DNA from: an uncultured Chloroflexota bacterium | GTDB lineage: Bacteria; Chloroflexota; Dehalococcoidia; Lucifugimonadales; CAJXCD01 | Direction of reading: 5' to 3' | Assembly: GCA_913051545.1 (NCBI GenBank) | Contig: CAJXCD010000006.1 | Coordinates: 3,680-67,679, forward strand | DNA: 64,000 bases | Part shown: positions 1-64,000 of the stretch, piece after piece | Layout of the letters: the number at the start of each line of letters is the position of its first letter | Numbering within the stretch: position 1 is the first letter of the stretch | Translations under genes and position numbers: made by a program | Notes under the pieces: generated by a model | The model's database searches: none | What the model was told of the DNA's origin: nothing | The model's input: the letters and a program-made list of their open reading frames with translations, nothing else

Positions 1-2
1 TT

Positions 3-278
3 AATATACAGGGTTGTGCTGCTCATTTGCCGGGTAAAAATGGTTCTTTTGATGAAGAGATTGTGAAGTTGGCGGGGTTTGATTTTGAGGCTTATGCGGG
101 TCGCTTTGTGAAGGATAGAAAATATATATCTGACAGCGGTTCTAGATGGAGGGAAGGATGCTTGTGTGAGTGGCTAGGTAAGGAGGATCATCTCACGGTA
201 CTTATTCATCCTGTATGGTGGACAGGTTGGCATGAAACTAAGGAGACGGTTGTTTACAGACTTGGTCTGGGAGATTGA
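3..278 (+). CDS. 3' end of a CDS entering from upstream of the window; hypothetical protein
   Basis: The frame is open from nt 3, with no stop before the listed TTG at 27. It ends at TGA 276-278 and is convergent with the minus-strand locus. I recognise no motif. Confidence 0.4.
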   Translation, partial: NIQGCAAHLPGKNGSFDEEIVKLAGFDFEAYAGRFVKDRKYISDSGSRWREGCLCEWLGKEDHLTVLIHPVWWTGWHETKETVVYRLGLGD

Positions 279-284
279 TATTAT

Positions 285-360
285 TTAAAACTGTATTCAA
301 TATATGAGAATGTTTATTCTGCATATGCTGATTATTTGTTGTATATCTATACAGTTTTAA
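285..360. repeat. 12-nt perfect inverted repeat (TTAAAACTGTAT ... ATACAGTTTTAA) spanning the gap between convergent gene ends; possible bidirectional terminator structure
   Basis: Arms at 285-296 and 349-360 are exact reverse complements, separated by 52 nt. The right arm overlaps the TAG stop of the PHP gene. There is no clear U-tract. Confidence 0.3.
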
Positions 361-1033
361 ATAAATTATTTGCCTGAATAGTTTTGATGTGAGCATTAAG
401 CTCTTCGATTGAATGAGCGTTAGTGCCAAATACTAAATTAGCATCAGGTATCCAGTTTGGCAGGATACTGGATTCGTGGTCACGTGAGATATTCCATTCT
501 ACGAAGATACCATTTGATACGGCTACTTCAATTAAGTTTCTAACTTTTCGTGGTCCTTCCAGTTCATCGAAATGTTTTAATACTGAACTAGGGTGTAGCC
601 AAACACACAAAGAGTGGTTTTTTGAATACCTATTAAAAGTATTGACCATTGATTTGTATAGATCTTCAGGATTACCTGGGAAACCATGGCACGCTATGCC
701 TAGTATTTCAGTCTTTTCCAGAAGCTTTGAATCTATGTCTAAATTCCCATTTGGCATAACTTTTGTTTCTACACCTAATGAAACCTTGAGCTCTGGGTTT
801 TTTATGCGTGCATCCAATACCTCATTGTTAAGATCTTCGAAACTATAGCCAAGTTTTTCCCTTACATGTTCAATAATAAATAGGGAATCAAATCCTTTCT
901 GAGAACAAAGGGAACAATATTCATCAACTTTGCTTACGCCGTCAGTATAGTTCGTGTGTACATGGAACAGATATTTCCCATGTTGAAGTATGTCTTCAAA
1001 TTCTGAGCGATGTAGTAGTTTTTGAATTGGCAA
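347..1033 (-). CDS. PHP-domain metal-dependent phosphatase (histidinol-phosphatase / CpsB-like superfamily)
   Basis: 228 aa. N-terminal 'HVHTNYTDG' plus later His segments ('IIEHV', 'ACHGF', 'WLHPS', 'NAHS') fit the PHP metal-ligand pattern. It is the last gene of the array and overlaps the upstream CDS by 38 nt. Confidence 0.75.
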   Translation of the reverse strand: MPIQKLLHRSEFEDILQHGKYLFHVHTNYTDGVSKVDEYCSLCSQKGFDSLFIIEHVREKLGYSFEDLNNEVLDARIKNPELKVSLGVETKVMPNGNLDIDSKLLEKTEILGIACHGFPGNPEDLYKSMVNTFNRYSKNHSLCVWLHPSSVLKHFDELEGPRKVRNLIEVAVSNGIFVEWNISRDHESSILPNWIPDANLVFGTNAHSIEELNAHIKTIQANNLFKTV

Positions 1034-2075
1034 CTAGTCCTCCCCAGTACCTAATCATTCGTATATCATCTATTGGTTTAATCTCATCGTCGCTAACGGG
1101 TATACCCATACTTTCACGGCATCCATAGTAGATGAAATTAAAGCCGGCAAATACTCCTGCAATCATTGTCCCTTGTACTCTTGGGTTGCACTCTAATAGG
1201 CAAGGAGTTCCTTGAGAATCCAGTTTAAATTGAAAACCCAATCCATATTTGAGTCGGAGTTTGTCGGTAAGTTGTAGTGACCATTCAATCAAATCTTTTC
1301 TCATATCAATTTCGGTTAGAAAACTTACACCACTCCTAATTTGAGTACGTATTCTAGGCACAGCCAATTTAACGTTTTCTCCGGCAAATACATCTACTGT
1401 GTATTCAATCCCGGGTAGATAATCAGATACGATTAAATCTGGGTAAGTGTTCGATGAAAGAATTACTAATAGATCATCTAAGGAAATTTCTGTGCCGGAT
1501 GGTTTTTCGGTTAGGAATCTATTTGTATCCCATCGGTTTTCAGTTACTATCCTGAATCCTCTTTGGCCATTCGAGTTTCGTGGCTTCACAACAAATCTGT
1601 TTTTTGGGTATCCAAAATCATTTGCGGCATCTCTCAAGTCTTTCTCACTGCTTACTAGTCTGTAGTTAGGACAGGGAATATTCATCTCACTGGCTAGGTT
1701 TAAAAGCATGAATTTGTCATTGGCTAAATGGATTGTGTCAGAGGGAGAAATTACTGAAAAAATCCCTTCATCTCTTAACATATTGGAAGCATTCGAGATT
1801 TTATCCAGCTCTGAGGTTACCTGTGGGAGAATTACGTCGATACGATTTTCCTTAGCTATTTCAACTAGTTTATTAATATATTCATCATTATCTGATACTG
1901 GGATAGTAGAAAAGGCGTCAGTCATATATCTTCCTACTGCATCATCGCGTGAATCAACGCCCATTACCCAGACATTTCTGTTGTCAGGGTTGGTTTTCAG
2001 CGCATAGATAGTTCCAGCTATTCCTGGTGCTCCGGCTCCAGTTACAATTACTCTGATATCTTTACTATTTGACAT
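996..2075 (-). CDS. ATP-grasp family ligase (carbamoyl-phosphate-synthase-like ATP-binding domain)
   Basis: 359 aa. Contains 'VIVTGAGAPGIAG', 'VVKPRNSNGQRGF', 'DYLPGIEYTVDVF' and 'LLECNPRVQG', which are typical ATP-grasp segments. Confidence 0.75.
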   Translation of the reverse strand: MSNSKDIRVIVTGAGAPGIAGTIYALKTNPDNRNVWVMGVDSRDDAVGRYMTDAFSTIPVSDNDEYINKLVEIAKENRIDVILPQVTSELDKISNASNMLRDEGIFSVISPSDTIHLANDKFMLLNLASEMNIPCPNYRLVSSEKDLRDAANDFGYPKNRFVVKPRNSNGQRGFRIVTENRWDTNRFLTEKPSGTEISLDDLLVILSSNTYPDLIVSDYLPGIEYTVDVFAGENVKLAVPRIRTQIRSGVSFLTEIDMRKDLIEWSLQLTDKLRLKYGLGFQFKLDSQGTPCLLECNPRVQGTMIAGVFAGFNFIYYGCRESMGIPVSDDEIKPIDDIRMIRYWGGLVANSKTTTSLRI

Positions 2076-2102
2076 GTGAAGGTTCCTTAAACAGTTGTAA
2101 CT

Positions 2103-2969
2103 TTATTGAATTGACCCATGTGATATTCGAACTATTCCGAGACCTCCTCCGGGATAAAAGTGATCTTTTGGTATTTCGAGCCAGGAGTAATAATCTTCGT
2201 CCAGTTCTTGAGCAAAATTCATTAGGGCCTCACTGTGGTGGGTAGTCGTAGATATGATAATACTTCCCTTGCGAAGTTTGTTGGAAATTATTTCGTATTC
2301 CTGTTGTTCGTGCACACTGTTTCTCACACTATCGTATATAAACAAATCTATCGATTTATCTATGCTAGACAAAGCTGATATAGAGTCATCGTTCAGAAAT
2401 TCTACGTGTTTGTCATACGGTGTTTCAATGAGCCAACCGGCTTCAGGGTTTATATCCACCGCTAAGATTTTTCCTTGTTCTCCTTCCTTTGCGGCATTAC
2501 TCATTAATGCCGCGGCTAAAGTGCATGTACCTAGTCCTTTATCTAGGCCAGTTTCTACGATGAGCTTTGGCTTACATATTCTTGTCACAGCGTACCACGC
2601 CACTCGCTGACCATATCTGACTTCTTTATCGGATACTGATTTATATTGGCTAGAGTTGGTTACTTCAGATATATGATTTCGCAGATTGATATCAGATTCA
2701 ATTTCGTCAAAATATTGCTCAACTGTAGTTCGGTCAACTTGTAGTGCGTGTGAAATTACGTACGCTAATTCCTTAATGTTGTGCCGTGGTAGATAGTAAG
2801 TGTGGTTAGTAATTTCCCGTGAATTTATTAGCCAGATCAGTATCTTCTTAGCTTGTGAATTTAGGTATCTTAAAGATAAGTAAAAACGGTAAATCGGGGC
2901 AATAATTCCAAGTAGAATCGCGTTATGTTTCACAAGTGATTTTAGGTTCATTTTATAGGGTTGATCCAC
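2103..2969 (-). CDS. class I SAM-dependent methyltransferase-like protein
   Basis: 288 aa. 'IVETGLDKGLGT' is a motif-I-like Gly-rich loop, with acidic 'ILAVDIN' and 'DLFIYDS'. The start is either GTG 2969 or ATG 2951. Confidence 0.6.
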   Translation of the reverse strand: MDQPYKMNLKSLVKHNAILLGIIAPIYRFYLSLRYLNSQAKKILIWLINSREITNHTYYLPRHNIKELAYVISHALQVDRTTVEQYFDEIESDINLRNHISEVTNSSQYKSVSDKEVRYGQRVAWYAVTRICKPKLIVETGLDKGLGTCTLAAALMSNAAKEGEQGKILAVDINPEAGWLIETPYDKHVEFLNDDSISALSSIDKSIDLFIYDSVRNSVHEQQEYEIISNKLRKGSIIISTTTHHSEALMNFAQELDEDYYSWLEIPKDHFYPGGGLGIVRISHGSIQ

Positions 2970-3062
2970 AGTATTTGCTATGGATACAGGTGATCCGCAA
3001 ACTGAAAAATTGTGTACTGTAAAGAGGAATACATTCTATATAACTATTCACTTAGTTGTCGA

Positions 3063-3854
3063 TCAATTTGGAATTGCTAGTTCATTTACACTGATTACAT
3101 TCTGCTGTGAGAGCCATTCACATAGGGATGAAAGTTTTGATCTGCAAGATAGAATCTCGTCCCACTCCCAAGTCCAATGCAGTGCTATCTGAGTAAGGTT
3201 ATTTGGTATTTCTATATCAGTATGGGCTTGATTAAGTATATTCCATGTTGCTATGCCGGCAGTGTAGTAGAGTCGGCGTAAGGTTTGATGCAGGCTATAC
3301 TCATTTTGACTGTTAGTGAGATGTGAAATTACATCTCTCGATAGTCCATATAAAGGTGGGGAAGCGTGAAGAAGTACAATTGGTGATCTGTAATGCCAAA
3401 CTTTGGGGAATGTACCGAAACATAGTTTAAAATTATCGATTGCAAGGGCTTTAAGTAAATTCAGGTCATATGAATTGCCCGGAGGTATAAAACATACAGT
3501 ATCATGTTCTCCTAGTAGATCCCTGCCAAGTTTTAGCAGTTCAAGGTTGTATTCAACTGTGTTACCAGTAAGCTCGTTAACAATTTTCCGAAAGCCTACT
3601 TTGCTTTGGTCGTGGTTTATTCCATGCATTCCAACTGTCATGTTGTGCCGGTTTCGCAAAAAAATATGATCTTCTGGTTCTAAAAGAGCAGGTACTATTG
3701 CTAGCATATATGGAATATTGTACCTTTCAAATTCATTAAGTATTTGATCTGCAAATTTGCGGTAATTATAGATTTTGTCTCTAACACCTGTGGGATAGTC
3801 GTCTATTCGTATTATGAATTTATGTTCTTTTGAATCTACCATGTTTATATCCAA
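3063..3854 (-). CDS. polysaccharide-deacetylase-superfamily protein (DUF2334-like)
   Basis: 263 aa. The pattern 'IIRIDDYP ... LAIVPALL ... GMHGINHDQ' resembles DUF2334/NodB-like predicted deacetylases. Confidence 0.55.
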   Translation of the reverse strand: MDINMVDSKEHKFIIRIDDYPTGVRDKIYNYRKFADQILNEFERYNIPYMLAIVPALLEPEDHIFLRNRHNMTVGMHGINHDQSKVGFRKIVNELTGNTVEYNLELLKLGRDLLGEHDTVCFIPPGNSYDLNLLKALAIDNFKLCFGTFPKVWHYRSPIVLLHASPPLYGLSRDVISHLTNSQNEYSLHQTLRRLYYTAGIATWNILNQAHTDIEIPNNLTQIALHWTWEWDEILSCRSKLSSLCEWLSQQNVISVNELAIPN

Positions 3855-3881
3855 ATATGGAGTGAGTATTTAGCTGTGCTT

Positions 3882-5063
3882 TTACTTGAAGGTCTCAATA
3901 TTATTTGAGTGGCTAATCGCTAATTTGTAAGCATTATAGTGAGTCTCAGCACATTGTTTGGCGGTACCTTTCTCCAGAATAAATTCGCGCCCATTCTGTC
4001 CCAATAAAGCTCTCCGTTCTTTACTGTTTATCAGCTCAATTATTTGATTAGCCATTTGTGTTGGATTATCTGGATCTACCAATATTCCATTGAAGTTGTC
4101 CTCGACAACTTCTGTAGTGGAACCCACTCGAGTTGCTATTACAGGCTTTCCCATAGACATTGCTTCTAGTAGAGCAGTAGATATCCCTTCAGCTACAGAA
4201 GTCTGAACGTATATGTCTATAGAATTTAGCATTTGGACTGGGTTGGAACATTCTTGAATAAAAAAAACGTGGTTATCTAATGAGAGCCCTAGACCTGTCA
4301 TTATAAGTTTCAGTTTTGTGAATAGTTTTAATTGAGAATGAGTCACCTCACCAGTAATAATAAATTTGGCATTTGGATGTTTCCTAAGTACAAGGTGTGC
4401 TGCTCTTAGGAGGGTATCATATCCCTTTGCCGGATTTATGTTACCTAGAGTGCCTATCACAGGTGATGATTTTTCTATCCCTAAGTCGTGTTTAAGGGTA
4501 CTTATGTTTATAGCTTCGGGGTCGAATTCGTCGACATCTACAGGAGGTATGAATGGAACCAATCTGGCTCCCATCTTACTGATTCCTGGAAAATACTTAC
4601 TTAATCCTAACCCGGGTATCATGGCGACATTTGTGAATTGTTTAGTCCAAAAGCCCACTGCTAACCTTAGTGGCATAGGCATCCCAGGTCCTAGAATTTG
4701 TCCAACCACAGCGACGTTTTCTTGGAGACCGGCAATAGCACCATGAGGGTTTTCCATTCCATTTACCTGAACGACATCTGGGTGGAAATCTCGTATTACA
4801 GACCTGATGTTTCGAATGTCATATGCTAACGAGGCGAAGAATTTCCCTTGGGTCACTAGGTTACGTGTTGAACGGATCCTTTGTAGTGATATTGAATGAG
4901 TTGCAACGCCGTGTTCCCTAAGACGTGAATTGATATTCCCAGGTTCCTTAGGTGTTATAACTAAGAGTTCAACTCCCATGTTTGAAAGGTACCTGCTTGT
5001 TCGGGCAATCCCGTTAGCAGGACCACCGAATATGGGGTGGTGGAGGATGTTTAGTATACGCAC
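3882..5063 (-). CDS. glycosyltransferase, GT4 (group 1) family
   Basis: 393 aa. The C-terminal 'EGISTALLEAMSMGKPVIATRVGSTTEVVEDNFNGILVDP' is the GT-B E-x7-E region. Confidence 0.9.
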   Translation of the reverse strand: MRILNILHHPIFGGPANGIARTSRYLSNMGVELLVITPKEPGNINSRLREHGVATHSISLQRIRSTRNLVTQGKFFASLAYDIRNIRSVIRDFHPDVVQVNGMENPHGAIAGLQENVAVVGQILGPGMPMPLRLAVGFWTKQFTNVAMIPGLGLSKYFPGISKMGARLVPFIPPVDVDEFDPEAINISTLKHDLGIEKSSPVIGTLGNINPAKGYDTLLRAAHLVLRKHPNAKFIITGEVTHSQLKLFTKLKLIMTGLGLSLDNHVFFIQECSNPVQMLNSIDIYVQTSVAEGISTALLEAMSMGKPVIATRVGSTTEVVEDNFNGILVDPDNPTQMANQIIELINSKERRALLGQNGREFILEKGTAKQCAETHYNAYKLAISHSNNIETFK

Positions 5064-5264
5064 TGGTTACTCAAAAACAGGATACTGACATTGTCTATAA
5101 TCTCTCTATAAGTCATCCGTCGCACACTTTCCGGCTATGATGAATATAATTGGCACTATTTTCTTTTTCAATTAAATATGGGGAGGGTTATTTACTGTGT
5201 TCTTTTAAATAAGATGTATCGGTTACAGATGGCTTAGTGATTCGTGGTTCGTACCTTATATTAT

Positions 5265-6365
5265 CTAAAGAATTAATGCTTGATGTAGCACATTTGAAAC
5301 AATAGTCACTTGCGATTCTGTCATTTCGGGATAAATTGGAAGAGACATGACTTCTTTTGCGGCTAACTCTGCATGGGGCAGATCACCTACTTGGTAACCA
5401 AGATACGATAGGGCTGGTTGTAAATGAAGGGGTATAGGGTAATGAATTCCGGATCCTATACGTTGTTCAGTTAGAATATCTATGACGTTGTCTCTTTTAG
5501 GGACTCTTACGACATATTGGTGGTATACGTGTTTCGAGTAGGTATTTTCTGAAGGTGTTTTTACTGCTGTATCATCAAGAAGTTGATTGTACAGTTTGGC
5601 TATTGACCTCCGTTTTTCTGTCCATTTATTCAAGTGCCGAAGTTTTACTCTTAAGATGGCTGCCTGAATTGTGTCTAGTCGTTCGCCGAATCCTATTTGA
5701 AGATGTGTGTATTTGTCACTTCTGCCATGATCTCTAAGTAGGCGTACTTTCTTGTTTGTTTCGTAGTCACTAGTGATAACCATGCCTCCATCACCGTAGG
5801 CTCCTAGGTTTTTTGCTGGGTAAAAGCTAAAGCACCCCGCTATTCCCATAGAACCAGTTTTCATTCCTTCGTACTCAGCTCCGTGAGATTGTGCTGCATC
5901 CTCAATTATATTTAAACCATGTCTCTGTGACATTTCAATTAAAGGCTTCATGTCAGCAGGTTGCCCATATAGATGTACCGGTATTATTGCTTTAGTTCGG
6001 TCAGAAATAGCTGAACTAACTTGGTTAGGATCGATATTGAAGTTTGAAGGATCTATGTCTACCAAGATTGGTTTTGCACCTAAAATAGCTATCGCTTCTA
6101 CAGTAGCTATGAATGTAAAGGGCGTGGTAATAACCTCATCACCAGGACCTATGTCACAGGCTCGTAATATCAGGTGCAAAGCAGCTGTTCCAGAGGCGAC
6201 ACCAATTCCATATTTTGCTGCAGAGTACTGCGCAAATTCGATTTCAAATTCCGTCACACTTTTCCCAGCTACAAATTGAGCGTCTGACAGGGTTTCTGAT
6301 ATTGCACTGTCAATTTCATCTTTGATAGAGTGATATTGTGCTTTTAAATCTACGAGAGGTATCAT
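5265..6365 (-). CDS. DegT/DnrJ/EryC1-family PLP sugar aminotransferase, WbpE-like
   Basis: 366 aa. N-terminus reads 'IPLVDLKAQYHSIKDEID ... FVAGKSVTEFEIEFAQY ... GIGVASGTAALHLIL ... DEVITTPFTFIAT'. It is adjacent to WbpD-like and WbpB-like genes. An AGGAAAG SD lies upstream. Confidence 0.9.
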   Translation of the reverse strand: MIPLVDLKAQYHSIKDEIDSAISETLSDAQFVAGKSVTEFEIEFAQYSAAKYGIGVASGTAALHLILRACDIGPGDEVITTPFTFIATVEAIAILGAKPILVDIDPSNFNIDPNQVSSAISDRTKAIIPVHLYGQPADMKPLIEMSQRHGLNIIEDAAQSHGAEYEGMKTGSMGIAGCFSFYPAKNLGAYGDGGMVITSDYETNKKVRLLRDHGRSDKYTHLQIGFGERLDTIQAAILRVKLRHLNKWTEKRRSIAKLYNQLLDDTAVKTPSENTYSKHVYHQYVVRVPKRDNVIDILTEQRIGSGIHYPIPLHLQPALSYLGYQVGDLPHAELAAKEVMSLPIYPEMTESQVTIVSNVLHQALIL

Positions 6366-6385
6366 ATTCTTTCCTGATCTTAGAG

Positions 6386-6961
6386 TTATTTGCTTGGTGA
6401 CAGTTTACTTCCAGTTAATATGTAGTCTTCTCTACACTCTATGCATGTGAAAGTATCGTTTTTCTGTTGGATCCTAACTCCGCAAGTGCATACCCAACCT
6501 ATGTGATGAGCAGGTGTACCTGCAACTAAGGCATAATCAGGCACGTCCTTGGTTACTACTGCCCCAGCGCCTACGAAAGCAAATTTCCCTATAGTAACTC
6601 CGCAGACGATGGTACTGTTGGCTCCTAAAGTGGCACCAGTTCTAATTAATGTTTTTTGGTATTTATCTTGTCTGGATATTCTGCTACGCGGGGTTTTTAC
6701 GTTAGTGAATACTACTGATGGACCACAGAAAACATCATCTTCTAGTGATACACCTTCATAAATTGATACATTATTCTGTATTTTTACTCGGTGACCTAAA
6801 ACGACGTTATTGGCAATAAAAACATTTTGCCCTAGTGTACAGAATTCGCCGAGACTGGCATTACTCATAATATGACAATAATGCCATACCTTCGTTCCAT
6901 TCCCTATGAAGGCACAGTCATCTACGTAGCTAGAAGGGTGAATAAATATGTTTTGGTCCAT
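6386..6961 (-). CDS. left-handed beta-helix N-acetyltransferase, WbpD/WlbB-like
   Basis: 191 aa. Hexapeptide-repeat protein with '[25 protein letters not shown] ... [28 protein letters not shown] ... [12 protein letters not shown]', closely matching my memory of WlbB/WbpD-type enzymes. Confidence 0.85.
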
Positions 6962-6997
6962 AATATTGTCCGAAATCCTTGATATTCTGAAATTCGA

Positions 6998-7987
6998 CTA
7001 CAAATTTGTGGGATACCCTCCTTTAATGAGGGATTCTTGACAAGCCTTTAATACTGTTAATACTTTGAGTCCTTCCTCTCCGTTGGTTATCGGATTTTCT
7101 CTTGTTCTTATGCAGTTTAAGAAATGAAGATTCTCGGTGACTAGTGGTTCATTCTTAGCGAGAGATACGCTATATCGCTGGGGCTTGTTAGTAACAAAAT
7201 TACCATCAATAAAATTTATTTCACGGTCAAATAACCCCAATTTGTCGACTGGTTGAGAGTCATCGAAAACAGCCATTTTATGCTCTCCAACTACTACAAG
7301 TTTTTGTTCCTTATATGGGTGGAGCCAACTGACGAATATATGTGAACGTGTTCCATCATCGAATTCCATACTGGATAGACTTACATCTGCTATAGATGGC
7401 TGGAGATATGCTCCTCCTGTGGCGGATACACGTTTCGGTAGCTTACCTTTCAGATGCAGGGTAATAGATATGTCATGTGGGGCAAAGCTCCATAAGGCAT
7501 TTTCTTCTCTACGAACTTTCCCCATGTTGAGTCGAGTTGAATACATATACTGGAGCTTGCCGAGTTCTCCGTTATCTACTAGTTCTTTCAACTTTATTAT
7601 CGCTGGATGGAATCTCATTAAATGCCCTACCATAAGAGTTGTATTTTGTCGTTGTGATAGATTAATTAATTCAGTCGCTTGTATAGGTTCGAGTGCCATA
7701 GGTTTTTCTACCAAAACATGTTTTCCGGATATAAGTGCTTTTTTGGCGAGATCATAGTGTGTTTCGGCTGGAGTAGATATGACTACTGCATCGATCGTAT
7801 CGTTTGATAGTATATCTGAGTAAGATGTTGTGGTTTTTACATCTGGAAATTTTTCTTGAAGCGAACCTATCCTAGAAGTATCAGTGTCACATAGTGTAAT
7901 TGCACAACCCAATTCGTGCATTACTCTCACGTGGTTTGATCCCCAGTATCCACATCCTGCAATAGCTACAGAAATAGGTGTTTTCAT
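6998..7987 (-). CDS. Gfo/Idh/MocA-family NAD-dependent oxidoreductase, WbpB-like
   Basis: 'MKTPISVAIAGCGYWGSNH' is a Rossmann N-terminus, followed by 'GKHVLVEKPMA'. I chose ATG 7987 rather than the listed 8080 start, because the longer form overlaps the upstream GT and adds a non-Rossmann leader. Confidence 0.85.
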   Translation of the reverse strand: MKTPISVAIAGCGYWGSNHVRVMHELGCAITLCDTDTSRIGSLQEKFPDVKTTTSYSDILSNDTIDAVVISTPAETHYDLAKKALISGKHVLVEKPMALEPIQATELINLSQRQNTTLMVGHLMRFHPAIIKLKELVDNGELGKLQYMYSTRLNMGKVRREENALWSFAPHDISITLHLKGKLPKRVSATGGAYLQPSIADVSLSSMEFDDGTRSHIFVSWLHPYKEQKLVVVGEHKMAVFDDSQPVDKLGLFDREINFIDGNFVTNKPQRYSVSLAKNEPLVTENLHFLNCIRTRENPITNGEEGLKVLTVLKACQESLIKGGYPTNL

Positions 7988-8057
7988 ATGAATATCCAGC
8001 TGTTTATTAGTCGCATATTTAGTGTTGGGTATTCTGGAAATTTTTTGATTGGTATTT

Positions 8058-9242
8058 TCATGAATGGTTGCTAGGTTCATATAGCTCTAGAAATCTTTTT
8101 GCTATTGAGGACCAGTGAAATTCGGCAACTGCTAAATCTCTTGAGGATTTACCCATGGCATTACGAAGTTGAGTGTTGTTTGCAATTTCCAAGATAGCAG
8201 TTTTCAATGAATTTACATCGCCAACTGTGACTCTATACCCATTTTTATTGGACGTAAGAAATCCAGTATATATATCATTGGATTTTACGATTAGTGGAAG
8301 ACCGGAAGCTATTGCCTCTATTGTAGATATAGTTATTGCTGCTGGCCAAACACCGATATCTGACGCTGCATAGTGCTGCAACAGTTCTTTTTTTGATATG
8401 TATTCCCCGTTTATTCTAGTTATGTCTTGTATATTTAGTTCACGTGCTAAATCGATCAAGGATTTTATGTAGGATTGATCACCGCCGCCTGTTATTAGAA
8501 TTTGAAGATTGTCATTTTCATGACGTGCCATCTCTACCGCTCTAAGGAGATCTTGAAGCCTTTTTTCAGGAATAATACCGCCTACATGTAGAATAATTAT
8601 ATGATCTGAATTGTTATATCCTAGGGATTTGCGAGCATTTGTACGGTGTTTATGATTGAGTTCGAAATATTTAGCAGATGCTCCTAATCTAACTATCCTA
8701 ACGTTGTTTCCATTAACACTCAAATTTTCTTCTAGCATCGTCGCTTCGTTTTCTCCCACAGCAACTAGGTGGTCACTCTGAGAGACTATTATCTTTCCAC
8801 AAGTACGATTAAAAACCGAGTATATCAATCTTCTCCAAAATGATCCCCTAGTGTCAGTATTTAAATACGAAGTGTGGGAGCAATAAATTAACCTGTATTT
8901 GAGGAATGGTTTCATTAGTGCAATGAGCACTGCTGTTAAATCGAACACGACATGACAATGGACCACTCTTGGACGGAATCGAAATAGTATTCGTACAATC
9001 CCTGGCATGAGAATTATTCGGGATCCAAATACCAATGTCCATAGTGACACGTTATCTACTTGGCAGGGGTATTCAGATGACTGCTCGTTCCGGCTTTTTC
9101 TCAAATCAGGGATTCTATTTGATGCGGCAAATAGGGTTTCATGTCCCAAATCATTTTGTGCTTGCGCTAAACCAACATCGTATCCCAGCCATGGTAGATA
9201 GTAATAAGCTACATGTAGTATTCGAAGTGTTCTGTCAGTCAT
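8058..9242 (-). CDS. glycosyltransferase, GT4 family
   Basis: 394 aa. GT-B C-terminal region reads 'ISTIEAIASGLPLIVKSNDIYTGFLTSNKNGYRV'. Confidence 0.85.
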   Translation of the reverse strand: MTDRTLRILHVAYYYLPWLGYDVGLAQAQNDLGHETLFAASNRIPDLRKSRNEQSSEYPCQVDNVSLWTLVFGSRIILMPGIVRILFRFRPRVVHCHVVFDLTAVLIALMKPFLKYRLIYCSHTSYLNTDTRGSFWRRLIYSVFNRTCGKIIVSQSDHLVAVGENEATMLEENLSVNGNNVRIVRLGASAKYFELNHKHRTNARKSLGYNNSDHIIILHVGGIIPEKRLQDLLRAVEMARHENDNLQILITGGGDQSYIKSLIDLARELNIQDITRINGEYISKKELLQHYAASDIGVWPAAITISTIEAIASGLPLIVKSNDIYTGFLTSNKNGYRVTVGDVNSLKTAILEIANNTQLRNAMGKSSRDLAVAEFHWSSIAKRFLELYEPSNHS

Positions 9243-9278
9243 TTTGTGTTGTCAAAATTGTTGAAGCCTAGTGTTTAT

Positions 9279-10460
9279 CTAGTGAATTAAATTATCGTAA
9301 AGTGAGAGTAATTTTTTTTCTTCGACTTCCCATTTACAGACATTTTTAGCCAAGAGTTCGGCGTTTCCTTGATATTTCTTATATTCACTTTTATCTGCTA
9401 AGATCCCACTTATCGTCGTTCCAATCTCTTTCTCGTCTCTTGGATTTATAAGTTTCCCTACCGGTCCGATATCATTTCCCATCACAACTCTTCGAATCTC
9501 AGGAAAATTGCTTGATACTTGTGGTATTCCTGCCATGATTGCCTCAAACATTTTCGTAGGGGCAGAATAATAATAGCTTGATCCTGCATTCTCTATAGGG
9601 ATGATCGCAATATCAGCTGACGATAACCAATTAGCCACATCATCTGCGGGCACTGGACCATATGAATGGATTCGTTTTTCTAGTGACAATATTCCCGCCT
9701 CGTAGAGTATAGGTTCGAGGTATATAAAATCTTGTTGCCCTACCATTACAAAGTGTGTGTTTTCTGGCCAATAAGTCATACTGGGAACGACTTTGTCTAT
9801 CCCGCTAAATTCACCGACATGGCCGGTGAAACATATTATTGGGCTACTTTTGTCAATGCTCAGCGGTTTCCTTAGGTCTTTATTTCTTTTCGTGGTATCA
9901 ACGTATACTGGACAGTTGTATATGTAATCTATAGGTCCATTGAAACTATGTGTTTGTCTAAATATTTTAGCCCTGGATTCCCCATCTGACATAATTACTC
10001 TATCAACTATCTTCAAGAGCATTCCTTCGTAAAACTTTATGATCATGTTTTTATACTGCGAATTACCTGGCAGTGCAGTAGCCAGTTCGTGAGAGTCGTA
10101 TATAAGTTTAGCCCCTAGTAATTTAGCTGCGATAGCTGCTGGCAATAGTGTTACAGGGTGGTGTGCATGAAAAATGCTGGCTTTGCTGCGGATAGCATAG
10201 ATAAGAAGCTTCAAAATAAATTCCGCAACTTTTATTCCGAGAAGCCATCTTGTTCTAATTCGTCTTGACAACACATTTATTCTTCGAACTTGAAATCCGA
10301 ATGGTTTTTCTTCTCTTTCTGTTATATGGGGTTCGTATAAGGCTAACAGTAGTAATTCAAAACCATTTTTCGAGAGAGATCTCGCTTCTCTCAAAATTCG
10401 TGAATCATATTGGAAGCTATTTTCTACAAGCATACAGATGTCGTAATGGGGATCACCCAT
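9279..10460 (-). CDS. glycosyltransferase, GT4 family
   Basis: 393 aa. Contains 'PTKMFEAIMAGIPQVSSNFPEIRRVV', and the N-terminal half is GT4-like. Confidence 0.8.
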   Translation of the reverse strand: MGDPHYDICMLVENSFQYDSRILREARSLSKNGFELLLLALYEPHITEREEKPFGFQVRRINVLSRRIRTRWLLGIKVAEFILKLLIYAIRSKASIFHAHHPVTLLPAAIAAKLLGAKLIYDSHELATALPGNSQYKNMIIKFYEGMLLKIVDRVIMSDGESRAKIFRQTHSFNGPIDYIYNCPVYVDTTKRNKDLRKPLSIDKSSPIICFTGHVGEFSGIDKVVPSMTYWPENTHFVMVGQQDFIYLEPILYEAGILSLEKRIHSYGPVPADDVANWLSSADIAIIPIENAGSSYYYSAPTKMFEAIMAGIPQVSSNFPEIRRVVMGNDIGPVGKLINPRDEKEIGTTISGILADKSEYKKYQGNAELLAKNVCKWEVEEKKLLSLYDNLIH

Positions 10461-10461
10461 T

Positions 10462-12042
10462 TCAAAAGTTTCCTAACGAACGGGATTTTTGTTGATTTAA
10501 TTTGGAATATCTTGCAGCCGCTGCACATAGTCCAAGTAGCAAACAAGTAATTGTCATTCTACGCATGTCAAATAATGATATGGCTGTTATTGACCCAGCC
10601 AAGTTAATTATTAACACGCCCAGAGTTGAATGCCCAAAAATCGAAATCTCTAGAATAGGAGAGCGTATTGTATAAGTCGCTAGTCTAAATGCAGTAACCC
10701 AAAAAGCTATGTAAAGACCAATTCCAAGTAATCCGTTCCTTAATAGGATTAAGATCCATTCACTGTCTGCTACTCTTTCACCTAGTACTCTAATGTGTTC
10801 AGCTGATGTACCTTCTGAAGGTCCATCACCGAGAATTGGAGACCGTTTCAGTTGGATGGGTATAAGACTGATATTATCTAGTCTTGTCTGAACAGAAGAA
10901 TCGATTTGCCAGTCTATAGCCGCATTCAATCTCGAGACACGTTTCTCAATTATAGGACCGACTAGAGGTAATGATGATCCTGATAAAAAAATCAATGATA
11001 GCGACGATATTATAACCAATGAAATTATAATGCCTCGTTTTATCAAATCACCTCGGACTTTTTTTGGAATTAGCCCCCACCTTGGTATCAACAAAATAGT
11101 TACATAGTATATAGCTAGTGCAATAGTTCCTAACATAGCTGTACGAGAACCAGTAGATACAATTCCCAATAGTAGTAGCAAAATTAATCCTGGTTGAACT
11201 ATTAGTTGAATACCTCTGATTTTCCTTCTTGCTGCTAGTCCTAGAGCAACTGATAATCCGGTAGCAAGTAGAAGGCCATATTCGTTCGGATTAAGTACAG
11301 TACTGGCTGCTCTTGTTTGCAGTATAGAAAAGTGTTTTTCCATTGCTGCGCCAGTAGCAATACGAGGAGCTGCGTAATAGGAGCTACCAAACAGTTGAAA
11401 ATCCCAGAGGTTTAGGGACTGTGCGAAGCCAAACAATGCTGAAATTGCAATTGTTGCAACAAATATCTTGGATATAAAATGCAAACCATTTTTTTTGATA
11501 ATGGCTTGTGATCCAAGATAAAAGGCACATATGTAAAGGCCAAATTTGACCATTTCGAACCAGTCTCCTTTTGACAACGGTATTTGCAAAACAATGCTTC
11601 CGTATGCCATAGAAAGGAGAGTTAGTGGGATCAAAGCAATAAGTACAAAATAGAATTTCCTTCCCGGGATTATCAGCCGTTTCCCATGCCCTAAGATAGC
11701 ACGTAATATAAACATTCCGCCTATAATTAGAATCAAGATATCGTACAGGGTTGTCACAGGAAGTCTGATAGGAAAGGAATCAGACAACTGGATAGCAGGA
11801 GCAAGAATAAGTAGCGGTATCGCTATTATAATTGTACGTATAGAATTTAGACCTGATAAAGTTATCCACAAGGTAGTAGCTGTAATGATTGATACAAGTA
11901 GAACCACGAACTGCACGTCATTCGCTAGATTAGCTCCTACCCAATATATAAATACAGTGAGAAGTCCACCTACTAGTATTGTAGACAGTGTTTTGATTCC
12001 AGCTGATGAAGTTTTATCTATTGGATGAGAGTACATTTTCAT
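10462..12042 (-). CDS. O-antigen polymerase/ligase-like integral membrane protein (Wzy_C-type)
   Basis: 526 aa with at least 10 hydrophobic helices. The 'GIVSTGSRTAMLGTIALAIYY' segment resembles the Wzy_C/O-antigen-ligase signature. Confidence 0.75.
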   Translation of the reverse strand: MKMYSHPIDKTSSAGIKTLSTILVGGLLTVFIYWVGANLANDVQFVVLLVSIITATTLWITLSGLNSIRTIIIAIPLLILAPAIQLSDSFPIRLPVTTLYDILILIIGGMFILRAILGHGKRLIIPGRKFYFVLIALIPLTLLSMAYGSIVLQIPLSKGDWFEMVKFGLYICAFYLGSQAIIKKNGLHFISKIFVATIAISALFGFAQSLNLWDFQLFGSSYYAAPRIATGAAMEKHFSILQTRAASTVLNPNEYGLLLATGLSVALGLAARRKIRGIQLIVQPGLILLLLLGIVSTGSRTAMLGTIALAIYYVTILLIPRWGLIPKKVRGDLIKRGIIISLVIISSLSLIFLSGSSLPLVGPIIEKRVSRLNAAIDWQIDSSVQTRLDNISLIPIQLKRSPILGDGPSEGTSAEHIRVLGERVADSEWILILLRNGLLGIGLYIAFWVTAFRLATYTIRSPILEISIFGHSTLGVLIINLAGSITAISLFDMRRMTITCLLLGLCAAAARYSKLNQQKSRSLGNF

Positions 12043-13267
12043 ACACCTTAATGGTTTGGGTAGCTACATTGTTCCAAGCATACATGGCTGTAACATCCAT
12101 CTTGCCACGGTTCCCCAGTCTGGTAGAGAACTTGGTGTCATTTAGTAATCTTATTATAGCTTCGGCAAGTTGGTTAATTTCATCGATATCTACTAGAATA
12201 CCATTGTCACTGTCCCTGATCACATTTGTTATACCACCTGCTCGGGATCCAATAACGGGTTTCCCGCATGCCATGGCTTCAAGTAGAACCATCCCCATAC
12301 CCTCTGCTCTTGATGGCAAAACGAGTACATCGGAAACGTTGTACCAAAGGTTAAGTGTTGGATCATGACGCGAATTCATCTCGCCCAGAAATTTGACCCT
12401 TCCGTTTGGTAGTAGTCTGTTGGCCATATCTAAAATGTCCTTGTACCATCTAATATCCGTATCTGAGACCTTCCCTCCAACTATATACAATGTTGCTTGA
12501 GGAATGGCTTCACATACTTTTGAGAAGGATTTAATGAGCCAATCTATCCCCTTACGTCTGATTAGGTTTCCTACAAAAAGTACGTTTAGTTGTTCGGGTG
12601 GCACTTTTAAAGATATACGTGCATAATTTTTGTCTTCAGGTTTAAAATAGTCAGTATCTACCCCATTTGGTATAACTAGTATTTTGTCTTTTTGAACGCC
12701 ATAAGTAATGGCTTCATTTTCTAGATAATTTGAAACACATATAATTCCTTCAGGGTATATTAAGCTTGGGATCACTTGTTCTGTAAAAAGTTTGTCTGGC
12801 ATGTGTCCTCTTAAGCTATGTAAAGTTGCAATTAGAGGAACTCCAAGTGCCTTGGAGGCCATGTGTGATGCTAATAACCCTAGTCCACCGCCATGAACGT
12901 GAACTATATCTGGTTGGACTTTGTCGAGGAATATTAGGTATCTTGATGCGAGAGAGATTAATGCAATTCTTTCGCGTATAGACATAGAGTTGAAATTTGT
13001 TGGAAATGTATTTCTAAAGCGGGACAAGTTTCCCATGATATATTTGGCACACGCTATGCTTCTATTTGGAACGGATGAGTAGATATTGTAATTGTCAACT
13101 TCTCTATGAAATGTCATTTTCGCAGTAGTGATATTTTGTGCTAGTACTGACACTTTTATTCCAATGTCGGCTAGATTTTTTGATAGTTGGGCAGTGTGGA
13201 TTGAAATTCCCCCCGTTTCAGACCCACCAAGATGTTTAGGTAAGCTACCTATCATTGCAATATTCAT
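12014..13267 (-). CDS. glycosyltransferase, GT4 family
   Basis: 417 aa. Contains 'PSRAEGMGMVLLEAMACGKPVIGSRAGGITNVIRDSDNGILVD' (E-x7-E). Confidence 0.9.
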   Translation of the reverse strand: MNIAMIGSLPKHLGGSETGGISIHTAQLSKNLADIGIKVSVLAQNITTAKMTFHREVDNYNIYSSVPNRSIACAKYIMGNLSRFRNTFPTNFNSMSIRERIALISLASRYLIFLDKVQPDIVHVHGGGLGLLASHMASKALGVPLIATLHSLRGHMPDKLFTEQVIPSLIYPEGIICVSNYLENEAITYGVQKDKILVIPNGVDTDYFKPEDKNYARISLKVPPEQLNVLFVGNLIRRKGIDWLIKSFSKVCEAIPQATLYIVGGKVSDTDIRWYKDILDMANRLLPNGRVKFLGEMNSRHDPTLNLWYNVSDVLVLPSRAEGMGMVLLEAMACGKPVIGSRAGGITNVIRDSDNGILVDIDEINQLAEAIIRLLNDTKFSTRLGNRGKMDVTAMYAWNNVATQTIKVYENVLSSNR

Positions 13268-13313
13268 GGACGTTCCTTATGCAATATTCGATTAGTTAAA
13301 AGGTCGTTAATAA

Positions 13314-15320
13314 CTAATCTATAAACTTTCTTAACCAAAGTTCTAAGTCCATCCAGCGCCATATTGCAAAGGAATGGTCTTGTTTGCCAGTCATATGTTC
13401 ATTTAAATATTCTTTAACCATGTCATGGTTAAAGAAATGCCTAGACGAGAAGCTTTCTGAAATTACTAGATTTTCTACTAATCCTTTTAATTTGCCACGA
13501 AACCAAGTGTCTTCTGGTGTATTGAATCCAATCTTATCCTGTCGATGATTGACAATGTTTGGCAGTAGGTCTTTCATTGAGTCTCTTAAAATCACCTTAG
13601 TGGTTCCATGAGATATCTTGGTGTCACTAGGTGTTGAGAACAGCCACTCTACCAATCTGTGGTCGAGGAAGGGCAACCTAGATTCAATTGAATGAGCCAT
13701 GGAATTGTGATCTTCGAATCTGAGTAAAGGAGGCAGTCCTGTGAAGAAACTTCTGTATAGACTTTGATGGAAAGGATCTGTTCTTACTACGGTGGAGTCA
13801 TATCGGTCAAGATTTCTATATGTTTTTGAGAAATCCTGTGATATCCAAGGAGATTGCTTTTGTCGGACTGCCATTTTTATGTGTTTTTGGAGTGATGATG
13901 GCAGTAGGGATAAGCTGGTTCCAGAAACTATTTCTATCCAAGGATTTCCGTGAATTGTGTGAAGGTTAACGGATTCTCTGACAAAACGTTTGACCATCAT
14001 TTTTCTTGCAAGAGACGCTAGGTGATTATGATGGAATCCCTGGTATCCTCCTAGGGATTCATCTCCTCCCTGGCCGTCAAGCATGACCGTTACTCCCTCT
14101 TCCCGAGCCTTTCTAAATACTTCCCACTGGGCAAACACACTGCTTGACCCAAACGGTTGTCCTTGATGCGAGACGATTTCTCCTAGCGAATCTACAAGGG
14201 ATTGATCTGTAGGTTGAACCGAGTAGGCATTCACTCCTGTATGTGACACCACTGCATCTATATAGGTGCTTTCATCGTATTTAGTTTCGGCAAAATCTTT
14301 GAATCGTGCTGAAAAGACTTTTTGAAGCGTTGCAGTACCTTTTTTGCCGTGTTTTATTAGGTGGTTCACCATACAAACTATTGATGATGAATCTAGTCCT
14401 CCGCTTAGGCAAGCACCAACAGGGACGTCACTGATTAGCCTCAGGCGTACCGAATCTTCGAATATATCAAAAAACTGAGATGTATATTCACTCGGGGTTA
14501 GATCTAAATCGGTAGTTCCTAGTGGGATATCGTAATAACGGTATTGAGATATAGTTTCAGATTCTAGATCCAGTTCTATTGCACAGCCTCCAGGCAACTG
14601 GTTTATTCCATCAAAAAAAGTTCCTTCACTATGATCTATCCTGGAATAGACTAGATAGTCATGTATGATAGATTCATTAGGAGTGGCTGTTACGTATCCT
14701 GAAGCTAGTATAGCGTTTATTTCAGATCCAAAAACAAAGGTGTTACCATTCCAAAAATAGAATAGTGGTTTTATGCCGAATCGGTCTCTGCTACAAAAAA
14801 CTCGTTTTGTGGTAGTGTCCCATATTACAAATGCCCACATTCCGATAAATTTCTGTATGCACTTGGATCCCCATTCCTGGTAGGCGTGGAGAATGACTTC
14901 AGTATCAGTGTCAGAGTAAAAAATATGTCCAAGTTGTTGTAGTTCAGATCGGATTTCCAAGAAATTGTACACTTCTCCGTTGTGTACTATCCAAATAGTT
15001 TTTTCTGGATTACACATAGGTTGATGGCCTGCTTCTGTCAAATCAATTATCGCAAGTCGACGATGGGCCAGAGCTATGTTGTAATAGTCAGATGATGGGT
15101 GTTCTATATCCCCTGTTGGAGAGTATGGTAGCTGACTATGTATTACTTTGTTGGATGTGTTTGGCCCTCTTACAGATTTGAAGAAACCGTTCTCGGAGTT
15201 ACCTAAGAGGTATCCTTCATCATCAGGTCCTCTGTGCTCGATTACATTGGCCATTCGAAGGACCATAGCTGAATCCAGTTTTTTTCCGGAAAACGATACG
15301 ATACCGGCTATGCCACACAT
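13314..15320 (-). CDS. asnB: asparagine synthase (glutamine-hydrolysing) family amidotransferase, WbpS-like
   Basis: 668 aa. 'MCGIAG' provides the N-terminal nucleophile Cys, and 'LSGGLDSS' is the PP-loop. Confidence 0.92.
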   Translation of the reverse strand: MCGIAGIVSFSGKKLDSAMVLRMANVIEHRGPDDEGYLLGNSENGFFKSVRGPNTSNKVIHSQLPYSPTGDIEHPSSDYYNIALAHRRLAIIDLTEAGHQPMCNPEKTIWIVHNGEVYNFLEIRSELQQLGHIFYSDTDTEVILHAYQEWGSKCIQKFIGMWAFVIWDTTTKRVFCSRDRFGIKPLFYFWNGNTFVFGSEINAILASGYVTATPNESIIHDYLVYSRIDHSEGTFFDGINQLPGGCAIELDLESETISQYRYYDIPLGTTDLDLTPSEYTSQFFDIFEDSVRLRLISDVPVGACLSGGLDSSSIVCMVNHLIKHGKKGTATLQKVFSARFKDFAETKYDESTYIDAVVSHTGVNAYSVQPTDQSLVDSLGEIVSHQGQPFGSSSVFAQWEVFRKAREEGVTVMLDGQGGDESLGGYQGFHHNHLASLARKMMVKRFVRESVNLHTIHGNPWIEIVSGTSLSLLPSSLQKHIKMAVRQKQSPWISQDFSKTYRNLDRYDSTVVRTDPFHQSLYRSFFTGLPPLLRFEDHNSMAHSIESRLPFLDHRLVEWLFSTPSDTKISHGTTKVILRDSMKDLLPNIVNHRQDKIGFNTPEDTWFRGKLKGLVENLVISESFSSRHFFNHDMVKEYLNEHMTGKQDHSFAIWRWMDLELWLRKFID

Positions 15321-15452
15321 AGGTTTATCTTTCAGGGATTAATTTACAAGCGGCTATTAATATACATACCGTGGTATACATTGGCTATGAACACAAAGAT
15401 ATACAGTGATTCCCATAGTTTATAAATAATAATAAGTTATTTGCTACAGTAA

Positions 15453-16706
15453 TTATTGAGCCATCTGCAGAATTAAATTAGCAATCCGTTGTTTAGAATT
15501 ACCATCAGAAGGGTTAATCCATTTCTCAACCAGTATTTCCCTTTGGTCTGTGAAAAGAGTCGGATCATTTAAGTAGAGACATATTTGTGAAATCAATTCT
15601 TTCCTATTATGTGTGACTGGTATCAATTGCTGCTCTAAAATAGGTTTAAAGTGTTTTATGAATGTTGAATCATGAAGTATGTCATCTGTGATTTCTGGTA
15701 ACACTTCGTTAAATCCAACGATAAGTGTCGGTGTGTCAAAAATAGCTGCTTCTATACCCATCGTTGATGCAGGTGTTACAACTACGTCAGCATGATATAG
15801 AAGATTTGCAACTCCATTCACGTCCTCTCTAGTCATACTCCATCCCAGACTCCCTAGCCATCGTCGTGGCATATCCATATATAAACCATTTCTATCCGTA
15901 TATTTTGGATCTAGAAACGGGCCTAAAGAATCTCCAGGATGATTACGGCAACATATTTGTGTGTCAACAGGGAAATCGCCGTTTTCTTGAGCATGGAGCA
16001 ATATATCTAACCAATTTGTCTGGACATTTTGTAGCTTTGCACCTGCAGTTGCCAGGAGGATTAACTTTTTTGATGGATCTAATCCTAACCCAGTGAGATA
16101 TTCATCTCGATCTAATATGACTGATGGATCAAAATAGGGGTCGAATTGTGGTGTGCCTACTACTTCTATCTGGGAGTCTCGATAAAGTTCTAAATCTATT
16201 GCTTCAAGTTTATTTATTTCATTTGGTACAGCAAGTGCATCGACTCTGCAGTACAGTCTTTTGAGAATGTTATCCCAACTACGTATCAACCCTAATGTTT
16301 TAATGCCATTTTTCTTCGAATTTAGATATATCGGTATTTCTCTTTCCTTGTTAGTATCCGAAAGAACGATTAAATTTGGAGGTAATTCTTTAAACAGGTT
16401 ATCGTAAATAGAATTAGGCATAAAGAATCGCTCGAGGATTGTCCATAGTTTGACCATCCACTCATATTTTAGAGCCCACCTCGTAGTTATGATTGCCTTC
16501 TGCAGTCTGGTGAGCACAAATTCTTCTGAATGCCGAATAACAACTCTGTCCCTTGAAAATTCTTTTAGGAAAGCTTGATCCTTACTAGCGGGAGTGAGTA
16601 ACACTATCTTAATGTCTGGGTCTTCCAATAGATGCTCAAGTACACCTAGCCTTAGTAGGTCGCGGACTCTCGAGTCCATAGTAATTGTCATGTATATATT
16701 TTTCAT
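15453..16706 (-). CDS. uncharacterised GT-B-like protein (paralogue A); candidate CMP-ulosonic-acid transferase
   Basis: 417 aa. It shares 'GLDPSKKLI', 'ADVVVTPASTMGIEAAIFDTPTLIVG' and a C-terminal 'DGNS..RI' with the CDS at 32002-33519. The ST.G.EA motif resembles KpsC/KpsS-type Capsule_synth proteins. Confidence 0.45.
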   Translation of the reverse strand: MKNIYMTITMDSRVRDLLRLGVLEHLLEDPDIKIVLLTPASKDQAFLKEFSRDRVVIRHSEEFVLTRLQKAIITTRWALKYEWMVKLWTILERFFMPNSIYDNLFKELPPNLIVLSDTNKEREIPIYLNSKKNGIKTLGLIRSWDNILKRLYCRVDALAVPNEINKLEAIDLELYRDSQIEVVGTPQFDPYFDPSVILDRDEYLTGLGLDPSKKLILLATAGAKLQNVQTNWLDILLHAQENGDFPVDTQICCRNHPGDSLGPFLDPKYTDRNGLYMDMPRRWLGSLGWSMTREDVNGVANLLYHADVVVTPASTMGIEAAIFDTPTLIVGFNEVLPEITDDILHDSTFIKHFKPILEQQLIPVTHNRKELISQICLYLNDPTLFTDQREILVEKWINPSDGNSKQRIANLILQMAQ

Positions 16707-16776
16707 CTAATTAAATAAGTGATGTTAGTATTTATACGACACTAACACACAAATAATTCACTGTTTCTCAAGTCGA

Positions 16777-18552
16777 TCACCAAAAATTTAAGTACTGTGC
16801 GAATCCGTTGACACTATGTTTTCTTCTGTACTTTTGTATTTCGGATTCAAGGTCAATGGCTTTAGTTTTTTGAATAATAGATTCGAAGTATTTCGAATCT
16901 CTTCTGGCAAAAATATAAAATTGTTTATCGGATTCGGGATTATTTATATCTCTCACCAAATGATATTCCTCAAATCTTTTATCTAGCATTAGCAAGTATG
17001 ATGTGAGGCCAGTGCCTATTTCATAGGGAGGTATGGAATTCAAGTGCATATACGGCGCCACATATTCCTGAATTTCTCCTTGGTCAGGAATGTATTTGCC
17101 GTCAATTGCTGAGAACTTTATAGAGTGTGTGATTATGATATCAGGATTGGCTTCATATATGACGTTGGAGTTCCATCCACTGTAGGCTATTTTTTCAGAT
17201 GCAAGTCCATAGAAATCTATGTGACGATATCCCGTTATGTAGGGTAGTGCACCTGCTTCCCCAGTGGCTAAAACTACGTTCTGAGGATTATCATCTAAAT
17301 TGTTTATGGAATTTGCTATAGCTGGGTTTATGACACGATTAGAGAAGTAATTCTCCAAGCCAACAATTTGCTCATATCTATGGCCCGTATCTACAGACCA
17401 TATCAATACTAATATAAGAATGCTCACGTGTACCCATTTCCCTATAGTAGTTTTGTAGTTACTAAAATTAGATACATATTGAGGTTGTCGATTAATTATT
17501 AGACGTATGTATTCACATACCACAAGTAAAAATGCAGGAAGAAATGGTAAAAGGAACCGATCTGCGATGCCGACAGTTGGTCGTACGGTGGTAAAATAAA
17601 TCAACTGAATCAGTACTGCAATTAGTACAGCGAGATAGATGGGTCTAATTTTAATTTTTAAGGCCCACATCGTTACTATCAGTGCAATCCCTCCCATGAT
17701 TGATCTTGATACGAATTGCAACACGTACGAGAGTCCATTAGAGGTCCACCAAGTTGTAAGGTCAGTCCCCTGTTTAAACATAAAAGGTGTTGGTACTATG
17801 TGACCGAAATACAGAGATTTTGCCGTCCAATAGGTTACTGATGGGATTACTGTCGCAATAAGAGCGTGTAAACAAATATTCATCCATCGGTCTCTGTTTA
17901 CCACAAGATATCCCATAAACAACGCTCCGGAGAATACCAACGATTCCGGCCTAACCATAAATGTCACAGTTATAGAGCCTAAATACAAATATTCTAGCTT
18001 GTAGTTTCTATTCGCTATAATACTCAGCGTGGCCTGAGTTGTTACAAAGAGCATGTAGAAAGACGTCTCCATGCCCGCTATAGCGTGCACAAATATGTAG
18101 GGATGTGTCGATATCGCGATAATGGCAAAAAATGATACCAAGGGACTATCTTTTGGATTCCCTTGCCAGAAGAGTATGCCCATAGTGAATAAGCTTGAGA
18201 ATATTCCAAGACACTTCGCTGCATCTAATGTTTCAAGACCAAGGAAATTTAATAGAGCAAGTGATATAACCCAAAGGAAGGAAGTAAAACCTTCAAGGGG
18301 GCTTTCGTCAGTGGAATTCCATCTTATTCCGTTTCCATCAGAAAGATTGTCTGCGAACCGAAAGCTGATATATGAATCATCTAGTGTCCAGTCCCAGTGA
18401 AATAAGGACAAGGTTAAGAAATTTGTAACGACTAAAATTACTCCAAATATCTGCCAGACCATACTTTTTTTGGTAGTCCGAGAAATAATGGACAAGGTAT
18501 TTTGTATTAAAGGGTTGTTCATAGGTATTTGGTTAGAAATTTTGAATGTCAT
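16777..18552 (-). CDS. GT-C-fold-like polytopic membrane glycosyltransferase (ArnT/PMT-like)
   Basis: 591 aa. About 11-13 hydrophobic helices occupy the first ~390 aa. 'DDSYISFRFADNL' follows TM1 (acidic first-loop motif). The C-terminal ~200 aa are soluble. Confidence 0.55.
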   Translation of the reverse strand: MTFKISNQIPMNNPLIQNTLSIISRTTKKSMVWQIFGVILVVTNFLTLSLFHWDWTLDDSYISFRFADNLSDGNGIRWNSTDESPLEGFTSFLWVISLALLNFLGLETLDAAKCLGIFSSLFTMGILFWQGNPKDSPLVSFFAIIAISTHPYIFVHAIAGMETSFYMLFVTTQATLSIIANRNYKLEYLYLGSITVTFMVRPESLVFSGALFMGYLVVNRDRWMNICLHALIATVIPSVTYWTAKSLYFGHIVPTPFMFKQGTDLTTWWTSNGLSYVLQFVSRSIMGGIALIVTMWALKIKIRPIYLAVLIAVLIQLIYFTTVRPTVGIADRFLLPFLPAFLLVVCEYIRLIINRQPQYVSNFSNYKTTIGKWVHVSILILVLIWSVDTGHRYEQIVGLENYFSNRVINPAIANSINNLDDNPQNVVLATGEAGALPYITGYRHIDFYGLASEKIAYSGWNSNVIYEANPDIIITHSIKFSAIDGKYIPDQGEIQEYVAPYMHLNSIPPYEIGTGLTSYLLMLDKRFEEYHLVRDINNPESDKQFYIFARRDSKYFESIIQKTKAIDLESEIQKYRRKHSVNGFAQYLNFW

Positions 18553-19459
18553 TAGTATCTACCCTATTCAGCATAAACGGATTTGATTTAGGCGAATTCC
18601 ATCCGGGGATTGTAGTGACTGCTGTGCTGAATCCAGCCTCCTGAACGTATTTAGGGGTAGAATTACTAAGAGAAGGAGCTTTCCCATAAGGATAGCAGAA
18701 GGGAAGTGGGTCTGATTTAGATAAATTAGTACGTAAGGATTCGTAACATGTTGACAGATCGAGACGTTGTTCTGTTGGTTCAAGATCGGAAAATGCTATA
18801 TGTTTGTGAGAGTGTCCGCCGACTGACATACCGTGATTAGTTAGTTCTTTTAGTTTATCCCAACCCATGTAAAGATTGTCAGAAAATGACTCTTCACGAC
18901 CAAACACCTCGTTAAAGAGTATGCCTAGTATTTGTTCCCTTACATCAATTGGAAGGCCATAGTTCATGTGATATTTATACATTCCTATTTCAGGTTCATC
19001 CCACTTATACACTTGTTTAACTATGTCCATGTCAGGTTGCAATTCTAGATTAGGGGCAACTTCCTTTAATACTTGTGAGAAACGGGTATATAGATCATTA
19101 AATTTTAGTTCGGCCATTAGGAAATGGTTCTTGTGCACGGAGGCTACCAAACGAGAGTTTATACAAGATGTGATCGTGTAGAAGGCAGCAGATATTTTTT
19201 TCTCCATTAGAATCGGTAGCACATTTTCATAATGATCGATTAAACCATCGTCGAATGTTAGATAACACAGATTTTTTTCCGGAAAATACTTGCCTGATAA
19301 GAATGAAATGATACTGTCGTGCGATGCCATCTCAAACTTAGATTGTAGTAGCTCGACTTGCTTATTGAAATTATCTGTGAGAATACCTTTGATACGTGGG
19401 AAGTCTGTTTGTGGGAAATCTCTCACATAATGGTAAGTAACAAGTATGAGTTGGTTCAT
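18533..19459 (-). CDS. polysaccharide deacetylase (NodB homology / CE4)
   Basis: 308 aa. Contains 'LTFDDGLIDHYENVLPIL', 'SAAFY' and 'GGHSHKH'. Confidence 0.85.
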   Translation of the reverse strand: MNQLILVTYHYVRDFPQTDFPRIKGILTDNFNKQVELLQSKFEMASHDSIISFLSGKYFPEKNLCYLTFDDGLIDHYENVLPILMEKKISAAFYTITSCINSRLVASVHKNHFLMAELKFNDLYTRFSQVLKEVAPNLELQPDMDIVKQVYKWDEPEIGMYKYHMNYGLPIDVREQILGILFNEVFGREESFSDNLYMGWDKLKELTNHGMSVGGHSHKHIAFSDLEPTEQRLDLSTCYESLRTNLSKSDPLPFCYPYGKAPSLSNSTPKYVQEAGFSTAVTTIPGWNSPKSNPFMLNRVDTNDIQNF

Positions 19460-19474
19460 AAATCTATTGCCTAT

Positions 19475-20626
19475 TTAATTAGGACGGTCCTGATCACTGT
19501 CGGATTTAGTGATATAAAAGTTGTCTCTATGATTTAATTTCCCAGTGTGTTCCCGCAAGTCGGTCGATATCCAAAAAGCGCCTAATAGTTTGGATGTGTC
19601 ACTGTCTAGAGGTTGGAATTTTATTGGGAATGGTGGATCGTTATGGGCAGAGCTATTGATTTTAAACCCAATTCGGGTTAGTGGCTTGGCAAATCTTTTA
19701 GAAGTACAAAAATAATCTGCAAATGCTATTCCATTATCCAGCCCATATCTCGTTATGTTTTCGGTCAGGATTTCTTCAGACTCTGGAGAACTCATAAATT
19801 CCAATACGCGAAGTATTTTCTCCTCACGATTCATAACCTGTTCGATTCTGTATACGGCTAGACCGAGCACATTATTAGAAGATTTTTCTCGTGCCACTGC
19901 AAATTCATATTTAAAGGATGGATGTTCAGCGTATCGCCAATTTAAATAACTAGAATCTCTAGCTGGTCCGATAGTTATAGGAGCAATTTTATTGAACCAG
20001 AATTCATCCCAATCTGAGCTGAAACGGTTACTCTCTAATGATAACTTGATATTTGTGTGTTTCGTATAACTTGATTCCTTAGCTAACGAATCGAGTCTGG
20101 GAATCTGAGCAGACATCGTTTCATGAGTAGAATCGGTTATCAAATTTCGAGTATCTTTATAATTTAGTACTTGCACCCACCTTGGGACTTCAGGTAACAT
20201 TTCAAATCCGAACGCATGGTATATATTTTGTGCTGTTTGGTTTAGACCGATGGCGAAAATCGCCTCAAATCCCATATTTCTGGTAGCCCACAATAGTCGC
20301 ATTCCTGCACCAGTATTTCGTGCTTCAGGGGTCACGAACCATTGAGATAGCCAACAACCAGGAAATATTTCTCCTGACACATTTAGATTGAATGGGATTA
20401 GGCCGAGCATTCCAACAATATTTCTATTTACTGATGCTAATAAGATTGTTGGCCCATTGGAATTCCATTGGGGTAACCTGTGTGTATCGTACTGCCACAG
20501 TAGCAGATTCCCATCTCTTGACAGTATGTGGCGGGTGTTCCAATAATCATCAATGAATTTTTGGAGGTGTGGAATGTCAGCACGGGTACATTGGTCGATG
20601 GAAATTTGTGTATTCAATGTTGACAT
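19475..20626 (-). CDS. GNAT-family acyltransferase with C-terminal extension
   Basis: 383 aa. 'VTPEARNTGAGMRLLWATRNMGFEAIFAIGLNQTAQNIYHAFGFE' is a GNAT motif A region. The extra ~200 aa C-terminal domain is unassigned. Confidence 0.7.
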   Translation of the reverse strand: MSTLNTQISIDQCTRADIPHLQKFIDDYWNTRHILSRDGNLLLWQYDTHRLPQWNSNGPTILLASVNRNIVGMLGLIPFNLNVSGEIFPGCWLSQWFVTPEARNTGAGMRLLWATRNMGFEAIFAIGLNQTAQNIYHAFGFEMLPEVPRWVQVLNYKDTRNLITDSTHETMSAQIPRLDSLAKESSYTKHTNIKLSLESNRFSSDWDEFWFNKIAPITIGPARDSSYLNWRYAEHPSFKYEFAVAREKSSNNVLGLAVYRIEQVMNREEKILRVLEFMSSPESEEILTENITRYGLDNGIAFADYFCTSKRFAKPLTRIGFKINSSAHNDPPFPIKFQPLDSDTSKLLGAFWISTDLREHTGKLNHRDNFYITKSDSDQDRPN

Positions 20627-20654
20627 GTATGTTTTAGAATTAGCGATTAACTAG

Positions 20655-22001
20655 TCAGTTGATGATTTTTCGCAGTTTCTTAAAACGGTTTCCGTGTTGA
20701 ATATCTTTAGACAAAGAAACCTTCACAGGTATTTTGTACCGTGGAAGTCGGGCAGTGCAGTAGGACTTTAACCGTTTACTGAACCCAGGCAAATCTTCAG
20801 GTGATACGAGCCTAACTGTAGCACAAACTATATTACCCATTATCGCGTTTTGTTCACCATATACTGTTACTTCTGCTATGTTGTCTAGTTCTTGGATAAT
20901 GTTTTCTACCTCCGCAGGAAATACTTTCTCTCCACCAACATTTATAATGTCCGATTTCCTACCGAGGAATTTCATGTATTCACCATCTACCTCCACGATA
21001 TCTCCAGTATCAAGCCATCCATCTTTGGTGAATGGGTTGGGAGAATTCAAATACCCCAACATGGCTGATTCTGCTTTAACTTGCAAGATGCCATCAATAA
21101 CACGAGTTTTAAATCCTTCGCCTCCAATCTTTACCCATAGTGAATTGGAGCTTTTTGATTTTGATCTTAAAACTCCTAATTCAGTCATACCGTAAGTTTG
21201 TAGCAGCCGTATTTTCGGGAACAGTTCATGAAGTTTGGTAAGGGTGCTTTGAGGCATAGGTTCTGTTCCATAGGTGATAGTCTTCAGGGATGAAATGTTG
21301 TATCGATTATAAGCTTCACTTAAAAGCATTAAGTTTATGAACGTGGGAGTTGTTGGTAGCAAATCTACGTTGTGTTTTTCTATTGCATTCAGAACAACAT
21401 CAGGGGTGCGATCAATAGGTGTAACTATACATCCGCAATTTGAGAGTTGATATAGCATTGTATTAATTCCACCCAAGTGATCGTATAGCAAGAAAGTTAT
21501 CGCACGCTGTCTTTGACGTCTAATTTGGAATTTCTTTAGTAAACTGTACAAATCTTGAACAATAGCTTTACTTTCTCCGGTAGAACCCGAGGAAAAAACT
21601 ACTACTCCGGGGTGATTTAGTTTCCGCAATTTCTGATAAATATTGTGGTTGACTGACCGACATAATTTCTCCAATGTCACATTGTCTGAGTCATCTATTT
21701 TAAAGATTATTTCCACCTGAGATGTATTAATAAACTCAGTCTTTTTAGGCCCTGTGGAGGGTGTCAGAGGTACTAGGATACAGCGAGATTGTGTAAGAGC
21801 TAGGAAAAGAGCTATAGAATTTGGGGAAAAGTCCGCTTCTAGCGCGACTATTGTACCCTTGGGAATTTTTTGAACCTCAATCACTGACTGCCAGTGATTG
21901 AGGCGATCAATTAGCCAGCCGTATGTATATGATTGGTCGTTCCATATTACGGCTTCTGTGTCGCAGTTTTCTTCAAATCGTTTCAGCAAGAAATCAATCA
22001 T
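20655..22001 (-). CDS. AMP-dependent synthetase/ligase (adenylate-forming acyl-ACP/CoA ligase)
   Basis: 448 aa. Contains 'VVFSSGSTGESKAIV', 'YGMTELG' and 'GWLDTGDIVEVDGEYMKFLGRKSDIINVGGEKVFPAEVE'. Confidence 0.9.
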   Translation of the reverse strand: MIDFLLKRFEENCDTEAVIWNDQSYTYGWLIDRLNHWQSVIEVQKIPKGTIVALEADFSPNSIALFLALTQSRCILVPLTPSTGPKKTEFINTSQVEIIFKIDDSDNVTLEKLCRSVNHNIYQKLRKLNHPGVVVFSSGSTGESKAIVQDLYSLLKKFQIRRQRQRAITFLLYDHLGGINTMLYQLSNCGCIVTPIDRTPDVVLNAIEKHNVDLLPTTPTFINLMLLSEAYNRYNISSLKTITYGTEPMPQSTLTKLHELFPKIRLLQTYGMTELGVLRSKSKSSNSLWVKIGGEGFKTRVIDGILQVKAESAMLGYLNSPNPFTKDGWLDTGDIVEVDGEYMKFLGRKSDIINVGGEKVFPAEVENIIQELDNIAEVTVYGEQNAIMGNIVCATVRLVSPEDLPGFSKRLKSYCTARLPRYKIPVKVSLSKDIQHGNRFKKLRKIIN

Positions 22002-22720
22002 TATCCAAAAACGCCCCCGAGGTATACGACCTGTCCTGTTACCATCTCGCTTTCTGGTTTAATAAAAAAATTAATTAAGTTGGTTACATCAGAGAAATCA
22101 CCGTATCGTTTTATAGCATGACGTTTTAGGAAGTCGTCCAATTTTTGTTTAGGGACAGATCGTATTAAATCGGTTTTAATTGCAGGTGGCCCTACTGCAT
22201 TTACAGTAATTTTGAATTCAGCTAATTCCTTGGAAAGTATTTGAGTGAGTTGCACAATTGCCGCTTTTGACGAGGCATATGCTGCCTCTCCTTCAAGTTT
22301 TAGAGGAACTGCTCCGGTCGCAAAATTTATGATCCGTCCATAGTTTACGTAACGCATTAATTTTGCAGATTCTCTACTTACTAGAAAAGTTCCAACAACG
22401 TTGGTTTCGAAGATATTGCGTACGGTATCAATAGGTGTGAGAATACTGTGGTTCATTGAAGCTACTCCGGCATTGTTAATTGTTATGTCTAACTTCCCAT
22501 AATCTCTACGAATTTCTGTAAACATTGCGCGGACAGCTTTTTCATCAAATACATCTAGAATAAAATGACGGTAGTTTGCAGAATAGAAGTCAGTTTTACT
22601 CCGGCTACATCCTATTACATGTAGTCCTTGATCAACATAGTATTCAGCGAGGTGTCTACCGATACCTTTGCTGGTGCCGGTTATTATCATTACTTTGGTG
22701 TCAGTCTTTTTCATTTTCAA
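22001..22720 (-). CDS. short-chain dehydrogenase/reductase (FabG-like)
   Basis: 239 aa. Contains 'ITGTSKGIGR', 'NNAG' and 'YASSKAA'. There is a TAATG overlap with the ligase gene. Confidence 0.9.
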   Translation of the reverse strand: MKMKKTDTKVMIITGTSKGIGRHLAEYYVDQGLHVIGCSRSKTDFYSANYRHFILDVFDEKAVRAMFTEIRRDYGKLDITINNAGVASMNHSILTPIDTVRNIFETNVVGTFLVSRESAKLMRYVNYGRIINFATGAVPLKLEGEAAYASSKAAIVQLTQILSKELAEFKITVNAVGPPAIKTDLIRSVPKQKLDDFLKRHAIKRYGDFSDVTNLINFFIKPESEMVTGQVVYLGGVFG

Positions 22721-23009
22721 TCACAAGAACCGATATATATTCACTTAGGTTGCGTATAGTTGTGAATGGGCTTTTAGTCTGGGACATTGCTCTCTCATCT
22801 GCAATTGTTATGGATATTCCCAATTGATCCTGTATTTTTTCTTCTGCCCTAACGATTAAACTGACTAGACCTAGTGAGTCCAATTTGCCAGATTGTCCAA
22901 ATAGTGGTGATTCTAACTGGACGTCTATGTGTTGGTCGAAGGGGAGTTCCTCATTTAGTTCTTTTATGACCTCAAATAGTATCTGTTCTATTTGATCTTT
23001 GTTAGGCAT
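22701..23009 (-). CDS. acyl carrier protein
   Basis: 102 aa, acidic, with the 'GKLDSLGLVSLIV' phosphopantetheine-attachment (DSL) motif. Confidence 0.85.
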   Translation of the reverse strand: MPNKDQIEQILFEVIKELNEELPFDQHIDVQLESPLFGQSGKLDSLGLVSLIVRAEEKIQDQLGISITIADERAMSQTKSPFTTIRNLSEYISVLVIENEKD

Positions 23010-23048
23010 GATTACTGCTCCTAGCTTATAGTATATTAATTATGGGAG

Positions 23049-23774
23049 TTAAGTTTGGCTAGTTTGATATAGAAGCATTTCTACAAGGCTAATATCGTTT
23101 TCGTTATCGATGTTCACAGATCTAGTACTTGGCATGATATATGGTCTTATGAAATCTCCGAACAGGCTGTCATTATTCATTATGACGTTCCGTTTAGTGA
23201 TATAAATCGCTCCGTTTCGTAAGTATGCTTTTGGCCTGAGGTCCTGTCGTCGACCTTCCCATTTTTGTGTCGGCTCACCAAGGTATGGTAAAAGTCTGCC
23301 TTTAGCTATTCGCTTTACAAGTCTTGGATGATGAGATGGTATTTCTTCAACACTTATGATTGAGTCACAATTAATATCACTTGTTAGTTTCAGTGCCTGT
23401 ATTATGTCCTCTTTGTTACGTAGAGGTGTAGTCGGTTGAAGCAATAGTACCCAGTCTATTTGAGTTCCGTCCTGATTTTCCACGAAAGAAACAGCATGCT
23501 GTACTAGCGGTAGGGTAGGGGCTTCGTCAGAGGCTAAGCTTATTGGCCTTCGGAAAGGAACTTCAGCACCTAATTTAACCGATACATCTGCAATTTCTTC
23601 GTCATCTGTACTTACTATTATTCGGTAGATATAATCTGAAAGTTCTAGTGCAGGTTCAATAGTATATGCAATTAGAGGCTTACCACAAACATTACGCAGA
23701 TTTTTTCTAGGAACACCTTTTGATCCTCCACGCGCAGGAATAATTGCTAATACTTTCTGATTATTTTTTCCCAT
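23049..23774 (-). CDS. acylneuraminate (CMP-nonulosonate) cytidylyltransferase, NeuA family
   Basis: 241 aa. Contains 'LAIIPARGGSKGVPRKNLRNVCGKPLIAYTI'. Confidence 0.9.
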   Translation of the reverse strand: MGKNNQKVLAIIPARGGSKGVPRKNLRNVCGKPLIAYTIEPALELSDYIYRIIVSTDDEEIADVSVKLGAEVPFRRPISLASDEAPTLPLVQHAVSFVENQDGTQIDWVLLLQPTTPLRNKEDIIQALKLTSDINCDSIISVEEIPSHHPRLVKRIAKGRLLPYLGEPTQKWEGRRQDLRPKAYLRNGAIYITKRNVIMNNDSLFGDFIRPYIMPSTRSVNIDNENDISLVEMLLYQTSQT

Positions 23775-24926
23775 TCAGTATGTTATACGTTTTTCTATGG
23801 TTAAAGGGATAGTTGCCAACAAGTCAGCGATGTGCTGTCCGGCATTCCCTTCGCCGTATAGGTTGCTCGACGGTAAACTGTTTTTGTTTATTTGATTTCG
23901 TGTCGCGGATACTATTGACTTTTTGTTATACGTAGCATCTGTCAAATTTGGACCTCTGTCTCTGCCAGTTTGCCGACTTCCTATATTTACCACAGGTAAG
24001 CCTAGGAAGGAACACTCTCTCACTCCCGCACTGGAGTTTCCGATAAGACACATGGAATTGACTAAAGTTCGGAGAAAATCTTCAGGGGTCATATTTTTGA
24101 AAAAATATACAAAAGGGATTTCATTAGTTTCCCTAAACTGCCGAATCCCTTTAGAAATTAAATCTGACCCTGCATCGACATTTGGCCAGAACCAGAGAGT
24201 AGGTAATGCCAATTCTTTGACAGCATTTAATGTGGCTCTGATCTGTGTTAGCGAGTCCTCGTATTCAGTGGTTACAGGATGTTGTAAGACTATGATGTAC
24301 CCTGAGGCGAGATCAACTATATTACCGACGCCGCCATACCTGGAAAATATATCGAATTGGGGTTTAGATTCGATACTTATTCGTTTGGCGAGGTCTATTG
24401 AAGGACACCCTGTGACAAAAATTCTGTCAGGGATTTCACCCATTTGTTTGACTCTTTGCGCGGCAATGTCGTTTGCCACAAAATGAACATCAGAGAGCTT
24501 TGTTACTGCGTGTCTAACTTTTTCATCAATTGACCCGCTAACTTCACCACCTTGTATGTGTGCGACTGGTATATTCATGTATGAAGCTGCTATAGCAGTG
24601 GCTATCGTTTCATATCTGTCTGCTACACTTACTACTACATCAGGCTTCAATTTATCGAATGTGGTGGCGAGCTCTGTAACAGCTATTCCGGTTGACTTGG
24701 CCGCTGCTACAGGATTTTCTCCTTCGAGCACGACGTATACCTCAGCATCGGGATCAAATCCGTCAGATTTAATCACGTCTATTACAGGTCCGTAACGTTC
24801 TAGTAGGGCTGATGCTCCAACCACAAATTGCAGAATTAACTCGTCGTGGTCTCGCACCGCTTCCAGTAGGGTTTTAATCCTAGCATAGCTAGGGCGTGCA
24901 GTTACGACGACACATACTTTACGCAT
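23775..24926 (-). CDS. neuC: UDP-N-acetylglucosamine 2-epimerase, hydrolysing (NeuC/LegG type)
   Basis: 383 aa. 'IPVAHIQGGEVSGSIDEKVRHAVTKLSDVHFV' matches the hydrolysing subclass rather than the WecB type. It directly abuts the NeuA gene. Confidence 0.85.
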   Translation of the reverse strand: MRKVCVVVTARPSYARIKTLLEAVRDHDELILQFVVGASALLERYGPVIDVIKSDGFDPDAEVYVVLEGENPVAAAKSTGIAVTELATTFDKLKPDVVVSVADRYETIATAIAASYMNIPVAHIQGGEVSGSIDEKVRHAVTKLSDVHFVANDIAAQRVKQMGEIPDRIFVTGCPSIDLAKRISIESKPQFDIFSRYGGVGNIVDLASGYIIVLQHPVTTEYEDSLTQIRATLNAVKELALPTLWFWPNVDAGSDLISKGIRQFRETNEIPFVYFFKNMTPEDFLRTLVNSMCLIGNSSAGVRECSFLGLPVVNIGSRQTGRDRGPNLTDATYNKKSIVSATRNQINKNSLPSSNLYGEGNAGQHIADLLATIPLTIEKRITY

Positions 24927-24943
24927 TGTTCAGTATCGATCCC

Positions 24944-25912
24944 TTAATTATTTTTTATCTCCGACAGATATTTACCTAATTTTTTGGCCATGAATAATTC
25001 TGTCTTAGCCATAGACTCATGCGTCGCCCCTGCTATGTGCGGTGTGATTATCAGGTTTTCATACTTTCTTGCATACTCCAATAAAGGATTTATATTTAAT
25101 TTAGTAATTAAGCGTTCATCGGATAATACATCTAAAGCTGCACCAGACAATTTGCCAGATTCTAAAGCAGAAAGCAGGGCTTGTTCGTCAATTAGTTGAC
25201 CACGGGAAGTATTGATTAGCACTGATCCGTCTCTCATTTGCCCTATTTGCTTTGCCCGTATCATATTTTTGGTATCGTTATTTAGGGGTACGTGTAGGGT
25301 AACTACGTCACCATATTGTAATAGATCATCTAAACACTCAGCTCTATCTACCGAGCTGTGCCAATGAGAGTTATGAGAATCAAATGCCATCACATCCATA
25401 TTAAAAGCTAGGCCGTAATTAGCTATCTTTCTTCCAACTCTCCCTAGTCCTACTATACCTAATTTAGCACCGTCCAAATCATGGCCTTTATAATCATCTC
25501 TGTTCCACTGACCATCTTGGACTGATGTGAACGCCGACGGTATTTTGCGTTGTAGAGCAAGTATGAGAGCCCATGTATGTTCCGCTGATGCGCTGACGGT
25601 GTCCATGAACTTGGCCTCTCCCTGGAGGCTTAGTATTTGGATACCTTTACTATCAGCGTATTCCTTATCTATATGATCTAAGCCTGTAGTGGCTGAGACT
25701 ATAGCTACGAGGTTAGTAGCGGCATCGATAACATTCTTGTCAATTTCATACGACAGCCTAACAATTAATACATGGTATTTGCCAATTTGTTTCAAGAGCT
25801 GCGCACGGGTTAGTTCAAGTTCATCTACATGCCCGAATTTTTTTAACTCATCCAGAGCATTTTTTGAATAACCAATAGGTTCAATGTTAATAATGTTAAA
25901 GTTTGAATCCAT
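24944..25912 (-). CDS. D-isomer-specific 2-hydroxyacid dehydrogenase family protein
   Basis: 322 aa. Contains 'GIVGLGRVGRKIA', 'NTSRGQLIDE' and 'TPHIAG'. Confidence 0.85.
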   Translation of the reverse strand: MDSNFNIINIEPIGYSKNALDELKKFGHVDELELTRAQLLKQIGKYHVLIVRLSYEIDKNVIDAATNLVAIVSATTGLDHIDKEYADSKGIQILSLQGEAKFMDTVSASAEHTWALILALQRKIPSAFTSVQDGQWNRDDYKGHDLDGAKLGIVGLGRVGRKIANYGLAFNMDVMAFDSHNSHWHSSVDRAECLDDLLQYGDVVTLHVPLNNDTKNMIRAKQIGQMRDGSVLINTSRGQLIDEQALLSALESGKLSGAALDVLSDERLITKLNINPLLEYARKYENLIITPHIAGATHESMAKTELFMAKKLGKYLSEIKNN

Positions 25913-25939
25913 AGAATTCTCGAATACAAAAAATTAGAG

Positions 25940-26923
25940 TTAGATGCTCGGCGACGGTGGTTTGGCTAGGCTTTTTTCATTAAGTTTATGCCAAATCCAA
26001 GGATAAGTTTTTAATATGCCATCTTTAAGGGAAATTGATGGCTCCCACCCTAGCACATTACGTAATAGTGAGTTGTCGCTGTTACGCCCTCTGACTCCCT
26101 GAGGTTTCGTAGTATCATGATTCTTGGTTAGATTTTTGCCGGAGATTTGCAAAGTGTAATCAACTAATTCGTTTACAGTGACTATTTCTTCAGTACCCAG
26201 ATTAATTGGTTCTGTGTAGTCACTGCGCATTATTCTTAGCAATCCTTCAACGCAATCGTCTATGTGGCAAAAACTACGCGTCTGCTCTCCATCACCCCAC
26301 ACTTCAATTGACGAACCGTCCGTTGCTTCAGCCACCTTTCTCATTATCGCTGCAGGTGCCTTTTCTCTGCCGCCTTCGTATGTGCCTAGTGGTCCATATA
26401 TGTTGTGAAACCTAACAATACGTACATCTATCCCATGATCTTCAGAATAGTAGGATGTGAGCTGTTCTGAAAATAGTTTTTCCCATCCATATCCTTTTTC
26501 TGGATCTGCCGGGATTGCTTCGGTTTCGGTAAGTGGAGTCACATCTTCTTTCTCTTGTAAAAAAGCGGGATATACGCAAGCTGAGCTGGTGTATAAATAT
26601 TTTTTCACTCCAGATATCCGAGTGGCTTCAAGCATGTGACTATTAATTAGTACGTTATTTCGTGTGAGGATTCCATGGTTACTGGAGATATATCCTATGC
26701 CACCCATATCAGCAGCTAAATTGTAAACGTGATCTATTTCGTGGGTTACAGAACAGCATTCCGTATAATTTCGAAGGTCTGCAACTACAAATTCATCAGC
26801 ATGACTACTCTCAAACTCTGGTGCTTTTATGTCAGCTCCCCTTACCCAGTGTCCTTCAGATTTTAATCTGGACACAAGGTGGTGTCCTATGAACCCCCCT
26901 GCTCCTGTGACGAGTATTTTCAT
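25940..26923 (-). CDS. extended SDR, GDP-mannose 3,5-epimerase (GME)-like
   Basis: 327 aa. 'GAGGFIG', 'ADMGGIGYISSNH', 'YGWEK', 'RFHNIYGPLGTYEGGREKAPAA' and 'GVRGRNSDN' match long conserved stretches of GME as I recall them. Confidence 0.75.
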   Translation of the reverse strand: MKILVTGAGGFIGHHLVSRLKSEGHWVRGADIKAPEFESSHADEFVVADLRNYTECCSVTHEIDHVYNLAADMGGIGYISSNHGILTRNNVLINSHMLEATRISGVKKYLYTSSACVYPAFLQEKEDVTPLTETEAIPADPEKGYGWEKLFSEQLTSYYSEDHGIDVRIVRFHNIYGPLGTYEGGREKAPAAIMRKVAEATDGSSIEVWGDGEQTRSFCHIDDCVEGLLRIMRSDYTEPINLGTEEIVTVNELVDYTLQISGKNLTKNHDTTKPQGVRGRNSDNSLLRNVLGWEPSISLKDGILKTYPWIWHKLNEKSLAKPPSPSI

Positions 26924-26975
26924 GGCAGCCCTCTACATATGTATGTTTGTGTGAGAAGTATATTAATTTATTTTT

Positions 26976-28031
26976 CTAGTCCATTGGTGCTAAATCGGTT
27001 TCAGACAGGAACGAATCTATCGATATGTCTCGAACTAGTGTACGTCCGATAATCTTGTGTAAATTTGAAGCTGGAATACCAATTCCCGGTTTTTTAAGAG
27101 ATAAATGTTTTTCTTCTAGTAAAGTTCCAGACTTAAGGTCATTCCGCGCGACAATACTCTTTGTAAAAGTTCTACGCAATTCACTAAGTTCATTAGCTTT
27201 CAAATCTTTGTTTACTGGATGTTCTGTCACAGTTTCTATGTACCTGACTCCATCTACAAGTTGTCGGAGTTCCTGGGTTGTTATTGATGACGGTATGTCA
27301 GGACCAAAAAGATGTCTACTCAAAGTGACATGTACCTCAAGCACGTCAATTCCAATAGTAGCTGCACTTAGTCCGGCATACACTTTCCCTGAATGATCGG
27401 ATAGCCCCACGGCACAATTATACCTACTGCGGTATTCAGATATCACGTTCAACCCAATTTCTTCTGGCACACTTGGGTATGCAGAGGTGCATTGTAGAAT
27501 TGCTAAACCAACGCCACTTGCTTTTATGAGATTAACAGAAGCATCTATCTCTTCAAAAGTACTCATTCCAGTTGAAAGGATAATCGGTATCCCCGTTTCT
27601 GACATAATTTTTAGCATAGGAAGGTTGTTTGTTTCTCCAGAACCAACTTTCCATGCAGCAACTCCAACTTTTGTTAATAAGTCAACTGCTTCGATTGAAA
27701 ATGGGGTACTCATAAAGGCGATGTCACGATCCTCAGCATGGCTTTTCAGTCCGTGCCATTGATCCAGTGTAAATTCCATCCGTTTCCAATACTCATATCT
27801 AGTGTCGTCCTGTTTACTGAATTTAACGCGCCAAGGTTCTGAGGGCGTACTTTCAGCGCTTGCTATATGGGTTTGGAATTTCACAGCATCAGCACCTGCG
27901 TCAGCTATTGCGTCGATAAAAGCATGAGCTAGTCCCAGGCTACCATCATGATTTTGTCCGACTTCTCCTATAATGAAGCATGGGTTACCAATTTTGAACG
28001 GGATATTTACTGTTTGATCTTGAGTGGACAT
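26976..28031 (-). CDS. NeuB-family nonulosonic acid synthase (module 1), with C-terminal SAF-like extension
   Basis: 'PCFIIGEVGQNHDGSLGLAHAFIDAIADAGADAVKFQTH'. I prefer ATG 28031, which has GGTGA 5 nt upstream, over the listed 28055. Confidence 0.9.
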   Translation of the reverse strand: MSTQDQTVNIPFKIGNPCFIIGEVGQNHDGSLGLAHAFIDAIADAGADAVKFQTHIASAESTPSEPWRVKFSKQDDTRYEYWKRMEFTLDQWHGLKSHAEDRDIAFMSTPFSIEAVDLLTKVGVAAWKVGSGETNNLPMLKIMSETGIPIILSTGMSTFEEIDASVNLIKASGVGLAILQCTSAYPSVPEEIGLNVISEYRSRYNCAVGLSDHSGKVYAGLSAATIGIDVLEVHVTLSRHLFGPDIPSSITTQELRQLVDGVRYIETVTEHPVNKDLKANELSELRRTFTKSIVARNDLKSGTLLEEKHLSLKKPGIGIPASNLHKIIGRTLVRDISIDSFLSETDLAPMD

Positions 28032-28041
28032 ATAATCACCA

Positions 28042-28917
28042 TCAAATTTTACCAATATATTTTCTAGGGTGCATTACAGTAGCAATCGAACTGGTTATTG
28101 GTCGTAGCTTTGGTTTACGATAGCCTAGTCTCATAAGCCCCTTGCTAAGTATACGTCTGTTCAAACGTCTGTTGAGACCATTAGTAGATAATTTCCAAGT
28201 CGAATCATATATAGAGTATCCAGATGCTATTTTGCCAGAAAGTTCACGATTCCTTTTAATTTCAGGTCCATTCCATATCCAATCAGTGCCCCCTGGAACT
28301 GATTCCCACCCGTGGTTCTGGTGAAACACTTTTGATACTTCAGTGGCGTCTATAGTTGGTACTCCCTTCGACAGAGCACCGTATATTAGCCACTCATCCC
28401 AGCAACCTCTACCGATTGCGAATGGTGGTATAGATGGCCATGTACCTTTAGTGAAAGCAAAGTAATCCATACCTTGGCGCAAATCACTTTCTAAGGATTG
28501 TATTTTGTATATTTCTTTCCAGGTGGTCTGGTTACTGAAATCAAATTCAGTATCTATATTAATACCCCATGATAGGCCTACCATAAGGAAAGGTTGTTTT
28601 TTAATTGATTTCAAGGCAAGTATGAAATCTTTAGTGAGTATTATATCTGCGTTTACGTAAACAATAATGTTATTAGATGCTGAGATCTCAGCAGATTCAA
28701 ATAAAGAATTTACCAAAGGGGTTCCATGCTCATTACATAGTACGTCAGGAACATGCTTGACCCCAAAGTCTGCGGCACATTGAGATGTACCCTTATCATC
28801 ACCGATTAATATCACCTCTACATCTGGATCTAGATTTACCCAACTTGATATTGCATTTCGTTGGATAACTTCGAATTTGTTTACGAAAGGCCTAGGAGTA
28901 GTAAATATAGTGATCAT
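28042..28917 (-). CDS. putative GT-A-like glycosyltransferase of an uncharacterised family
   Basis: 'MITIFTTPRPF..IQRNAISSW ... VILIGDDKG ... YVNADIILTKDF'. I chose ATG 28917, which sits 1 nt after the upstream TGA, instead of the overlapping 29019 start. Confidence 0.45.
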   Translation of the reverse strand: MITIFTTPRPFVNKFEVIQRNAISSWVNLDPDVEVILIGDDKGTSQCAADFGVKHVPDVLCNEHGTPLVNSLFESAEISASNNIIVYVNADIILTKDFILALKSIKKQPFLMVGLSWGINIDTEFDFSNQTTWKEIYKIQSLESDLRQGMDYFAFTKGTWPSIPPFAIGRGCWDEWLIYGALSKGVPTIDATEVSKVFHQNHGWESVPGGTDWIWNGPEIKRNRELSGKIASGYSIYDSTWKLSTNGLNRRLNRRILSKGLMRLGYRKPKLRPITSSIATVMHPRKYIGKI

Positions 28918-28918
28918 C

Positions 28919-29629
28919 TCATAATTCTTGAGAAGGGTTTTGTGACGTTTGTAGTACGAAGCAACCAATACCATATAGGTCTCTAACGGGCTTACGAGAT
29001 AGAGCTGTTTCTTTATCAACCTTACCCCAAAGGTTGTGGTCGTCTTTGTTCCAATATTCTTCTTTCAATGTTTCCCACCCGGATAGTAATAATGGTAGTC
29101 TGTCTCGTCCGTAGACTCTATGTAGAGGTGGGAACACTGAATCTTGACCAATTGGGATGGTAAGAATCATTTTGCCAGTTGGTTTGATAAGTTTTAGCAG
29201 TAGTTTCATTACCTGGAAGTCACCTTCTTCATTTGAAGTATTAACACCGTAACGCCCTACTAAACCAACATGTTCAATCGAAGAACAGTTTATGATTAGG
29301 TCAAAGTTGTCCGGTGGTATGTTGTGGTCGAGGATGTCACCCTGTACAAATTCTATGTTGGAGTGTTTATAAAACCATTTTGGGGTTCTAAGATCGATGC
29401 CTGATATTTCATATCCACTCATGGCAGCGGATAGCCATAGATGACTATTCCCTGTTCCAAAATCTAGAGCTTTACCAGGGCCTGGTGGCATGTGCGCTGC
29501 GACCCAGGAATTTTCTATAGCTCTATCCCCAGCTAGAGTGACAGTAGGTACAGGTAATTTCCGTTCAATGTGCATTGCTAGGCCTGAAACCTTGAACAGA
29601 AATAGTCTGAAAAGTTTAACGATGAACAT
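28919..29629 (-). CDS. class I SAM-dependent methyltransferase
   Basis: 236 aa. Contains 'ALDFGTGNSHLWLSAAMSGYEISGIDL' and 'DLIINCSSIEHV'. Confidence 0.7.
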   Translation of the reverse strand: MFIVKLFRLFLFKVSGLAMHIERKLPVPTVTLAGDRAIENSWVAAHMPPGPGKALDFGTGNSHLWLSAAMSGYEISGIDLRTPKWFYKHSNIEFVQGDILDHNIPPDNFDLIINCSSIEHVGLVGRYGVNTSNEEGDFQVMKLLLKLIKPTGKMILTIPIGQDSVFPPLHRVYGRDRLPLLLSGWETLKEEYWNKDDHNLWGKVDKETALSRKPVRDLYGIGCFVLQTSQNPSQEL

Positions 29630-29699
29630 GGTTTACACTCAGTTTCTCTATTGAATTCCAGGGTCTAATTATTACACCATTTTACAATTGGATATGTAA

Positions 29700-31070
29700 T
29701 TAGGCGTTCCAAATTTTTGCTAGGTGCGATTTATGTTGTGTGGATTGTTTACCTATTCCTAATCCCACGTAAACAATCCGATCTTTATTCTCCAACTCAT
29801 TTCTAAGCATTCTCCAACAGTCAATTACGGCTACAGTTCTTTGGTTTTGATGTATGTCAACGGCTGATATAGAGCTAAACTTTGCGTCAGGATTGGCTAT
29901 AACAACGGTTTCTACCCCTGATAAACACTCATGAATAGATTCAGCACAATATATAGGATCCTTGAGAATCTCACGTACATTTTCCATGGACACAGGATCG
30001 AAAGCTTTTACTTTATATCCGATAGCAGAGAGCTTTTCGGCAAGGTACAGGCCAGGAGATTCATCTAGGACATTTGAATTTGGTTTATAAGATAGTCCCA
30101 GTACAGCTATAGATCCACGCACTTTTGTATGATCCTGTATAATTCCCAAAGTATTTTCCAGATGGTACTGATTGAATTGGTCCGTACTTTCAGATATCAA
30201 TGAGTTGCAATTGAACTTGTCTGCTATGTACCCTAGTGCGCGGTTGTCTCGTGGGAAGCATGGCCCTCCGTAACTAAGTCCGCCTTTCAGATAACGTCGT
30301 CCAATTCGGGAGTCTAGGCCTATAGCATCTGTGATAGTGTCAACATCGGTCCCAGGTAATTTCCCCGACATTTCTGCGAGCATATTTGCGAAAGTGATTT
30401 TGGTAGTGACGAAGCTGTTCAGTGCAATTTTTGCCATCTCAGCATTAATATAGTTCATCCTTTGGGTGGGTGGATCATTTTGTGCTACTGATTTAAGTAT
30501 GTCTTCAAGTAAGTTTCCTGCACGTTTATCAGACTCCCCGATCAGTAAGAAATCTGGATTCAGAAAATCTTGTATTACGGAGCCAAGAGCTATGAATTCT
30601 GGGTTGTAACAAATACCAAAATCTTTCCCGCATCTTTTCCCGGATTCTCGCTCCAAAATGGGCTGAACACCATATTGAGTGGATCCAGGTAGCACGGTAC
30701 TCGTGAGTACGATGAGATGGTACCGAGATTTTTTGGCTAGCGCCCTTCCTATGGTGTTTGATACATCAGAAACATATTTCAATGAGAAGCTTCCATCATC
30801 TTTAGATGGAGTGGGAACTACTATGAAGCTGATATCGGTTTCAGATATTGCTTTTTGGACGTCAGTTGTCGCCGAAAGTCTTTGTGAATTCGAAGATATC
30901 AGATCCGAAAGCCCTGGTTCTGAAACAGGGGCTGTACCGGAGTTGATAGACTCAACGGTTTTGTCAGAAATATCGACTCCGACAACATGCATATCTCTGC
31001 TGGCGAAGCAGGCTGCCATGGTGGCTCCTAACTTACCAAGACCAAAAACTGATATTTTTCTACTATGCAA
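29700..31070 (-). CDS. UDP-glucose/GDP-mannose dehydrogenase-family nucleotide-sugar dehydrogenase
   Basis: 456 aa. Contains 'ISVFGLGKLGATMA', 'YNPEFIALG' and 'GGPCFPRD'. Confidence 0.9.
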   Translation of the reverse strand: MHSRKISVFGLGKLGATMAACFASRDMHVVGVDISDKTVESINSGTAPVSEPGLSDLISSNSQRLSATTDVQKAISETDISFIVVPTPSKDDGSFSLKYVSDVSNTIGRALAKKSRYHLIVLTSTVLPGSTQYGVQPILERESGKRCGKDFGICYNPEFIALGSVIQDFLNPDFLLIGESDKRAGNLLEDILKSVAQNDPPTQRMNYINAEMAKIALNSFVTTKITFANMLAEMSGKLPGTDVDTITDAIGLDSRIGRRYLKGGLSYGGPCFPRDNRALGYIADKFNCNSLISESTDQFNQYHLENTLGIIQDHTKVRGSIAVLGLSYKPNSNVLDESPGLYLAEKLSAIGYKVKAFDPVSMENVREILKDPIYCAESIHECLSGVETVVIANPDAKFSSISAVDIHQNQRTVAVIDCWRMLRNELENKDRIVYVGLGIGKQSTQHKSHLAKIWNA

Positions 31071-31103
31071 AGAGGCTCCTTAATTTTGTGAAAGAAATAT
31101 GAA

Positions 31104-31937
31104 TTATCTTGATTGAGAAGTGATACACAGATGCCACCCCAATTTACGTTCTAGTAGTCTGAACAACACTGATGGTAATAGTTGGAAATACCACATTTTA
31201 TTATATCTATATTGTACATATTCACTGATACGGTATGGAAATATATGATTCACAAATATATTTTTTGTCTCGAATGTGTTTCCTAGTAGTTTCCGGAGAC
31301 TTTTTGGAGTATAAGTGTATGTTACCGGACATCCTGTTTGTGCCTCTGAATTCTTCGCGATTAGTTCAGTAATTTTCCAAAATCTACCTTTACTTTCAGT
31401 AAGTAGTATCCATATAACTTTCCACGAATAGCGGTTGTACATCATTAATTTGACAGTTGATCCGGATGTAACAAAATTCTCTTTGATTTCCCTGATAGCA
31501 TTTTCGGGATTAGGTGTATGATGCAATACACCGAAAGAATAGACTAGGTCGTATGGTTCCGGTTCAACATATTTTGAAAGGGATTCGACATCGGCTTTTA
31601 TAAATGTAATTTGATCAAATAAATTATATATCTTAGACCTTTCCGTAGCCAGCGCAAGAGATTTTGATGATAAATCAACTGCTGTTACTGTGGCACCCGC
31701 ACGTGCAAAATTAATAGTGTCTGTGCCTATACCACAACCTATTTCCAGTACTTTTTTCCCTTTCCACCGATTAAATTCGGCAAAGTCCGGTATGTGAGGT
31801 TCAACGAAATATTTTCTCTCCTCTACTTCGTCGAAATATTTCTTAGTACCAATAGCAGCTGTTGAATGACGAATGTTACAAGGTCTATCATCCCAGTATT
31901 TTTCCACCAACTCTATGGGTGTATTATTAAATGACAT
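31104..31937 (-). CDS. class I SAM-dependent methyltransferase
   Basis: 277 aa. Contains 'VLEIGCGIGTDTINFARAGATVTAVDLS' and 'YDLVYSFGVLHH'. Confidence 0.85.
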   Translation of the reverse strand: MSFNNTPIELVEKYWDDRPCNIRHSTAAIGTKKYFDEVEERKYFVEPHIPDFAEFNRWKGKKVLEIGCGIGTDTINFARAGATVTAVDLSSKSLALATERSKIYNLFDQITFIKADVESLSKYVEPEPYDLVYSFGVLHHTPNPENAIREIKENFVTSGSTVKLMMYNRYSWKVIWILLTESKGRFWKITELIAKNSEAQTGCPVTYTYTPKSLRKLLGNTFETKNIFVNHIFPYRISEYVQYRYNKMWYFQLLPSVLFRLLERKLGWHLCITSQSR

Positions 31938-32001
31938 CCAATCTCCCTGTTATTTCAGATAAGCGAGCTATTTAACACGCTATATATAATACAAATATAG
32001 C

Positions 32002-33519
32002 CTAGGTCAGTGAATTGGAAGTAGCCAAATCACTTATGTATTGAGCGATCCTGTCAGCACTATTACCATCAATATATGTACACTCTTGGATGGCAAAATC
32101 ACGACGTTGCTTGGAGTGTAGTTTAGGATTATCAACGTAAGTATTGATTCCTTTTATCATTTCATCATAGTTCATAGCCACAATACTGGTATTTGAATCG
32201 ACTATTCTTTCATGCGTTGGCCAGTCTAATGCGTCCATGATAGACATTAACCGACCTTCTTTCCACTCGCTAGGCGGATCAATCGCTACACTCACTATTG
32301 GTGTATCATTTAAGGCTGCTTCTAGTACCATAGTTGAAAACAGTGTTACAAAAACGTCACTATATTTAAGTAGGGACGATACGTTAATCATATCATTCTT
32401 CGTGGTTGCATTTGCTACAGCATCAGTACTGAAATCAGGAGTATTGATATGGACATCAGGTATTGATCGGGCAATATCCTTATATATTTCAACCTCTTTG
32501 AGAGTTTGCAAATCTGATTCAATGGAATCGTTCCGTGGCTTCTTGAAGTGCGAGGGATGGAGACGAATTAATAGCTGACTAGGGTGATTGAATTTATCTT
32601 GTGCAATTGCTTGGGCTAAAGCTTGTACTATTCCAACGTTTGAAGATATCCCTACAAATGTGCAACCGAAAGAAATTAGTTTTTTGGATGGATCAAGTCC
32701 ATTCTGGACTAGATATTCTTTGCAACTCATTGGTGGTTCGCTTTTTTTGTAGTGATCAAAATATGCTACGCCTCCAACATCGATAGATTTGGCAGATACG
32801 TCGCATCCGTCGACAAGTTCATTTTTCTGAATCTCAGACCAAGTTCTTATTCGGTCTGGCATTGCAAGTGGTAATCCCTGACTCGCGGTATGATCCCATC
32901 CAACAAGAATGGCAGTGGATGGCACTCCTCGTTTGCTGGCTTCTCTTATGATTACCTCCTCTCCAGGCCACCATCCAGGACTATTTGTAACTACTAAAGA
33001 AGGCCGATATTGAGTAAATGGATCGTATCCGAGCGATTTAATTGGTCTGGCAGAAGCAAATTTACGAAATATTTGACGTGATATTTGCGAACGTTGAAGG
33101 ATACTAGCTAATAGGTTCCAGATAGGTAAGAGAAATCTAAATTTCGTATGGTTCCATTGCCTATTTTGGTGAGTCTGTACATCACGAAACACCGATCGAT
33201 TCATTTTGTTACTTACGCCAGCCATGCGTAGGTACTGTACAGTTGATTCCATTATCGTTACTAAAGTTGAATATAGCCATCCCGATTTACTTGTATGTTG
33301 ACACATACTGAGATCACTCAACTGTACAGATGGCAAAGAAAGCTTCAGATCATTTTCAACTTTGTTACTGTTAGGGACCAATGCAACTACTTTGATTCCA
33401 GATTTTATGAGATTGGCAATTATTCCAGTATGAAAAAAATAGCGTAATCCCGTGCCAACAGATGTGACAATCAAAACAGTAATCGAATCTTCTTTGTTAT
33501 TCTTGTTTATGCTATTCAT
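32002..33519 (-). CDS. uncharacterised GT-B-like protein (paralogue B); candidate CMP-ulosonic-acid transferase
   Basis: 505 aa. 'GLDPSKKLI', 'SDVFVTLFSTMVLEAALNDTPIVSV' and 'IDGNSADRIAQYI' parallel the CDS at 15453-16706. Confidence 0.45.
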   Translation of the reverse strand: MNSINKNNKEDSITVLIVTSVGTGLRYFFHTGIIANLIKSGIKVVALVPNSNKVENDLKLSLPSVQLSDLSMCQHTSKSGWLYSTLVTIMESTVQYLRMAGVSNKMNRSVFRDVQTHQNRQWNHTKFRFLLPIWNLLASILQRSQISRQIFRKFASARPIKSLGYDPFTQYRPSLVVTNSPGWWPGEEVIIREASKRGVPSTAILVGWDHTASQGLPLAMPDRIRTWSEIQKNELVDGCDVSAKSIDVGGVAYFDHYKKSEPPMSCKEYLVQNGLDPSKKLISFGCTFVGISSNVGIVQALAQAIAQDKFNHPSQLLIRLHPSHFKKPRNDSIESDLQTLKEVEIYKDIARSIPDVHINTPDFSTDAVANATTKNDMINVSSLLKYSDVFVTLFSTMVLEAALNDTPIVSVAIDPPSEWKEGRLMSIMDALDWPTHERIVDSNTSIVAMNYDEMIKGINTYVDNPKLHSKQRRDFAIQECTYIDGNSADRIAQYISDLATSNSLT

Positions 33520-33531
33520 TACTTTAGAGAT

Positions 33532-34401
33532 TTAAGTTCGGCGTAGCTTTTTCATGACAGATCTTTCACTATCATATACCCGTTTTACCCCGTCACCCAT
33601 AGCGGATTCTATGACACGGATATCTCGTACGAGTCGGTGTAGTCCCTGAGGTTCTATCGATGCTGACTGGTCAGAACCCCACATCGCCCTATCCAGAGTA
33701 ATGTGACGTTCTACGAAGCACGCCCCTAGTACAACGGCTGCAATAGTAGTTTGTAGCCCCGTCTCGTGTCCTGAATATCCAATAGGGCAGTCAAATTTGT
33801 TTTGGAGAGACTTAATGGTATTAAGGTTGAGTTCTTCTGCCGGACACGGATAGGTGCTTGTACAGTGACATATGACCAAATTATCTTTGTCTAGTAGTGA
33901 TACAGCATGATCTATTTGGTCCATAGTTGACATACCTGTGGAAATTATAATTGTCCTTTTCGTTGAATGTAATTTTGTTAAGAGGCTGTCATCAGTTAAG
34001 CATGCTGATGCTATTTTGTACCCAATTGGTTCAAATTGCTCCATGAAGTCTACGGATTCTTCATCCCAACAAGAACTGAACCAAGAGATATTATTTTCCT
34101 TACAATATTTGTCTATTTCATGGTACTCTTGTTTTCCGAATTCCACCTTGTGCCTGTAGTCAATGTAGGACATGATTCCCCAAGGTGTTTCACGTGGAAT
34201 GTCGCGTTGTTCGGGGGGGACACAAAGTTCAGGGGTCCTTTTTTGAAATTTTACAGCATCACAATTAGCTGAAACGGCAATGTCAATCAATTGCTTCGCT
34301 ACGTTGATATCGCCATTGTGGTTTATGCCTATTTCAGCAACTATATAGGTAGGAATACCTTCCCCTATAATTTCTTTCCCCCAATTGACTTTGTTGCTCA
34401 C
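33532..34401 (-). CDS. NeuB-family synthase (module 2), short form without SAF-like C-terminus
   Basis: 289 aa. Contains 'PTYIVAEIGINHNGDINVAKQLIDIAVSANCDAVKFQKR'. It ends about 60 aa earlier than the other two NeuB homologues. Confidence 0.85.
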   Translation of the reverse strand: MSNKVNWGKEIIGEGIPTYIVAEIGINHNGDINVAKQLIDIAVSANCDAVKFQKRTPELCVPPEQRDIPRETPWGIMSYIDYRHKVEFGKQEYHEIDKYCKENNISWFSSCWDEESVDFMEQFEPIGYKIASACLTDDSLLTKLHSTKRTIIISTGMSTMDQIDHAVSLLDKDNLVICHCTSTYPCPAEELNLNTIKSLQNKFDCPIGYSGHETGLQTTIAAVVLGACFVERHITLDRAMWGSDQSASIEPQGLHRLVRDIRVIESAMGDGVKRVYDSERSVMKKLRRT

Positions 34402-35594
34402 TATGATTGGACCTCCAGTTTCCGAATCACTAATTCAGAAATTTCTCGCACAGCACCACGTCCGCCATCTTTTGATAGCACAATATTCGCTTGAGATATT
34501 ACATCGGGATGTGCGTCATTGACTGCGACGCCACATCCCACTTCACGCATACATTCCAGATCGTTAATGTCATTCCCTACGTATACTAAATCTTTTAGAC
34601 ATAGTTCGTTTTCATTTGCCCATATTTTTAGTGCATCCAGTTTGTTATCAACTCCAGTAAAGCAAGGGATACCAAGTTTTTCACACCTAGTTTTTACGAC
34701 ACTATTAACTTCTGACGATATCACTATGATTGGGAGTCCCGTGGATCTCAATTTTGATATACCCATACCATCGCTTCGATCACAAATGACAGATTCACAA
34801 CCATTTTCTGATACCAGAACTAGGTTGTTTGTCAAAACACCATCGAAGTCAAAGACTAGTCCAGATACATGGTTTGGGAGCACTTGTGTACTTATTCGCA
34901 CTTTTTGTTCAACTATACGTGTCTCAGCAAGAATAATGTCACTAGGTTCATCTATTTCAAGACAACGTTCAGTAGGCATGACGTACATGGCAGTTGTTCC
35001 TACGAATCGATTTTTGGACTTCTGGAATTCATGTACTTTCATTACATACACAGCACCTGTTTCAAGGAATTGAGGGCTTAGATCTTGTCGAAGCAGTCGT
35101 TTATCTTTAGAGTGATTAATCCCGACGGAATTTCCACTTCGATTTTTACTCCACAAGAAATAGTGGAATGGTGTTACGGATAATGCCGAATCAGCATTAT
35201 CGTTGATAAGAGCGTCTACAGTCCCATCGATGTCTTCTGCTAAGGTGAGGGGTGACGTGCACTGAAGGAAAATCAATATTTCCGGGACGTATCCTTCTGT
35301 TTTTTTCAAGTGATCTAGAGTATGCAAGAGAGCCGATTCTGAAGAATCTTTATCGCCACTGATCTCTGAGGGGCGTTTAACTATATCGGCGCCATATAGA
35401 TTTGCCACTTCTGCGATTGTGTCGTCGTCGGTGGAGACAACAATTCGAGGTGCACATTTCGCTTTTTTAGCAGCCTGGATACTGTAAGCAAGAATAGGTT
35501 TCCCATCTAACGGTACAATATTCTTGCCTGGTATACTTTTTGATCCTCCCCTCGCCGGGATTACACAAAGTATTTCCATTAGATTCGTGTCCAT
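34401..35594 (-). CDS. bifunctional NeuA-type cytidylyltransferase / KdsC-type HAD phosphatase
   Basis: 397 aa. The N-terminus has 'VIPARGGSKSIPGKNIVPLDGKPILAYSI'. The C-terminus has 'LVFDFDGVLTNN ... VYVGNDINDLECM ... GVAVNDAHP' (HAD motifs I and IV, KdsC-like). Confidence 0.85.
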   Translation of the reverse strand: MDTNLMEILCVIPARGGSKSIPGKNIVPLDGKPILAYSIQAAKKAKCAPRIVVSTDDDTIAEVANLYGADIVKRPSEISGDKDSSESALLHTLDHLKKTEGYVPEILIFLQCTSPLTLAEDIDGTVDALINDNADSALSVTPFHYFLWSKNRSGNSVGINHSKDKRLLRQDLSPQFLETGAVYVMKVHEFQKSKNRFVGTTAMYVMPTERCLEIDEPSDIILAETRIVEQKVRISTQVLPNHVSGLVFDFDGVLTNNLVLVSENGCESVICDRSDGMGISKLRSTGLPIIVISSEVNSVVKTRCEKLGIPCFTGVDNKLDALKIWANENELCLKDLVYVGNDINDLECMREVGCGVAVNDAHPDVISQANIVLSKDGGRGAVREISELVIRKLEVQS

Positions 35595-35707
35595 ATCCTC
35601 ATGCTAATTCTCCTCTACTACGCTTACTTATTATCCAACGCGTAGATAAATAATGAATTTTTCCCGACTTAGGTAACTCATCATACTTTCGCTGTCTTTT
35701 CGTTTCT

Positions 35708-37162
35708 TTATGTAACATTTGAAGGCGCTATAACGATTGACTCTGATTGGTATGGTGCTATAAGGTCCTTTTCCTTCACGGTTGACACTTCCACAGGATC
35801 CAACGCAGATGTTTCGTTTATTAGACTGGAAGAAATCAGTGGTTCAACTAGGTTTTCAACGTCCGATAAACTAAACTTCTTTTCTGTATATCGATCTGTA
35901 AATCCTATTGGCTTTACAGTTTTAAATTTTGAAAATGACAGTTGTGTAGGGAGATTCAAGCTTAACCGAAGATGTCTTGCAACTTTCGCGACATTTCTGC
36001 GAGTACCAATAAAATTTTCGTGTAGGCCATAAGCATGTTCTTTGCATAAAGACCTTTTAGGGGAAGTCTGGCTTTTACTTAACATCTCAATAATTTTATC
36101 TGAAACTCTTCGATGAGAATTCCCGTCAACTTTGTGGAACCACTTATCTATGACCGTTTTCTGTTTGTTTTTTACTTCTTGGGGGACATCGAACTCCCCA
36201 TTTATTATTGAGCGTAGAGTTTTCACTAAAATGTTCTCCGAATCACAAGGTACGCTCATAGCTTCAGCCGACTCTAATAATGGCCATGATTCAATCCACC
36301 TCGGGGACAGCGCAGGTACCCCACCTAGTGTTGCATCGATTGCGGTAGAGCAATTCCTTTGAATAACGGCTGAAGCGCGTAATATCCAGCCCGATATATC
36401 TCCATATTTTATTACGTGAAGATTGTCGTTTTGTATCATCCCGTCATATCCACGTATGTTTTCGAAGGGATGAGGGCGGTATACGAATGTGACTTCAGGA
36501 AAAGATGAGGCTAATGAGTTAGCAAGTTGAATTAGCTGTGACATTGTTGCCTTTTGGATGTTTTGACGCTCAATGTATTCATCCCGTTTAAATCCATAAG
36601 TTCTATCTGCTGCATTGATTATAGATTCCGGGGTCGAAAATTGCGGATTTGCTAGTCCAGCTTTACTGCTGATTAGAACCATCGGTTTTGGGTATTCGTT
36701 AGCGTAAAGTGAAAACTGTTTAGAAGCTCTATTCCAAGGATTTTTGTAAAGATCGAATCTTGGAGATCCTGTGACTGTTATTTGTTTCTTGCTATACCAG
36801 CATCGTTGCTCGGCGATTTCGGCTAGTTGGGGTCCCCAGGTAAAAAAACCTTTGACCTTATTACGAAGGTCTGTATCTTCAGGTAGTGTTAGTTCGTAGT
36901 GATCCCAGTTTGCCCAGATGCCTTCTGTGTCCATCACACCGATTTGTATGTTAGCCTCTACGAGTTGCTTAGCGAATTCTTGGATATTTTTACGCAGGTA
37001 GTTAAGTAATACGAAGTCTGGGGCGAGGTGCCAGACCTCACGCTCGCGCTTATTAAATGGGACTAGATAACAAGTGACTCCACTTTTGCAGAGTCTTAGG
37101 GCAAGTAGGACTGCACCAGGGAGATCTCTATATGGGTGATCTACTATTAGTGATACTCGCAT
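35708..37162 (-). CDS. uncharacterised GT-B-like 'surface carbohydrate biosynthesis' protein (paralogue C, more divergent)
   Basis: 484 aa. 'ASAVIQRNCSTAIDATLGGVPALSP' and 'VDGNSHRRVSDKI' echo paralogues A and B. There is a TAATG overlap with the LmbE-like gene. Confidence 0.4.
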   Translation of the reverse strand: MRVSLIVDHPYRDLPGAVLLALRLCKSGVTCYLVPFNKREREVWHLAPDFVLLNYLRKNIQEFAKQLVEANIQIGVMDTEGIWANWDHYELTLPEDTDLRNKVKGFFTWGPQLAEIAEQRCWYSKKQITVTGSPRFDLYKNPWNRASKQFSLYANEYPKPMVLISSKAGLANPQFSTPESIINAADRTYGFKRDEYIERQNIQKATMSQLIQLANSLASSFPEVTFVYRPHPFENIRGYDGMIQNDNLHVIKYGDISGWILRASAVIQRNCSTAIDATLGGVPALSPRWIESWPLLESAEAMSVPCDSENILVKTLRSIINGEFDVPQEVKNKQKTVIDKWFHKVDGNSHRRVSDKIIEMLSKSQTSPKRSLCKEHAYGLHENFIGTRRNVAKVARHLRLSLNLPTQLSFSKFKTVKPIGFTDRYTEKKFSLSDVENLVEPLISSSLINETSALDPVEVSTVKEKDLIAPYQSESIVIAPSNVT

Positions 37163-37878
37163 TAGATAATCTTGCCGCCACTGTTTTTCGATTCACCTGA
37201 CCCTTTGAGAATTCTGACCAATTCGAATACTTCAGCTGATCTGACACCACTCATTCCTCCCCAGTATTTACAAGATGAAAGTATCATCTCAATTGACCTA
37301 GGGTGAGGAAATTCACGGACTTCACTTGAATATTTTTTCATAGCGTTAATTTTCAAATCAAGTGTGGTTTCAATATCTACAAAAACGTTAGGATGGAATC
37401 CACTGTTGATTTGGCTAAACCCCCATTCAGATGAAGGGATTTGGAATGTATATAACTCTTTCACGGTTGCTTCCGGTACTGGTCTTGATAATACAAGAGT
37501 GACTTCACCAGTAATCCTATGGTCGAGATTCAGGTCAGTTTGGGAATGGGTGTATATGACAGAAGGTTGTACTTCATCAAATACAGGCTGCAGGGCCCGT
37601 ATGATGTCCAGTCTTGGAATTTTATCAAGCTGTTGATCTGGTAAACCCAAGAACATAGTATCTTGAATGTTCAGTAGAGAAGCGGCTTCCTGAGCCATAC
37701 GTCGTCGTTCTTTTGAAATCGTGAGTGAGGTCCCGCTTAAGTCAGCATTATTGGACGTCTCACCATCCGACAGAAATATTACCGTGACTTGATCTTGATC
37801 GTGTAAAAGCGCAAGAGTTCCTCCGCATCCTAGGACCTCATCATCTGGATGAGCTGCTATTACCAATATGTTTTTCAT
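37162..37878 (-). CDS. LmbE/PIG-L family N-deacetylase
   Basis: 238 aa. Contains 'VIAAHPDDEVLGCGGT'. Confidence 0.85.
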   Translation of the reverse strand: MKNILVIAAHPDDEVLGCGGTLALLHDQDQVTVIFLSDGETSNNADLSGTSLTISKERRRMAQEAASLLNIQDTMFLGLPDQQLDKIPRLDIIRALQPVFDEVQPSVIYTHSQTDLNLDHRITGEVTLVLSRPVPEATVKELYTFQIPSSEWGFSQINSGFHPNVFVDIETTLDLKINAMKKYSSEVREFPHPRSIEMILSSCKYWGGMSGVRSAEVFELVRILKGSGESKNSGGKII

Positions 37879-37920
37879 CTATGACCTCGTGGCGCTAACT
37901 AAATTAAAGTTATCAATTAT

Positions 37921-38955
37921 TCATAATGAGCTGAAGAGTGTATCTGCTATGCGATATATTCCTTTACCATCTACTAGCCTTATGCCTGCACGTGACATGG
38001 AACTTCTGGCCTCGTAATTGTCTGATAGGGACAGGATTGTCTGAATTATGCTAGTGGACGTCACTTCATTTATTGGTCCAAGATATCTAGCAGCTTCAGT
38101 TTGATCTGCAAATTGTTTAGCTAAAGAATCTTGGTGATCTACAATGCTGACTAGTAATGCAGGCGTTCCTGAGGCTGCCAGTTCCAATTTTACATACCCT
38201 CCTGCACCGACTGCCAAATCGGCAGATTTCATGAGTTGCCCGAGTTTATTAGTACCTTCTATGAAAGTTATTTGACTGTAGTTTTGGTATCTGGTGGTAT
38301 CAATTAACCCTGCTCTATCAAATCCCATTATAAAATTCGTTTTGAAATTCTGGTTTCCCAATCCGTCAATAAGATTATTTATCCACATTTCTGATTTGGT
38401 AGACAATGACCCGCCCATCACAACTAGAAGGTTATTAATTTTCGGTGCGATTTCACGTGGAATATCTAGATTTTTGAAAGAATCGTCTAATATGAAATAA
38501 TCTGGGCCAGTTAAGAATACTTGTCCGGGTTCTGGGTCGGGATATTTCGATAACACTTGAGGGCATATGACAATATCTGCTTCCGGGTATGAATACCCTA
38601 AATCAGAGAAGCATATCAGTTTTTTGCAAATTTGTTTGTACAGCTTCAGACAATTTGGTTCGATATTTAATAGGTCAACTATAATTATGTCTGGAGCTAT
38701 TTGATCCATCCATTTGATTTCATCTTCCAAGCTTGGGTTACTCGGTACTTTAGTATATTTCTGTCCCCATTGGATTAAGGTGTCCTCTACCTTACTATCT
38801 CCCTCTGCGACCACTGTCACAGATATTTCAGGAGAGGTTCGTTCAAGGTATGAAGTTAAACGCAAAGTTCGTATCAGATGACCCCATCCGTACTTTATGC
38901 TCGCCTTGGTGCGAACTGCGAATGATGGATTTGTCAGGTTCACGACCCCAGCCAA
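37921..38955 (-). CDS. PseG-like UDP-sugar hydrolase (GT28-C-like fold)
   Basis: 344 aa. The N-terminal 'FAVRTKASIKYGWGHLIRTLRLTSYL' resembles the PseG 'R.D.s..iG.GH..R' opening. The start is uncertain (TTG 38955 or GTG 38943). Confidence 0.55.
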   Translation of the reverse strand: MAGVVNLTNPSFAVRTKASIKYGWGHLIRTLRLTSYLERTSPEISVTVVAEGDSKVEDTLIQWGQKYTKVPSNPSLEDEIKWMDQIAPDIIIVDLLNIEPNCLKLYKQICKKLICFSDLGYSYPEADIVICPQVLSKYPDPEPGQVFLTGPDYFILDDSFKNLDIPREIAPKINNLLVVMGGSLSTKSEMWINNLIDGLGNQNFKTNFIMGFDRAGLIDTTRYQNYSQITFIEGTNKLGQLMKSADLAVGAGGYVKLELAASGTPALLVSIVDHQDSLAKQFADQTEAARYLGPINEVTSTSIIQTILSLSDNYEARSSMSRAGIRLVDGKGIYRIADTLFSSL

Positions 38956-39058
38956 CTCGAATCAATATTTTTCTTGAACCCCAAAAAAATCATTTAAATT
39001 CGTGGTGCAAAATAGTTATTTTTGGCATAATAAGAGCTATAGGCAACTTCAGGATAAG

Positions 39059-40018
39059 TTAGTTGGAGGAATCAAAGCTTTTACCGTTCCATCTTATTGC
39101 CAGATCGTATAATTCGATATTCTTGATCGGTTTCCCATCTCCAATTTGAATAGAATTACATATCAGAATTCCACCCTCAGCTGCAATTGCTAGTCCCGTT
39201 GTAGGATTGGATCCATGGGTCCGATAGGGTCCTATTATTGCGCCGGGTTTATGGCGTGTATCCTTTCCTGTTTCAAGGATGCCAACATTCCACAGAAAAA
39301 TTTTTTCACCTTCCATCTTTGTGAATGCTCCAGGGAAAGGTGAAGTGACACCTCTTACCAAATTATAGATATCTTGGATAGGAGTAGACCAGTTTATAAA
39401 TCCATCTTCCGGCTTACGTGTTGGCCAGTAGCTTGATGATGAGTGATCTTGCGGTAATTTAGGTAAAGTCCCTTTTTTTAGTTTGGGTAGCATTTCTTTT
39501 ACGAGGTCGCAAGATATTTCCCCGACTCTATCTACTAAGGTTTGGGCATCGTCAAATTTAGATACAGGGAACGTTCTTTGAGATACGATGTCACCTTCGT
39601 CGGCTCCTGAAGTCAGCCAAAAGAGAGTGACTGCCCCCTCCGTTTTCCCTTTGATTAATGTCCATGGTATGGGAGCTCTCCCACGTCCTTCAGGCAGTTT
39701 GGTCATATGCAGACCTAAGGTTCCATATCTGGGCAACGAATATATGGATTTGTTTACTAATTGGCTCCATCCGAACACCATCATCCAATCAGGATCCGCA
39801 TTTTTTACAATTCTTTCCACTTTTGGACTATTAATGTCTGTAGTTTCTGTAAGAGGGAAATGGTATTCATTGGCAAGATGATCGAAAGAACAGTAGTTAC
39901 TGCGATAATGTTGAGAAGGTGGGTATCCGAAGACATGACAAGGTATTTCATTGGAGTCGCAGAGTGTTTCTAATATTTTTGCACTGATTGTCATACCGCC
40001 TACATATACTATTTTCAT
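39059..40018 (-). CDS. formyltransferase (Fmt/ArnA-N-like), probable sugar N-formyltransferase
   Basis: 319 aa. 'LGLHMTKLPEGRGRAPIPW' is a variant of H-x-S-L-LP-x-x-RG. The N- and C-terminal formyltransferase domain layout is present. There is an ATGA overlap with the sulfotransferase gene. Confidence 0.8.
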   Translation of the reverse strand: MKIVYVGGMTISAKILETLCDSNEIPCHVFGYPPSQHYRSNYCSFDHLANEYHFPLTETTDINSPKVERIVKNADPDWMMVFGWSQLVNKSIYSLPRYGTLGLHMTKLPEGRGRAPIPWTLIKGKTEGAVTLFWLTSGADEGDIVSQRTFPVSKFDDAQTLVDRVGEISCDLVKEMLPKLKKGTLPKLPQDHSSSSYWPTRKPEDGFINWSTPIQDIYNLVRGVTSPFPGAFTKMEGEKIFLWNVGILETGKDTRHKPGAIIGPYRTHGSNPTTGLAIAAEGGILICNSIQIGDGKPIKNIELYDLAIRWNGKSFDSSN

Positions 40019-41244
40019 TTGGAAGCTAGCTCTCTATTAGAGATAGATACGGATTGTCTTATTACTTCGAAAAAGTCAGTGTCCAGAAAAAATGCTTTCT
40101 GAATCGAATCGGGTACTGGTTGAGATGAGTGAAGAATGGAAGAGCGCAACAATTCCAAAGAGATGTCGCTGACTTTTGACTCGCCATTAACTTGTGAATA
40201 CGGTCTTATCCAGGTAGCAAGGTCTTTTACATCCACTTCTGGTGAGTCAAACATTAGGCTTAGGGGTACTCTAGAAGTGGATGCTATGTCTGGTTGATAG
40301 CCAAATATTTCCATTTCGGGATAGCATAAATGTTCGATGAACTGTATTTCAGGACTCGTCAGCGCATTTTTCCACCTATCGATCGAATCTAGGTTGAAAG
40401 AGCGTGTAGCTTGAAAATTTTGGTAAGATGAATTCTGACTCCATTTACTTCCGGTCCCATCTACAAAAGTATTTGGATCTATCATTGATGGATCGAAGTT
40501 CATATTCAAGAAATCACAAACCTTTTTTGCTTCCATTTCCGGGTCTGAAACTAATTGCTCATATTTAAGTAATAGAACTCTGTCAGATGTGTTTGGGGAT
40601 TTATACACGCTTTGCCACGCTAGTGTGGCTAATTTTCTCCATTGCCGAATTAGAAATAACCATGGATATTTTTCTTGTACACTTTGTTGACTGTTCTTTG
40701 AAGCGCAGATTGCTCGTGGGTCTCTCATTACGTGGATAACCTTTGCTTCCGGGAAACTTTCAAGAATGTGATTGGCGAATTCTCCAGCCCATGTAACTTT
40801 GAAGCCAACAGTGTGTGAGGTGGTCTGTCCATAGGCTTTTTGAACAATATCGAATCCGGAATCTATCAATTCCACGTAGTTGCAGCCATTTAGCTGGTCC
40901 AAAAACGGTTCTATTTTGGGTGATATGGGACGTAAGAAATGAGCGATTCGTTTTCTGAGGTTAGGCATTTCCGACTGGTCTTTAGTTAAATCAAACGATG
41001 TTTGCTGAATGGCCTTTAGAACAGATTGTTTTTCAGGGTAGTAGTAGTAATCGTCTAAAGGGGCTTCAGGGTCGACGGTATAGCCTGGTACGAGATTAGA
41101 AGCTACGTCATTACGAAACTCTTTAAACAAGGGTATGTATGGATCCACTGCACAGCACGCTTTAGAGTGGGCCTGAAGCATTCTGGCCAAGAGGGTAGTA
41201 CCAGAACGGAACATACCAGTTATGAAGACGGGTTGATAAGTCAT
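40015..41244 (-). CDS. PAPS-dependent sulfotransferase family protein
   Basis: 409 aa. 'FITGMFRSGTTLLARML' is the 5'-PSB loop and 'VIHVMRDPRAICASK' is a 3'-PB-like motif. Confidence 0.8.
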   Translation of the reverse strand: MTYQPVFITGMFRSGTTLLARMLQAHSKACCAVDPYIPLFKEFRNDVASNLVPGYTVDPEAPLDDYYYYPEKQSVLKAIQQTSFDLTKDQSEMPNLRKRIAHFLRPISPKIEPFLDQLNGCNYVELIDSGFDIVQKAYGQTTSHTVGFKVTWAGEFANHILESFPEAKVIHVMRDPRAICASKNSQQSVQEKYPWLFLIRQWRKLATLAWQSVYKSPNTSDRVLLLKYEQLVSDPEMEAKKVCDFLNMNFDPSMIDPNTFVDGTGSKWSQNSSYQNFQATRSFNLDSIDRWKNALTSPEIQFIEHLCYPEMEIFGYQPDIASTSRVPLSLMFDSPEVDVKDLATWIRPYSQVNGESKVSDISLELLRSSILHSSQPVPDSIQKAFFLDTDFFEVIRQSVSISNRELASK

Positions 41245-41349
41245 AGTCTAGGGATCTATTCCTCACATAGGTATATATGTTCTATCCAGCAGTTCAGTAC
41301 TTATATGGATAGTGAACAGAATTCATATATACTTAGAATTCGGGATTTT

Positions 41350-42417
41350 CTACTCGTTGTATCGCAGAAACATATCCCAAGATAAAGGTTCGTCATCTTC
41401 TATATCACGTATAGCAGTAGCACCTATTACTACATCCATTAGTTCTGTAGGTATTCCTGTGCCAGGTCTTTTCACTGCGATCTTTTCCTCGGTAACCAAC
41501 TCACCAGCATTTATTGGCGTAGCGGCGCATAGACTGCGTCTTCCAACGTCTTTCATTGCCTGCTCAGCAGGTGTACTAATTTTTCTTGGACTACCTAGTA
41601 CCATTTCTATGAAATCTCTTGCTTGTACGAGTGAATCGAGCTGGTCTGGAGTAAGCGAGAAGTGATGGTCAGGCCCTGGTAGGCTCTGGTCGACAGTGAT
41701 GTGTTTTTCTATCATGTTTGCCCCGATAGAAATAGCAACTTTGGACACGTCAATGCCAGGGGTGTGATCTGAGAACCCCACTGGACGTCCAAAAGCCGCC
41801 TTCATTGTCGGTATAGCTTTCAAGTTTACATCTTTAGGGTCAGTAGGGTAATTTGAGACACAATGGAGAAGAATGATTTGGTCGTTTCCTGTTTCCGTTA
41901 TTGTATTTATTGCTTTCTCAATATCACCCAGAGTCGACATTCCAGTGGACAGCACAATAGGCTTGCCTGTCTCACCCACACGCCTTATTAGTGGGAAATG
42001 GGTCATTTCGAACGATGCTATCTTGAAAACAGGAACATCAAATTCTTCCAGTATTCCTACATCTTCTATTCCAAATGGAGTCGACATAAAAGGGATCCCG
42101 ACTTCATGACAATATTCAACTACGGCTGGTTGAATTTCATACGGGAATTCTGTGGCTTGTATAAGGTCGAACATTGTTGCATCGTCGCCCACTTCCATAC
42201 GAGAACGGAAATGTTCCATCATAGGAGTTTTTTTTGAGTACATCTGCTCTGCTTCGTAGGATTGGAATTTCACAGAGTCTGCATTTGCATGAACTGCCAT
42301 GTCCACAAGTTGCTTCGCAAGATCCAATTGTTGGTTGTGATTACATCCCGCTTCAGCAATTATAAAACTAGGATTGCCGTCACCCACTACTCGCTGGCCT
42401 ATGCTAACGGTTTTCAT
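41350..42417 (-). CDS. NeuB-family synthase (module 3; PseI-like by context), with SAF-like C-terminus
   Basis: 355 aa. Contains 'PSFIIAEAGCNHNQQLDLAKQLVDMAVHANADSVKFQSY'. Confidence 0.9.
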   Translation of the reverse strand: MKTVSIGQRVVGDGNPSFIIAEAGCNHNQQLDLAKQLVDMAVHANADSVKFQSYEAEQMYSKKTPMMEHFRSRMEVGDDATMFDLIQATEFPYEIQPAVVEYCHEVGIPFMSTPFGIEDVGILEEFDVPVFKIASFEMTHFPLIRRVGETGKPIVLSTGMSTLGDIEKAINTITETGNDQIILLHCVSNYPTDPKDVNLKAIPTMKAAFGRPVGFSDHTPGIDVSKVAISIGANMIEKHITVDQSLPGPDHHFSLTPDQLDSLVQARDFIEMVLGSPRKISTPAEQAMKDVGRRSLCAATPINAGELVTEEKIAVKRPGTGIPTELMDVVIGATAIRDIEDDEPLSWDMFLRYNE

Positions 42418-42437
42418 TATATCCTCCTTGAAATTTG

Positions 42438-43175
42438 TTAGGATTGTAAATCATCCCAAGCCTGAATTAGTTCTCCCAGAGAGAACATGTCATCGTTAGT
42501 AGACAATTTTCCATACAACTTTTCCATCGTATGGAAGGACTCAGGAGTGTCTACAGAGATGTTGATATCCGGTCTATCTAATCCACTTGGTGCTTTGATA
42601 GTGCCTACTCTATATTTATCCCTATTATCATAAGCATAAAAATATATGTGCTCACGATACTTGTGGCGTGAGTCTGCACCAAGGGTGTCAGAATCAAGTC
42701 GAAGTAGACATTCTCCTGTAGAAACCTCAGCACCAGCCCCAAAAGGGTATGAGTTGTTTAGAAATGGAGAGCAGACGTCTAGCCTATCACTCTCGAGTTT
42801 TTTGATCGTGTGGCGGATAACTTCAGGGTCTATTGCCATGTTGTCAGCATTCACTCTGACTACGATGTCAGCCGAGTCATACTGCAACACTTCTATAAAA
42901 CGAGAAAGCACATCATCTTCACTGCCACGGTGAAATGCCCACGAATACTTTTCTGATAGGTCAGATAGCACGTCATTCTCCGTGTTCACAGATGTAGCGA
43001 GGTAAACTTCGTCTAATGTGTTGCATGCCTGTATTCTTCTCATAACCTGTACTATTGAAGGATATCCGTTTAATGGCAACAGGACTTTCCCTGGGAGTCT
43101 TGTAGAACCCATCCTAGCTTGCACTATTGCAATTACTCTAGCCAAAAACCTTTTTCCCAGTTCGTTGAAATTCAC
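42438..43175 (-). CDS. SpsF/PseF-type cytidylyltransferase (CTP_transf_3-like)
   Basis: 245 aa. Contains 'VIAIVQARMGSTRLPGKVLLPL'. The listed start is GTG; a downstream TTG is also possible. Confidence 0.8.
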   Translation of the reverse strand: MNFNELGKRFLARVIAIVQARMGSTRLPGKVLLPLNGYPSIVQVMRRIQACNTLDEVYLATSVNTENDVLSDLSEKYSWAFHRGSEDDVLSRFIEVLQYDSADIVVRVNADNMAIDPEVIRHTIKKLESDRLDVCSPFLNNSYPFGAGAEVSTGECLLRLDSDTLGADSRHKYREHIYFYAYDNRDKYRVGTIKAPSGLDRPDINISVDTPESFHTMEKLYGKLSTNDDMFSLGELIQAWDDLQS

Positions 43176-43177
43176 AG

Positions 43178-43918
43178 TTAGGTTCCATAGTTTACATGAC
43201 TTTCCCAGTCAGGGTTTCTTCCTTTGAGGACTGTATTCAAGGTATTTGGTCCTTCATGGAATATCAGATCTATTATAGATAGGTAAGGAGTGAATTCACG
43301 GTTTGCCACGTCATATGTGGGGTGGGTATAGTTTTGGAATACAAATGAAACATTTCGACTATGGAATTTCGACGGATCAATATATCCCTTCGATCCATTG
43401 TTAGCTAGGTAAGTTGTGGCGTCCAACCTGGCACAAATTTCAGCCAGCTTATCATCTCGTTCAAATCCAACATTCAAATCCGAGCTTAATATAAGATTGT
43501 CTGACATTCCAAGTTTTTTATATATCCATTTTATAAGAGTAAGATTTAATTCCACTAGGTAGGTCCAATGGCTTTCTAGAATTTCGGTCAATTCGTCACG
43601 GTAATGCTGAAACCAAGGTGACTGACGGTAAACGTGGTCAATAGATTTAATAATGCGTGATTGCCATGGTGTGTCGTAACTGATTTCGACTTGATTGATC
43701 TTCACTTGCTGGGACGATTTTTTGGTAGGTATACTAAGCCACATCCACCCTCGGTCTGAAGAATCTGGTATTCGATTTCTGTTGACCCATTCCCGTCGAG
43801 GAAATTGGACGTCGTCAAGCATTACATACACATCGGATCTGTGTCCCATCTCTAAGTATCCGAGCCAGGGCAGAAAATTCGGTTGGCAAATTGCAACAAT
43901 TTTCTGGGATGTTTTCAA
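43178..43918 (-). CDS. WbqC-like family protein (function unknown)
   Basis: 'IVAICQPNFLPWLGYLEM' is the typical WbqC opening. I prefer TTG 43918, which forms a TTGA overlap with the radical-SAM stop, over the listed 43984 and over ATG 43960. Confidence 0.65.
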   Translation of the reverse strand: MKTSQKIVAICQPNFLPWLGYLEMGHRSDVYVMLDDVQFPRREWVNRNRIPDSSDRGWMWLSIPTKKSSQQVKINQVEISYDTPWQSRIIKSIDHVYRQSPWFQHYRDELTEILESHWTYLVELNLTLIKWIYKKLGMSDNLILSSDLNVGFERDDKLAEICARLDATTYLANNGSKGYIDPSKFHSRNVSFVFQNYTHPTYDVANREFTPYLSIIDLIFHEGPNTLNTVLKGRNPDWESHVNYGT

Positions 43919-45516
43919 TCTCCCATACTGGCAACAACTTTTTCGTAGCCCATCTTCCATGGAGTTCCTGCCCAGTCTTTGCAACTTTTACACACTCTTT
44001 CATCCGGAATTTCGTCGTTTAGGTGTTCCATCCTGTTCATCCAGTAGTGGTGGCTGTGCCATGCATTGTGCACAGAAGTTTGATCCATAGATCTGTAAGC
44101 GGTTTTCTGCTGCCAGTCGATTGGACATGCTTTTAGAACGCCTTGATGGTTTATAACGACCCGTCGGAAGAAATGTACGCAGGGCCACCTGTGATCCCAG
44201 CCTGCAAATTCACTTTCCGAAGTTGCCACAAGTCCTACGTTCGAAATCATTTCTCGGATTAACACTTCATCTACAATGGGTGTCCAATAATTTACAAAAT
44301 CATCCAGTTCATGAATATTGGCACCTTGTTTTACGAAGCTGACCATAATTTTTGTTGATGCACCCAGTTCATCACGAATTTTTATGAATTCGTGAACACT
44401 TCCAACCACCTTGTCCCACTTTAGCCCTGTTCTAACAACCTCGAATGTTTCTGGAGTAGATGCATCAAGGGAGAAGTCTACCATGAATAACCCGGCCTCT
44501 ATGAGCTTGCGTATCCTGTCTGGTTTAAGTAGTGAGCCATTCGTTGTAAGCCCAACCGGTCCTACACCTTTTTCTTTCGCATACTTAACCATATCTACGA
44601 GCTGCTTATGTACTAGAGGTTCTCCGTCTGCAGTAATACGGACAAATTGTATTTTGTGTTCTGAGCACTCATCTATGACTTGTTTATATGTCTCCATGCT
44701 AAGGTGCCCTCGTTCTGATAGGAAATCTGGCTTTCCTCCGTTAAGGTTTGTTAGAGATTGAGGGCAATGGATACACTTGGCATTACATATATTGATGATA
44801 TCGAACATTATGTAGGTTGGGAACTCTGCACACTCTGGAGATTCAAACCCGTACGCTGCAGGCATTTTCCTTTCATCGACTCGTAGAGCTGTAACATCAG
44901 GTTGGTAAAGGGGAGCATCTTCTCCTGCTTTTTTAGCAATGGACAAGAATCCACCCAAACCCCATTTGGTCTTACCATTGCTGTTTTCAACCAGTAGACG
45001 AAGTGAAGGTGAATCCCTGCTGTCCAGAAGAGTGTCCTCATAAGGCGTTTGATGAACCATGTCGTAATGAAACTTGAATTCTGAGGGATTGGATTGGATA
45101 TGATTTATACAATCCTTCGGTGAGTTAAACACTTCCTGTTCTAATACCCTTGTGGAAATTGCTCTCACTCCAATTCCAACTGGTAGCCGGCAGTGTTCCC
45201 ATTGGGTAAAGTAGTCTATTTTTTGTGGACGGAAAGATTTCAGACCTTCGGATACGATTTGTTGGTCTAAAAAGATCTGGTTACTATCCACCAATACCAG
45301 AGAGTCTGCTTCCACTGATTCTGCAAATTGAACTAGTGCGTTGAAGTCATCAAATCGTTTTGTTTCAGCATGTGTGTGGATACTATTTGGATCCCACACC
45401 ACCGATTCAAAACATATCTCACTTAGTTTTTCCAGAAAGCGACTTTTCTCCCACAGGTGCGTAACGCTAATATCGGAGCCACTCATGTCTAGAACTAGAA
45501 GGTTTTTGTCTGTCAC
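43915..45516 (-). CDS. radical SAM protein with ~230-aa N-terminal extra domain and Cys-rich (SPASM/twitch-like) C-terminus
   Basis: 533 aa. CX3CX2C 'CNAKCIHC' lies at aa 244-251. The C-terminus reads 'CVHFF...CPIDW...CKSCKDW'. The GTG start is preceded by AGAGGTGA. Confidence 0.8.
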   Translation of the reverse strand: MTDKNLLVLDMSGSDISVTHLWEKSRFLEKLSEICFESVVWDPNSIHTHAETKRFDDFNALVQFAESVEADSLVLVDSNQIFLDQQIVSEGLKSFRPQKIDYFTQWEHCRLPVGIGVRAISTRVLEQEVFNSPKDCINHIQSNPSEFKFHYDMVHQTPYEDTLLDSRDSPSLRLLVENSNGKTKWGLGGFLSIAKKAGEDAPLYQPDVTALRVDERKMPAAYGFESPECAEFPTYIMFDIINICNAKCIHCPQSLTNLNGGKPDFLSERGHLSMETYKQVIDECSEHKIQFVRITADGEPLVHKQLVDMVKYAKEKGVGPVGLTTNGSLLKPDRIRKLIEAGLFMVDFSLDASTPETFEVVRTGLKWDKVVGSVHEFIKIRDELGASTKIMVSFVKQGANIHELDDFVNYWTPIVDEVLIREMISNVGLVATSESEFAGWDHRWPCVHFFRRVVINHQGVLKACPIDWQQKTAYRSMDQTSVHNAWHSHHYWMNRMEHLNDEIPDERVCKSCKDWAGTPWKMGYEKVVASMGD

Positions 45517-45555
45517 AAGTCACCTCTCATAATTTCCTCGTTATATTAGTGTATT

Positions 45556-46494
45556 TTACAAAGGGTCAAAATGACTGTCAGGGATTTCGCCTGATTTTGC
45601 CACTAGCATCAATCCCTCTTCTAGATTGATTTTTGGAGTATATCCTAGAGTTTCATTTGCTTTGGAAATATCTGGAATCCTCGTCCATATTTCCCTTCCT
45701 GACTTCCGAGTAGAAGCAGATAAGGGTACGAATTCAGGTTGGATACCATTTCCTAACAGCGATGTTACTTTATTCGCAAGGTCAGACATGGATATTTTAG
45801 ACTCTGGGTTCCCTATGTTGAATGTATGGTTTGAGATGTCATCGTCAAGAAGAGAAGCTATTGCTGAAACTCCATCAGCTACATAACAAAATGCCCTAAT
45901 CTGACTACCATCTCCGTACACGACGGGTGATTGTCCTCTTTGTACAGAAGCAATAAATCGTGGGATTACAAATTCAGATGTTTGACCCGGACCATACATA
46001 TTGAACAGACGAACTATATTCCAGTCAATATTGTATCTTTGGGCGTAAGCTTTGAGATATTCCTCTGCAGTGATTTTTGAAATACCATATACGGACCGAG
46101 GGTTCAGTGGAGAGTCTTCTCTTATAGGTACCATTACAGGTTCTCCGTATACCTCTGAAGATGACGCTAGAACCACTTTTTTAACCTGCTCTCTGACACA
46201 TGCCTCCAGCAAATTTATAGTTCCTTGAACATTTACATTGAGGCACTGGAGAGGTGATGATTCAGTACGTTTTACACCTAACATGGCAGCTAGATGAATT
46301 ACATAATCGCAGTCTTGGACAGAATTCATCAGGTCATTAGTGTCCAGAATACTGCCAGATATGCACTCTATGTTATTGGCATCAGCCATGTTGAGGTCTA
46401 ACGCCCGAACTTGTAAGTCAGGTCGGACTTCAGTTATATGACGAACCATGGATCTTCCGACAAATCCTGCTGCGCCTGTTATTAATACTCGCAT
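45556..46494 (-). CDS. NAD-dependent epimerase/dehydratase (extended SDR)
   Basis: 312 aa. Contains 'VLITGAAGFVG', 'ASSSEVYG' and 'YGISK'. Confidence 0.85.
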   Translation of the reverse strand: MRVLITGAAGFVGRSMVRHITEVRPDLQVRALDLNMADANNIECISGSILDTNDLMNSVQDCDYVIHLAAMLGVKRTESSPLQCLNVNVQGTINLLEACVREQVKKVVLASSSEVYGEPVMVPIREDSPLNPRSVYGISKITAEEYLKAYAQRYNIDWNIVRLFNMYGPGQTSEFVIPRFIASVQRGQSPVVYGDGSQIRAFCYVADGVSAIASLLDDDISNHTFNIGNPESKISMSDLANKVTSLLGNGIQPEFVPLSASTRKSGREIWTRIPDISKANETLGYTPKINLEEGLMLVAKSGEIPDSHFDPL

Positions 46495-46498
46495 GGGT

Positions 46499-47698
46499 TT
46501 ATATGTCCCTGTATTTATGAATATAGTGTGAAGATACTTTCTCTATGGCTTTAATGACATCTTGCACGTCTTGATCTGTCATTTGCGGGAAAATTGGAAG
46601 AGTTAACAACCTGTCATATGCGTTTTCTGCATTTGGGAAATCCCCGGGTAGGTAGCCGAAACGATGCTTGTAGTAAGAATGCATGTGGACAGGTCGGTAG
46701 TGGACATTTACACCAATATTTTCCGCCCTCATATCCTTGTATATTTCCTTGCGACCAACACTCAATGTATTCAGATTCAATAGGATTGGATAGATATGCC
46801 AGCTTGGGTTATTCTCAGGCATGACTGTTATAGGTTCAAGGATATTTGATTTTTTGAATGACTTGTCATAAGACTGAGCAATTTCGCGCCTGCGTTTGAT
46901 GGAGTCATTCACCTTTGATAGCTGACGAAATCCCAATGCAGATTGAAAGTCGGAGAGTCGGTAGTTATATCCTAAATCAGACATGTCTGAAACCCACTCG
47001 CCAGCTTTATTACGTTGTCGGCTATTTGTGGACATCCCATGGTTTCGAAATCCACGTATACGTTTTGCCCATTCGTCATTGGAAGTTACTACCATCCCGC
47101 CTTCTCCCGTAGTTATATGTTTTACGGGGTGGAAGCTGTAACAGGCCAGATGACCTATGGTACCTGCCTGTTTTCCTTTGTAGGTAGAGCCCATCGCGTG
47201 ACAAGCGTCCTCTATCACGACGAGTTTATATTCTTCAGCAAGGCTCATAACTTGATCCATTTCGCAAGGTTGCCCAGCGTAGTGCATAACTATTATCCCT
47301 TTGGTTTTCGATGTAATTTTCTTTTCTATTTCCTTGGGAGAAATACACAGTGTGTTTGGATCAACATCAGCGAATACTGGAGATGCGCCTTGATAGAGTA
47401 TGCAATTTGCTGTTGCAGCGAAAGTGAGAGGGGAAGTGATTACCTCATCTCCTGATGTAAAGCCTGCAGCAAACGAAGCTGCATGCAGAGCAGCAGTTCC
47501 GGAGCTAACTGCTATGGCATATTCTACGTTGTTCCAGGCAGCAAAACTGGACTCAAATTTTTCAACTGTTGGGCCTGTTGTTAACCAATCGCCCCTGAGG
47601 ATATTACTAACTGTTTCAATATCTGTATCGTCCAAATGTTGTCTGCCATAGGGTAGAAATTTCTTTCTGACAGGTGTCCCGCCAAGTGAGGCTAACAA
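46499..47698 (-). CDS. pseC: DegT-family aminotransferase, PseC-like
   Basis: 399 aa. Contains 'FLPYGRQHLDDTDIETVSNILRGDWLTTGPTVEKFE ... AIAVSSGTAALH'. The TTG start has GGTGA upstream. Confidence 0.8.
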   Translation of the reverse strand: MLASLGGTPVRKKFLPYGRQHLDDTDIETVSNILRGDWLTTGPTVEKFESSFAAWNNVEYAIAVSSGTAALHAASFAAGFTSGDEVITSPLTFAATANCILYQGASPVFADVDPNTLCISPKEIEKKITSKTKGIIVMHYAGQPCEMDQVMSLAEEYKLVVIEDACHAMGSTYKGKQAGTIGHLACYSFHPVKHITTGEGGMVVTSNDEWAKRIRGFRNHGMSTNSRQRNKAGEWVSDMSDLGYNYRLSDFQSALGFRQLSKVNDSIKRRREIAQSYDKSFKKSNILEPITVMPENNPSWHIYPILLNLNTLSVGRKEIYKDMRAENIGVNVHYRPVHMHSYYKHRFGYLPGDFPNAENAYDRLLTLPIFPQMTDQDVQDVIKAIEKVSSHYIHKYRDI

Positions 47699-47768
47699 AT
47701 CGTCACCACTATAGGTAAATTTGATATTTTGTGTGCGTTATGGATATCTGCCAAGGGCTGCAACATTA

Positions 47769-48545
47769 TCACTTACTCACACTAAATATTGACGTGCAAA
47801 CCATTTGACCGCTTTCGGTAAGTAGTTCTTCTTGCCAGAAAATATGTCCGACATTATCTCCAAAATAATGAAACATTTCCTTCAGTCCACCACTCAATTG
47901 GGTGCCGACCTGAGGTTTTGTGGTAGGGGAATGAACGAACGCTACAGCAATAAGACCATTAGGTTTTGTAACTCTAACCGATTCAGAACATGCAAGCCTG
48001 ATATCGTTACTGTACCTAAGCACGTAGGAACTATACAGTACATCGAACTGATTGTCTTGGAAGTTCATCTCGTGCATATCCATTATGTCTATAAGCGGAC
48101 TGTAGCTGAATAGGTCTATAGCACTGATCTTACGGAGGTCGAATCCGTAAAGACTCATCAATAAAACTTCGGCCTCATTTCTCGGACCTATACAGAGAAC
48201 CTTGCTATTATTCTTGTCTATACCTCCGATGGTCCCCAGAACACTCAATAATCTTTCAGTTCGGTTACGGCTAATTTTCCATACCAAACTTTCGTTGTAA
48301 GGAAGGACATTTTCAGTGACGTGGTCATCTCCTACTAGAGGCACCGTATCGAGGTACCTACGAGGAATTCTTAGTATTTTGTGTTTAAATCTCCTAAGGT
48401 TAAACCATATTCCAAATGTTAAGGGACGTCTCATGAAATAATTCATATAGGATGGTGTGATCGGCGAGGGTGGCGCAATATAACGGCGGATAATATTTCT
48501 TAACCGGAAACGTGTACCGGCTATTTTTCTGAGGTAGTTAGTCAT
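47769..48545 (-). CDS. class I SAM-dependent methyltransferase-like protein
   Basis: 258 aa. Contains 'VLCIGPRNEAEVLLM', 'FDVLYSSYVLRY' and 'VTKPNGLIAV'. Confidence 0.6.
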   Translation of the reverse strand: MTNYLRKIAGTRFRLRNIIRRYIAPPSPITPSYMNYFMRRPLTFGIWFNLRRFKHKILRIPRRYLDTVPLVGDDHVTENVLPYNESLVWKISRNRTERLLSVLGTIGGIDKNNSKVLCIGPRNEAEVLLMSLYGFDLRKISAIDLFSYSPLIDIMDMHEMNFQDNQFDVLYSSYVLRYSNDIRLACSESVRVTKPNGLIAVAFVHSPTTKPQVGTQLSGGLKEMFHYFGDNVGHIFWQEELLTESGQMVCTSIFSVSK

Positions 48546-48660
48546 ATATGTTTCTAACTTTATTCATCCTGAATTTCTCTTTTGAGAGATAAATCATTGG
48601 TTCATTGTGTTCAATTTTTCAGTGATCAAGAATTGCAATTATGCAATGGTTGCAGTTGTT

Positions 48661-49590
48661 TTAGGTGCGACGCCCAATTTTCTGCAAGGCTAGGAATTTA
48701 GCATGACGTAAGAAATCTTTAGGCGTTTGTTCGCCAATTGTAAATGGACGGAATCCGTATCCAGCGGAAACATATGGGAAGACCGGTCTGGTATGATCCC
48801 CACATATTTTGTGCAGCAACGGGTTATAGAAAAAATGGTATCCTATGCAACCGGTATCATCAGACTCTACTATATATGATCCTCTGCCACCATAATTTTC
48901 TAATAATTGTAGTAATTCTTGCCCAAAAACGTCATGTAGGTTTACCCATGTGCTCCCGAAAGGCGGAATGGTGGGTCCTGTAGATTCAAGTTTGTCTCCA
49001 ATGGTGTTAAATACTGATATTCGCAGATTCGCAGATACATCATATGCGGGATCAGCACTTCCGTTGATGAAGTAAGCTACAGATTGCCAGTATTTATCCA
49101 TTAGTAGCGCAGGAGAAAACTGCCTGAATTTAGATTTTCTGCCCTTCCGCTCCGCAAAATTCCAGTCTTTTACAGCTCCAGTTGCAACTATCTCTTGCAG
49201 GGAACCTGAAGAATCCAAGATTCTTACACACCACTCTTGGTGTATATTGGGGATTTTAACTCCTTGGTCTGTAGGTTTCATATGTACAGCAACGGTTCCT
49301 CGCATAGGCGGAACGTCTTTGAATTTCTCACCTAGATTTATTGTTACCGGACGATCACCGTGTGCCTTTTCAGATAGAATTATTTCTCTGACTGTTTTGC
49401 CTTTCTGGTCAAATATCCAGCACGTCAGATCGTAATCTACCCAATCGGGCCAGTCTTTTATAGATGAAGATATTATTGTTTGAAATTCTTGATCAGCCAG
49501 ATAAGGTCCGTACCAAACGGTTTGGTTAGAAAGATAATCCAGGGAGTATAAACTTCCAGTATTAGTATTTTTTGGATCCATATTTTGCAT
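48661..49590 (-). CDS. hypothetical protein (P1), internally duplicated beta-rich module
   Basis: 309 aa with clean coding character and no motif I recognise. It resembles the adjacent CDS at 49605-50393. Confidence 0.65.
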   Translation of the reverse strand: MQNMDPKNTNTGSLYSLDYLSNQTVWYGPYLADQEFQTIISSSIKDWPDWVDYDLTCWIFDQKGKTVREIILSEKAHGDRPVTINLGEKFKDVPPMRGTVAVHMKPTDQGVKIPNIHQEWCVRILDSSGSLQEIVATGAVKDWNFAERKGRKSKFRQFSPALLMDKYWQSVAYFINGSADPAYDVSANLRISVFNTIGDKLESTGPTIPPFGSTWVNLHDVFGQELLQLLENYGGRGSYIVESDDTGCIGYHFFYNPLLHKICGDHTRPVFPYVSAGYGFRPFTIGEQTPKDFLRHAKFLALQKIGRRT

Positions 49591-49604
49591 TATCGGTTTA
49601 ATAT

Positions 49605-50393
49605 TCAGAAATGGTTGACTGATAGTTCGTCTTTGTTGTTTGGTGACACTACTAAAGTTATAGGTTTACGTACTATGTTGTATCCATCGAGTATTATTTC
49701 ACCTGATTTTCCGTCCATAAACTCTTCTAATTGCGGAAAATGTTCTTCAAAAGAAAACAAATACACACCTCTAGCTTTTACATTGCCAGACCATTTAGAT
49801 ATCGTTTCCCCAGCATGGTTTCTTATGCTTACCTTGGTTCGTCCGTGAGATAGAAATGGTATCTTAGGACCGTAATAGTTGTTAAGCAGAATTAGGTATT
49901 TGGATTTGGAGTGGTTATCCGAAAACACTTGCTCAGATCGAATACTTTCTCTCTTAGGAGCATATACAGGACTCCAGGAATTGTGTACGAACGACCTAGC
50001 GTTTGAACCTGAAATTATTTCCATGACGAATTCAGTTGAAACGAACATATTGATGAGAGTCTTGGGTAATACTTCTGGTATTAGCCTACACAAAACAGTG
50101 CCGTATGTATCTGGCTGATTATTATTCTCGATCAACTTCGTTTTGATGTCCAAATGCAGGGAACCGTAGGGTTTCAGCAATTCTCGGTGTGTAAACAGCT
50201 TCTGACCATTGAAATCGTAGAAAGTGATTTCTGCAATCGATTCAGAGTTTTGCGTGTCAGTTCCAAAAAAAGAAGTATTGTAGTAATTAAATATGTTTAT
50301 TGAGGTATTCATACCCTCAGAGGTGATACCAAAACCCATGTTTGGCTTGAAATATTGCGCATGTAATGGCATTTGGTGGGTATTTTTATTCAT
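49605..50393 (-). CDS. hypothetical protein (P2), paralogue-like neighbour of P1
   Basis: I chose ATG 50393 rather than the listed 50477, which overlaps the upstream gene. The same two-module pattern as P1 is present. Confidence 0.6.
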   Translation of the reverse strand: MNKNTHQMPLHAQYFKPNMGFGITSEGMNTSINIFNYYNTSFFGTDTQNSESIAEITFYDFNGQKLFTHRELLKPYGSLHLDIKTKLIENNNQPDTYGTVLCRLIPEVLPKTLINMFVSTEFVMEIISGSNARSFVHNSWSPVYAPKRESIRSEQVFSDNHSKSKYLILLNNYYGPKIPFLSHGRTKVSIRNHAGETISKWSGNVKARGVYLFSFEEHFPQLEEFMDGKSGEIILDGYNIVRKPITLVVSPNNKDELSVNHF

Positions 50394-50436
50394 TGTTTCA
50401 CGATGGACGTATATTACTGGCGATCTCTGAAGAAAT

Positions 50437-51396
50437 TTAATCAGGTATCGTAGCCCACACACCGAATCTTTTAGCAAACAAGAAAGGATGTTTACGAGTC
50501 AATTTTTCTAAAAGATTTCCTGTCCAATTTAGTTTGCTTCCATAAACTATAATGTGTTGATCTTTTCGAGTTAACGGTAGATATTCGGAGATGCCCTGCC
50601 TGATATCCAATGCAAACTCACTCCTCACTTCGAGATCGCTTTCAGATAGCATGGTCTTAATGTCAATCGGGCGATAGAACCAATGCCGGAATTGGTAAGA
50701 CAGTGACTTACGTCCAAGACACCGACGGATCAAGTTACTGTTTGGAGCATAAGTAATTGGCTGTTTAATAAAGGTGAAAAATCCTGTTACAGTCATGATT
50801 ATTCTGTTAAGTCGTAGTTTTAGATAAGAATTCTCGAAAGAATTCAAGGCATGAATAAGCATAGACCCGGGGCCCTTAAGGCTTTTATATACGGCTTTGT
50901 ATGCTTTCCTTGGAGTGTTGTAATCTTCATGTTCGTAAACTACACCTATTAGTATACAGATATCATAACGTTGGTGTCGGTCATTTGGTATGTCAAGAAG
51001 ATCAGCTGTAAATGCACGGCTGGGATCCATCCCCATATTTCGTAGTTTTGGTTTCAGTATTTCGTTAACACAAATTTCGCTTTGGTCTGACATTTCCACA
51101 TCGTACCCTTGTTCGAGCAATTGGAAGCTATATGCACCTACCCCACAACCATATTCGACTATTTTTATTTCTTCAGCTTTTTTCCCAGTAGTTTTAAGAT
51201 AATTAGTAATACCGTCTGAAATAAATTTCGGAATTTCAGACCCTAATTCTACCTCTACTGCAGCCTTGTTACGTTCTTCCGTGCGATTAACATATATAGA
51301 ATCGTACTTTTCTAAATTGCTTTTAGTGTGACCAATAGTACTGTGAGAGATGTACTTACGACCTCGTTTTTTCCCAATGTAGGTTCCTATCTTCAT
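50437..51396 (-). CDS. class I SAM-dependent methyltransferase with C-terminal extension
   Basis: Contains 'IVEYGCGVGAYSFQLLEQGYDVEMSD' and 'YDICILIGVVYEH'. ATG 51396 forms an ATGA overlap with the wzt stop, so the listed 51468 start was rejected. Confidence 0.8.
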   Translation of the reverse strand: MKIGTYIGKKRGRKYISHSTIGHTKSNLEKYDSIYVNRTEERNKAAVEVELGSEIPKFISDGITNYLKTTGKKAEEIKIVEYGCGVGAYSFQLLEQGYDVEMSDQSEICVNEILKPKLRNMGMDPSRAFTADLLDIPNDRHQRYDICILIGVVYEHEDYNTPRKAYKAVYKSLKGPGSMLIHALNSFENSYLKLRLNRIIMTVTGFFTFIKQPITYAPNSNLIRRCLGRKSLSYQFRHWFYRPIDIKTMLSESDLEVRSEFALDIRQGISEYLPLTRKDQHIIVYGSKLNWTGNLLEKLTRKHPFLFAKRFGVWATIPD

Positions 51397-52751
51397 GACA
51401 ATGACCCTTTCGTAGGTATGGTAGGTGTTATATTTACAGCTACTTTCTTGCCATCTGGCGTATCCCATGTATATGGGGACATAACTGTATTTGTTATGCC
51501 AATGAACCTATCGGCTGCTTCGCCTTTCAGTCCCGCACTTTTAGCAGAGCCTCGTATCGAAAAATTTGCTACATCAATCCAGCGTACCAGTTGGTTCATA
51601 GGGTTGCTGGCCCGGGCGCCTATACGTACTACGTACTGTTGCTGAGGAAGCAGGGGAACGCGCTCAAAGGTACATCGAATCTTGCCTTTGCCATCTAGTT
51701 TTTCAATGGTAGTACCGTCCAGTAACATATTCGCATTTAGTAGACCTCCACCTCTTCCAAGTATAGCAACCCAAAAATATGGACGATTGATTGGAGTAGA
51801 AGCATTGTAATGGATCTCAATAGCTATAGAATCCCACGTTTTAAACTCACTTTTTTCATTTCCTTTGTAGTCTGTGACTACCACTTTCTCTATGATGAGT
51901 TCTCCATCTACACTTTTTGCAACTGGATACTTGGTTTTTTGTATTGAAGAGCTAGAGAGATATTTATCAATTACTTCATCAGGTTCCCCGTCGAGAATTA
52001 TTTTACCTTCATTAATCCACATTGCTCTCGAACAAAGGGATGATATTGCAGACATATTATGGCTAACAAAAATAATTGTTCTACCCATATTCCCAACTTC
52101 CTGCATTTTCCCAATACATTTCTGCTGGAAAGAAGCATCACCAACGGCTAAGACCTCGTCTACAAGGAGTATCTCGGGTTCGAGGTGTGCAGCTACCGAG
52201 AAAGCCAATCTAACTGCCATACCACTCGAATAGCGTTTCACAGGGGTGTCAATAAATTTATTCACTTCAGCAAAGTCCACGATCTCATCGAATTTGTTGT
52301 CGAGATCCGATTTCTTCATGCCGAGTAAAGTGCCATTTAAGTAAACGTTGTCTCTCCCGCTTAATTCTGGATGGAACCCAGTCCCAACTTCGAGCAGGCT
52401 GCTAACACGTCCGGTTAAATAAGCTTTTCCGCCAGTTGGTTCTGTTATCTGGGTTAGTATTTTCAAGAGTGTTGTTTTACCAGCCCCATTGGGTCCTACC
52501 AAACCCAGTATTTCACCTTGTCTAAGATCGAACGAGACCTCATCTAGTGCCCATAAGATGTCATCAGTACGGCCGCCTTGGTTTCCAAACTTGGCAAGAC
52601 TCCTTAATCGACGGAAATTCTTGATCGGCCTTGTTACTAAACTAGCTGCGGCGCCTACTAACGTATCAGGAGACTCCTCTTTGATACCAATCCTGTAACG
52701 TTTCGACAGATTTTCCACACTGATAGCTATATTATTCGTAGGCTTAGTCAT
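51393..52751 (-). CDS. wzt: ABC transporter ATP-binding protein, Wzt/TagH type, with C-terminal ~200-aa beta-rich extension (Wzt_C-like)
   Basis: 452 aa. 'GLVGPNGAGKTTLL' is Walker A, 'YSSGMAVRLAF' the signature and 'ILLVDEVLAVGD' Walker B. The extra C-terminal domain begins after about aa 250. Confidence 0.9.
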   Translation of the reverse strand: MTKPTNNIAISVENLSKRYRIGIKEESPDTLVGAAASLVTRPIKNFRRLRSLAKFGNQGGRTDDILWALDEVSFDLRQGEILGLVGPNGAGKTTLLKILTQITEPTGGKAYLTGRVSSLLEVGTGFHPELSGRDNVYLNGTLLGMKKSDLDNKFDEIVDFAEVNKFIDTPVKRYSSGMAVRLAFSVAAHLEPEILLVDEVLAVGDASFQQKCIGKMQEVGNMGRTIIFVSHNMSAISSLCSRAMWINEGKIILDGEPDEVIDKYLSSSSIQKTKYPVAKSVDGELIIEKVVVTDYKGNEKSEFKTWDSIAIEIHYNASTPINRPYFWVAILGRGGGLLNANMLLDGTTIEKLDGKGKIRCTFERVPLLPQQQYVVRIGARASNPMNQLVRWIDVANFSIRGSAKSAGLKGEAADRFIGITNTVMSPYTWDTPDGKKVAVNITPTIPTKGSLS

Positions 52752-52754
52752 TAT

Positions 52755-53615
52755 TTAGGCTACGTCTGCAAATATACGTTCTGTCCGGCGAAAGTATACT
52801 AGCCCACTAATAAACAGTATTGTTGCTACCAAGATCGACATGCCAAGGAGGTCCCACGGCATAGGGTTAGTAGTTAGCAGTGCCGACCGGAAGGACTCTA
52901 TTACTCCAACCATAGGGTTTATTGCGTATACTAATCTGTATTCATCAGGAACAAGGCTAGCCGGGTATACCACAGGAGACGTGAACATAAGTAGTTGTAC
53001 AGCAAAGGATATCCCGTACTTAATGTCACGGTACTGTATGGCTAGGGCAGTAAGCCACATCCCTGCACCTGTAGCACTTAATATCATTATGATGGTAACT
53101 ACCGGCAAAATTAACGCCCAAATTGACGGTATGGTTTTGAACCAAACCATTAATGCCAGCAGTAGTAATAATGCGATCGCAAAATCTATTAGCCTTGCAA
53201 GAACCGCGGAAAAAGGCATCATAAGTCTTGGGAAATACACTTTGCTTAACATACGGGCATTGGATATAAGACTTTCCGTGGCTCCAGTCATAGATGTGGC
53301 AAAATATGTCCAAGGCACTAGTGCTGCAAAGCTAAATATGGGGTAGGGAACTCCATCAGAATCTATTTTGGCCAGCTCTCCAAATACGAACGTGAATACT
53401 ATCATGAAAAACACTGGCTGGATCACGGCCCACCCTATACCTAGTGCTGATTGAGCATACCGGACTTTTATATCTCTCCACACAAGGAAATAGAGAAGGT
53501 CTCGGTAATCCCATAATTCCATCCAGTCAATTGACAACCAGCTTGATGCTGGTTCAATTACCCTGACTTTTTTCGGGGACGCTCTAAGTTTTGCGTGACT
53601 ATTCATGGTGGGCAT
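52755..53615 (-). CDS. wzm: ABC-2 type polysaccharide export permease
   Basis: 286 aa with about 6 TM helices. It lies immediately upstream of wzt (3-nt gap). Confidence 0.88.
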   Translation of the reverse strand: MPTMNSHAKLRASPKKVRVIEPASSWLSIDWMELWDYRDLLYFLVWRDIKVRYAQSALGIGWAVIQPVFFMIVFTFVFGELAKIDSDGVPYPIFSFAALVPWTYFATSMTGATESLISNARMLSKVYFPRLMMPFSAVLARLIDFAIALLLLLALMVWFKTIPSIWALILPVVTIIMILSATGAGMWLTALAIQYRDIKYGISFAVQLLMFTSPVVYPASLVPDEYRLVYAINPMVGVIESFRSALLTTNPMPWDLLGMSILVATILFISGLVYFRRTERIFADVA

Positions 53616-53673
53616 TTTGGTCAGATGACTAGGTGAAGTGGTAATGAGTACGTAACTGGCTATAAAATATTGA

Positions 53674-55050
53674 TTACAATTTGACTACTTGAGACGAAGG
53701 GTTTCTGATTCCATTGGTGGCGTTTCGCGTGTCAAAGACCAGTTTACTGTTGTCTACTATCCACTCCCAATCGTAGGTGGAATGGGCAGTTGTAATCACG
53801 ATGCAGTCCGATTGTTGAAGTGTTAGGGTGTTTAGCTCCGCTCGGTAAAGGGATAGGCCTTCAATGTCTATTTCTGTCACAAAAGGATCATGATAAGAAA
53901 CATGAGATCCTCGATCTTTAAGTAGAGATATCAGGTCAATTGCGGGTGATTCTCTTAGGTCGTCTAGGTCTGCCTTGTATGTTACGCCTATAACCATGAC
54001 TTTTGCGTCAAGCAGGGTCTTGCCTGATTCGTTCAAAATCTTTGATATCCTCTCCATAACATAATCTGGCATACCATGGTTTACTTCATCTGCCAATTGG
54101 ATGAAACGAGCATTGTAACTTAACGTTCTAAGTTTCCAGGCGAGGTACTGAGGGTCAACTGGTATACAGTGACCTCCCAAACCTGGCCCAGGATAGAATG
54201 CCATAAATCCGAATGGTTTGGTCTCGGCTGCAGAAATTACTTCCCAGACATCTACTTCTAGTTTTTCACACATGATAGCGAATTCATTAATAAGTCCGAT
54301 ATTAGCAGCCCTGAAGGTATTCTCAAGTAATTTCACCATCTCTGCGACAGTAGGGGAGGACACAGGAACGATTTCATTAATAACTGATTGGTATAGTATA
54401 TTGGCGACACTCGTACACTCTGGTGTTATACCACCTATGACTTTAGGTATGTCGGATATTGTTCTATAACTATTTCCTGGATCGATTCTCTCGGGAGAAA
54501 AAGCCAAGAAAAAATCTTTTCCAACTTTAAATGGACCATGATTGGCTGATTGAATGGTTGGAAGGATAACGTCTTTTGTAGTACCAGGATAAGTGGTGCT
54601 TTCAACAATTATTAGCATATCGGGATGGATATACAGTGCCATTTCCTGAGATGCTGAAACTATACGTGATATGTCTGGTTCCCTAGTTTTACTCAATGGA
54701 GTAGGTACGCACACCACAATCACGTCTGCTTTTGTTATTATGCTGTAATCAGTTGAGGCGTAAATCTTACCTGGTTTAGTGCTATGTATCTGTGTAGACA
54801 TGCTGGCCGAATCAGATTTATCAGATGTTACAAGGTTCGCTAGATGATCAGATTTCACATCTTGAACATATGATTTTCCGTTTCTGATCGAATCTATTTT
54901 CGATTGATCTACATCTATGCCTACAACTGGGAACCCAGCATCTGCAAAAAGCACAGCTTGAGGAAGGCCGACGTAACCTAATCCTAGTATAGCAATGACG
55001 GATTCTCTGGAGCGTATTTTACTAATAATTGATGACTGAATTTTGTTCAA
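53674..55050 (-). CDS. nucleotide-sugar dehydrogenase, UDP-N-acetyl-hexosamine 6-dehydrogenase (WbpA/WecC-like)
   Basis: 458 aa. Contains 'IAILGLGYVGLPQAVLFADAGFPVVGIDVD' and 'GGHCIPVDP'. The TTG start has AAGGAA upstream. It is the first gene after the 560-nt gap. Confidence 0.88.
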   Translation of the reverse strand: MNKIQSSIISKIRSRESVIAILGLGYVGLPQAVLFADAGFPVVGIDVDQSKIDSIRNGKSYVQDVKSDHLANLVTSDKSDSASMSTQIHSTKPGKIYASTDYSIITKADVIVVCVPTPLSKTREPDISRIVSASQEMALYIHPDMLIIVESTTYPGTTKDVILPTIQSANHGPFKVGKDFFLAFSPERIDPGNSYRTISDIPKVIGGITPECTSVANILYQSVINEIVPVSSPTVAEMVKLLENTFRAANIGLINEFAIMCEKLEVDVWEVISAAETKPFGFMAFYPGPGLGGHCIPVDPQYLAWKLRTLSYNARFIQLADEVNHGMPDYVMERISKILNESGKTLLDAKVMVIGVTYKADLDDLRESPAIDLISLLKDRGSHVSYHDPFVTEIDIEGLSLYRAELNTLTLQQSDCIVITTAHSTYDWEWIVDNSKLVFDTRNATNGIRNPSSQVVKL

Positions 55051-55370
55051 ATCAAAATTCCTTTTGTGTCTGCTTTTATATTCATATAAAGGTACCCTTT
55101 GGATAGGACGAGAAGATCGAATTCAGACGGAATAATAAGATTCACAAATATAGTTGATCGAAAGTGGACACTAAACTTTGGTAAAGCTACGCTAACTCAA
55201 GCCGAAATGTTGAGTTAGAAACAACAACTATATTAAGTAAGTTTATCTTCGGAGCTGTGGCTTCAACGAAGATTAATTCTCACGAATGTAATCCAAAACA
55301 AGTTCGTTATCTTCGGTATTATAGGTCACATGCTGTCATCGCACTCGTTCTGTTAATGAACGCTTCATAT

Positions 55371-55399
55371 AATGTAAAATTCATTAACTTGAAAGTCAA
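55371..55399 (-). promoter_or_regulatory. candidate sigma70-like promoter for the large operon (TTGACT-17-TACATT on the minus strand)
   Basis: The reverse complement of 55371-55399 reads TTGACT, 17 nt, TACATT. This could be a chance match in AT-rich DNA, and it would imply a ~320-nt leader. Confidence 0.2.
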
Positions 55400-55610
55400 G
55401 ATTTATTAAAGACATGTTGTGACAAAATTAGATCCCAATATATTGGGTGATTTGGACCGATGTATTTAGAATAGTTAAGGGTTCTAAGTAGAAGATCAGG
55501 GATTTATGTTAGTACCTTAATATCGTCTCTTAAAATGATTTGTTACACGACGATACTCAAGTTAGCAAGATTTGCGATGAGTTATATGGGATAGGTAGTG
55601 TTGGTATCCA

Positions 55611-57149
55611 TCACCTGCGGAATACTTTTGAGAATACTCGTTTAACTAGGGACTTATTGTTTTTAAGGTCATCATCACTACCGTGAGATCTATACTCGTA
55701 ATACTTGTAGTATGGGTAACCATATCCATAACCGTATCCGTAGCTAAACCGTCGCCTCTTAAGTTTGTTGATTACTATTCCTAAGATAGGCGATTTTGAA
55801 TTTCTTATCATCCCCAACGCTGCTTTTAATGCAGCTGATTTTGTGCGTTGACCGTCTACTACTAGCATAACTCCAGTTACTTGTGCAGCCATGACAGCTG
55901 CATCCGCGACAGGGAGAAGGGGAGGGCTGTCAAATAAAATAAAATCGTATAGGCCAGTGACTTTTTCAATCAACTGATAGAATCTCTTTGAGGCTAATAA
56001 TTCACCTGGGTTTGGAGGAATCGGCCCGCTTGGGATTATGTCCACTCCATCCGATTCTTTCGCGGTTCGTATCACTTCGGAGGTGTCAATATTACGGTCT
56101 GCTAAATAGTTGCTGAGACCAGTCGTTTTTGTCATGCCCTCGAAGACACGGCTTAACGAAGGACGTCGTAGATCTCCATCTATAACTAGTACTTTTTTGC
56201 CCGTCTGAGCTATCGCTATCGCAAGATTCGATACCACGGTAGTTTTACCTTCGGATGGTCCAGGTGAGCTGACAACGTATACATGTTTGTCATATGATGC
56301 TGTGGAGAATTCAAAATTTGCACGGAATTGTCTGAAGGCTTCTGCATATGTTGAAGAGGGGGCAGATTGTATAATAGGACCCTCAGATGATTCACCTTCT
56401 TCATCTGTCCAGTTGAATACTGAACCTAATCCAGCGACTCCAAACTGTTCCTGCAATTTGTCGGGAGATCTTACGGTGTCTTCGAGTCCGCTTATTAAGA
56501 AGATGGCCGCGATTGCAATCATTAAACCAATAATTCCACCGAGTACAGTATTTTGTGTAGTTTTAGGTACAACGGGGGTACTAGGTACAGATACTGGTTC
56601 CAATATGGACAAACTATCAACAGCACTTAGTTGTGCCGCAGCGACATCGCCAGCAGTTATCCCGTATACTGCCGCGGCTGATTGGATTCTGGCTATCTCG
56701 GATAACCGTTTTTCCATTGCGTATGTTATGAATTCTTCTGCAATATTTTGGGCGGTAGATGCTGCTACAACTGGGTTGCCATGACGAACTCTGACAATTA
56801 TTACCGGTGGCTGTGTATCAATGATTGCTGTAACTGACGCACCAGATAACTCTATGCCGGACAAAAATGGCTCAGCCATAAGAAGTCTACTGTAAGTAGA
56901 AGCAAGTTCTTCGCTTTGCTGAAAATTACTTGCCCCAAGTCCAAATCCGCTACTTCGGTATTGTACAAGTATAGTGGTAGAGGCTTGATAGCTCGGCGTA
57001 ACGTTTTGGCTTAGAAAGTATGCGCCTAGCCCACCTACCAATGGTAGCGATATGATTATCCACCAATACGTTAGAAACAGACCAACATATCGCCTGATAT
57101 CTAGGGGTTCTTCTTCTACTATTCCATTTTCTAATGTGTTTTCTTGCAT
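55611..57149 (-). CDS. Wzc-like polysaccharide co-polymerase / BY-type tyrosine autokinase fusion
   Basis: 512 aa with two TM segments flanking a Wzz-like domain. 'SSPGPSEGKTTVV' is Walker A, 'VLVIDGDLRRPS' Walker A' and 'FILFDSPPLL' Walker B. The Tyr cluster 'YGYGYGYGYPYYKYYEY' lies at 55692-55742. Confidence 0.88.
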   Translation of the reverse strand: MQENTLENGIVEEEPLDIRRYVGLFLTYWWIIISLPLVGGLGAYFLSQNVTPSYQASTTILVQYRSSGFGLGASNFQQSEELASTYSRLLMAEPFLSGIELSGASVTAIIDTQPPVIIVRVRHGNPVVAASTAQNIAEEFITYAMEKRLSEIARIQSAAAVYGITAGDVAAAQLSAVDSLSILEPVSVPSTPVVPKTTQNTVLGGIIGLMIAIAAIFLISGLEDTVRSPDKLQEQFGVAGLGSVFNWTDEEGESSEGPIIQSAPSSTYAEAFRQFRANFEFSTASYDKHVYVVSSPGPSEGKTTVVSNLAIAIAQTGKKVLVIDGDLRRPSLSRVFEGMTKTTGLSNYLADRNIDTSEVIRTAKESDGVDIIPSGPIPPNPGELLASKRFYQLIEKVTGLYDFILFDSPPLLPVADAAVMAAQVTGVMLVVDGQRTKSAALKAALGMIRNSKSPILGIVINKLKRRRFSYGYGYGYGYPYYKYYEYRSHGSDDDLKNNKSLVKRVFSKVFRR

Positions 57150-57356
57150 TGTTACTTACACAGACATTATACAAAAAATAAATTTGGTTGGCATAACCTC
57201 GCAATCTTATTCCAAATTGGAGATCAGGTGCAATGATATGTTTGGCGTGTTTCGTAGCAATCTGACATTTTTTGAGTTTCAAAGTTGGCAAATATAGAAT
57301 GGCATCCAAATACGCTTAAAAATAAGTGTGTGCAATATTTGGAATGAGGTCTACTT

Positions 57357-58130
57357 ATGTTAACTCCTGAACAGATATCTTATTTTGAAACGTTTGGTTT
57401 CCTGGTGCTTAGAGATGCTTTTTCACCTGAAGAGATGAGTTTAATTACCAAAGAAGCGGATTATGTCTGGAAAAATACACAGGGTATAGATACCGATAGT
57501 GCTCATACAGGAGTAGGTAAGCAGATATCTGGTTTTATTGAAATGAATATTGTGCTTACGAATTTAATAGCGGACGACCGGGTATACATTGCCGTAGAGC
57601 AGTTGCTCGGTCCTGGTTTTACGTACGTCGCTTCTGACGGTAATATGTGGGCAGGAGATACTATTTGGCATTCTGACGATAACATAAGATCTGGTTATAA
57701 GAGGGTCAAAGTATCTCTATATCTGGATACTTTGACCAAGGAAAATGGATGTCTTCGTGTTATCCCGGGTTCACATCATCAGCCATTCCACAACGATTTG
57801 AATCGGGCTATACAGGTGGGCCAAAGTGACCTTTTGGGTTTAGAGGCTGAAGCCTTGCCGTCTTTCCCAATCGAAACTAGTCCTGGTGATATATTGATGT
57901 TCTGCCATGACATTATGCATGCTTCTTTTGGTTCATCTCAGCTACGTCGTCAAATTGCATTAAGCTTTTTTGCTAAACCAGAGGTTGATGAGCATAAGAA
58001 ATGGGTTGTAGGTCTTTATTCTGAGATTCGTAAAAAATCTGATGAACTAACCGCGAAATCTTTCTTGAATAATCCCAACCCAAGAATACAGAATGTTGTT
58101 GCTCCATTGAAGAGTCTAGGTGTTGAGTAG
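57357..58130 (+). CDS. phytanoyl-CoA dioxygenase (PhyH) family Fe(II)/2-oxoglutarate oxygenase
   Basis: 257 aa. Contains 'LTPEQISYFETFGFLVLRDAF', 'WHSD' (HxD), 'RVKVSLYLD' and 'LRVIPGSH'. A GAGG SD lies 7 nt upstream. Confidence 0.8.
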   Translation: MLTPEQISYFETFGFLVLRDAFSPEEMSLITKEADYVWKNTQGIDTDSAHTGVGKQISGFIEMNIVLTNLIADDRVYIAVEQLLGPGFTYVASDGNMWAGDTIWHSDDNIRSGYKRVKVSLYLDTLTKENGCLRVIPGSHHQPFHNDLNRAIQVGQSDLLGLEAEALPSFPIETSPGDILMFCHDIMHASFGSSQLRRQIALSFFAKPEVDEHKKWVVGLYSEIRKKSDELTAKSFLNNPNPRIQNVVAPLKSLGVE

Positions 58131-58148
58131 AGTCGATGAGTATTATGT

Positions 58149-60194
58149 TTAAGTCGATAGCTGACTTGCCAGCTGTTCTGGTTTAGATACAGGCATTTCG
58201 CAAGCGTAGTTTTTACAGACGTAGGCAGTGGCATTTTCGTCTAACATTCGCTTGTCTCGTACTAATGGGATATCTGATATTGTATTTTCTCTGGGGTCAC
58301 TACCTATAAAAATCCTGTTGGGTAGGTAGTGGCTAAAAATCTCTTTTAATAAGGCGTTAGTATCTTCAGATTTATAATGTCCAATAATAGCTATCTCTTT
58401 GGGAGTAGAGAGATAATAATCAAGGGTGCATAACCAGTGTCCCGCTCCTGATGGAATGCGCTCCATCAGTTCCCGGGCTCCTTTTAGTGCCTTTTCTGCA
58501 TGCTTCCCAAATTCTTTATTCCCCGTAATTAACGAGAGTTTTAGCAGCACATCTGTAGCCATAGAGCTACCTGAAGGGATGGCATTATCAGTAATGTCTC
58601 TGGGTCTTACAAGCATCTCTTCATGATCATGACCCGTGTCGTAGAATTGACCGTCAACTTCAGACCAGAAAAGGTTTAACATGCCTTCTGCAAGGGTTAC
58701 GGCCTCTTTAAGTAAACTGCCATTGAAAGTAGCTTCATGTGCTGATATTAGGCCCTGTATTAGAAATGCATAGTCTTCTAGGTAACCGTTAAGCTTGGAT
58801 TCCCGGTTTTTGTATGTGCGAAGTACTCGTCCGTCCCTTACAAGGTTTTGCAATACAAATTCTGCGCTTTGATTGGCCGCATCTACGTAACTTTCATTGT
58901 TCAATATTGCACCGGCCTCTGCAAAAGCACTAAGCATAAGTCCGTTCCAGGCAGTGAGAGTTTTGTCATCCAGTCCAGGGATAGTACGCTTTCTTCTTGC
59001 TCCCAAAAGTTCATCTTTAGCACGGTCAAGTAACTTAATTAGATCTTTAGGATCGATGCCGGCTTTTCGAGCAAATTCTGAAACTTCGGTATTAACATAT
59101 AGTATGGAGTGTCCCTCAAAGTTACCTCTTTTTGTAATACCAAAGTAACGGTTCACCAATTCGCCCTTTTCTTTACCTAGAATCTCGATTATTTCTTCAG
59201 GACGCCAAACAAAATATTTTCCTTCTACTCCTTCAGTATCAGCATCCTGAGCGGAGTAAAATTCGCCATTAGGTCCTGTCATCTCCCGGGTGACATAATC
59301 TAGGGTTTCTTCAACTACCTTTTTGTAAAGGGGTTTACGCGTAGTTTGGTACGCGTGCAGGTATAGACTTACGAGTAGTGCATTGTCGTAGAGCATTTTC
59401 TCAAAATGTGGTACTAGCCAGATATTGTCGGTAGAATACCTGTGGAATCCTCCTCCGATCTGGTCATATATACCTCCGAGAGCCATTTTGTCCAATGTAA
59501 GCTCTACCATTTCCAGTGCTTTCTTGTCTCCTTTAGTAAGGTGGTAACGTAGCAGGAATTCATATGTCATTGGTTGTGGAAATTTTGGCTGTAGACCGGT
59601 TCCACCGTGTTTGTCATCGAACTGACTTTTAAGGCCTTTGAAAGCTGTTTCCATCGTGGTTATGTCAAGAGGTTCAGATCCGGTTGAAGTAATGGACATT
59701 TTACCCATTTGACCAAGTAACCTATCTGTATTTGCCAGGACTTCGTCACGGTCATCTTTGTATGCAGATGCTAAGGCAGTAAGAACCCTTGGAAAAGCGG
59801 GCAACCCTCCACGATCTTCAGGAGGGAAATAAGTCCCACCGTAGAATGGTTTACTGTCGGGGGTTAAAAAGACCGTCATTGGCCAGCCGCCTGAACCTGT
59901 CATTGCCTGTACCGCAGACATGTATATGGAATCTACATCAGGTCGTTCTTCCCGGTCTACCTTGATACATATGAAATTTTGGTTCATCAGGTTAGCTATA
60001 TCATTATTTTCGAAGCACTCTCGCTCCATCACGTGGCACCAGTGGCATGCTGAGTAACCAACACTTAAAAGTATCGGCTTATCCTGTGTGCGAGCGGCAT
60101 CAAGGGCTTCTTGGCCCCAAGGATACCAGTCGACGGGGTTGTAGGCATGTTGTAGAAGGTATGGGCTTGTCTCTTTTATCAACCTGTTTGCCAT
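58149..60194 (-). CDS. thioredoxin-domain (DUF255) protein, YyaL-like, with (alpha/alpha)6 epimerase-like C-terminal region
   Basis: Contains 'NRLIKETSPYLLQHAYNPVDWYPWGQEAL ... GYSACHWCHVME'. I prefer ATG 60194 over the listed TTG 60224. Confidence 0.88.
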   Translation of the reverse strand: MANRLIKETSPYLLQHAYNPVDWYPWGQEALDAARTQDKPILLSVGYSACHWCHVMERECFENNDIANLMNQNFICIKVDREERPDVDSIYMSAVQAMTGSGGWPMTVFLTPDSKPFYGGTYFPPEDRGGLPAFPRVLTALASAYKDDRDEVLANTDRLLGQMGKMSITSTGSEPLDITTMETAFKGLKSQFDDKHGGTGLQPKFPQPMTYEFLLRYHLTKGDKKALEMVELTLDKMALGGIYDQIGGGFHRYSTDNIWLVPHFEKMLYDNALLVSLYLHAYQTTRKPLYKKVVEETLDYVTREMTGPNGEFYSAQDADTEGVEGKYFVWRPEEIIEILGKEKGELVNRYFGITKRGNFEGHSILYVNTEVSEFARKAGIDPKDLIKLLDRAKDELLGARRKRTIPGLDDKTLTAWNGLMLSAFAEAGAILNNESYVDAANQSAEFVLQNLVRDGRVLRTYKNRESKLNGYLEDYAFLIQGLISAHEATFNGSLLKEAVTLAEGMLNLFWSEVDGQFYDTGHDHEEMLVRPRDITDNAIPSGSSMATDVLLKLSLITGNKEFGKHAEKALKGARELMERIPSGAGHWLCTLDYYLSTPKEIAIIGHYKSEDTNALLKEIFSHYLPNRIFIGSDPRENTISDIPLVRDKRMLDENATAYVCKNYACEMPVSKPEQLASQLST

Positions 60195-60347
60195 GTTTTT
60201 GCCTTGATAACCTTTATTGCTCAACCTGGTGGCGAGCGTGAAAGTTAGCTATAGTTTTACGTTTTGGTTAGGTGATTTTCCTTATGGGAATACTCTAAAT
60301 AATATATTTTACTGCCATGAGAGTTTGCACGATACTGACACTCAAAA

Positions 60348-62117
60348 TCATTTCTCTGAAACCATACTATATATTTTATACTTGACGTGAAGTTCAAGTT
60401 TTTCTATTACCATTTTCGATGTGTATGCATCTAGGTTGTTGTGAGAAATACCTACCAGGTTTTCACCGGTTGCGAGGGTAGGGGGGGCTATTTTGCACAC
60501 GAGCCACCCGGACTCAATACAAGGCGTATCTACTGGGATATTGTTTATATGTACCTTTATTCCTTCTTCAATGCCCTGTTGAGGAGGGTTATTGTGTAAT
60601 TGAACAGGGTTATCTTTTCCCTCTCTTTCCGGTATTCCCCAGTCACGTATAATTACCCTGTCAATCGTATTATTGCCAGCTACAGGAGGTGTGTCATATC
60701 TGGGAATGTGAATGTAGTCGCCGTTTCCTGCATCATGGAGCAATATTTTGAGCTCTATAGACTGAATTTGGTTAGATTGTGCATTTACGTCGTCCCCTAC
60801 GTATAACTTGATGAGACCATCTACATCGGGGTTGTCTGGTATCTCTAAGGGTAGCTGTGAAAACATGTTGGAATTGTGGTAGTTACGTCTTGGTGTATAC
60901 CAGGTTTCAGGGTCTGGTACCCATTCATTTCCATGACCACCACCGCGCCTCTGGACTACAAAAGTCTTGTCCAGTAGTTTCGTAGAGTCAGTGTTACTGA
61001 GCTCACTGTATGCTTGCCCATGCATTTTTGCCCAGGCGGTACCTATGGTAAGATCCCAGTTCTGACCTGGATCTGCCAGGTGATTGTAGGGTCCGTGGGC
61101 CCAGTTAAATGTCTGGACGCCGTCAGCACCTTGCCTGTACCAGTTAGAGAATACGCCCCTGAATACCTCTATGGGTGGAGTGCAGTACGAATCTGTGGAA
61201 TGGTGATCGTCCAAGGCTGCATATAACTTTATATGAGTATCGTCTGTAAAATTTTTAAAGGATAGCAGGTCTACTTCAAAAGATCTGCATCCCAGTACAA
61301 AGATGTCTACAAGGTTTTCTTCAGCCCATCTCTCAACATCAATTCCATCGAAATGGCAGCCTACAATGTCATGGGGGACACGTGCTGACAGTAGAAAGGG
61401 TTGTCCTCTACTTTTTTCTATATCAAGCAGTATCTTTCTGAGGTCTCTCATGAAGGTTGTCATAGAGTCTCGGTTGATCCATCCCTCTCCTTGCGGGAAT
61501 ATAGCACCCCTGGCAAAGTCCAGATCTATACCATCGAAATCGTACCTCTCGGCGATCTCCTGCAGGTTTCCCAGGATGAATTCCCGAACTTCCTCGATGG
61601 CGAAGTTCCAGTATCCAATCTGGCTCTGTGACAAATAGAACAGCCACTCCGGGTGTTTTTCTTTCATTGGAATTGTGTAGGTGCCCCAGGGTCCTGGGGG
61701 TTTTTTCCCTGCCTTGACGACTCCGTCATGAATTAACCCAACCTCAGGTAAGAACATGGGGTCGCCGTCACCACCGTTCATACGATGGGCATAGAATGAC
61801 TCGATACCTCTTTCATGGGTTTCATCCAGGAATACCTTTACTATGTCTATACCGTCGTTCACCCATCTCTCGTATCCGGGATGGATAAAAGAGGGTATGC
61901 GTTTTGAAGGGTAGGTAACTATATTGCCTTCACTCCAGTTCCACCAGATACTATCAATGGTTATGTCAGGGTAATCAGCGTAAGTAAGTCTTTCGCAAGC
62001 TAATGCATTGGGGTCCTCATCTATAGCCGGGTCAACTACCAGTACGTCAAAGTTAACTACTACTTTTCTCTTTCTTGCCACAGCTTCCAGATGTTCTTTA
62101 GATAGAGTGAAGGGCAT
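60348..62117 (-). CDS. hypothetical protein, TIM-barrel glycoside-hydrolase-like N-terminal region plus beta-rich C-terminus
   Basis: 589 aa. 'YDFDGIDLDFARG' and the surrounding pattern resemble GH-like (GHL) TIM-barrel families. No precise family could be assigned by eye. Confidence 0.4.
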   Translation of the reverse strand: MPFTLSKEHLEAVARKRKVVVNFDVLVVDPAIDEDPNALACERLTYADYPDITIDSIWWNWSEGNIVTYPSKRIPSFIHPGYERWVNDGIDIVKVFLDETHERGIESFYAHRMNGGDGDPMFLPEVGLIHDGVVKAGKKPPGPWGTYTIPMKEKHPEWLFYLSQSQIGYWNFAIEEVREFILGNLQEIAERYDFDGIDLDFARGAIFPQGEGWINRDSMTTFMRDLRKILLDIEKSRGQPFLLSARVPHDIVGCHFDGIDVERWAEENLVDIFVLGCRSFEVDLLSFKNFTDDTHIKLYAALDDHHSTDSYCTPPIEVFRGVFSNWYRQGADGVQTFNWAHGPYNHLADPGQNWDLTIGTAWAKMHGQAYSELSNTDSTKLLDKTFVVQRRGGGHGNEWVPDPETWYTPRRNYHNSNMFSQLPLEIPDNPDVDGLIKLYVGDDVNAQSNQIQSIELKILLHDAGNGDYIHIPRYDTPPVAGNNTIDRVIIRDWGIPEREGKDNPVQLHNNPPQQGIEEGIKVHINNIPVDTPCIESGWLVCKIAPPTLATGENLVGISHNNLDAYTSKMVIEKLELHVKYKIYSMVSEK

Positions 62118-62438
62118 TATCAGACTCCCAGTATATTTTATATCTCAATTTAGGTGTCGCAAGTCTATGTGGAGGAAAGGAAAGTGTCAAATGCTGTAGA
62201 TAAAAACTAACTATATAACACATATGTAGTCAAATAATAACTATATAAAATATGATGTGTAGTACCATTGAATGATGTCTATATCGACATTTAGGTATTG
62301 GAATTCTATGCATAAGAAAGGAAAATATCAAATTATGTAGATATTTTTTAACATTAAAAAATGCATTAGACAGTTCTTGAAAAATGATGTATAGTTGATA
62401 CTCAAATAAATAATATATAGAAGAAAAGGGCATTAAAA

Positions 62439-62705
62439 ATGACAGTACATTCAACTAGCCAAGATGATAAAATATCTTCGGCAAAGCGAAATAGTTTCGT
62501 TAATCTAGCCGAAAAAAGAACCAGGAAAGTGCTTGATAGCATCGACTCTTTGAGTAACTTATCGAACAGTTCGAATTACGAGTATACGGAGTCAGATTAC
62601 AGGCAAATCATTTCTGCTATTAGAAGTTCAGTAAATAAAATGCAGGAAAAATTCGAGCGCAATGGGAAAAGTAAGACTAGTACATTCACCTTGAAAAACA
62701 AGTGA
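62439..62705 (+). CDS. small hypothetical protein (88 aa)
   Basis: The ATG is preceded by AAAAGGG at -15 to -9. The composition is polar and helical-looking. It is the first plus-strand gene after a very AT-rich divergent intergenic region. Confidence 0.5.
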   Translation: MTVHSTSQDDKISSAKRNSFVNLAEKRTRKVLDSIDSLSNLSNSSNYEYTESDYRQIISAIRSSVNKMQEKFERNGKSKTSTFTLKNK

Positions 62706-62770
62706 AATCTTGTAATAACCAAATGCTTTAAAGGGATCGTTTTTACATACAAGTTTTCGAGGATATCGTT

Positions 62771-63217
62771 ATGAATGATAAGTATGGTTGGCATTTTAGG
62801 AAAAAGCATCCTGCTGACACGGAGAATGAAAGGGATGATAATCTTACTTTCGCCGAATCCCCAGGTGCTGAATCTTTATTAAATGAGTTCGGGCAAAATT
62901 TGCATGATGAACCATATTTAAATTCTGGTGCAGATTCTTTATGAATGGTTATTACAATTGGAACAGTTGCTGATTTGCACAAGCCATTTGTTAAGTCATT
63001 ATTTGCAGGATTCAAAAAGCATCTAGAAGGTGCGGGATCTAGATATTACGGTATGTTGGACTGCGACAACGAAATACCGTTTATGGCTTTAGAAGATTTT
63101 GGTACAAGGGGTCTTGTAGGTGATATAAATCAGATACAGGCAGACCCACCCGGGATTTCGAGATATAGCTTCACGACTCAACTAAGATATTTGTTAAAAA
63201 TCTGCCCTCTGGCTTAG
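62771..63217 (+). pseudogene. two same-frame small ORFs (57 aa + 90 aa) separated only by TGA 62942-62944; either a disrupted gene remnant or a coupled small-gene pair
   Basis: A GAGGA SD lies 7 nt before ATG 62771. The reading frame continues directly as TGA-ATG at 62942-62947 and ends at TAG 63215-63217. Confidence 0.35.
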
Positions 63218-63257
63218 AAAAATTGGCCAAAAATCAGGCATTGCAGAACATGTGTTC

Positions 63258-63286
63258 TTGACAAATGGCTGATCATGGGCTATATT
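63258..63286 (+). promoter_or_regulatory. near-consensus sigma70-type promoter TTGACA-17 nt-TATATT
   Basis: TTGACA is at 63258-63263, the spacer is exactly 17 nt and TATATT is at 63281-63286. It sits ~40 nt upstream of an SD (GGTGGAGGGG) and ATG 63325. Confidence 0.6.
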
Positions 63287-63324
63287 AGATGTACTCAGTA
63301 AAATCTCTTAGGTGGAGGGGAACC

Positions 63325-63684
63325 ATGAGTGATAGAAAAATGGAAGGCGACGGTTTCGAAGAGATCATAGACTCAATTGCGAACGATGTTGCCCGCCTCG
63401 GTTCAAAATCTTCTATAGCAGACTTGCTAATGTCGTTGGATAAATGGACTATCTCCCACAACTTAAAACTAGATTTTTCTGATGAAAGAGATCTAGAACA
63501 ACTGAAGAAGGAATTCCAGGACCCTGAAGTGTTCTCAGCATTTGTAAAGGCGTTTAATAAGCATTTACAGGTTAAGATAGGCACTATTGAAATAGATAGC
63601 GTGCCTACACCTCTTTCTGACAACGTAGTAGCAGAGATCGAGGAATGTGTCATCCATGCTGAGAATAATTTAAACAGCCGCTGA
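63325..63684 (+). CDS. small acidic hypothetical protein (119 aa)
   Basis: ATG 63325 is preceded by GGTGGAGGGG 4 nt upstream. I prefer it to the listed 63289 start and to the antisense ORF at 63285-63653. Confidence 0.6.
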   Translation: MSDRKMEGDGFEEIIDSIANDVARLGSKSSIADLLMSLDKWTISHNLKLDFSDERDLEQLKKEFQDPEVFSAFVKAFNKHLQVKIGTIEIDSVPTPLSDNVVAEIEECVIHAENNLNSR

Positions 63685-63701
63685 TTTCACAAATTTCGAT
63701 A

Positions 63702-63723
63702 CACTACCAAGTGATTGGTAGTG
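63702..63723 (+). terminator. 9-bp perfect hairpin (CACTACCAA-GTGA-TTGGTAGTG) 18 nt after the stop of the small acidic protein gene
   Basis: Stem and loop were read directly from the sequence. No U-tract follows, so intrinsic-terminator function is uncertain. Confidence 0.3.
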
Positions 63724-64000
63724 CGCTCGAACCAGTTCACGTGGTAGTCTGAATTGAATAATCCCCTAGTATATCCAATTGCTGAACAAAATTATAACTC
63801 ACACATTACCTCTGGAAAATATTCAAAAAGCTTTTGAAATGCCATGAGCGTACAATGACTGCGTTGAGATATTGATTAAACCAGAAAGTAACCCTATACC
63901 TATAAAACGCATAGGATTTCTAGGTTTAAGTGAATATGGTAGATATGGTAATTGTAGATGGACCCGGTGAATGGATAGGATATGATGGGAATATCATACA

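Follow-up and report, generated by a model that had tools for sequence, protein, structure and literature searches.

A short NeuB gene and a NeuA-phosphatase fusion gene in a Chloroflexota surface-glycan locus as a candidate cassette for CMP-Kdn synthesis via Kdn 9-phosphate

The window analyzed here, a stretch of 64,000 nucleotides from an uncultured Chloroflexota bacterium (contig CAJXCD010000006.1), contains three NeuB homologs, the shortest of which directly adjoins a gene fusing a NeuA domain to a KdsC-type HAD phosphatase domain. This arrangement raises the question of whether the pair builds its nonulosonate from a sugar phosphate and, if so, from which one. We consider it probable, from sequence and genome comparisons, that the two genes are translationally coupled and make up a three-activity cassette for CMP-Kdn by way of Kdn 9-phosphate. 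The short NeuB would form Kdn 9-phosphate from PEP and mannose 6-phosphate, the HAD domain at the C-terminus of the fusion would strip the 9-phosphate, the N-terminal NeuA domain would convert Kdn and CTP to CMP-Kdn, and two flanking glycosyltransferase-like genes would probably attach the sugar to a surface glycan. The cassette is intact and belongs to a type widespread in bacteria, and the kind of pathway is already known, its underlying biochemistry having been established in Bacteroides and Prymnesium.

The synthase gene (33532..34401, minus strand) encodes 289 aa from a GTG start codon, with the sequence GGAGG about 10 nt 5' of it. Residues 38-273 cover the whole Pfam NeuB profile (PF03102, positions 1-241 of 241, 3.3e-81), and the protein scores 269.3 bits against TIGR03569 (cut-off 399.65), matching positions 1-278 of 329 only. 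As coverage of TIGR03569 ends at position 278, the SAF part is absent, and a profile search found no SAF domain match in this protein; with the downstream gene beginning 12 nt past the synthase stop codon, a frameshifted remnant of SAF could not fit. The two remaining NeuB copies, of 359 aa (26976-28055) and 355 aa (41350-42417), each have a SAF tail of about 70 aa, so the preliminary description of one short copy lacking the tail of the other two was borne out. The short protein has the full TIM-barrel domain and the catalytic residues of the NeuB family: E23, K51, Q53, K129, S132, H212, E231, H233 and D244 are invariant in its clade, are common to classical NeuBs, and correspond to NmNeuB E25, K53, Q55, K129, S132, H215, E234, H236 and D247, with a direct alignment to 1XUU also pairing K51/Q53 with K53/Q55. 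Judged as a canonical N-acetylneuraminate synthase, it falls short both of the TIGR03569 cut-off and of a SAF domain with Arg314. In NmNeuB, the SAF domain contributes Arg314, which lines the substrate site (PMC8208679), and the short synthase, being without SAF, is without a counterpart of this residue.

A truncated pseudogene can be rejected on the conservation and typical length of the family and on the gene that abuts downstream. The short synthase has matches in over 8000 database proteins, and the best 120 of these, which we examined, are all 67-74% identical to it and all have the NeuB domain, while none has a SAF domain; 119 of them are 281-309 aa long. The exception in length, P0117, has 480 aa and an extra PF01973 domain.

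Along with the motifs YSGHE and MWGSD, the short synthase carries a Lys54-Arg55 pair directly after KFQ (KFQKR). We built two trees, both from quick IQ-TREE runs with SH-aLRT as the sole support measure, in which the short synthase falls within a 31-row SAF-less clade (100% support) and a split with 99% support divides 17 classical NeuBs, which have SAF and no linked HAD and include both long copies of the window, from a 52-row group containing all 38 HAD-linked synthases. The Lys-Arg pair is found throughout the 52-row group and in none of the 17 classical NeuBs. Among its carriers are the assayed Prymnesium enzyme and the synthases that adjoin the top BT1713-model matches; the pair aligns to NmNeuB T56/H57, which neighbor the substrate-binding Q55. 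The signature was derived in the present analysis and has no curated definition; taken as Lys-Arg after KFQ together with linkage to a KdsC-type phosphatase, both parts are found in the short synthase, which makes the product of this gene a candidate Kdn-9-phosphate synthase. Its clade, marked by YSGHE/MWGSD and a GND-type HAD, spans Actinomycetota to Chloroflexota and is separate from both characterized Kdn-9-P synthase lineages (33-41% identity). The missing SAF tail, which had been put forward as a mark of the phosphate route, is not by itself diagnostic, because the synthases that adjoin the top BT1713-model matches keep SAF and the SAF-less 6NCS has classical motifs.

The fusion gene (34401-35594, minus strand) encodes 397 aa, divided into a PF02348 half and a KdsC-type HAD half. 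It meets the synthase gene at TCA TAG TG, an overlap of 1 nt (TAGTG), confirming the junction and the domain content that had been described. The N-terminal domain (residues 1-235; 34890..35594, minus strand) matches PF02348 at 7.7e-23, with residues 10-169 matching CTP_transf_3 and residues 9-225 matching PseF (TIGR03584) at 142.6 bits, under the cut-off of that model. The motifs PARGGSKSIPGKN, LQCTSP and E-I-D line up with their counterparts in NmCMAS, mouse CMAS and PpNeuA, and the domain has the P-loop (PARGGSK..KN), the QxTSP motif and the C-terminal acidic metal pair of a CMP-nonulosonate synthetase. When aligned to PpNeuA (9T4Z), its E-x-D falls on the metal-binding motif, and the Arg of its KNRF falls on Arg196, where NmCMAS has Phe192. 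This gatekeeper Arg clashes with a 5-N-acetyl group in PpNeuA, and the substitution R196L turns that enzyme from Kdn to Neu5Ac (PMC12934254). We found the gatekeeper Arg in about 23 of the 27 NeuAs beside a short NeuB, whereas classical NeuAs carry Leu or Trp at this position. All four NeuAs of the Bacteroidota fusions have it as well, and the short NeuBs of these fusions share 61-74% identity with a fragment of the assayed Prymnesium synthetase, which is specific for Man-6-P. The P-loop Lys is kept in the window domain (GGSK), a feature common to most of the NeuAs that accompany a short NeuB. This residue is reportedly missing from Kdn-specific synthetases (NmCMAS Lys16 is Val23 in PpNeuA), and it is presented as a CTP binder and not described as a determinant of sugar specificity (PMC12934254).

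The C-terminal domain (residues 236-397 plus the stop codon; 34401..34889, minus strand) is a KdsC-type (C0) HAD, with models of this type matching residues 241-391. Its scores lie under all curated cut-offs for KdsC and Kdn-9-P phosphatase: TIGR01670 gives 101.6 bits by hmmscan and 104.2 bits when the genome was searched (cut-off 106.95), NF058599 for Kdn-9-P phosphatase gives 83-86 bits (cut-off 180), and NF007019 for KdsC gives 106 bits (cut-off 208). The motifs DFDGVLT and GNDINDLE are present as noted earlier. Motif I (DFDG) retains the nucleophile Asp, whose loss had been named as grounds for abandoning the phosphate route, so the route is not refuted on this point; the Ser of motif II and the Lys of motif III are also kept. 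Motif IV reads GNDIND, with Asn at the position of E. coli KdsC Asp125, the Mg ligand, and with the other two Asp retained. In 12 fusions that represent several phyla, GND does not vary, and neither do the DxD, the Ser, the Lys, the remaining Asp residues of motif IV and the KdsC-like substrate-site residues; the free-standing protein of PDB 3MMZ has GND too. The domain is a candidate Kdn-9-P phosphatase. It is the sole KdsC-type HAD that a profile search found in the genome. A role as the Kdo-8-P phosphatase for LPS was rejected, given a single DAHP-synthase-family match in the genome, which may be either a DAHP synthase or KdsA, no other KdsC, and the occurrence of the HAD in the host phylum only together with NeuB.

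Phosphatase and synthase are also tied together in other genomes. Across 301 genomes of the host phylum, Chloroflexota, a KdsC-type HAD is present in 37, every one of which also has a NeuB, within 1.3 kb of the HAD in 35 of the 37; none of the 252 genomes lacking NeuB has such a HAD. The preliminary description had called the route atypical for bacterial sialic-acid pathways, and this holds against textbook pathogens only, the arrangement being common in environmental bacteria, as these 37 genomes illustrate. In a set of 27 short-NeuB loci from at least seven phyla, a NeuA is adjacent in 23 and a HAD in 18. Here the HAD is variously fused to NeuA, encoded as a separate gene next to the synthase (L004, L005, L009 and L027) or joined to both, with L007 encoding NeuA-HAD-NeuB as one reading frame. 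The HAD was absent from the fetched surrounding DNA of 10 of 36 short NeuBs, and some short NeuBs have a plain NeuA alone nearby. Taken together, the linkage, the fusions and the Lys-Arg signature lead us to infer a sugar-phosphate substrate, as first suggested from the phosphatase beside the synthase.

Several known systems resemble this cassette in part. The Prymnesium synthase was assayed and found to be strictly Man-6-P specific (PMC6200933, PMC12934254). Like the window synthase, it is SAF-less (312 aa, counted from the published construct), and both have KFQKR, the W-D motif and a W-x-G-(S/T)-D-x-x-A-S-x-E-P block, while the two CMP-synthetases share the gatekeeper Arg and the E-x-D metal motif. 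We compared the Prymnesium synthetase through one 78-aa fragment, hand-translated from the paper supplement, to which the short synthase is 36% identical (52 bits; 20-40 bits for the classical NeuBs of the window). In contrast, the window enzyme belongs to another SAF-less clade, and the alga has no KdsC-type phosphatase, no fusion, and Val in the NeuA P-loop where the window has Lys (PMC12934254). In Bacteroides thetaiotaomicron, the Kdn pathway consists of the synthase BT1714, the phosphatase BT1713 and the CMP-Kdn synthetase BT1715 (Wang et al. 2008, as cited in PMC6200933). As proxies for BT1713 and BT1714 we used Bacteroidota HADs above the NF058599 cut-off (243-254 bits) and their neighbors, so that orthology is presumed. 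The three activities are those proposed for the window cassette, the KdsC-type C0 HAD fold (PDB 3E81 match, 1.4e-16) is the same, and the neighboring synthases also have Lys-Arg (KLTKRD). The Bacteroides activities lie on three separate proteins, however, whereas NeuA and HAD are fused in the window; the presumed BT1714-type synthase (344-345 aa) retains SAF, and BT1713 has GDDLND in place of GNDIND.

Vertebrate CMAS/CSS (PDB 1QWJ, 3EWI) has the same layout of an N-domain followed by a HAD-like C-domain, and both halves match the window fusion. Among solved structures, PDB 6NCS matches the short NeuB best (2.5e-40); this structural-genomics entry, named N-acetylneuraminic acid synthetase, is of similar length (290 aa) and SAF-less. 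Unlike the window synthase, it has the classical motifs KFQAYN and YSDH and no Lys-Arg, and is thus probably no phosphosugar enzyme. In Leptospira interrogans, a NulO synthase carries a phosphatase domain fused at its C-terminus (Ricaldi et al. 2012, PMC3438082). By description, the reasoning is shared with the window, in that a fused phosphatase in a nonulosonate pathway implies that the intermediate carries a 9-phosphate, but the Leptospira phosphatase is fused to the synthase and not to NeuA, and the product proposed for it is Neu5Ac.

As for the sugar itself, Kdn appears the likeliest product, being favored by the gatekeeper Arg in the NeuA half, by the absence of kinase and NeuC families from the 25 commonest neighbor families of 21 cassettes, by the supply of Man-6-P in this genome and by the missing counterpart of Arg314. 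Against the proposed CMP-Kdn cassette as a whole stand the motif IV Asn, the reported inactivity of the homologous mouse C-domain, the sub-cut-off HAD scores, the retained P-loop Lys, the short NeuBs around which the fetched DNA held no HAD, the identity of just 36% to the Prymnesium fragment, and the placement of the window synthase in a SAF-less clade different from that of the Prymnesium-like Bacteroidota enzymes. It seems unlikely to us that the phosphorylated route instead starts from a different sugar phosphate and yields another, possibly undescribed, ulosonic acid that is later tailored by genes of the locus. The distinctness of the window clade from the two characterized lineages, a HAD score far under the Kdn-9-P phosphatase cut-off, and the methyltransferase and nucleotide-sugar dehydrogenase next in the operon would fit such a product, but the gatekeeper Arg in the adjoining NeuA suits a 5-hydroxy sugar such as Kdn, and no isomerase, cupin or SIS domain pointing to an unusual sugar-phosphate supply was found in or beside the cassette. 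We likewise give a small chance to the window clade making a 9-phosphorylated non-Kdn ulosonic acid with a phosphatase that uses Asn as a metal ligand, with Lys-Arg acting as a general phosphate-recognition determinant; if true, the pair would let annotation split phosphosugar-using from free-sugar-using NeuB enzymes.

An animal-like route, in which ManNAc from the NeuC of the locus (23775-24926) would be phosphorylated and then condensed to Neu5Ac-9-P, with dephosphorylation and activation to follow, strikes us as quite improbable. The window does encode NeuC, the genome has three ROK-family kinases, the NeuA domain retains the Lys typical of Neu5Ac-specific enzymes, and a route of this kind was proposed for the Leptospira fusion. 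Yet this NeuC has a NeuA of its own next to it, and the same block contains a SAF-bearing NeuB at a distance of 2 kb; a kinase is neither encoded in the locus nor common near such cassettes, the 5-N-acetyl group would meet the clash seen in PpNeuA, and the equivalent of Arg314 is missing. We regard as very improbable indeed the idea that the HAD is a non-catalytic oligomerization module like that of the vertebrate CMP-sialic acid synthetase, with the short NeuB using an unphosphorylated sugar. The mouse C-domain is reported to have no measurable phosphatase activity and to serve in oligomerization (PMC8636478), the first acidic residue of motif IV is Asn in the window, and the short NeuBs with just a plain NeuA nearby would be accommodated. 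However, the catalytic and KdsC-like substrate-site residues are invariant across the 12 fusions, the GND variant is itself conserved, the Lys-Arg signature follows HAD linkage, and, unlike the vertebrate C-domain, the window HAD is the only one of its type in its genome and is interchangeable with genes that stand free beside the synthase in other lineages.

Genes such as these are labeled in databases as N-acetylneuraminate synthase and acylneuraminate cytidylyltransferase, and according to one survey, annotation cannot separate Kdn from Neu5Ac synthases (PMC10483923). Taken jointly, KdsC-type phosphatase linkage, Lys-Arg after KFQ and the NeuA gatekeeper Arg offer a practical means of recognizing a 9-phosphate (Kdn-type) route in sequence data. 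As Kdn is abundant in environmental biomass (PMC10483923), correct assignment helps tie Kdn chemistry to genomes. On this reading, the one surface-glycan locus studied here would hold genes for three distinct nonulosonate pathways, and one of these would feed directly on central mannose 6-phosphate. Man-6-P is available, as a type II PMI/GMP enzyme is encoded in the genome.

Further along the operon lie a methyltransferase and a nucleotide-sugar dehydrogenase. The methyltransferase was rejected as a conserved partner of the cassette, as it shows no orthology with the methyltransferase of locus L002. Upstream of the fusion gene, a surface carbohydrate biosynthesis protein of 484 aa (35708..37162, minus strand) matches TIGR04396 at 275 bits (cut-off 125) and, at 128 bits, the glycosyltransferase domain of the BFO_1060 family. 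BFO_1060 is implicated as the transferase of a legionaminic acid derivative in Tannerella forsythia (PMC5420450). The 484-aa protein is syntenic with the cassette in the Acidobacteriota loci L002 and L025 and is a candidate nonulosonate (Kdn) transferase. The glycosyltransferase-like protein downstream of the synthase (505 aa; 32002..33519, minus strand) matches PF04464 at 1.4e-06 and NF046086 at 45 bits, its C-terminal half being weakly of TagF/BFO_1060 type, and the two flanking proteins show no close paralogy to each other. Homologs of the 505-aa protein also occur near short NeuBs, directly downstream in L002, L009, L022 and L025 and about 3.7 kb upstream in L008, which suggests this protein as a second candidate transferase, or a polymerase, for the product.

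The short-NeuB cassette, the simplest of the window's three synthase/synthetase pairs, lies on the minus strand and consists of a 289 aa NeuB synthase with a GTG start (33532-34401) and a 397 aa ORF (34401-35594). Profile matches identify both a CMP-nonulosonate synthetase (NeuA) domain and a KdsC-type HAD domain in the 397 aa product, and the motifs DFDGVLT and GNDINDLE were found, in agreement with the preliminary description. The 1-nt overlap reported there can be read directly at the junction, TCA-TAG-TG, where one base is common to the stop and start codons; together with a GGAGG about 10 nt 5' of the NeuB GTG, this fits the expectation for translational coupling of the two ORFs. The short NeuB covers the entire Pfam NeuB domain, but the N-acetylneuraminate synthase model (329 positions) is matched over positions 1-278 alone, at 269 bits (cut-off 399.65). 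The next gene starts 12 nt past its stop, so no displaced remnant of the antifreeze-like SAF tail follows it. The window's two other NeuB homologues (359 and 355 aa) both carry SAF tails, and the short copy differs from them as had been claimed.

The short synthase is a member of a large conserved family. A search against 5.8 billion proteins returned at least 8000 matches, and the best 120, which we inspected, are all 67-74% identical to it, with a NeuB domain and no SAF domain; 119 of them are 281-309 aa long. The odd one among these 120, P0117, is a 480 aa metagenomic protein in which a PF01973 domain is joined to a short NeuB that shares 69% identity with that of the window. About 30% of nonulosonate synthases, chiefly from environmental bacteria, have been reported to lack SAF, with no functional explanation given (PMC8208679).

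The cassette is real, and its phosphatase is genetically tied to its synthase. Relatives of the short NeuB were examined in 27 genome loci from at least 7 phyla; 23 of these loci have an adjacent NeuA domain and 18 an adjacent KdsC-type HAD. Fusion of the HAD to NeuA recurs with short NeuB forms in Acidobacteriota, Actinomycetota, Chloroflexota, Thermodesulfobacteriota (L022) and Myxococcota (L001). The HAD is a separate gene immediately before or after the synthase in L004, L005, L009 and L027, and in Microtetraspora fusca NBRC 13915 (L007:4801-6867, plus strand) the entire cassette is a single uninterrupted 688 aa NeuA-HAD-NeuB frame. The attachment of the HAD thus varies while its place beside the synthase is kept. 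Among 301 evenly sampled genomes of the window's phylum, NeuB was found in 49 and a KdsC-type HAD in 37, all of them within the 49; none of the 252 NeuB-less genomes has such a HAD. In 35 of the 37, the HAD lies within 1.3 kb of a NeuB gene. The only two exceptions, G085 and G103, belong to one genus (L037, L038); they encode the short NeuB on a different contig from the NeuA-HAD fusion, which lies 70-124 kb from the long NeuB of its own contig.

A quick IQ-TREE phylogeny of 69 NeuB core domains separates, with 99% SH-aLRT support, 17 SAF-containing synthases without a linked HAD (the window's two long copies among them) from a 52-row group that contains all 38 HAD-linked synthases. Within this group, the window's short NeuB falls in a 31-row SAF-less clade (100% support). 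Bacteroidota hold a second SAF-less clade, which suggests at least two losses of SAF. Lys-Arg directly follows KFQ (or KLT) in every member of the 52-row group and in none of the 17 classical NeuBs. In the alignment with the Neisseria enzyme the pair falls on T56 and H57, adjoining Q55, which in the structure of Gunawan et al. reportedly contacts the sugar.

The preliminary description had taken the shortness of the NeuB to indicate a route through a phosphorylated intermediate, and that step is invalid by itself. SAF is kept in several HAD-linked clades, including 344-345 aa synthases whose genes lie immediately upstream of those for HADs scoring 243-254 bits on NCBI's Bacteroides Kdn-9-P phosphatase model; these synthases are the best available proxies for BT1714, the Bacteroides thetaiotaomicron Kdn-9-P synthase. 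Conversely, the closest solved structure to the short NeuB, 6NCS (290 aa), is likewise SAF-less and shows the classical pattern, KFQAYN and YSDH. As judged from sequence, the marker of the route would be clade plus residue pair, not shortness. The phosphorylated-intermediate reading itself is essentially right, standing on HAD linkage, clade and the Lys-Arg pair. The route is already known from Bacteroides and Prymnesium, and the two-domain NeuA-HAD architecture from vertebrates and "some bacteria" (PMC8636478); the added value here is modest, namely the linkage statistics, the Lys-Arg signature and a GND phosphatase subfamily.

Motif IV of the window's HAD is GNDIND, whose Asn aligns to Asp125 of E. 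coli KdsC, the Mg ligand. Alignment to KdsC places both Asp residues of motif I (the nucleophile among them), the Ser of motif II and the Lys of motif III opposite their counterparts, so the HAD does not lack its nucleophile. GND co-occurs with DFDG in motif I, is invariant along with the KdsC-like substrate-site residues in 12 fusions from several phyla, and is found in 3MMZ, a free-standing Streptomyces protein; GDD stands at this place in the B. thetaiotaomicron phosphatase BT1713 and in the fusions from Bacteroidota. Such conservation alone does not prove activity, since the homologous mouse C-domain is reported to be inactive (PMC8636478). The free-standing HAD copies beside the synthase argue in favour of a catalytic function over a purely structural one. 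A role in Kdo-8-P dephosphorylation is unlikely because the fusion is the window genome's only KdsC-type HAD and that genome has just one DAHP-synthase-family match.

As to the sugar, the assayed Kdn-9-P synthetase of Prymnesium parvum accepts Man-6-P as its sole sugar substrate, and translation of the published construct gives a SAF-less 312 aa protein with KFQKR. A 78 aa fragment of it is 61-74% identical to Bacteroidota short NeuBs paired with NeuA-HAD fusions but only 36% identical to the window's short NeuB; the architecture is common to both, the subclade different. The partner NeuA is independent, sequence-level evidence pointing to Kdn. Arg196 of PpNeuA, the P. parvum CMP-Kdn synthetase, is the gatekeeper for Kdn, and R196L shifts preference to Neu5Ac (PMC12934254). 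The "KNRF" Arg of the window's NeuA domain falls on Arg196 in the alignment, a position held by Phe192 in the Neisseria enzyme; this Arg is present in most short-NeuB-linked NeuAs and in 4/4 Bacteroidota fusions, and classical NeuAs, including the window gene at 23049-23774, have Leu or Trp. Another reported Kdn marker is loss of the P-loop Lys, but the window's NeuA domain retains it. A Pfam tally of 123 neighbour proteins from 21 cassettes includes glycosyltransferases and epimerases; its 25 commonest families include neither a kinase nor a NeuC-type epimerase, which fits a substrate drawn from central metabolism. The window genome encodes a type II PMI/GMP.

A second type of phosphatase-linked module was seen in other Chloroflexota families (L030, L031, L033, L034, L035, L039, L040, L041); it combines a SAF-containing NeuB (351-431 aa) that bears Lys-Arg with a HAD (GDD or GND) and a NeuA encoded as separate genes. 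Six of these loci have their NeuB in an all-HAD-linked clade, and in the five of their NeuAs that were aligned, Thr or Met takes the place of the gatekeeper Arg; a different product, perhaps Neu5Ac-9-P-like, may result. In L036 (7038-8285, 2561-3340), L044 (same layout), L037 and L008, from two Chloroflexota families, the fusion has a divergent NeuA half ("QTGHIDA...HSMT") that lacks the gatekeeper Arg; L036 and L044 also have a solo NeuA that does carry this Arg, about 1.7 kb away from the short NeuB. Two Bacteroidota loci (L066:7304-8983, minus; L068:2841-4517, plus) have a 558-559 aa ORF directly upstream of a BT1714-like synthase, with an N-terminal NeuB-like domain (E ~1e-21) and a long C-terminal part.

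The window has three separate NeuB/NeuA pairs within about 20 kb on one strand, the cassette at 33532-35594 lying between a NeuC-linked set (23049-28055) and a PseC/PseG-linked set (41350-43175), and one locus may thus make three different nonulosonic acids. The upstream neighbour of the cassette is a TIGR04396 protein akin to the BFO_1060 family; the founding member of that family is implicated as the Tannerella legionaminic-acid-derivative transferase (PMC5420450). The protein on the downstream side resembles the same class more weakly. Both have homologues flanking the cassette in Acidobacteriota (L002 and L025), and the downstream protein has further homologues in L008, L009 and L022. In actinobacterial loci among L007-L018, 4 of the 123 tallied neighbours are DUF6716 proteins (best E 6.6e-130), putative glycosyltransferases and candidates for transfer of the cassette product into wall glycopolymers.

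Follow-up and report, generated by a model that had tools for sequence, protein, structure and literature searches.

Nonulosonates (NulOs) cap the surface glycans of bacteria and archaea, and they govern phage, immune and adhesion interactions. Acyl, amidino, methyl and formyl groups are among the known prokaryotic decorations of these sugars; sulfate would be an unreported one, and it has been listed for animal sialic acids only (PMC8157484). The sole NulO sulfotransferases that we found described are the animal WSCD1 and WSCD2, sialate:O-sulfotransferases identified in 2022 that modify Neu5Ac at O-8 (Ertunc et al. 2022, PMC9304399). With the bacterial enzyme considered here they share the 5'-PSB and 3'-PB motifs, a PAPS dependence and a nonulosonate acceptor, the last two being predicted on the bacterial side. 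The comparison holds at the level of the superfamily: WSCD1 and WSCD2 sit in the Golgi membrane as type II proteins and carry WSC domains, occur in deuterostomes only and act on glycan-bound sialic acid, whereas the bacterial enzyme is a predicted soluble protein of 409 residues whose gene lies inside a biosynthetic operon.

Does sulfation of prokaryotic NulOs exist at all? Our literature search found no paper that connects sulfotransferases with Pse, Leg or NulO clusters and no report of sulfated prokaryotic NulOs, so that the modification could be novel, or nonexistent. It may also have escaped notice, because at least one untargeted survey dropped formulas with both N and S, and sulfated NulOs could not appear in it (SugarBase preprint, 10.64898/2026.04.20.719630). 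The same preprint describes a Leg-type cluster in Ca. Kuenenia stuttgartiensis, where a deacetylase and a formyltransferase lie between the early genes and neuB, and reports CMP-NulOs in which one amine is formylated and the other free; no sulfotransferase was reported for that cluster, unlike the present locus.

Other points of reference are structural. The closest solved folds for the sulfotransferase are those of TPST1/TPST2 and CurM/OLS (3ap1, 5wrj, 4gbm, 4gox), which share with it the xRSGTT and RDxR...S motifs and the position of an acidic base. Their acceptors, however, are protein tyrosine or beta-hydroxyacyl-ACP and their identity to it is 14-18%, while the bacterial family has an added C-terminal extension of roughly 90 residues and a sugar-operon setting. 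The formyltransferase-fold neighbour has the two-domain fold, the His and Asp of the catalytic triad and part of the folate loop in common with the ArnA formyltransferase domain and PseJ (6ci2), but its clade carries Gly102 in place of the catalytic Asn and frequently has PIG-L partners. Finally, proteins of the CA_C2195 type (DUF4910-DUF2172) have been noted in NeuB-containing sugar operons (PMC4000134); the word "sulfotransferase" was not found in the main text of that paper.

Gene arrangement and the type of nonulosonate module

The window, that is, the whole stretch of 64,000 nucleotides analysed, takes in a 55-kb island of glycan genes, where many other sugars and glycosyltransferases are represented, and a Wzm/Wzt system is present at the locus. 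The source is a marine Chloroflexi-type bacterium, and its genome is a 92%-complete MAG. Three NulO modules occur in the window, one of which, running from 47698 down to 35708, includes the sulfotransferase and the formyltransferase-fold gene. ORF calling places both of these on the minus strand, with the following surroundings:

37162..37878, minus strand: PIG-L family de-N-acetylase, two genes downstream of the pair (Pfam PIG-L, 99.5 bits)
37921..38955, minus strand: PseG-like nucleotide-sugar hydrolase with the GT28 C-terminal fold, 103 nt downstream of the formyltransferase-fold gene (TIGR03590, 89.8 bits, sub-threshold; Glyco_tran_28_C, 31.5 bits)
39059..40018, minus strand: ArnA-like formyltransferase-fold gene, 319 aa, with Gly replacing the catalytic Asn in its clade (Pfam, phmmer, AF2, Foldseek)
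40015..40018, minus strand: ATGA overlap, formed by the sulfotransferase stop TGA and the formyltransferase-fold start ATG (plus-strand "tcat", ORF coordinates)
40015..41244, minus strand: sulfotransferase gene of the PAPS-dependent type (Sulfotransfer_3), 409 aa (Pfam, AF2, Foldseek)
41350..42417, minus strand: NeuB-family nonulosonate synthase with SAF domain, 105 nt upstream of the sulfotransferase (Pfam NeuB, 285.7 bits)
42438..43175, minus strand: CMP-sugar cytidylyltransferase (Pfam CTP_transf_3, 82.3 bits)
45556..47698, minus strand: LegB/RmlB-like SDR and DegT aminotransferase (Pfam Epimerase 195.6, GDP_Man_Dehyd 183.3 and DegT 434.3 bits)

The initial annotation had presented the two central genes as an ATGA-coupled pair flanked by NeuB and PseG-like genes in a pseudaminic-like module. 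The overlap is there, as are both flanks, although the PseG-like gene scores below the TIGR03590 cut-off of 153.55. The 4-nt overlap is nevertheless unremarkable, and it is a sign of tight operon packing only: with longest-ORF starts, overlaps of at least 1 nt occur at 14 of the 52 neighbouring-gene junctions in this window. An internal promoter or terminator that would cut the two genes off from the operon was considered and rejected, since no terminator-like site was found on the minus strand around them and promoter-like matches there are fewer than expected from shuffled sequence.

The nonulosonate context of the pair holds; its assignment to the pseudaminic type is not secured. NeuB favours the NeuB/LegI-type model (TIGR03569, NeuB_NnaB, 363.9 bits) over PseI (307.1 bits), both scores lying below cut-off, and the dehydratase is a LegB/RmlB-like SDR, akin to RmlB/Gmd and not to PseB (Polysacc_synt_2). 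Moreover, no PseH-type acetyltransferase or GNAT was found in the module, which does not reproduce the canonical pseudaminic acid pathway (PseB, C, H, G, I, F). What the module does contain is a setting for amine acceptors: the SDR and the DegT aminotransferase open the route to a 4-amino-6-deoxy sugar, a PIG-L deacetylase is close by, and, as the module lacks a PseH-type acetyltransferase, an amine may plausibly stay free.

The sulfotransferase and its family

The domain assignment of the sulfotransferase is secure, with profile scores above the curated thresholds for both Sulfotransfer_3 (PF13469, 97.2 bits, cut-off 27) and Sulfotransfer_1 (PF00685, 57.9 bits, cut-off 22); among NCBIfam models there is a weak match to NoeE (40 bits). 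The gene is read here from a start at 41244, ahead of Met11, where the database call begins. The two motifs named in the initial annotation are found at residues 12-18 (FRSGTTL) and 174-177 (RDPR), within these elements:

41194..41217, minus strand: 5'-PSB loop GMFRSGTT, residues 10-17, at least 90% conserved in the family alignment A1 (TPST2: PRSGTT)
41143..41145, minus strand: codon of Asp34, candidate catalytic base, invariant in A1
40699..40725, minus strand: 3'-PB motif RDPRAICAS, R174-S182, with R174, D175, P176, R177 and S182 invariant in A1 (TPST2: VRDGRASVHS)

In the phmmer alignment R13 pairs with R78 of TPST2, and Asp34 stands opposite the second Glu of the TPST2 motif CGEET, counted as E99 from R78, being Asp and not Glu. 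We take E99 to be the catalytic base of TPST2, and Asp34 probably plays this part here; the Arg and Ser of the TPST2 3'-PB motif are presumably R183 and S191. Lys149 is likewise invariant in A1, and the alignment leaves the PAPS-binding and catalytic positions intact. The AF2 model (pLDDT 92, pTM 0.92) has its best Foldseek matches in TPST2/TPST1, OLS-ST (4gox) and CurM-ST (4gbm), with a probability of 1.00 against TPST1/2, OLS-ST, CurM-ST, Stf9 and SULT2A1, and its C-terminal helical extension spans about residues 320-409. Judged from sequence and model, the protein looks like an active, soluble, PAPS-dependent enzyme.

Where would the PAPS come from? As the initial annotation remarked, the window has no genes for its synthesis (tblastn). 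A route exists elsewhere in the genome, namely an ATP-sulfurylase/APS-kinase (Sat-CysC) fusion ORF of 594 aa at C8:49255-51039; this is a different contig of the MAG, so that its link to the sulfotransferase locus depends on binning. The adjoining sulfonucleotide reductase carries CC...CxxC, which we take to be the Fe-S signature of APS reductases; in that case assimilation would not require PAPS. The sulfotransferase is the sole Sulfotransfer_1/_3 gene, as no further PF13469 or PF00685 match was found in the genome. Two genes of the Inositol_P family are present, a family that is not diagnostic for CysQ.

The protein belongs to a family that comprises no fewer than 761 clusters at 50% identity (representatives, E <= 1e-30), with hosts among Chloroflexota, Planctomycetota (including the anammox Brocadia), Spirochaetota (Leptospira), Pseudomonadota, Bacteroidota, Omnitrophota and others. 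Of 22 genome loci, which represent at least eight phyla, 19 have NeuB no more than 10 kb from the homologue; the other three are contigs under 14 kb, and most of the 22 also carry DegT. An APS kinase belongs to the cluster in four (L020, L021, L027 and L029; L021 has an ATP sulfurylase too), and one protein (P0438) is a fusion of APS kinase and sulfotransferase. The family is widespread, uncharacterised and linked to NulO clusters, and it is more interesting than the pair from which it came to light. What it predicts is a strongly anionic modification of NulOs that would be new.

The most constant companion of the family is DUF4910 (CA_C2195 type), whose gene adjoins that of the sulfotransferase in 20 of 22 genomes (L004 and L010, for example); in the cultured Leptospira ainlahdjerensis the gene order is APS kinase-DUF4910-ST, ST being the sulfotransferase. 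In this way a family that is structurally solved but functionless gains a concrete partner. The present genome departs from the rule: DUF4910 was found by tblastn neither in the window nor in the rest of the genome, its slot beside the sulfotransferase is occupied by the formyltransferase-fold gene, and the usual partner reaction, whatever its nature, is missing here. The only sulfotransferase lineages devoid of DUF4910 are this window and the Brocadiaceae, both with PIG-L nearby. 

As to the history of the gene, no orthologue was found in 40 relatives of the same order, apart from one weak partial match, which points to a patchy, horizontally acquired distribution. A recent insertion, as judged by composition, was rejected: GC (0.413) and GC3 (0.388) match those of the neighbouring genes.

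The formyltransferase-fold gene and its glycine clade

The initial annotation had called this gene a formyltransferase on the strength of its HMTKLPEGRG motif. Domains and fold are in keeping with this: Formyl_trans_N and Formyl_trans_C score 56.2 and 58 bits, phmmer matches ArnA at 1.2e-37 and PseJ at 3.3e-11, and the AF2 model (pLDDT 94.9) superposes on the ArnA formyltransferase domain (2bln) with TM 0.86/0.92 and an rmsd of 2.2 A. The loop (residues 104-113) keeps the His, LP and RG of HxSLLPxxRG, with Thr-Lys in place of Ser-Leu. The active site itself is a different matter:

39680..39715, minus strand: active-site stretch GLHMTKLPEGRG, G102-G113, with Gly102 where ArnA has Asn102 and with His104 kept
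39599..39601, minus strand: codon of Asp140, opposite D140 of ArnA (aligned at "ADAG"), invariant in the alignment A2

The Asn-His-Asp triad of ArnA (N102, H104, D140) is incomplete here, Asn being replaced by Gly, and ArnA N102 mutants are nearly inactive. The name formyltransferase is thus less secure than the motif suggested, and with an incomplete triad the protein is described here as working like a formyltransferase rather than as a proven member. The replacement is a property of a whole clade: in A2 Gly102 is at least 90% conserved and His104 invariant, while both fmt-like outgroups keep Asn. The consensus loop of the clade is HPTxLPEGRGRAP, of which LPxGRGRAP is invariant or nearly so, and the motif GWSQ(L/I) is particular to it, as is a Gln86 that might conceivably replace Asn102. 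Its members adjoin NeuB (L008, L034) or PIG-L (L035, L044); in one Brocadiaceae genome a Gly-type gene sits beside PIG-L on a 3.7-kb contig. Such a clade is a natural experiment on how essential the catalytic triad is.

Do the two genes form a functional unit that recurs in other genomes? A conserved pair was considered and rejected. A formyltransferase homologue is near a sulfotransferase homologue in one of the 22 genome loci (tblastn), a Leptospira locus (L029) in which the match is weak, of the Asn type and 10 kb away. Conversely, two loci (L008 and L009) share a syntenic module rSAM-WbqC-SDR-CMPt-NeuB-FT-PseG-like, FT being the formyltransferase-fold gene, with no sulfotransferase. As the two do not co-occur elsewhere, a combination of N-formyl and sulfate would be specific to this genome.

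Possible products of the module

We give a probability of about one half (0.5) to PAPS-dependent O-sulfation combined with N-formylation of a 5,7-diamino nonulosonate. The two genes would be co-transcribed as tailoring enzymes of one NulO module. With PAPS supplied by the Sat-CysC fusion, the sulfotransferase would place sulfate on the 5,7-diamino-type NulO of the module, most simply at O-4 or O-8, and it might act on the sugar while free, once linked to CMP or after its transfer. The partner would act as a formyl-tetrahydrofolate-dependent N-formyltransferase in one of two ways. It may formylate the nucleotide-hexose precursor at its 4-amino group and so replace the missing PseH/LegH, as PseJ does; PseJ is the UDP-4-amino-4,6-dideoxy-AltNAc N-formyltransferase and sets the precedent for a Pse pathway with a formyltransferase in the place of PseH. 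Alternatively, it may re-acylate an amine freed by the nearby PIG-L deacetylase. The outcome would be a surface glycan, exported via Wzm/Wzt, that bears an N-formylated and sulfated NulO. We infer the acceptor from the gene neighbourhood, and the sulfated position, the stage and the activity of the partner despite Gly102 are conjectured likewise. The earlier proposal of an N-formylated and O-sulfated sugar accordingly stands as regards domains and NulO context; Gly102 weakens its formyl half, and PIG-L keeps N-sulfation in view alongside O-sulfation.

Each half of this reading can be challenged. The Gly-for-Asn clade could have a different chemistry on the folate/formyl scaffold, or the protein could be a non-catalytic partner, a doubtful option that still deserves weight: Gly102 takes the place of one of three family-defining catalytic residues, the fmt-like outgroups retain Asn, and the clade has a motif of its own. 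However, the conservation of His104, Asp140 and the LPxGRGRAP loop across so deep a clade argues for an active enzyme, the fold superposes on that of ArnA, and the combination of the clade with PIG-L (in the window, in L035 and on the Brocadiaceae contig) resembles, by gene content, the Kuenenia cluster to which formylated CMP-NulOs are credited. For the sulfate, a somewhat unlikely alternative is N-sulfation, in which an amine of the NulO is exposed by a de-N-acetylase (PIG-L in the present genome and in Brocadia, perhaps DUF4910 in the others), the sulfotransferase converts this amine into a sulfamate, and the formyltransferase-fold enzyme takes the other amine. The logic is that of the animal heparan N-deacetylase/N-sulfotransferase. 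PIG-L is near the sulfotransferase homologue in seven of 22 genomes and directly upstream in four loci (L004, L005, L011, L016); free-amine CMP-NulOs have been seen in Kuenenia; and Das et al. weighed a sugar-amide deacylase role for DUF4910 (PMC4000134). Yet the same authors state that DUF4910 lacks metallopeptidase catalytic residues, PIG-L is not within 10 kb in more than half of the loci (15/22), and the complementarity of PIG-L and DUF4910 amounts to two independent lineages, which with PIG-L in about a quarter of the DUF4910 loci has a chance of about 0.07. Nor do we know of any bacterial sugar N-sulfotransferase of this family.

The acceptor may, of course, be something else. A hexose, a hexuronate or a lipid or protein anchor would make the position in the NulO module incidental, and the richness of the 55-kb island, the NoeE match and the fact that the known bacterial carbohydrate sulfotransferases NodH, NoeE and Stf0 use hexose-type acceptors all lend this some colour; but across at least eight phyla it is NeuB and DUF4910 that stay constant while the remaining cluster genes vary, which makes an incidental position decidedly unlikely. 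Still less probable is an activating sulfation of the CurM/OLS kind, in which sulfate would serve as a leaving group for a later elimination or substitution on the NulO and none would be left in the final glycan. OLS-ST and CurM-ST come closest among bacterial structures, both in sequence and in fold, and DUF4910, a partner of unknown chemistry, accompanies most of the family. Against this, the identity to CurM-ST is only about 18%, no PKS or thioesterase domain was found among the scanned ORFs of the window (five ORFs at 55.6-63.7 kb lay outside the scan), and in a genome devoid of DUF4910 the follow-up enzyme would be missing. Least credence goes to the reading as a TPST/RaxST-like protein tyrosine sulfotransferase with a peptide or protein as its acceptor: TPST1/2 match best in fold, but at 14-18% identity, and the neighbours here and in the 22 other genomes are all sugar-pathway genes, with no peptide-precursor or peptidase-transporter genes seen among them.

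Beyond O-sulfation with N-formylation in this genome, a broader proposal can be sketched, speculative and on balance improbable as a whole. A dedicated, horizontally mobile family of PAPS-dependent sulfotransferases of about 400 aa, usually accompanied by DUF4910, would sulfate prokaryotic NulOs, and where PIG-L is present and DUF4910 absent, as in this genome and the anammox bacteria, an NDST-like de-N-acetylation followed by N-sulfation would give a sulfamate-bearing N-formylated NulO, a class never described. The anammox connection has a chemical side as well. Sulfated glycoconjugates have been measured in the EPS of anammox and granular sludge, where sulfotransferases were not findable by BLAST (PMC10483923). 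Homologues of the present sulfotransferase occur in relatives of Brocadia (L025, L026), and the family is a candidate source of these glycoconjugates.

The sulfotransferase–formyltransferase pair and its island

The central genes of the module are the following:

40015–41244, minus strand: sulfotransferase (ST) ORF, 409 aa; Pfam Sulfotransfer_3 97.2 bits, Sulfotransfer_1 57.9 bits
39059–40018, minus strand: formyltransferase (FT) ORF, 319 aa; Formyl_trans_N 56.2 bits, Formyl_trans_C 58 bits
41350–42417, minus strand: NeuB, 105 nt upstream of ST
37921–38955, minus strand: PseG-like protein (sub-threshold match), 103 nt downstream of FT

The initial annotation described ST and FT as an ATGA-overlapping pair flanked by NeuB and PseG-like genes. 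The pair is correct, both from the ORF coordinates and from the tcat at 40015–40018 of the plus strand, where the ST stop TGA overlaps the FT start ATG on the coding strand. The flanks are present, the PseG-like one below threshold, the quoted motifs are all found (FRSGTTL and RDPR in ST, HMTKLPEGRG in FT), and Pfam assigns both domains. Such an overlap is ordinary here, occurring at 14 of 52 neighbouring-gene junctions in the window. The genes of the region lie on the minus strand throughout; because no terminator-like site was found on this strand in the operon and base composition is uniform across its genes, ST and FT are probably made from one operon. The public gene call for ST (P0003, 399 aa) begins at Met11 and drops 41215–41244. 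Since this start would delete a beta-strand preceding the P-loop/PAPS loop that is conserved in homologues, the 409-aa start at 41244 is preferred.

The window is a single long minus-strand glycan island with aminotransferases, methyltransferases, glycosyltransferases, a Wzy_C protein and a Wzm/Wzt ABC exporter, in a MAG of 1.86 Mb (31 contigs, 92% complete); an ST orthologue was found in 0 of 40 same-order relatives. Among named matches to the GyrB of this MAG, the nearest are “SAR202 cluster bacterium” and “Chloroflexi bacterium” at about 69% identity, and Tara Oceans gene-call labels occur among the unnamed ones, so a marine Chloroflexota is the most likely source. The island also holds three NeuB paralogues (26976–28055, 33532–34401 and 41350–42417, all minus strand; ∼32–35% pairwise identity) and four CMP-transferase genes (CTP_transf_3 matches), which implies several different nonulosonate (NulO) or other ulosonate products.

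Which sugar does the module make? The label “pseudaminic-like” is not established: its NeuB scores 363.9 bits on the NeuB/LegI-type model versus 307.1 bits on PseI, its dehydratase candidate is an RmlB/Gmd-like SDR and not PseB, and its PseG-like match is sub-threshold. The predicted product is a 5,7-diamino-type NulO, with the configuration left unspecified. NulOs of this type have free hydroxyls at C4 and C8 only.

The ST family and its PAPS supply

A profile search over 1.84 billion cluster representatives gave 761 ST-family proteins at E ≤ 1e-30, nearly all of 380–420 aa, and the nearest relative shares only 50% identity with ST. The hosts belong to Chloroflexota, Planctomycetota (including Brocadia), Pseudomonadota, Spirochaetota, Bacteroidota, Omnitrophota, Thermodesulfobacteriota and Lindowbacteria, and the ST tree is at odds with taxonomy. 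Loci from 22 GTDB genomes were scored with the window's proteins.

Table. Genes near ST homologues in the 22 GTDB loci
NeuB within 10 kb: 19/22; the other three loci are contigs measuring 13.5, 7.8 and 4.6 kb
DUF4910/DUF2172/M28-like gene (DUF4910) directly adjacent: 20/22; likewise in metagenome contigs L004–L007
DegT aminotransferase: most loci
PIG-L deacetylase: 7/22
APS kinase within the cluster: 4/22
Formyltransferase: 1/22
Example ST–DUF4910 loci, metagenome contigs included: L004:8001–10534; L029:8013–11131; L021:10001–15131

DUF4910 precedes or follows ST in these relatives, often with overlapping codons. The Leptospira locus L029 has the order APS kinase–DUF4910–ST, and L021 carries an ATP sulfurylase too, directly after DUF4910. 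Moreover, P0438 (606 aa) joins APS kinase (residues 3–154, 139.7 bits) and a full-length ST-family member (192–584) in one natural fusion, a Rosetta-stone link of the family to PAPS. The NeuB, DUF4910 and APS-kinase neighbours, together with this fusion, support PAPS use by the family and a function in NulO biosynthesis; the presence of DegT points to mostly diamino NulOs.

As for the genome itself, the search of the window bears out the earlier remark that no PAPS-synthesis genes are visible there. Sulfate-activation genes, which the initial annotation proposed to look for elsewhere, occur on another contig:

C8, 49255–51893, outside the window: Sat-CysC fusion ORF (594 aa; ATP sulfurylase 275.7 bits, APS kinase 211.8 bits) with an adjoining sulfonucleotide reductase

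The link of C8 to the window depends on MAG binning. The reductase carries a Cys-Cys pair, CxxC and a C-terminal ECGIH; Cys-Cys and CxxC motifs mark the APS reductases that hold an Fe-S cluster. Should the enzyme be of this type, sulfate would be assimilated without need for PAPS, which suggests that the APS-kinase domain mainly feeds sulfotransfer, in a mycobacteria-like manner. ST is the sole Sulfotransfer_3/Sulfotransfer_1 match in the genome.

Other features of these neighbourhoods deserve mention. In anammox-related Brocadiaceae (L025:8726–10618, L026:11476–13581), two radical-SAM/SPASM genes come after ST, and NeuB, a CMP-transferase and WbqC after these, an order that echoes the radical-SAM–WbqC pair upstream in the window (43178–45516). 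In the NulO cluster of Leptospira ainlahdjerensis that bears ST, the gene between NeuB and the CMP-transferase (L029:1572–3563) encodes 663 aa and combines an FAD/NAD(P)-binding domain with a cysteine-dioxygenase-type cupin. A ∼377-aa family with no Pfam match, missing from the window, recurs by the ST–DUF4910 pair at nine loci (L029:11128–12261, with a paralogue at 13629–14873; L027, L028, L018, L015, L013, L017, L019, L030).

The reaction of the sulfotransferase

ST was compared by phmmer with PDB sequences and by Foldseek on its AlphaFold model (pLDDT 92, pTM 0.92). Both place it closest to TPST1/2 and the sulfotransferase domains of OLS and CurM; Stf9, Stf1, Stf0 and cytosolic SULTs come next. 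R13 (in GMFRSGTT) aligns with what we take to be TPST2 R78, D34 with Glu99, presumably the catalytic base, and R174 and S182 with residues that we number R183 and S191. Across an alignment of 29 family members these four residues vary little or not at all, and K149, E155 and the RQWRK motif are kept likewise; the PAPS-loop, base-position and 3'-PB residues, whose absence on alignment had been named as a refutation, are thus retained.

The best reading, at a probability of about 0.5, is that ST would O-sulfate a NulO using PAPS while FT would N-formylate the sugar of the same module, the acceptor being drawn from the gene neighbourhood. The foremost competitor, by an NDST-like logic, is N-sulfation of a de-N-acetylated amine, and here the deacetylase matters (PIG-L, 37162–37878, minus strand). 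No DUF4910 gene occurs anywhere in the genome, window included, and FT fills the slot that it holds in relatives. DUF4910 was lost twice on the ST tree, in the window lineage and in Brocadiaceae, and PIG-L is nearby in both; these two lineages weakly suggest that PIG-L is complementary to DUF4910. Das et al., who determined the structure of this CA_C2195 family, found peptidase residues missing and, from neighbourhoods that contain NeuB, proposed that the family takes part in making modified sugars; the main text of their paper was not found to mention a sulfotransferase (PMC4000134). N-sulfation seems unlikely. Sulfation of another glycan component is more doubtful still: the many other glycan genes of the island speak for it, the closeness of NeuB across the family against it. 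The kinship with CurM and TPST1/2 brings to mind an activating, CurM-style sulfation, which is improbable, and tyrosine sulfation, which is the least probable of all.

The literature searched yielded neither a sulfated prokaryotic NulO nor a sulfotransferase of bacteria linked with Pse, Leg or NulO clusters. Kleikamp et al. list NulO sulfation for animals only (PMC8157484), and the animal sialate O-sulfotransferases WSCD1/2, identified in 2022, differ in acting in the Golgi on glycan-bound sialic acid (PMC9304399). NulOs and sulfated glycoconjugates were both measured in granular sludge, where BLAST could not find sulfotransferases (PMC10483923), and the composition filter of SugarBase dropped formulas with both N and S (10.64898/2026.04.20.719630). 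The enzyme type of ST is known; its predicted acceptor class and its family appear to be new.

A formyltransferase-like clade with glycine for asparagine

By sequence and fold, FT best matches the ArnA formyltransferase domain (phmmer 1.2e-37; Foldseek TM 0.86/0.92, rmsd 2.2 Å). Its GTLGLHMTKLP aligns with ArnA GAFNLHGSLLP, so that His104 and Asp140 are retained and the catalytic Asn102 becomes Gly:

39680–39715, minus strand: FT stretch with Gly for Asn (ArnA alignment and alignment A2)

FT therefore lacks the Asn of the catalytic triad, a defining feature of the formyltransferase family. The Gly is at least 90% conserved (alignment A2, n = 27), with Asn only in two fmt-like outgroups; genuine fmt and ArnA-like genes of other genomes have N-x-H. 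The clade, which also has a GWSQ(L/I) motif specific to it, is clearly under selection.

Clade members have sugar contexts: NeuB–FT–PseG-like in L008/L009, fully syntenic with the window module but with ST missing; NeuB–FT in L034; PIG-L...FT in a Pseudoalteromonas FucNAc-type cluster (L035); and FT–PIG-L on a Brocadiaceae contig (L044). In the window, too, PIG-L is near FT. Sugar context is absent in L033. A 2026 preprint detected, in Ca. Kuenenia, CMP-NulOs in which one amine is formylated and another is free, and traced them to a cluster with a deacetylase and a formyltransferase (10.64898/2026.04.20.719630). Given these contexts, the Kuenenia precedent and the lack of a PseH/LegH-type acetyltransferase in the module, FT most likely has one of two predicted roles: it would formylate the DegT-made C4 amine, as PseJ acts, or re-acylate the amine exposed by PIG-L. 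Independently of how ST is read, there is perhaps one chance in a few that enzymes with this Gly do something other than formyl transfer. Some members of the clade (P0142, P0147, P0155) carry an N-terminal extension of ∼110 aa.

What the first reader, a model, noticed from the sequence alone, without database searches (positions are those of the whole stretch)
43178..45516. Radical-SAM enzyme with a large unassigned N-terminal domain, translationally coupled to a WbqC-like protein inside a sugar pathway
The 533-aa CDS has CX3CX2C ('CNAKCIHC') only at aa 244-251. It is preceded by ~230 aa of unassigned sequence and followed by a Cys-rich tail ('CVHFF..CPIDW..CKSCKDW') suggestive of an auxiliary Fe-S (SPASM/twitch-like) domain.

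Its TGA stop overlaps the probable TTG start of a WbqC-family protein of unknown function (TTGA at 43915-43918). The pair lies between the PseC-like/SDR genes and the cytidylyltransferase/NeuB genes. That position is where a sugar-tailoring step, such as C-methylation, epimerisation, deoxygenation or C-C bond chemistry, would act.
Basis: partly seen in the sequence, partly recalled or inferred. Interest (0 to 1): 0.7.

Follow-up and report, generated by a model that had tools for sequence, protein, structure and literature searches.

The report
Radical SAM enzyme in sialic-acid-like pathway
A marine bacterium's cell-surface sugar gene cluster encodes a rare, uncharacterised radical-SAM enzyme whose N-terminal third is a degenerate copy of the neighbouring sugar-activating enzyme; it almost always occurs with a WbqC gene in operons for sialic-acid-like sugars, a pathway in which I found no report of radical chemistry.

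Summary
The 533-aa CDS (43915-45516, minus strand) is intact and identical in an independent assembly. Its only CX3CX2C is at aa 244-251, and its TGA overlaps a TTG start of a WbqC gene.

The "unassigned" N-terminal ~205 aa is now assigned. It has a cytidylyltransferase (CTP_transf_3) fold, homologous to the SpsF-like enzyme two genes downstream, but lacks the CTP-binding signature. It is probably a ligand-binding module.

The Cys-rich tail is a BtrN-type twitch domain. It has four invariant Cys, implying one auxiliary cluster, so it is not a full SPASM domain.

The fusion family is rare: 34 hits among 1.84 billion representative proteins. It is spread over many phyla and is named only generically.

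In 24 of 27 related loci with enough flank, a WbqC gene lies nearby. NeuB, a cytidylyltransferase, a PseG-like protein, an SDR and a DegT aminotransferase usually accompany it. A common form is the tight operon rSAM-SDR-DegT-NeuB-PseG-CTP_transf_3-WbqC.

Function is inferred, not shown. The most likely chemistry is BtrN-like H-abstraction and oxidation of a sugar carbinol on a nucleotide-linked or nonulosonate intermediate. Epimerisation and DesII-like elimination are rivals. Interest is moderately high.

The parts
43915..45516 (-). Three-module radical SAM enzyme, 533 aa, GTG start
   Evidence: ORF. Pfam Radical_SAM E 1.6e-16. 118 homologues, about 100 of them full length. AF2 pLDDT 91.5 and pTM 0.90. 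An independent assembly is identical.
44902..45516 (-). N-terminal domain (about aa 1-205): degenerate cytidylyltransferase (CTP_transf_3 / GT-A-like) fold lacking the CTP-binding signature
   Evidence: hhalign against the operon's SpsF-like enzymes gives prob 95%, E 3.3e-8. The N-domain HMM hits the CTP_transf_3 ORFs of related loci. AF2 pLDDT is 94.2. The Foldseek top hit is 6oew, a Leptospira cytidylyltransferase, E 1.2e-7, TM 0.64. The R-x-x-S-x-R-L-x-G-K signature invariant in the true enzymes is absent.
44821..44901 (-). Conserved linker (about aa 206-232) with invariant D214, G223-F224-E225 and near-invariant R216; retained even in short forms that lack the N-domain
   Evidence: Invariant columns. 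Short forms L015, L018 and L021 keep only this segment upstream of the core.
44764..44787 (-). CX3CX2C motif (C244, C248, C251) for the SAM-binding [4Fe-4S] cluster
   Evidence: Motif position, codons read, invariant in 44 sequences.
44227..44820 (-). Radical SAM partial TIM-barrel core (about aa 233-430), including the ITADGEP motif
   Evidence: Pfam aa 240-379. Profile matches to MoaA, BlsE, BtrN and viperin cores.
43972..44190 (-). Twitch domain (about aa 443-515) with four invariant Cys (C446, C464, C509, C512), implying one auxiliary [4Fe-4S] cluster
   Evidence: Invariant Cys. The Pfam SPASM model is below its cut-off. The region aligns to the BtrN twitch region, including the Cys of 'LPCF' and both Cys of 'LCKNC'. 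BtrN is the top Foldseek hit, E 3.6e-11, TMt 0.75.
43915..43918 (-). TTGA overlap of the rSAM stop codon with the probable WbqC start codon
   Evidence: Sequence. Junction comparison with 7 related loci.
43178..43918 (-). WbqC-family protein, 246 aa from the TTG at 43918 (longest ORF starts at 43984)
   Evidence: PF08889 E 3.4e-68. Alignment of 15 orthologues. A WbqC gene is present in 24 of 27 informative rSAM loci.
45556..46494 (-). SDR (RmlB/LegB-like NAD-dependent dehydratase/epimerase), immediately upstream of the rSAM
   Evidence: Pfam Epimerase E 1.1e-57. LegB model 169 bits, below its cut-off. An SDR is adjacent to the rSAM in 14 related loci: 11 downstream and 3 upstream.
46499..47698 (-). 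DegT-family aminotransferase, PseC-like
   Evidence: TIGR03588 PseC 454.3 bits, above its 423.5 cut-off.
42438..43175 (-). SpsF-like CTP_transf_3 cytidylyltransferase, the catalytic paralogue of the rSAM N-domain
   Evidence: Pfam E 5.6e-23. Matches 6oew at E 4.4e-34.
41350..42417 (-). NeuB-family nonulosonate synthase with SAF domain
   Evidence: Pfam NeuB E 3.7e-85 and SAF 4.3e-12.
40015..41244 (-). Sulfotransferase-family protein; this family recurs next to WbqC in related loci
   Evidence: Sulfotransfer_3 E 2.1e-27. Present in 10 of 27 informative loci.
39059..40018 (-). ArnA-like N-formyltransferase
   Evidence: Pfam and NCBIfam.
37921..38955 (-). PseG/SpsG-like protein (GT28 C-terminal fold)
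   Evidence: TIGR03590 89.8 bits, below its cut-off. Present in 15 of 27 informative loci.
37162..37878 (-). PIG-L family de-N-acetylase
   Evidence: Pfam E 2.6e-28. Also follows the PseG-like gene in L004 and L014.

Best explanation
The gene encodes a sugar-tailoring radical SAM enzyme dedicated to a WbqC-containing nonulosonic-acid (sialic-acid-like) pathway. It has three modules.

1. An N-terminal paralogue of the operon's own SpsF-like cytidylyltransferase. It has lost the CTP-binding signature. It most likely only binds the sugar acid, the CMP-sugar or another nucleotide-sugar ligand, or docks the enzyme to its pathway partners.
2. A canonical radical SAM core.
3. A BtrN-type twitch domain holding one fully Cys-ligated auxiliary [4Fe-4S] cluster.

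Proposed mechanism, all steps inferred:
- The reduced radical-SAM cluster cleaves SAM.
- The 5'-deoxyadenosyl radical abstracts H from a secondary carbinol carbon of the bound sugar.
- The substrate radical passes one electron to the auxiliary cluster, giving a keto-sugar. This is a net two-electron oxidation, as in BtrN.
- Pathway partners then resolve the ketone. DegT could transaminate it, or WbqC or the SDR could isomerise or reduce it.

Sub-confidences:
- Domain assignments: about 0.9.
- Acts on a sugar or nonulosonate intermediate of this pathway: about 0.85.
- The N-domain is non-catalytic: about 0.75.
- The chemistry is specifically oxidation: about 0.35.
For: Shown here:
- The radical SAM motif and Pfam match.
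- Four invariant C-terminal Cys. Their region aligns with the BtrN twitch domain.
- BtrN is the best structural match, E 3.6e-11, TMt 0.75. The next matches include BlsE, MoaA, DesII and viperin, which act on sugars or nucleotides, alongside peptide-modifying SPASM enzymes such as SuiB.
- The N-domain is a CTP_transf_3 homologue by profile-profile comparison (prob 95%, E 3.3e-8). It is also one by HMM hits to the operons' own cytidylyltransferases and by fold (6oew, E 1.2e-7). The same structure, 6oew, is the best match of the adjacent SpsF-like enzyme (E 4.4e-34).
- The CTP signature is absent from the N-domain.

Context:
- There are 45 distinct family loci. Of the 27 with at least 8 kb of flank, 24 have WbqC, 19 NeuB, 18 CTP_transf_3, 18 an SDR, 15 DegT and 15 a PseG-like gene.
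- Tight rSAM-SDR-DegT-NeuB-PseG-CTP_transf_3-WbqC operons recur.
- In Planctomycetota-type loci the rSAM overlaps a Capsule_synth-like (KpsC/KpsS-family) gene.
- In two loci the rSAM sits directly before DegT and no SDR was found in the fetched flank: 10 kb each side for the P0053 locus, 4.2 kb upstream and 10 kb downstream for L056. This fits a role in making the ketone that DegT aminates. In the butirosin pathway a DegT-family transaminase likewise acts on BtrN's product (established knowledge).
- Standalone relatives at 30-31% identity, with the same Cys pattern, lie in WbqC-SDR-DegT loci that have no NeuB.
Against: - No substrate, product or cofactor content has been measured.
- Identity to BtrN is only about 17%.
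- Twitch and SPASM enzymes also catalyse epimerisation, thioether formation and other reactions, so the fold does not fix the chemistry.
- Most loci have an SDR that could already supply the keto-sugar for DegT.
- Four complete short forms lack the N-domain, so it is not essential for catalysis.
- The stage at which the enzyme acts is unresolved. The N-domain homology and the Capsule_synth-like partner point to a CMP-nonulosonate. The standalone relatives in NeuB-less loci point to a nucleotide-hexose.
- Three loci with enough flank show no WbqC. L001 and L012 have only the rSAM and the Capsule_synth-like gene. L009 is cut by its contig end.
Confidence: 0.45

Rival explanations
1. Radical SAM epimerase. 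H is abstracted from a stereocentre of the sugar or nonulosonate and returned from the opposite face, as in NeoN or the peptide epimerase EpeE/YydG. This would set a stereochemistry that the RmlB/LegB-like SDR cannot deliver, for example an L-configured or C4/C8-epimeric nonulosonate.
For: The DegT passes the PseC equivalog cut-off, and PseC acts on an L-altro sugar. The SDR is not PseB-like (63.6 bits against a 407.75 cut-off), so an inversion step is unaccounted for. The twitch-type epimerase EpeE is among the Foldseek hits. C284 is nearly invariant and could in principle donate H. Many nonulosonate stereoisomers exist whose epimerases are unknown (established knowledge).
Against: Epimerisation next to a 4-keto group needs only acid-base chemistry, which WbqC could supply. 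C284 lies in the 'DEC' at the end of the first core helix, probably away from the barrel's active face; this is inferred from the secondary structure and could not be checked in coordinates. EpeE ranks well below BtrN.
Confidence: 0.2
2. DesII-like radical lyase. After the SDR and DegT make a nucleotide-linked 4-amino-4,6-dideoxy sugar, the rSAM abstracts the C3 hydrogen and eliminates ammonia (or water from a diol, as AprD4 does). The product is a 3-keto deoxy sugar, leading to a more deoxygenated nonulosonate.
For: The SDR + DegT + rSAM trio has the same composition as DesIV/DesI/DesII (established knowledge). DesII structures are among the Foldseek hits (8hzv, E 9e-10) and the profile hits. 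The rSAM is adjacent to an SDR or to DegT in about 20 loci.
Against: To my knowledge DesII has no auxiliary cluster, whereas four auxiliary Cys are invariant here. Removing the amine would make the PseC-like step pointless unless a second amination follows.
Confidence: 0.15
3. Bifunctional enzyme. The N-domain is an active nucleotidyltransferase that makes a CMP- or NDP-sugar and hands it directly to the radical SAM domain.
For: The fold and homology are those of cytidylyltransferases. One homologue (P0098) has a precomputed NTP_transf_3 Pfam hit.
Against: The N-terminal R-x-x-S-x-R-L-x-G-K signature is invariant in the operon's true enzymes and is present in 6oew. It has no counterpart in the N-domain. 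The D-N of 'ADN' is replaced by x-Q. Pfam CTP_transf_3 does not match the window protein. A separate CTP_transf_3 gene was detected in 18 of the 27 informative loci.
Confidence: 0.06
4. SPASM-type peptide or protein maturase (RiPP or enzyme-cofactor maturation) that merely sits in a glycan locus.
For: The best NCBIfam scores include maturases such as the tungsten-cofactor oxidoreductase maturase, mycofactocin and PqqE models. SuiB and CteB appear among the Foldseek hits.
Against: All those scores are far below their cut-offs. Only one auxiliary cluster is possible, and no RRE domain was seen. Linkage to sugar genes holds across many phyla, including compact islands such as L025 that contain only sugar genes.
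Confidence: 0.03

Closest known systems
BtrN (2-deoxy-scyllo-inosamine dehydrogenase, butirosin pathway; PDB 4M7T)
   Same: Both have a radical SAM core plus a twitch domain with one auxiliary [4Fe-4S] cluster. BtrN is the best structural match (E 3.6e-11, TMt 0.75). The twitch regions align at sequence level, including three of the four Cys ligands, with the same 18/45/3 spacing (BtrN residue numbers partly from memory). In both pathways the enzyme works with a DegT-family aminotransferase.
   Different: Identity is about 17%. BtrN has about 250 residues and no N-terminal domain. Its substrate is a free aminocyclitol in an aminoglycoside pathway, and there is no 2-deoxy-scyllo-inosose synthase here. 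The chemistry of the present enzyme is untested.
DesII (TDP-4-amino-4,6-dideoxyglucose deaminase; PDB 8HZV) and BlsE (cytosylglucuronate decarboxylase; PDB 7VOB)
   Same: Both are radical SAM enzymes acting on nucleotide- or nucleoside-linked sugars. Both are strong fold and profile matches. DesII follows an SDR dehydratase and a DegT-type aminotransferase, as this enzyme may.
   Different: DesII lacks the four-Cys auxiliary site (from memory). Neither enzyme has a cytidylyltransferase-like domain. Neither belongs to a nonulosonate pathway. NCBIfam BlsE scores 52 bits against a 400 cut-off.
SpsF/PseF-type CTP_transf_3 cytidylyltransferases (e.g. PDB 6OEW; CMP-Kdo and CMP-Kdn synthetases)
   Same: The N-domain shares their fold. 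It also shares the central motifs ('V-x-x-D-N-x-x-I-D' versus 'V-D-x-x-Q-x-F-L-D', and 'YPFGxG' versus 'RLPVGxG').
   Different: The N-domain lacks the N-terminal CTP-binding signature. It is fused to a radical SAM enzyme and is not recognised by Pfam CTP_transf_3.
TIGR04321 'spiro-SPASM protein'
   Same: The layout is similar: a model of about 510 positions with the radical SAM plus SPASM part starting near position 225. The model is the third-best NCBIfam hit.
   Different: It scores 73 bits against a 250 cut-off. Only positions 225-505 align, so the N-terminal regions are not detectably related. The N-domain profile found no such proteins among 1.84 billion representatives. The held literature has nothing on its function.
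Canonical pseudaminic/legionaminic acid pathways (PseBCHGIF; LegBCHGIF; Bacillus subtilis sps operon)
   Same: The locus supplies an SDR, a PseC-like aminotransferase, a PseG/SpsG-like protein, a NeuB-type synthase and a PseF/SpsF-type cytidylyltransferase.
   Different: The tight operons have no PseH/LegH-type N-acetyltransferase. The SDR is not PseB-like. Two extra genes, the rSAM and WbqC, are conserved. I found no paper linking radical SAM enzymes to these pathways.

Membership tests
Radical SAM superfamily (PF04055) | CX3CX2C cluster motif and a Pfam match above the gathering score | tested here: met
   C244/C248/C251. 61.4 bits against a 29.5 cut-off. The motif is invariant in 44 homologues.
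Radical SAM superfamily (PF04055) | Reductive cleavage of SAM to the 5'-deoxyadenosyl radical | not testable with these tools
   Requires anaerobic biochemistry.
SPASM domain (PF13186; two auxiliary clusters, seven-Cys motif) | Pfam score above the cut-off and the CX2CX5CX3C block with seven or more conserved Cys | tested here: not met
   17.8 bits against a 21.5 cut-off. Only four Cys are conserved after the core, and only CX2C remains of the block.
Twitch subclass (BtrN-like, one auxiliary cluster) | Truncated SPASM fold with four Cys ligands (C...C...CX2C) for a single auxiliary [4Fe-4S] cluster | tested here: met
   C446, C464, C509 and C512 are invariant. The region aligns to the BtrN twitch region. 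BtrN is the top Foldseek hit. Actual cluster content was not measured.
BtrN orthologue (DOIA dehydrogenase) | Close sequence relationship and a 2-deoxystreptamine pathway context | tested here: not met
   About 17% identity. The context is nonulosonate, with no aminocyclitol genes found among the window ORFs scanned with Pfam.
TIGR04321 spiro-SPASM | Full-length match above the 250-bit cut-off | tested here: not met
   73 bits, and only model positions 225-505 align.
CTP_transf_3 cytidylyltransferases (N-domain) | Nucleotide-diphospho-sugar transferase fold homologous to CMP-ulosonate synthetases | tested here: met
   hhalign prob 95%, E 3.3e-8. Foldseek 6oew E 1.2e-7, TM 0.64, followed by CMP-Kdo and CMP-Kdn synthetases.
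CTP_transf_3 cytidylyltransferases (N-domain) | N-terminal CTP-binding signature (R-x-x-S-x-R-L-x-G-K) and a Pfam match | tested here: not met
   The signature is invariant in A3 and present in 6oew. It is absent from all N-domains. The window protein has no Pfam CTP_transf_3 hit.
WbqC family (PF08889), downstream gene | Full-length Pfam match | tested here: met
   230 bits against a 21.3 cut-off, covering profile positions 1-217 of 218. The family itself has no known function.
Pseudaminic acid pathway (as a whole) | The PseB, PseC, PseH, PseG, PseI and PseF equivalogs are all present | tested here: not met
   Only PseC passes its cut-off (454 against 423.5). The PseB, PseG, PseI and PseF models are below their cut-offs. 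None of the ten locus genes scanned (37921-48545) is PseH-like.

The most novel reading that the evidence does not exclude
The radical SAM enzyme, together with WbqC, defines a previously unrecognised branch of nonulosonic-acid biosynthesis. Radical oxidation would install a keto group that NAD-dependent enzymes of the canonical routes do not make. In some operons it would replace the SDR step before DegT. The result would be a new class of sialic-acid-like sugars on the surfaces of marine and sediment bacteria, for example ones with an extra amino group, a retained 9-hydroxyl or altered stereochemistry, often sulfated. The degenerate cytidylyltransferase domain would be a dedicated substrate-capture module for a CMP-sugar.
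Probability: 0.2. Interest if true: 0.8.

Novelty: new variant of a known kind. Interest (0 to 1): 0.6.

Why it matters
Nonulosonic acids (sialic, pseudaminic, legionaminic and related acids) decorate bacterial surfaces and flagella. They shape interactions with phages and hosts. All characterised routes to them use NAD-, PLP- and acyl-CoA-dependent enzymes.

A conserved radical SAM enzyme in such operons would add radical chemistry to this pathway class. It also points to sugar structures that have not yet been described chemically.

The architecture is of interest in itself. The enzyme carries a degenerate copy of the pathway's own activating enzyme as a probable substrate-binding domain. 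This is a clear case of a catalytic domain being reused for ligand recognition in a radical SAM protein.

The tight link to WbqC also gives a concrete handle on a large family (at least 881 clusters) that has had no function for about twenty years. The recurring WbqC-SDR-DegT triad places WbqC at the 4-keto or 4-amino-6-deoxyhexose stage.

Tried and rejected
- Sequence searches of the PDB with the N-domain profile found nothing (best E 0.15). The fold was recognised only after structure prediction and profile-profile comparison.
- The WbqC profile has no relative in the PDB. The 15 WbqC orthologues hit no second Pfam family even at E up to 10.
- Literature searches gave nothing functional: WbqC; radical SAM with nonulosonic, pseudaminic or legionaminic; twitch with sugar; spiro-SPASM; radical SAM with cytidylyltransferase and NeuB.
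- Look-ups of P0052 (Pseudodesulfovibrio cashew) and P0077 returned no contig.
- I considered that the ATG 46 nt upstream of the rSAM stop is the WbqC start. I rejected it as unsupported. The same position is GTG in L003 and L023 only because it falls within the conserved Pro-Trp codons of the rSAM. Homologues with unambiguous starts begin 1-9 residues before 'VAICQP'.
- I considered a separate N-domain gene in the short-form loci L015, L018 and L021. None was found by HMM or tblastn.
- I considered that the window's unknown 484-aa protein matches the Capsule_synth-like partner of the Planctomycetota loci. There is no similarity.
- C-methylation was rejected as unlikely, because this protein has no cobalamin-binding or HemN-like module.
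- No tRNA or other taxonomic marker was found in the window. The organism is known only as an uncultured marine bacterium.


Full report
**1. What is in the sequence**

All genes of interest lie on the minus strand, inside one surface-polysaccharide locus of about 60 kb.

The ORF 43915-45516 encodes 533 aa from a GTG. GTG is the first possible start after an in-frame stop. It is preceded by GAGAGGTGA. Homologues align from residue 4 onward.

CNAKCIHC begins at aa 244 and is the only CX3CX2C. The other Cys are at 35, 109, 136, 229, 284, 446, 464, 509 and 512. Pfam Radical_SAM matches aa 240-379 (E 1.6e-16). The SPASM model matches aa 446-513 below its cut-off, at 17.8 against 21.5 bits.

The stop TGA (43915-43917) overlaps an in-frame TTG (43916-43918) of the next ORF, which is a full-length WbqC protein (PF08889, E 3.4e-68).

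The gene order around the pair, in the direction of transcription, is:
- methyltransferase (47769-48545)
- PseC-like DegT (46499-47698)
- SDR (45556-46494)
- rSAM
- WbqC
- SpsF-like CTP_transf_3 (42438-43175)
- NeuB (41350-42417)
- sulfotransferase (40015-41244)
- formyltransferase (39059-40018)
- PseG-like protein (37921-38955)
- PIG-L deacetylase (37162-37878)

An independent marine-metagenome contig of 28.6 kb is identical over 41000-48000, so there is no assembly frameshift. A single 151-nt metatranscriptome contig matches 44152-44301. This is weak evidence of transcription.

**2. The protein is a conserved fusion and belongs to a rare family**

A search of 5.8 billion protein clusters returned 118 relatives. 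About 100 cover the full length at 37-69% identity. They come from Planctomycetota, Desulfobacterota, Myxococcota, Rhodospirillaceae, Spirochaetales, Fibrobacterota, Paceibacteria and others. All carry only generic names.

A profile of the N-terminal 232 aa was searched against 1.84 billion representative proteins. It found 34 proteins at E <= 1e-3. The 24 at E <= 1e-30 are members of this fusion family or short fragments. The N-terminal module is therefore essentially specific to this family, and the family is small.

No NCBIfam model reaches its cut-off. The best are the tungsten-cofactor oxidoreductase maturase model (84 bits against 380), MoaA (77.5 against 284) and spiro-SPASM (73 against 250, aligned only over model positions 225-505).

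**3. The C-terminal part is a radical SAM core plus a BtrN-type twitch domain**

In 44 aligned homologues the invariant Cys are C244, C248 and C251 plus C446, C464, C509 and C512. Four ligands allow one auxiliary cluster, not the two of a SPASM domain.

The full-length AlphaFold model is confident (pLDDT 91.5, pTM 0.90). Its best match among solved structures is BtrN (4M7T, E 3.6e-11, TM 0.75 on the target). BlsE, SuiB, MoaA, DesII and viperin follow.

A family profile also finds BtrN by sequence (E 1.3e-9). A second aligned stretch covers the twitch region. There 'KaCP' pairs with BtrN 'LPCF', and 'lCkeCkD' pairs with 'LCKNCNN'. These are the positions I recall as the auxiliary-cluster ligands C187, C232 and C235 of BtrN. 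The 18/45/3 spacing is the same here.

**4. The N-terminal part is a degenerate cytidylyltransferase**

A profile-profile comparison of the N-domain alignment with the SpsF-like CTP_transf_3 enzymes of these same operons gives 95% probability and E 3.3e-8. It covers N-domain residues 57-155.

The N-domain HMM also hits the CTP_transf_3 ORFs of ten related loci, with E between 1e-7 and 1e-2.

The domain modelled alone has pLDDT 94.2. Its best structural match is 6OEW, a Leptospira cytidylyltransferase (E 1.2e-7, TM 0.64 over 242 columns). CMP-Kdo and CMP-Kdn synthetases, IspD and GT-A glycosyltransferases follow. 6OEW is also the best match of the window's own SpsF-like enzyme (E 4.4e-34).

The true enzymes share an invariant N-terminal A-R-x-x-S-x-R-L-x-x-K block and an 'ADN' motif. 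The N-domain has 'LLVLDMSG...' in place of the first block, and x-Q80 in place of D-N. What it conserves instead is DYFTQWEHCRLPVGxGxR plus D165, R167, D214 and R216.

I read this as a paralogue that kept a ligand pocket and lost nucleotidyl transfer.

Four complete short forms of the family lack the domain. They keep only the invariant linker (D214...G223-F-E225) ahead of the core. The domain is therefore an accessory, not part of the catalytic machinery.

**5. Genomic context**

I fetched 45 distinct family loci from genome and metagenome collections. I scored them with the window's proteins as queries.

Among the 27 loci with at least 8 kb of flank:

| Gene | Loci with it (of 27) |
|---|---|
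| WbqC | 24 |
| NeuB | 19 |
| CTP_transf_3 | 18 |
| SDR | 18 |
| DegT | 15 |
| PseG-like | 15 |
| Sulfotransferase | 10 |
| Capsule_synth-like protein (~530 aa) | 8 |

Three loci lack WbqC. L001 and L012 contain only the rSAM and the Capsule_synth-like gene. L009 is cut by a contig end.

Three arrangements recur.
- (a) SDR-rSAM-WbqC-SpsF-NeuB, as in the window, L003, L023, L004 and L014.
- (b) A tight operon rSAM-SDR-DegT-NeuB-PseG-CTP_transf_3-WbqC (L022, L044, L053, L055, and L052 with the cytidylyltransferase displaced).
- (c) rSAM overlapping a Capsule_synth-like gene, convergent with SDR-DegT-NeuB-PseG-CTP_transf_3-WbqC-sulfotransferase. This includes L025, a compact island among housekeeping genes.

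At the rSAM-WbqC junction, overlaps of 1-4 nt recur in L004, L021 and L016. The immediate downstream gene is more often an SDR (11 loci) than WbqC (9) or DegT (5).

In the P0053 locus and in L056 the rSAM directly precedes DegT, and no SDR was found in the fetched flank. That flank is 10 kb each side for P0053, and 4.2 kb upstream and 10 kb downstream for L056.

None of the tight operons contains a PseH-type acetyltransferase.

PAPS-synthesis genes lie near the rSAM in L021 and L024.

**6. WbqC more widely**

WbqC is a large family, with at least 881 clusters, and is still described as uncharacterised.

Away from nonulosonate genes, WbqC sits in a fixed WbqC-SDR-DegT triad. In L027 the triad follows an NTP-transferase in a four-gene operon with no rSAM. 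In L026 and L028 it lies in Arn-like loci with GT2, AsnB-like, LPG_synthase_TM and formyl- or acetyltransferase genes, plus a PMT_2 gene in L028.

Those two loci also carry standalone rSAM-twitch proteins. They are 30-31% identical to aa 218-528 of the window enzyme and have the same Cys pattern.

So WbqC does not need the rSAM, but this rSAM clade keeps company with WbqC, an SDR and DegT. The triad suggests that WbqC acts on the nucleotide-linked 4-keto or 4-amino-6-deoxyhexose.

My tentative guess is a cofactor-free epimerase or isomerase, or else the missing N-acyl transfer step. This rests on the invariant His/Tyr/Asp residues and on the missing inversion and acylation steps. Nothing here tests it.

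**7. Mechanism**

Shown:
- the domain composition
- the capacity for two clusters
- the loss of the CTP signature
- the pathway association

Inferred: the enzyme abstracts a hydrogen from a sugar carbon of a pathway intermediate held with the help of the N-domain.

I favour BtrN-like two-electron oxidation of a secondary alcohol, with the auxiliary cluster taking the electron, for three reasons. BtrN is the closest structure and shares the twitch site. In butirosin biosynthesis a DegT-family aminotransferase uses BtrN's ketone product. And in two loci the rSAM occupies the place of the SDR directly before DegT.

Epimerisation and DesII- or AprD4-type elimination remain real alternatives. Methylation is unlikely.

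The stage at which the enzyme acts is unresolved. The N-domain homology and the Capsule_synth-like partner (a family of CMP-Kdo-dependent transferases) argue for a CMP-nonulosonate. The standalone relatives in NeuB-less loci argue for a nucleotide-hexose.

**8. Comparison with what is known, and novelty**

The enzyme works like a twitch radical SAM sugar enzyme. It is not an orthologue of BtrN, DesII, BlsE or the spiro-SPASM family (see the membership tests).

The locus resembles the pseudaminic/legionaminic and Bacillus sps pathways, but it lacks PseB- and PseH-type enzymes and adds the rSAM and WbqC.

I found no paper connecting radical SAM enzymes with nonulosonate biosynthesis. The library searched is incomplete.

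I rate this a new variant of a known kind: a known superfamily and subclass, with a new domain fusion in a pathway context not previously described.

**9. Verdict**

Function remains to be shown experimentally. Interest 0.6.

Noticed in passing
window 26976-28055, 33532-34401, 41350-42417; 23049-23774, 34401-35594, 42438-43175: The window carries three NeuB paralogues. Two have a SAF domain and are 35% identical to each other; one is a 289-aa form without SAF. It also carries three stand-alone CTP_transf_3 genes (one fused to a HAD phosphatase) and a UDP-GlcNAc 2-epimerase (23775-24926). The locus may therefore make up to three different nonulosonic acids.
   Followed up: partly
L001 11605-13179; L008, L010, L011, L012, L025 11599-13215, L030: In Planctomycetota-type loci the rSAM stop overlaps the start of a protein of about 524-538 aa. 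That protein has a weak Capsule_synth (KpsC/KpsS-like) match and is a candidate CMP-ulosonate transferase. L001 and L012 contain this pair without any WbqC or NeuB within the fetched flank.
   Followed up: partly
window 40015-41244; L005-L011, L017, L025; L021 8271-9428; L024 735-3475: A Sulfotransfer_3 protein sits next to WbqC in many loci, and PAPS-synthesis genes (ATP-sulfurylase, APS kinase) lie nearby in two. The nonulosonate or its glycan may therefore be sulfated.
   Followed up: partly
L026 7003-8928, L028 3457-4374 and 6979-8013: Loci with the WbqC-SDR-DegT triad but no NeuB look like Arn-type lipid-linked aminosugar pathways. They carry GT2, LPG_synthase_TM, AsnB-like and formyl- or hexapeptide acyltransferase genes, plus PMT_2 in L028. 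Each has two standalone rSAM-twitch/SPASM genes related to the window enzyme.
   Followed up: partly
L027 9162-12963: A compact four-gene operon, NTP_transferase-WbqC-SDR-DegT, sits among unrelated genes. It is the minimal context for WbqC and a good starting point for finding its function.
   Followed up: no
window 35708-37162: This 484-aa protein has no Pfam family. It has a clear orthologue (E 4e-97) in the closest related locus, L023 6286-7824, also within the glycan cluster.
   Followed up: no
window 48661-49590, 49605-50477, 28042-29019, 15453-16706, 16777-18552: Five further ORFs of 290-591 aa inside the polysaccharide locus have no Pfam match. The adjacent pair 48661-49590 and 49605-50477 are not similar to each other.
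   Followed up: no
L019 17310-18854, L006 4987-6408, L005, L010, L011, L016: In many related loci the CTP_transf_3 enzyme is 470-570 aa long, with a C-terminal extension of about 250-300 aa and no Pfam match. In L019 a short part of that extension is weakly hit by the N-domain HMM.
   Followed up: no
L018 7904-9862; P0053 locus; L026 12999-14417: Cobalamin-binding (class B) radical SAM genes also recur in these glycan loci, next to the rSAM/WbqC genes. Several radical enzymes may therefore act on the same glycan.
   Followed up: no
window 44152-44301: One 151-nt contig from a seawater metatranscriptome matches the twitch-coding part of the rSAM gene exactly. This is a hint of expression in situ, although DNA carry-over cannot be excluded.
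   Followed up: partly
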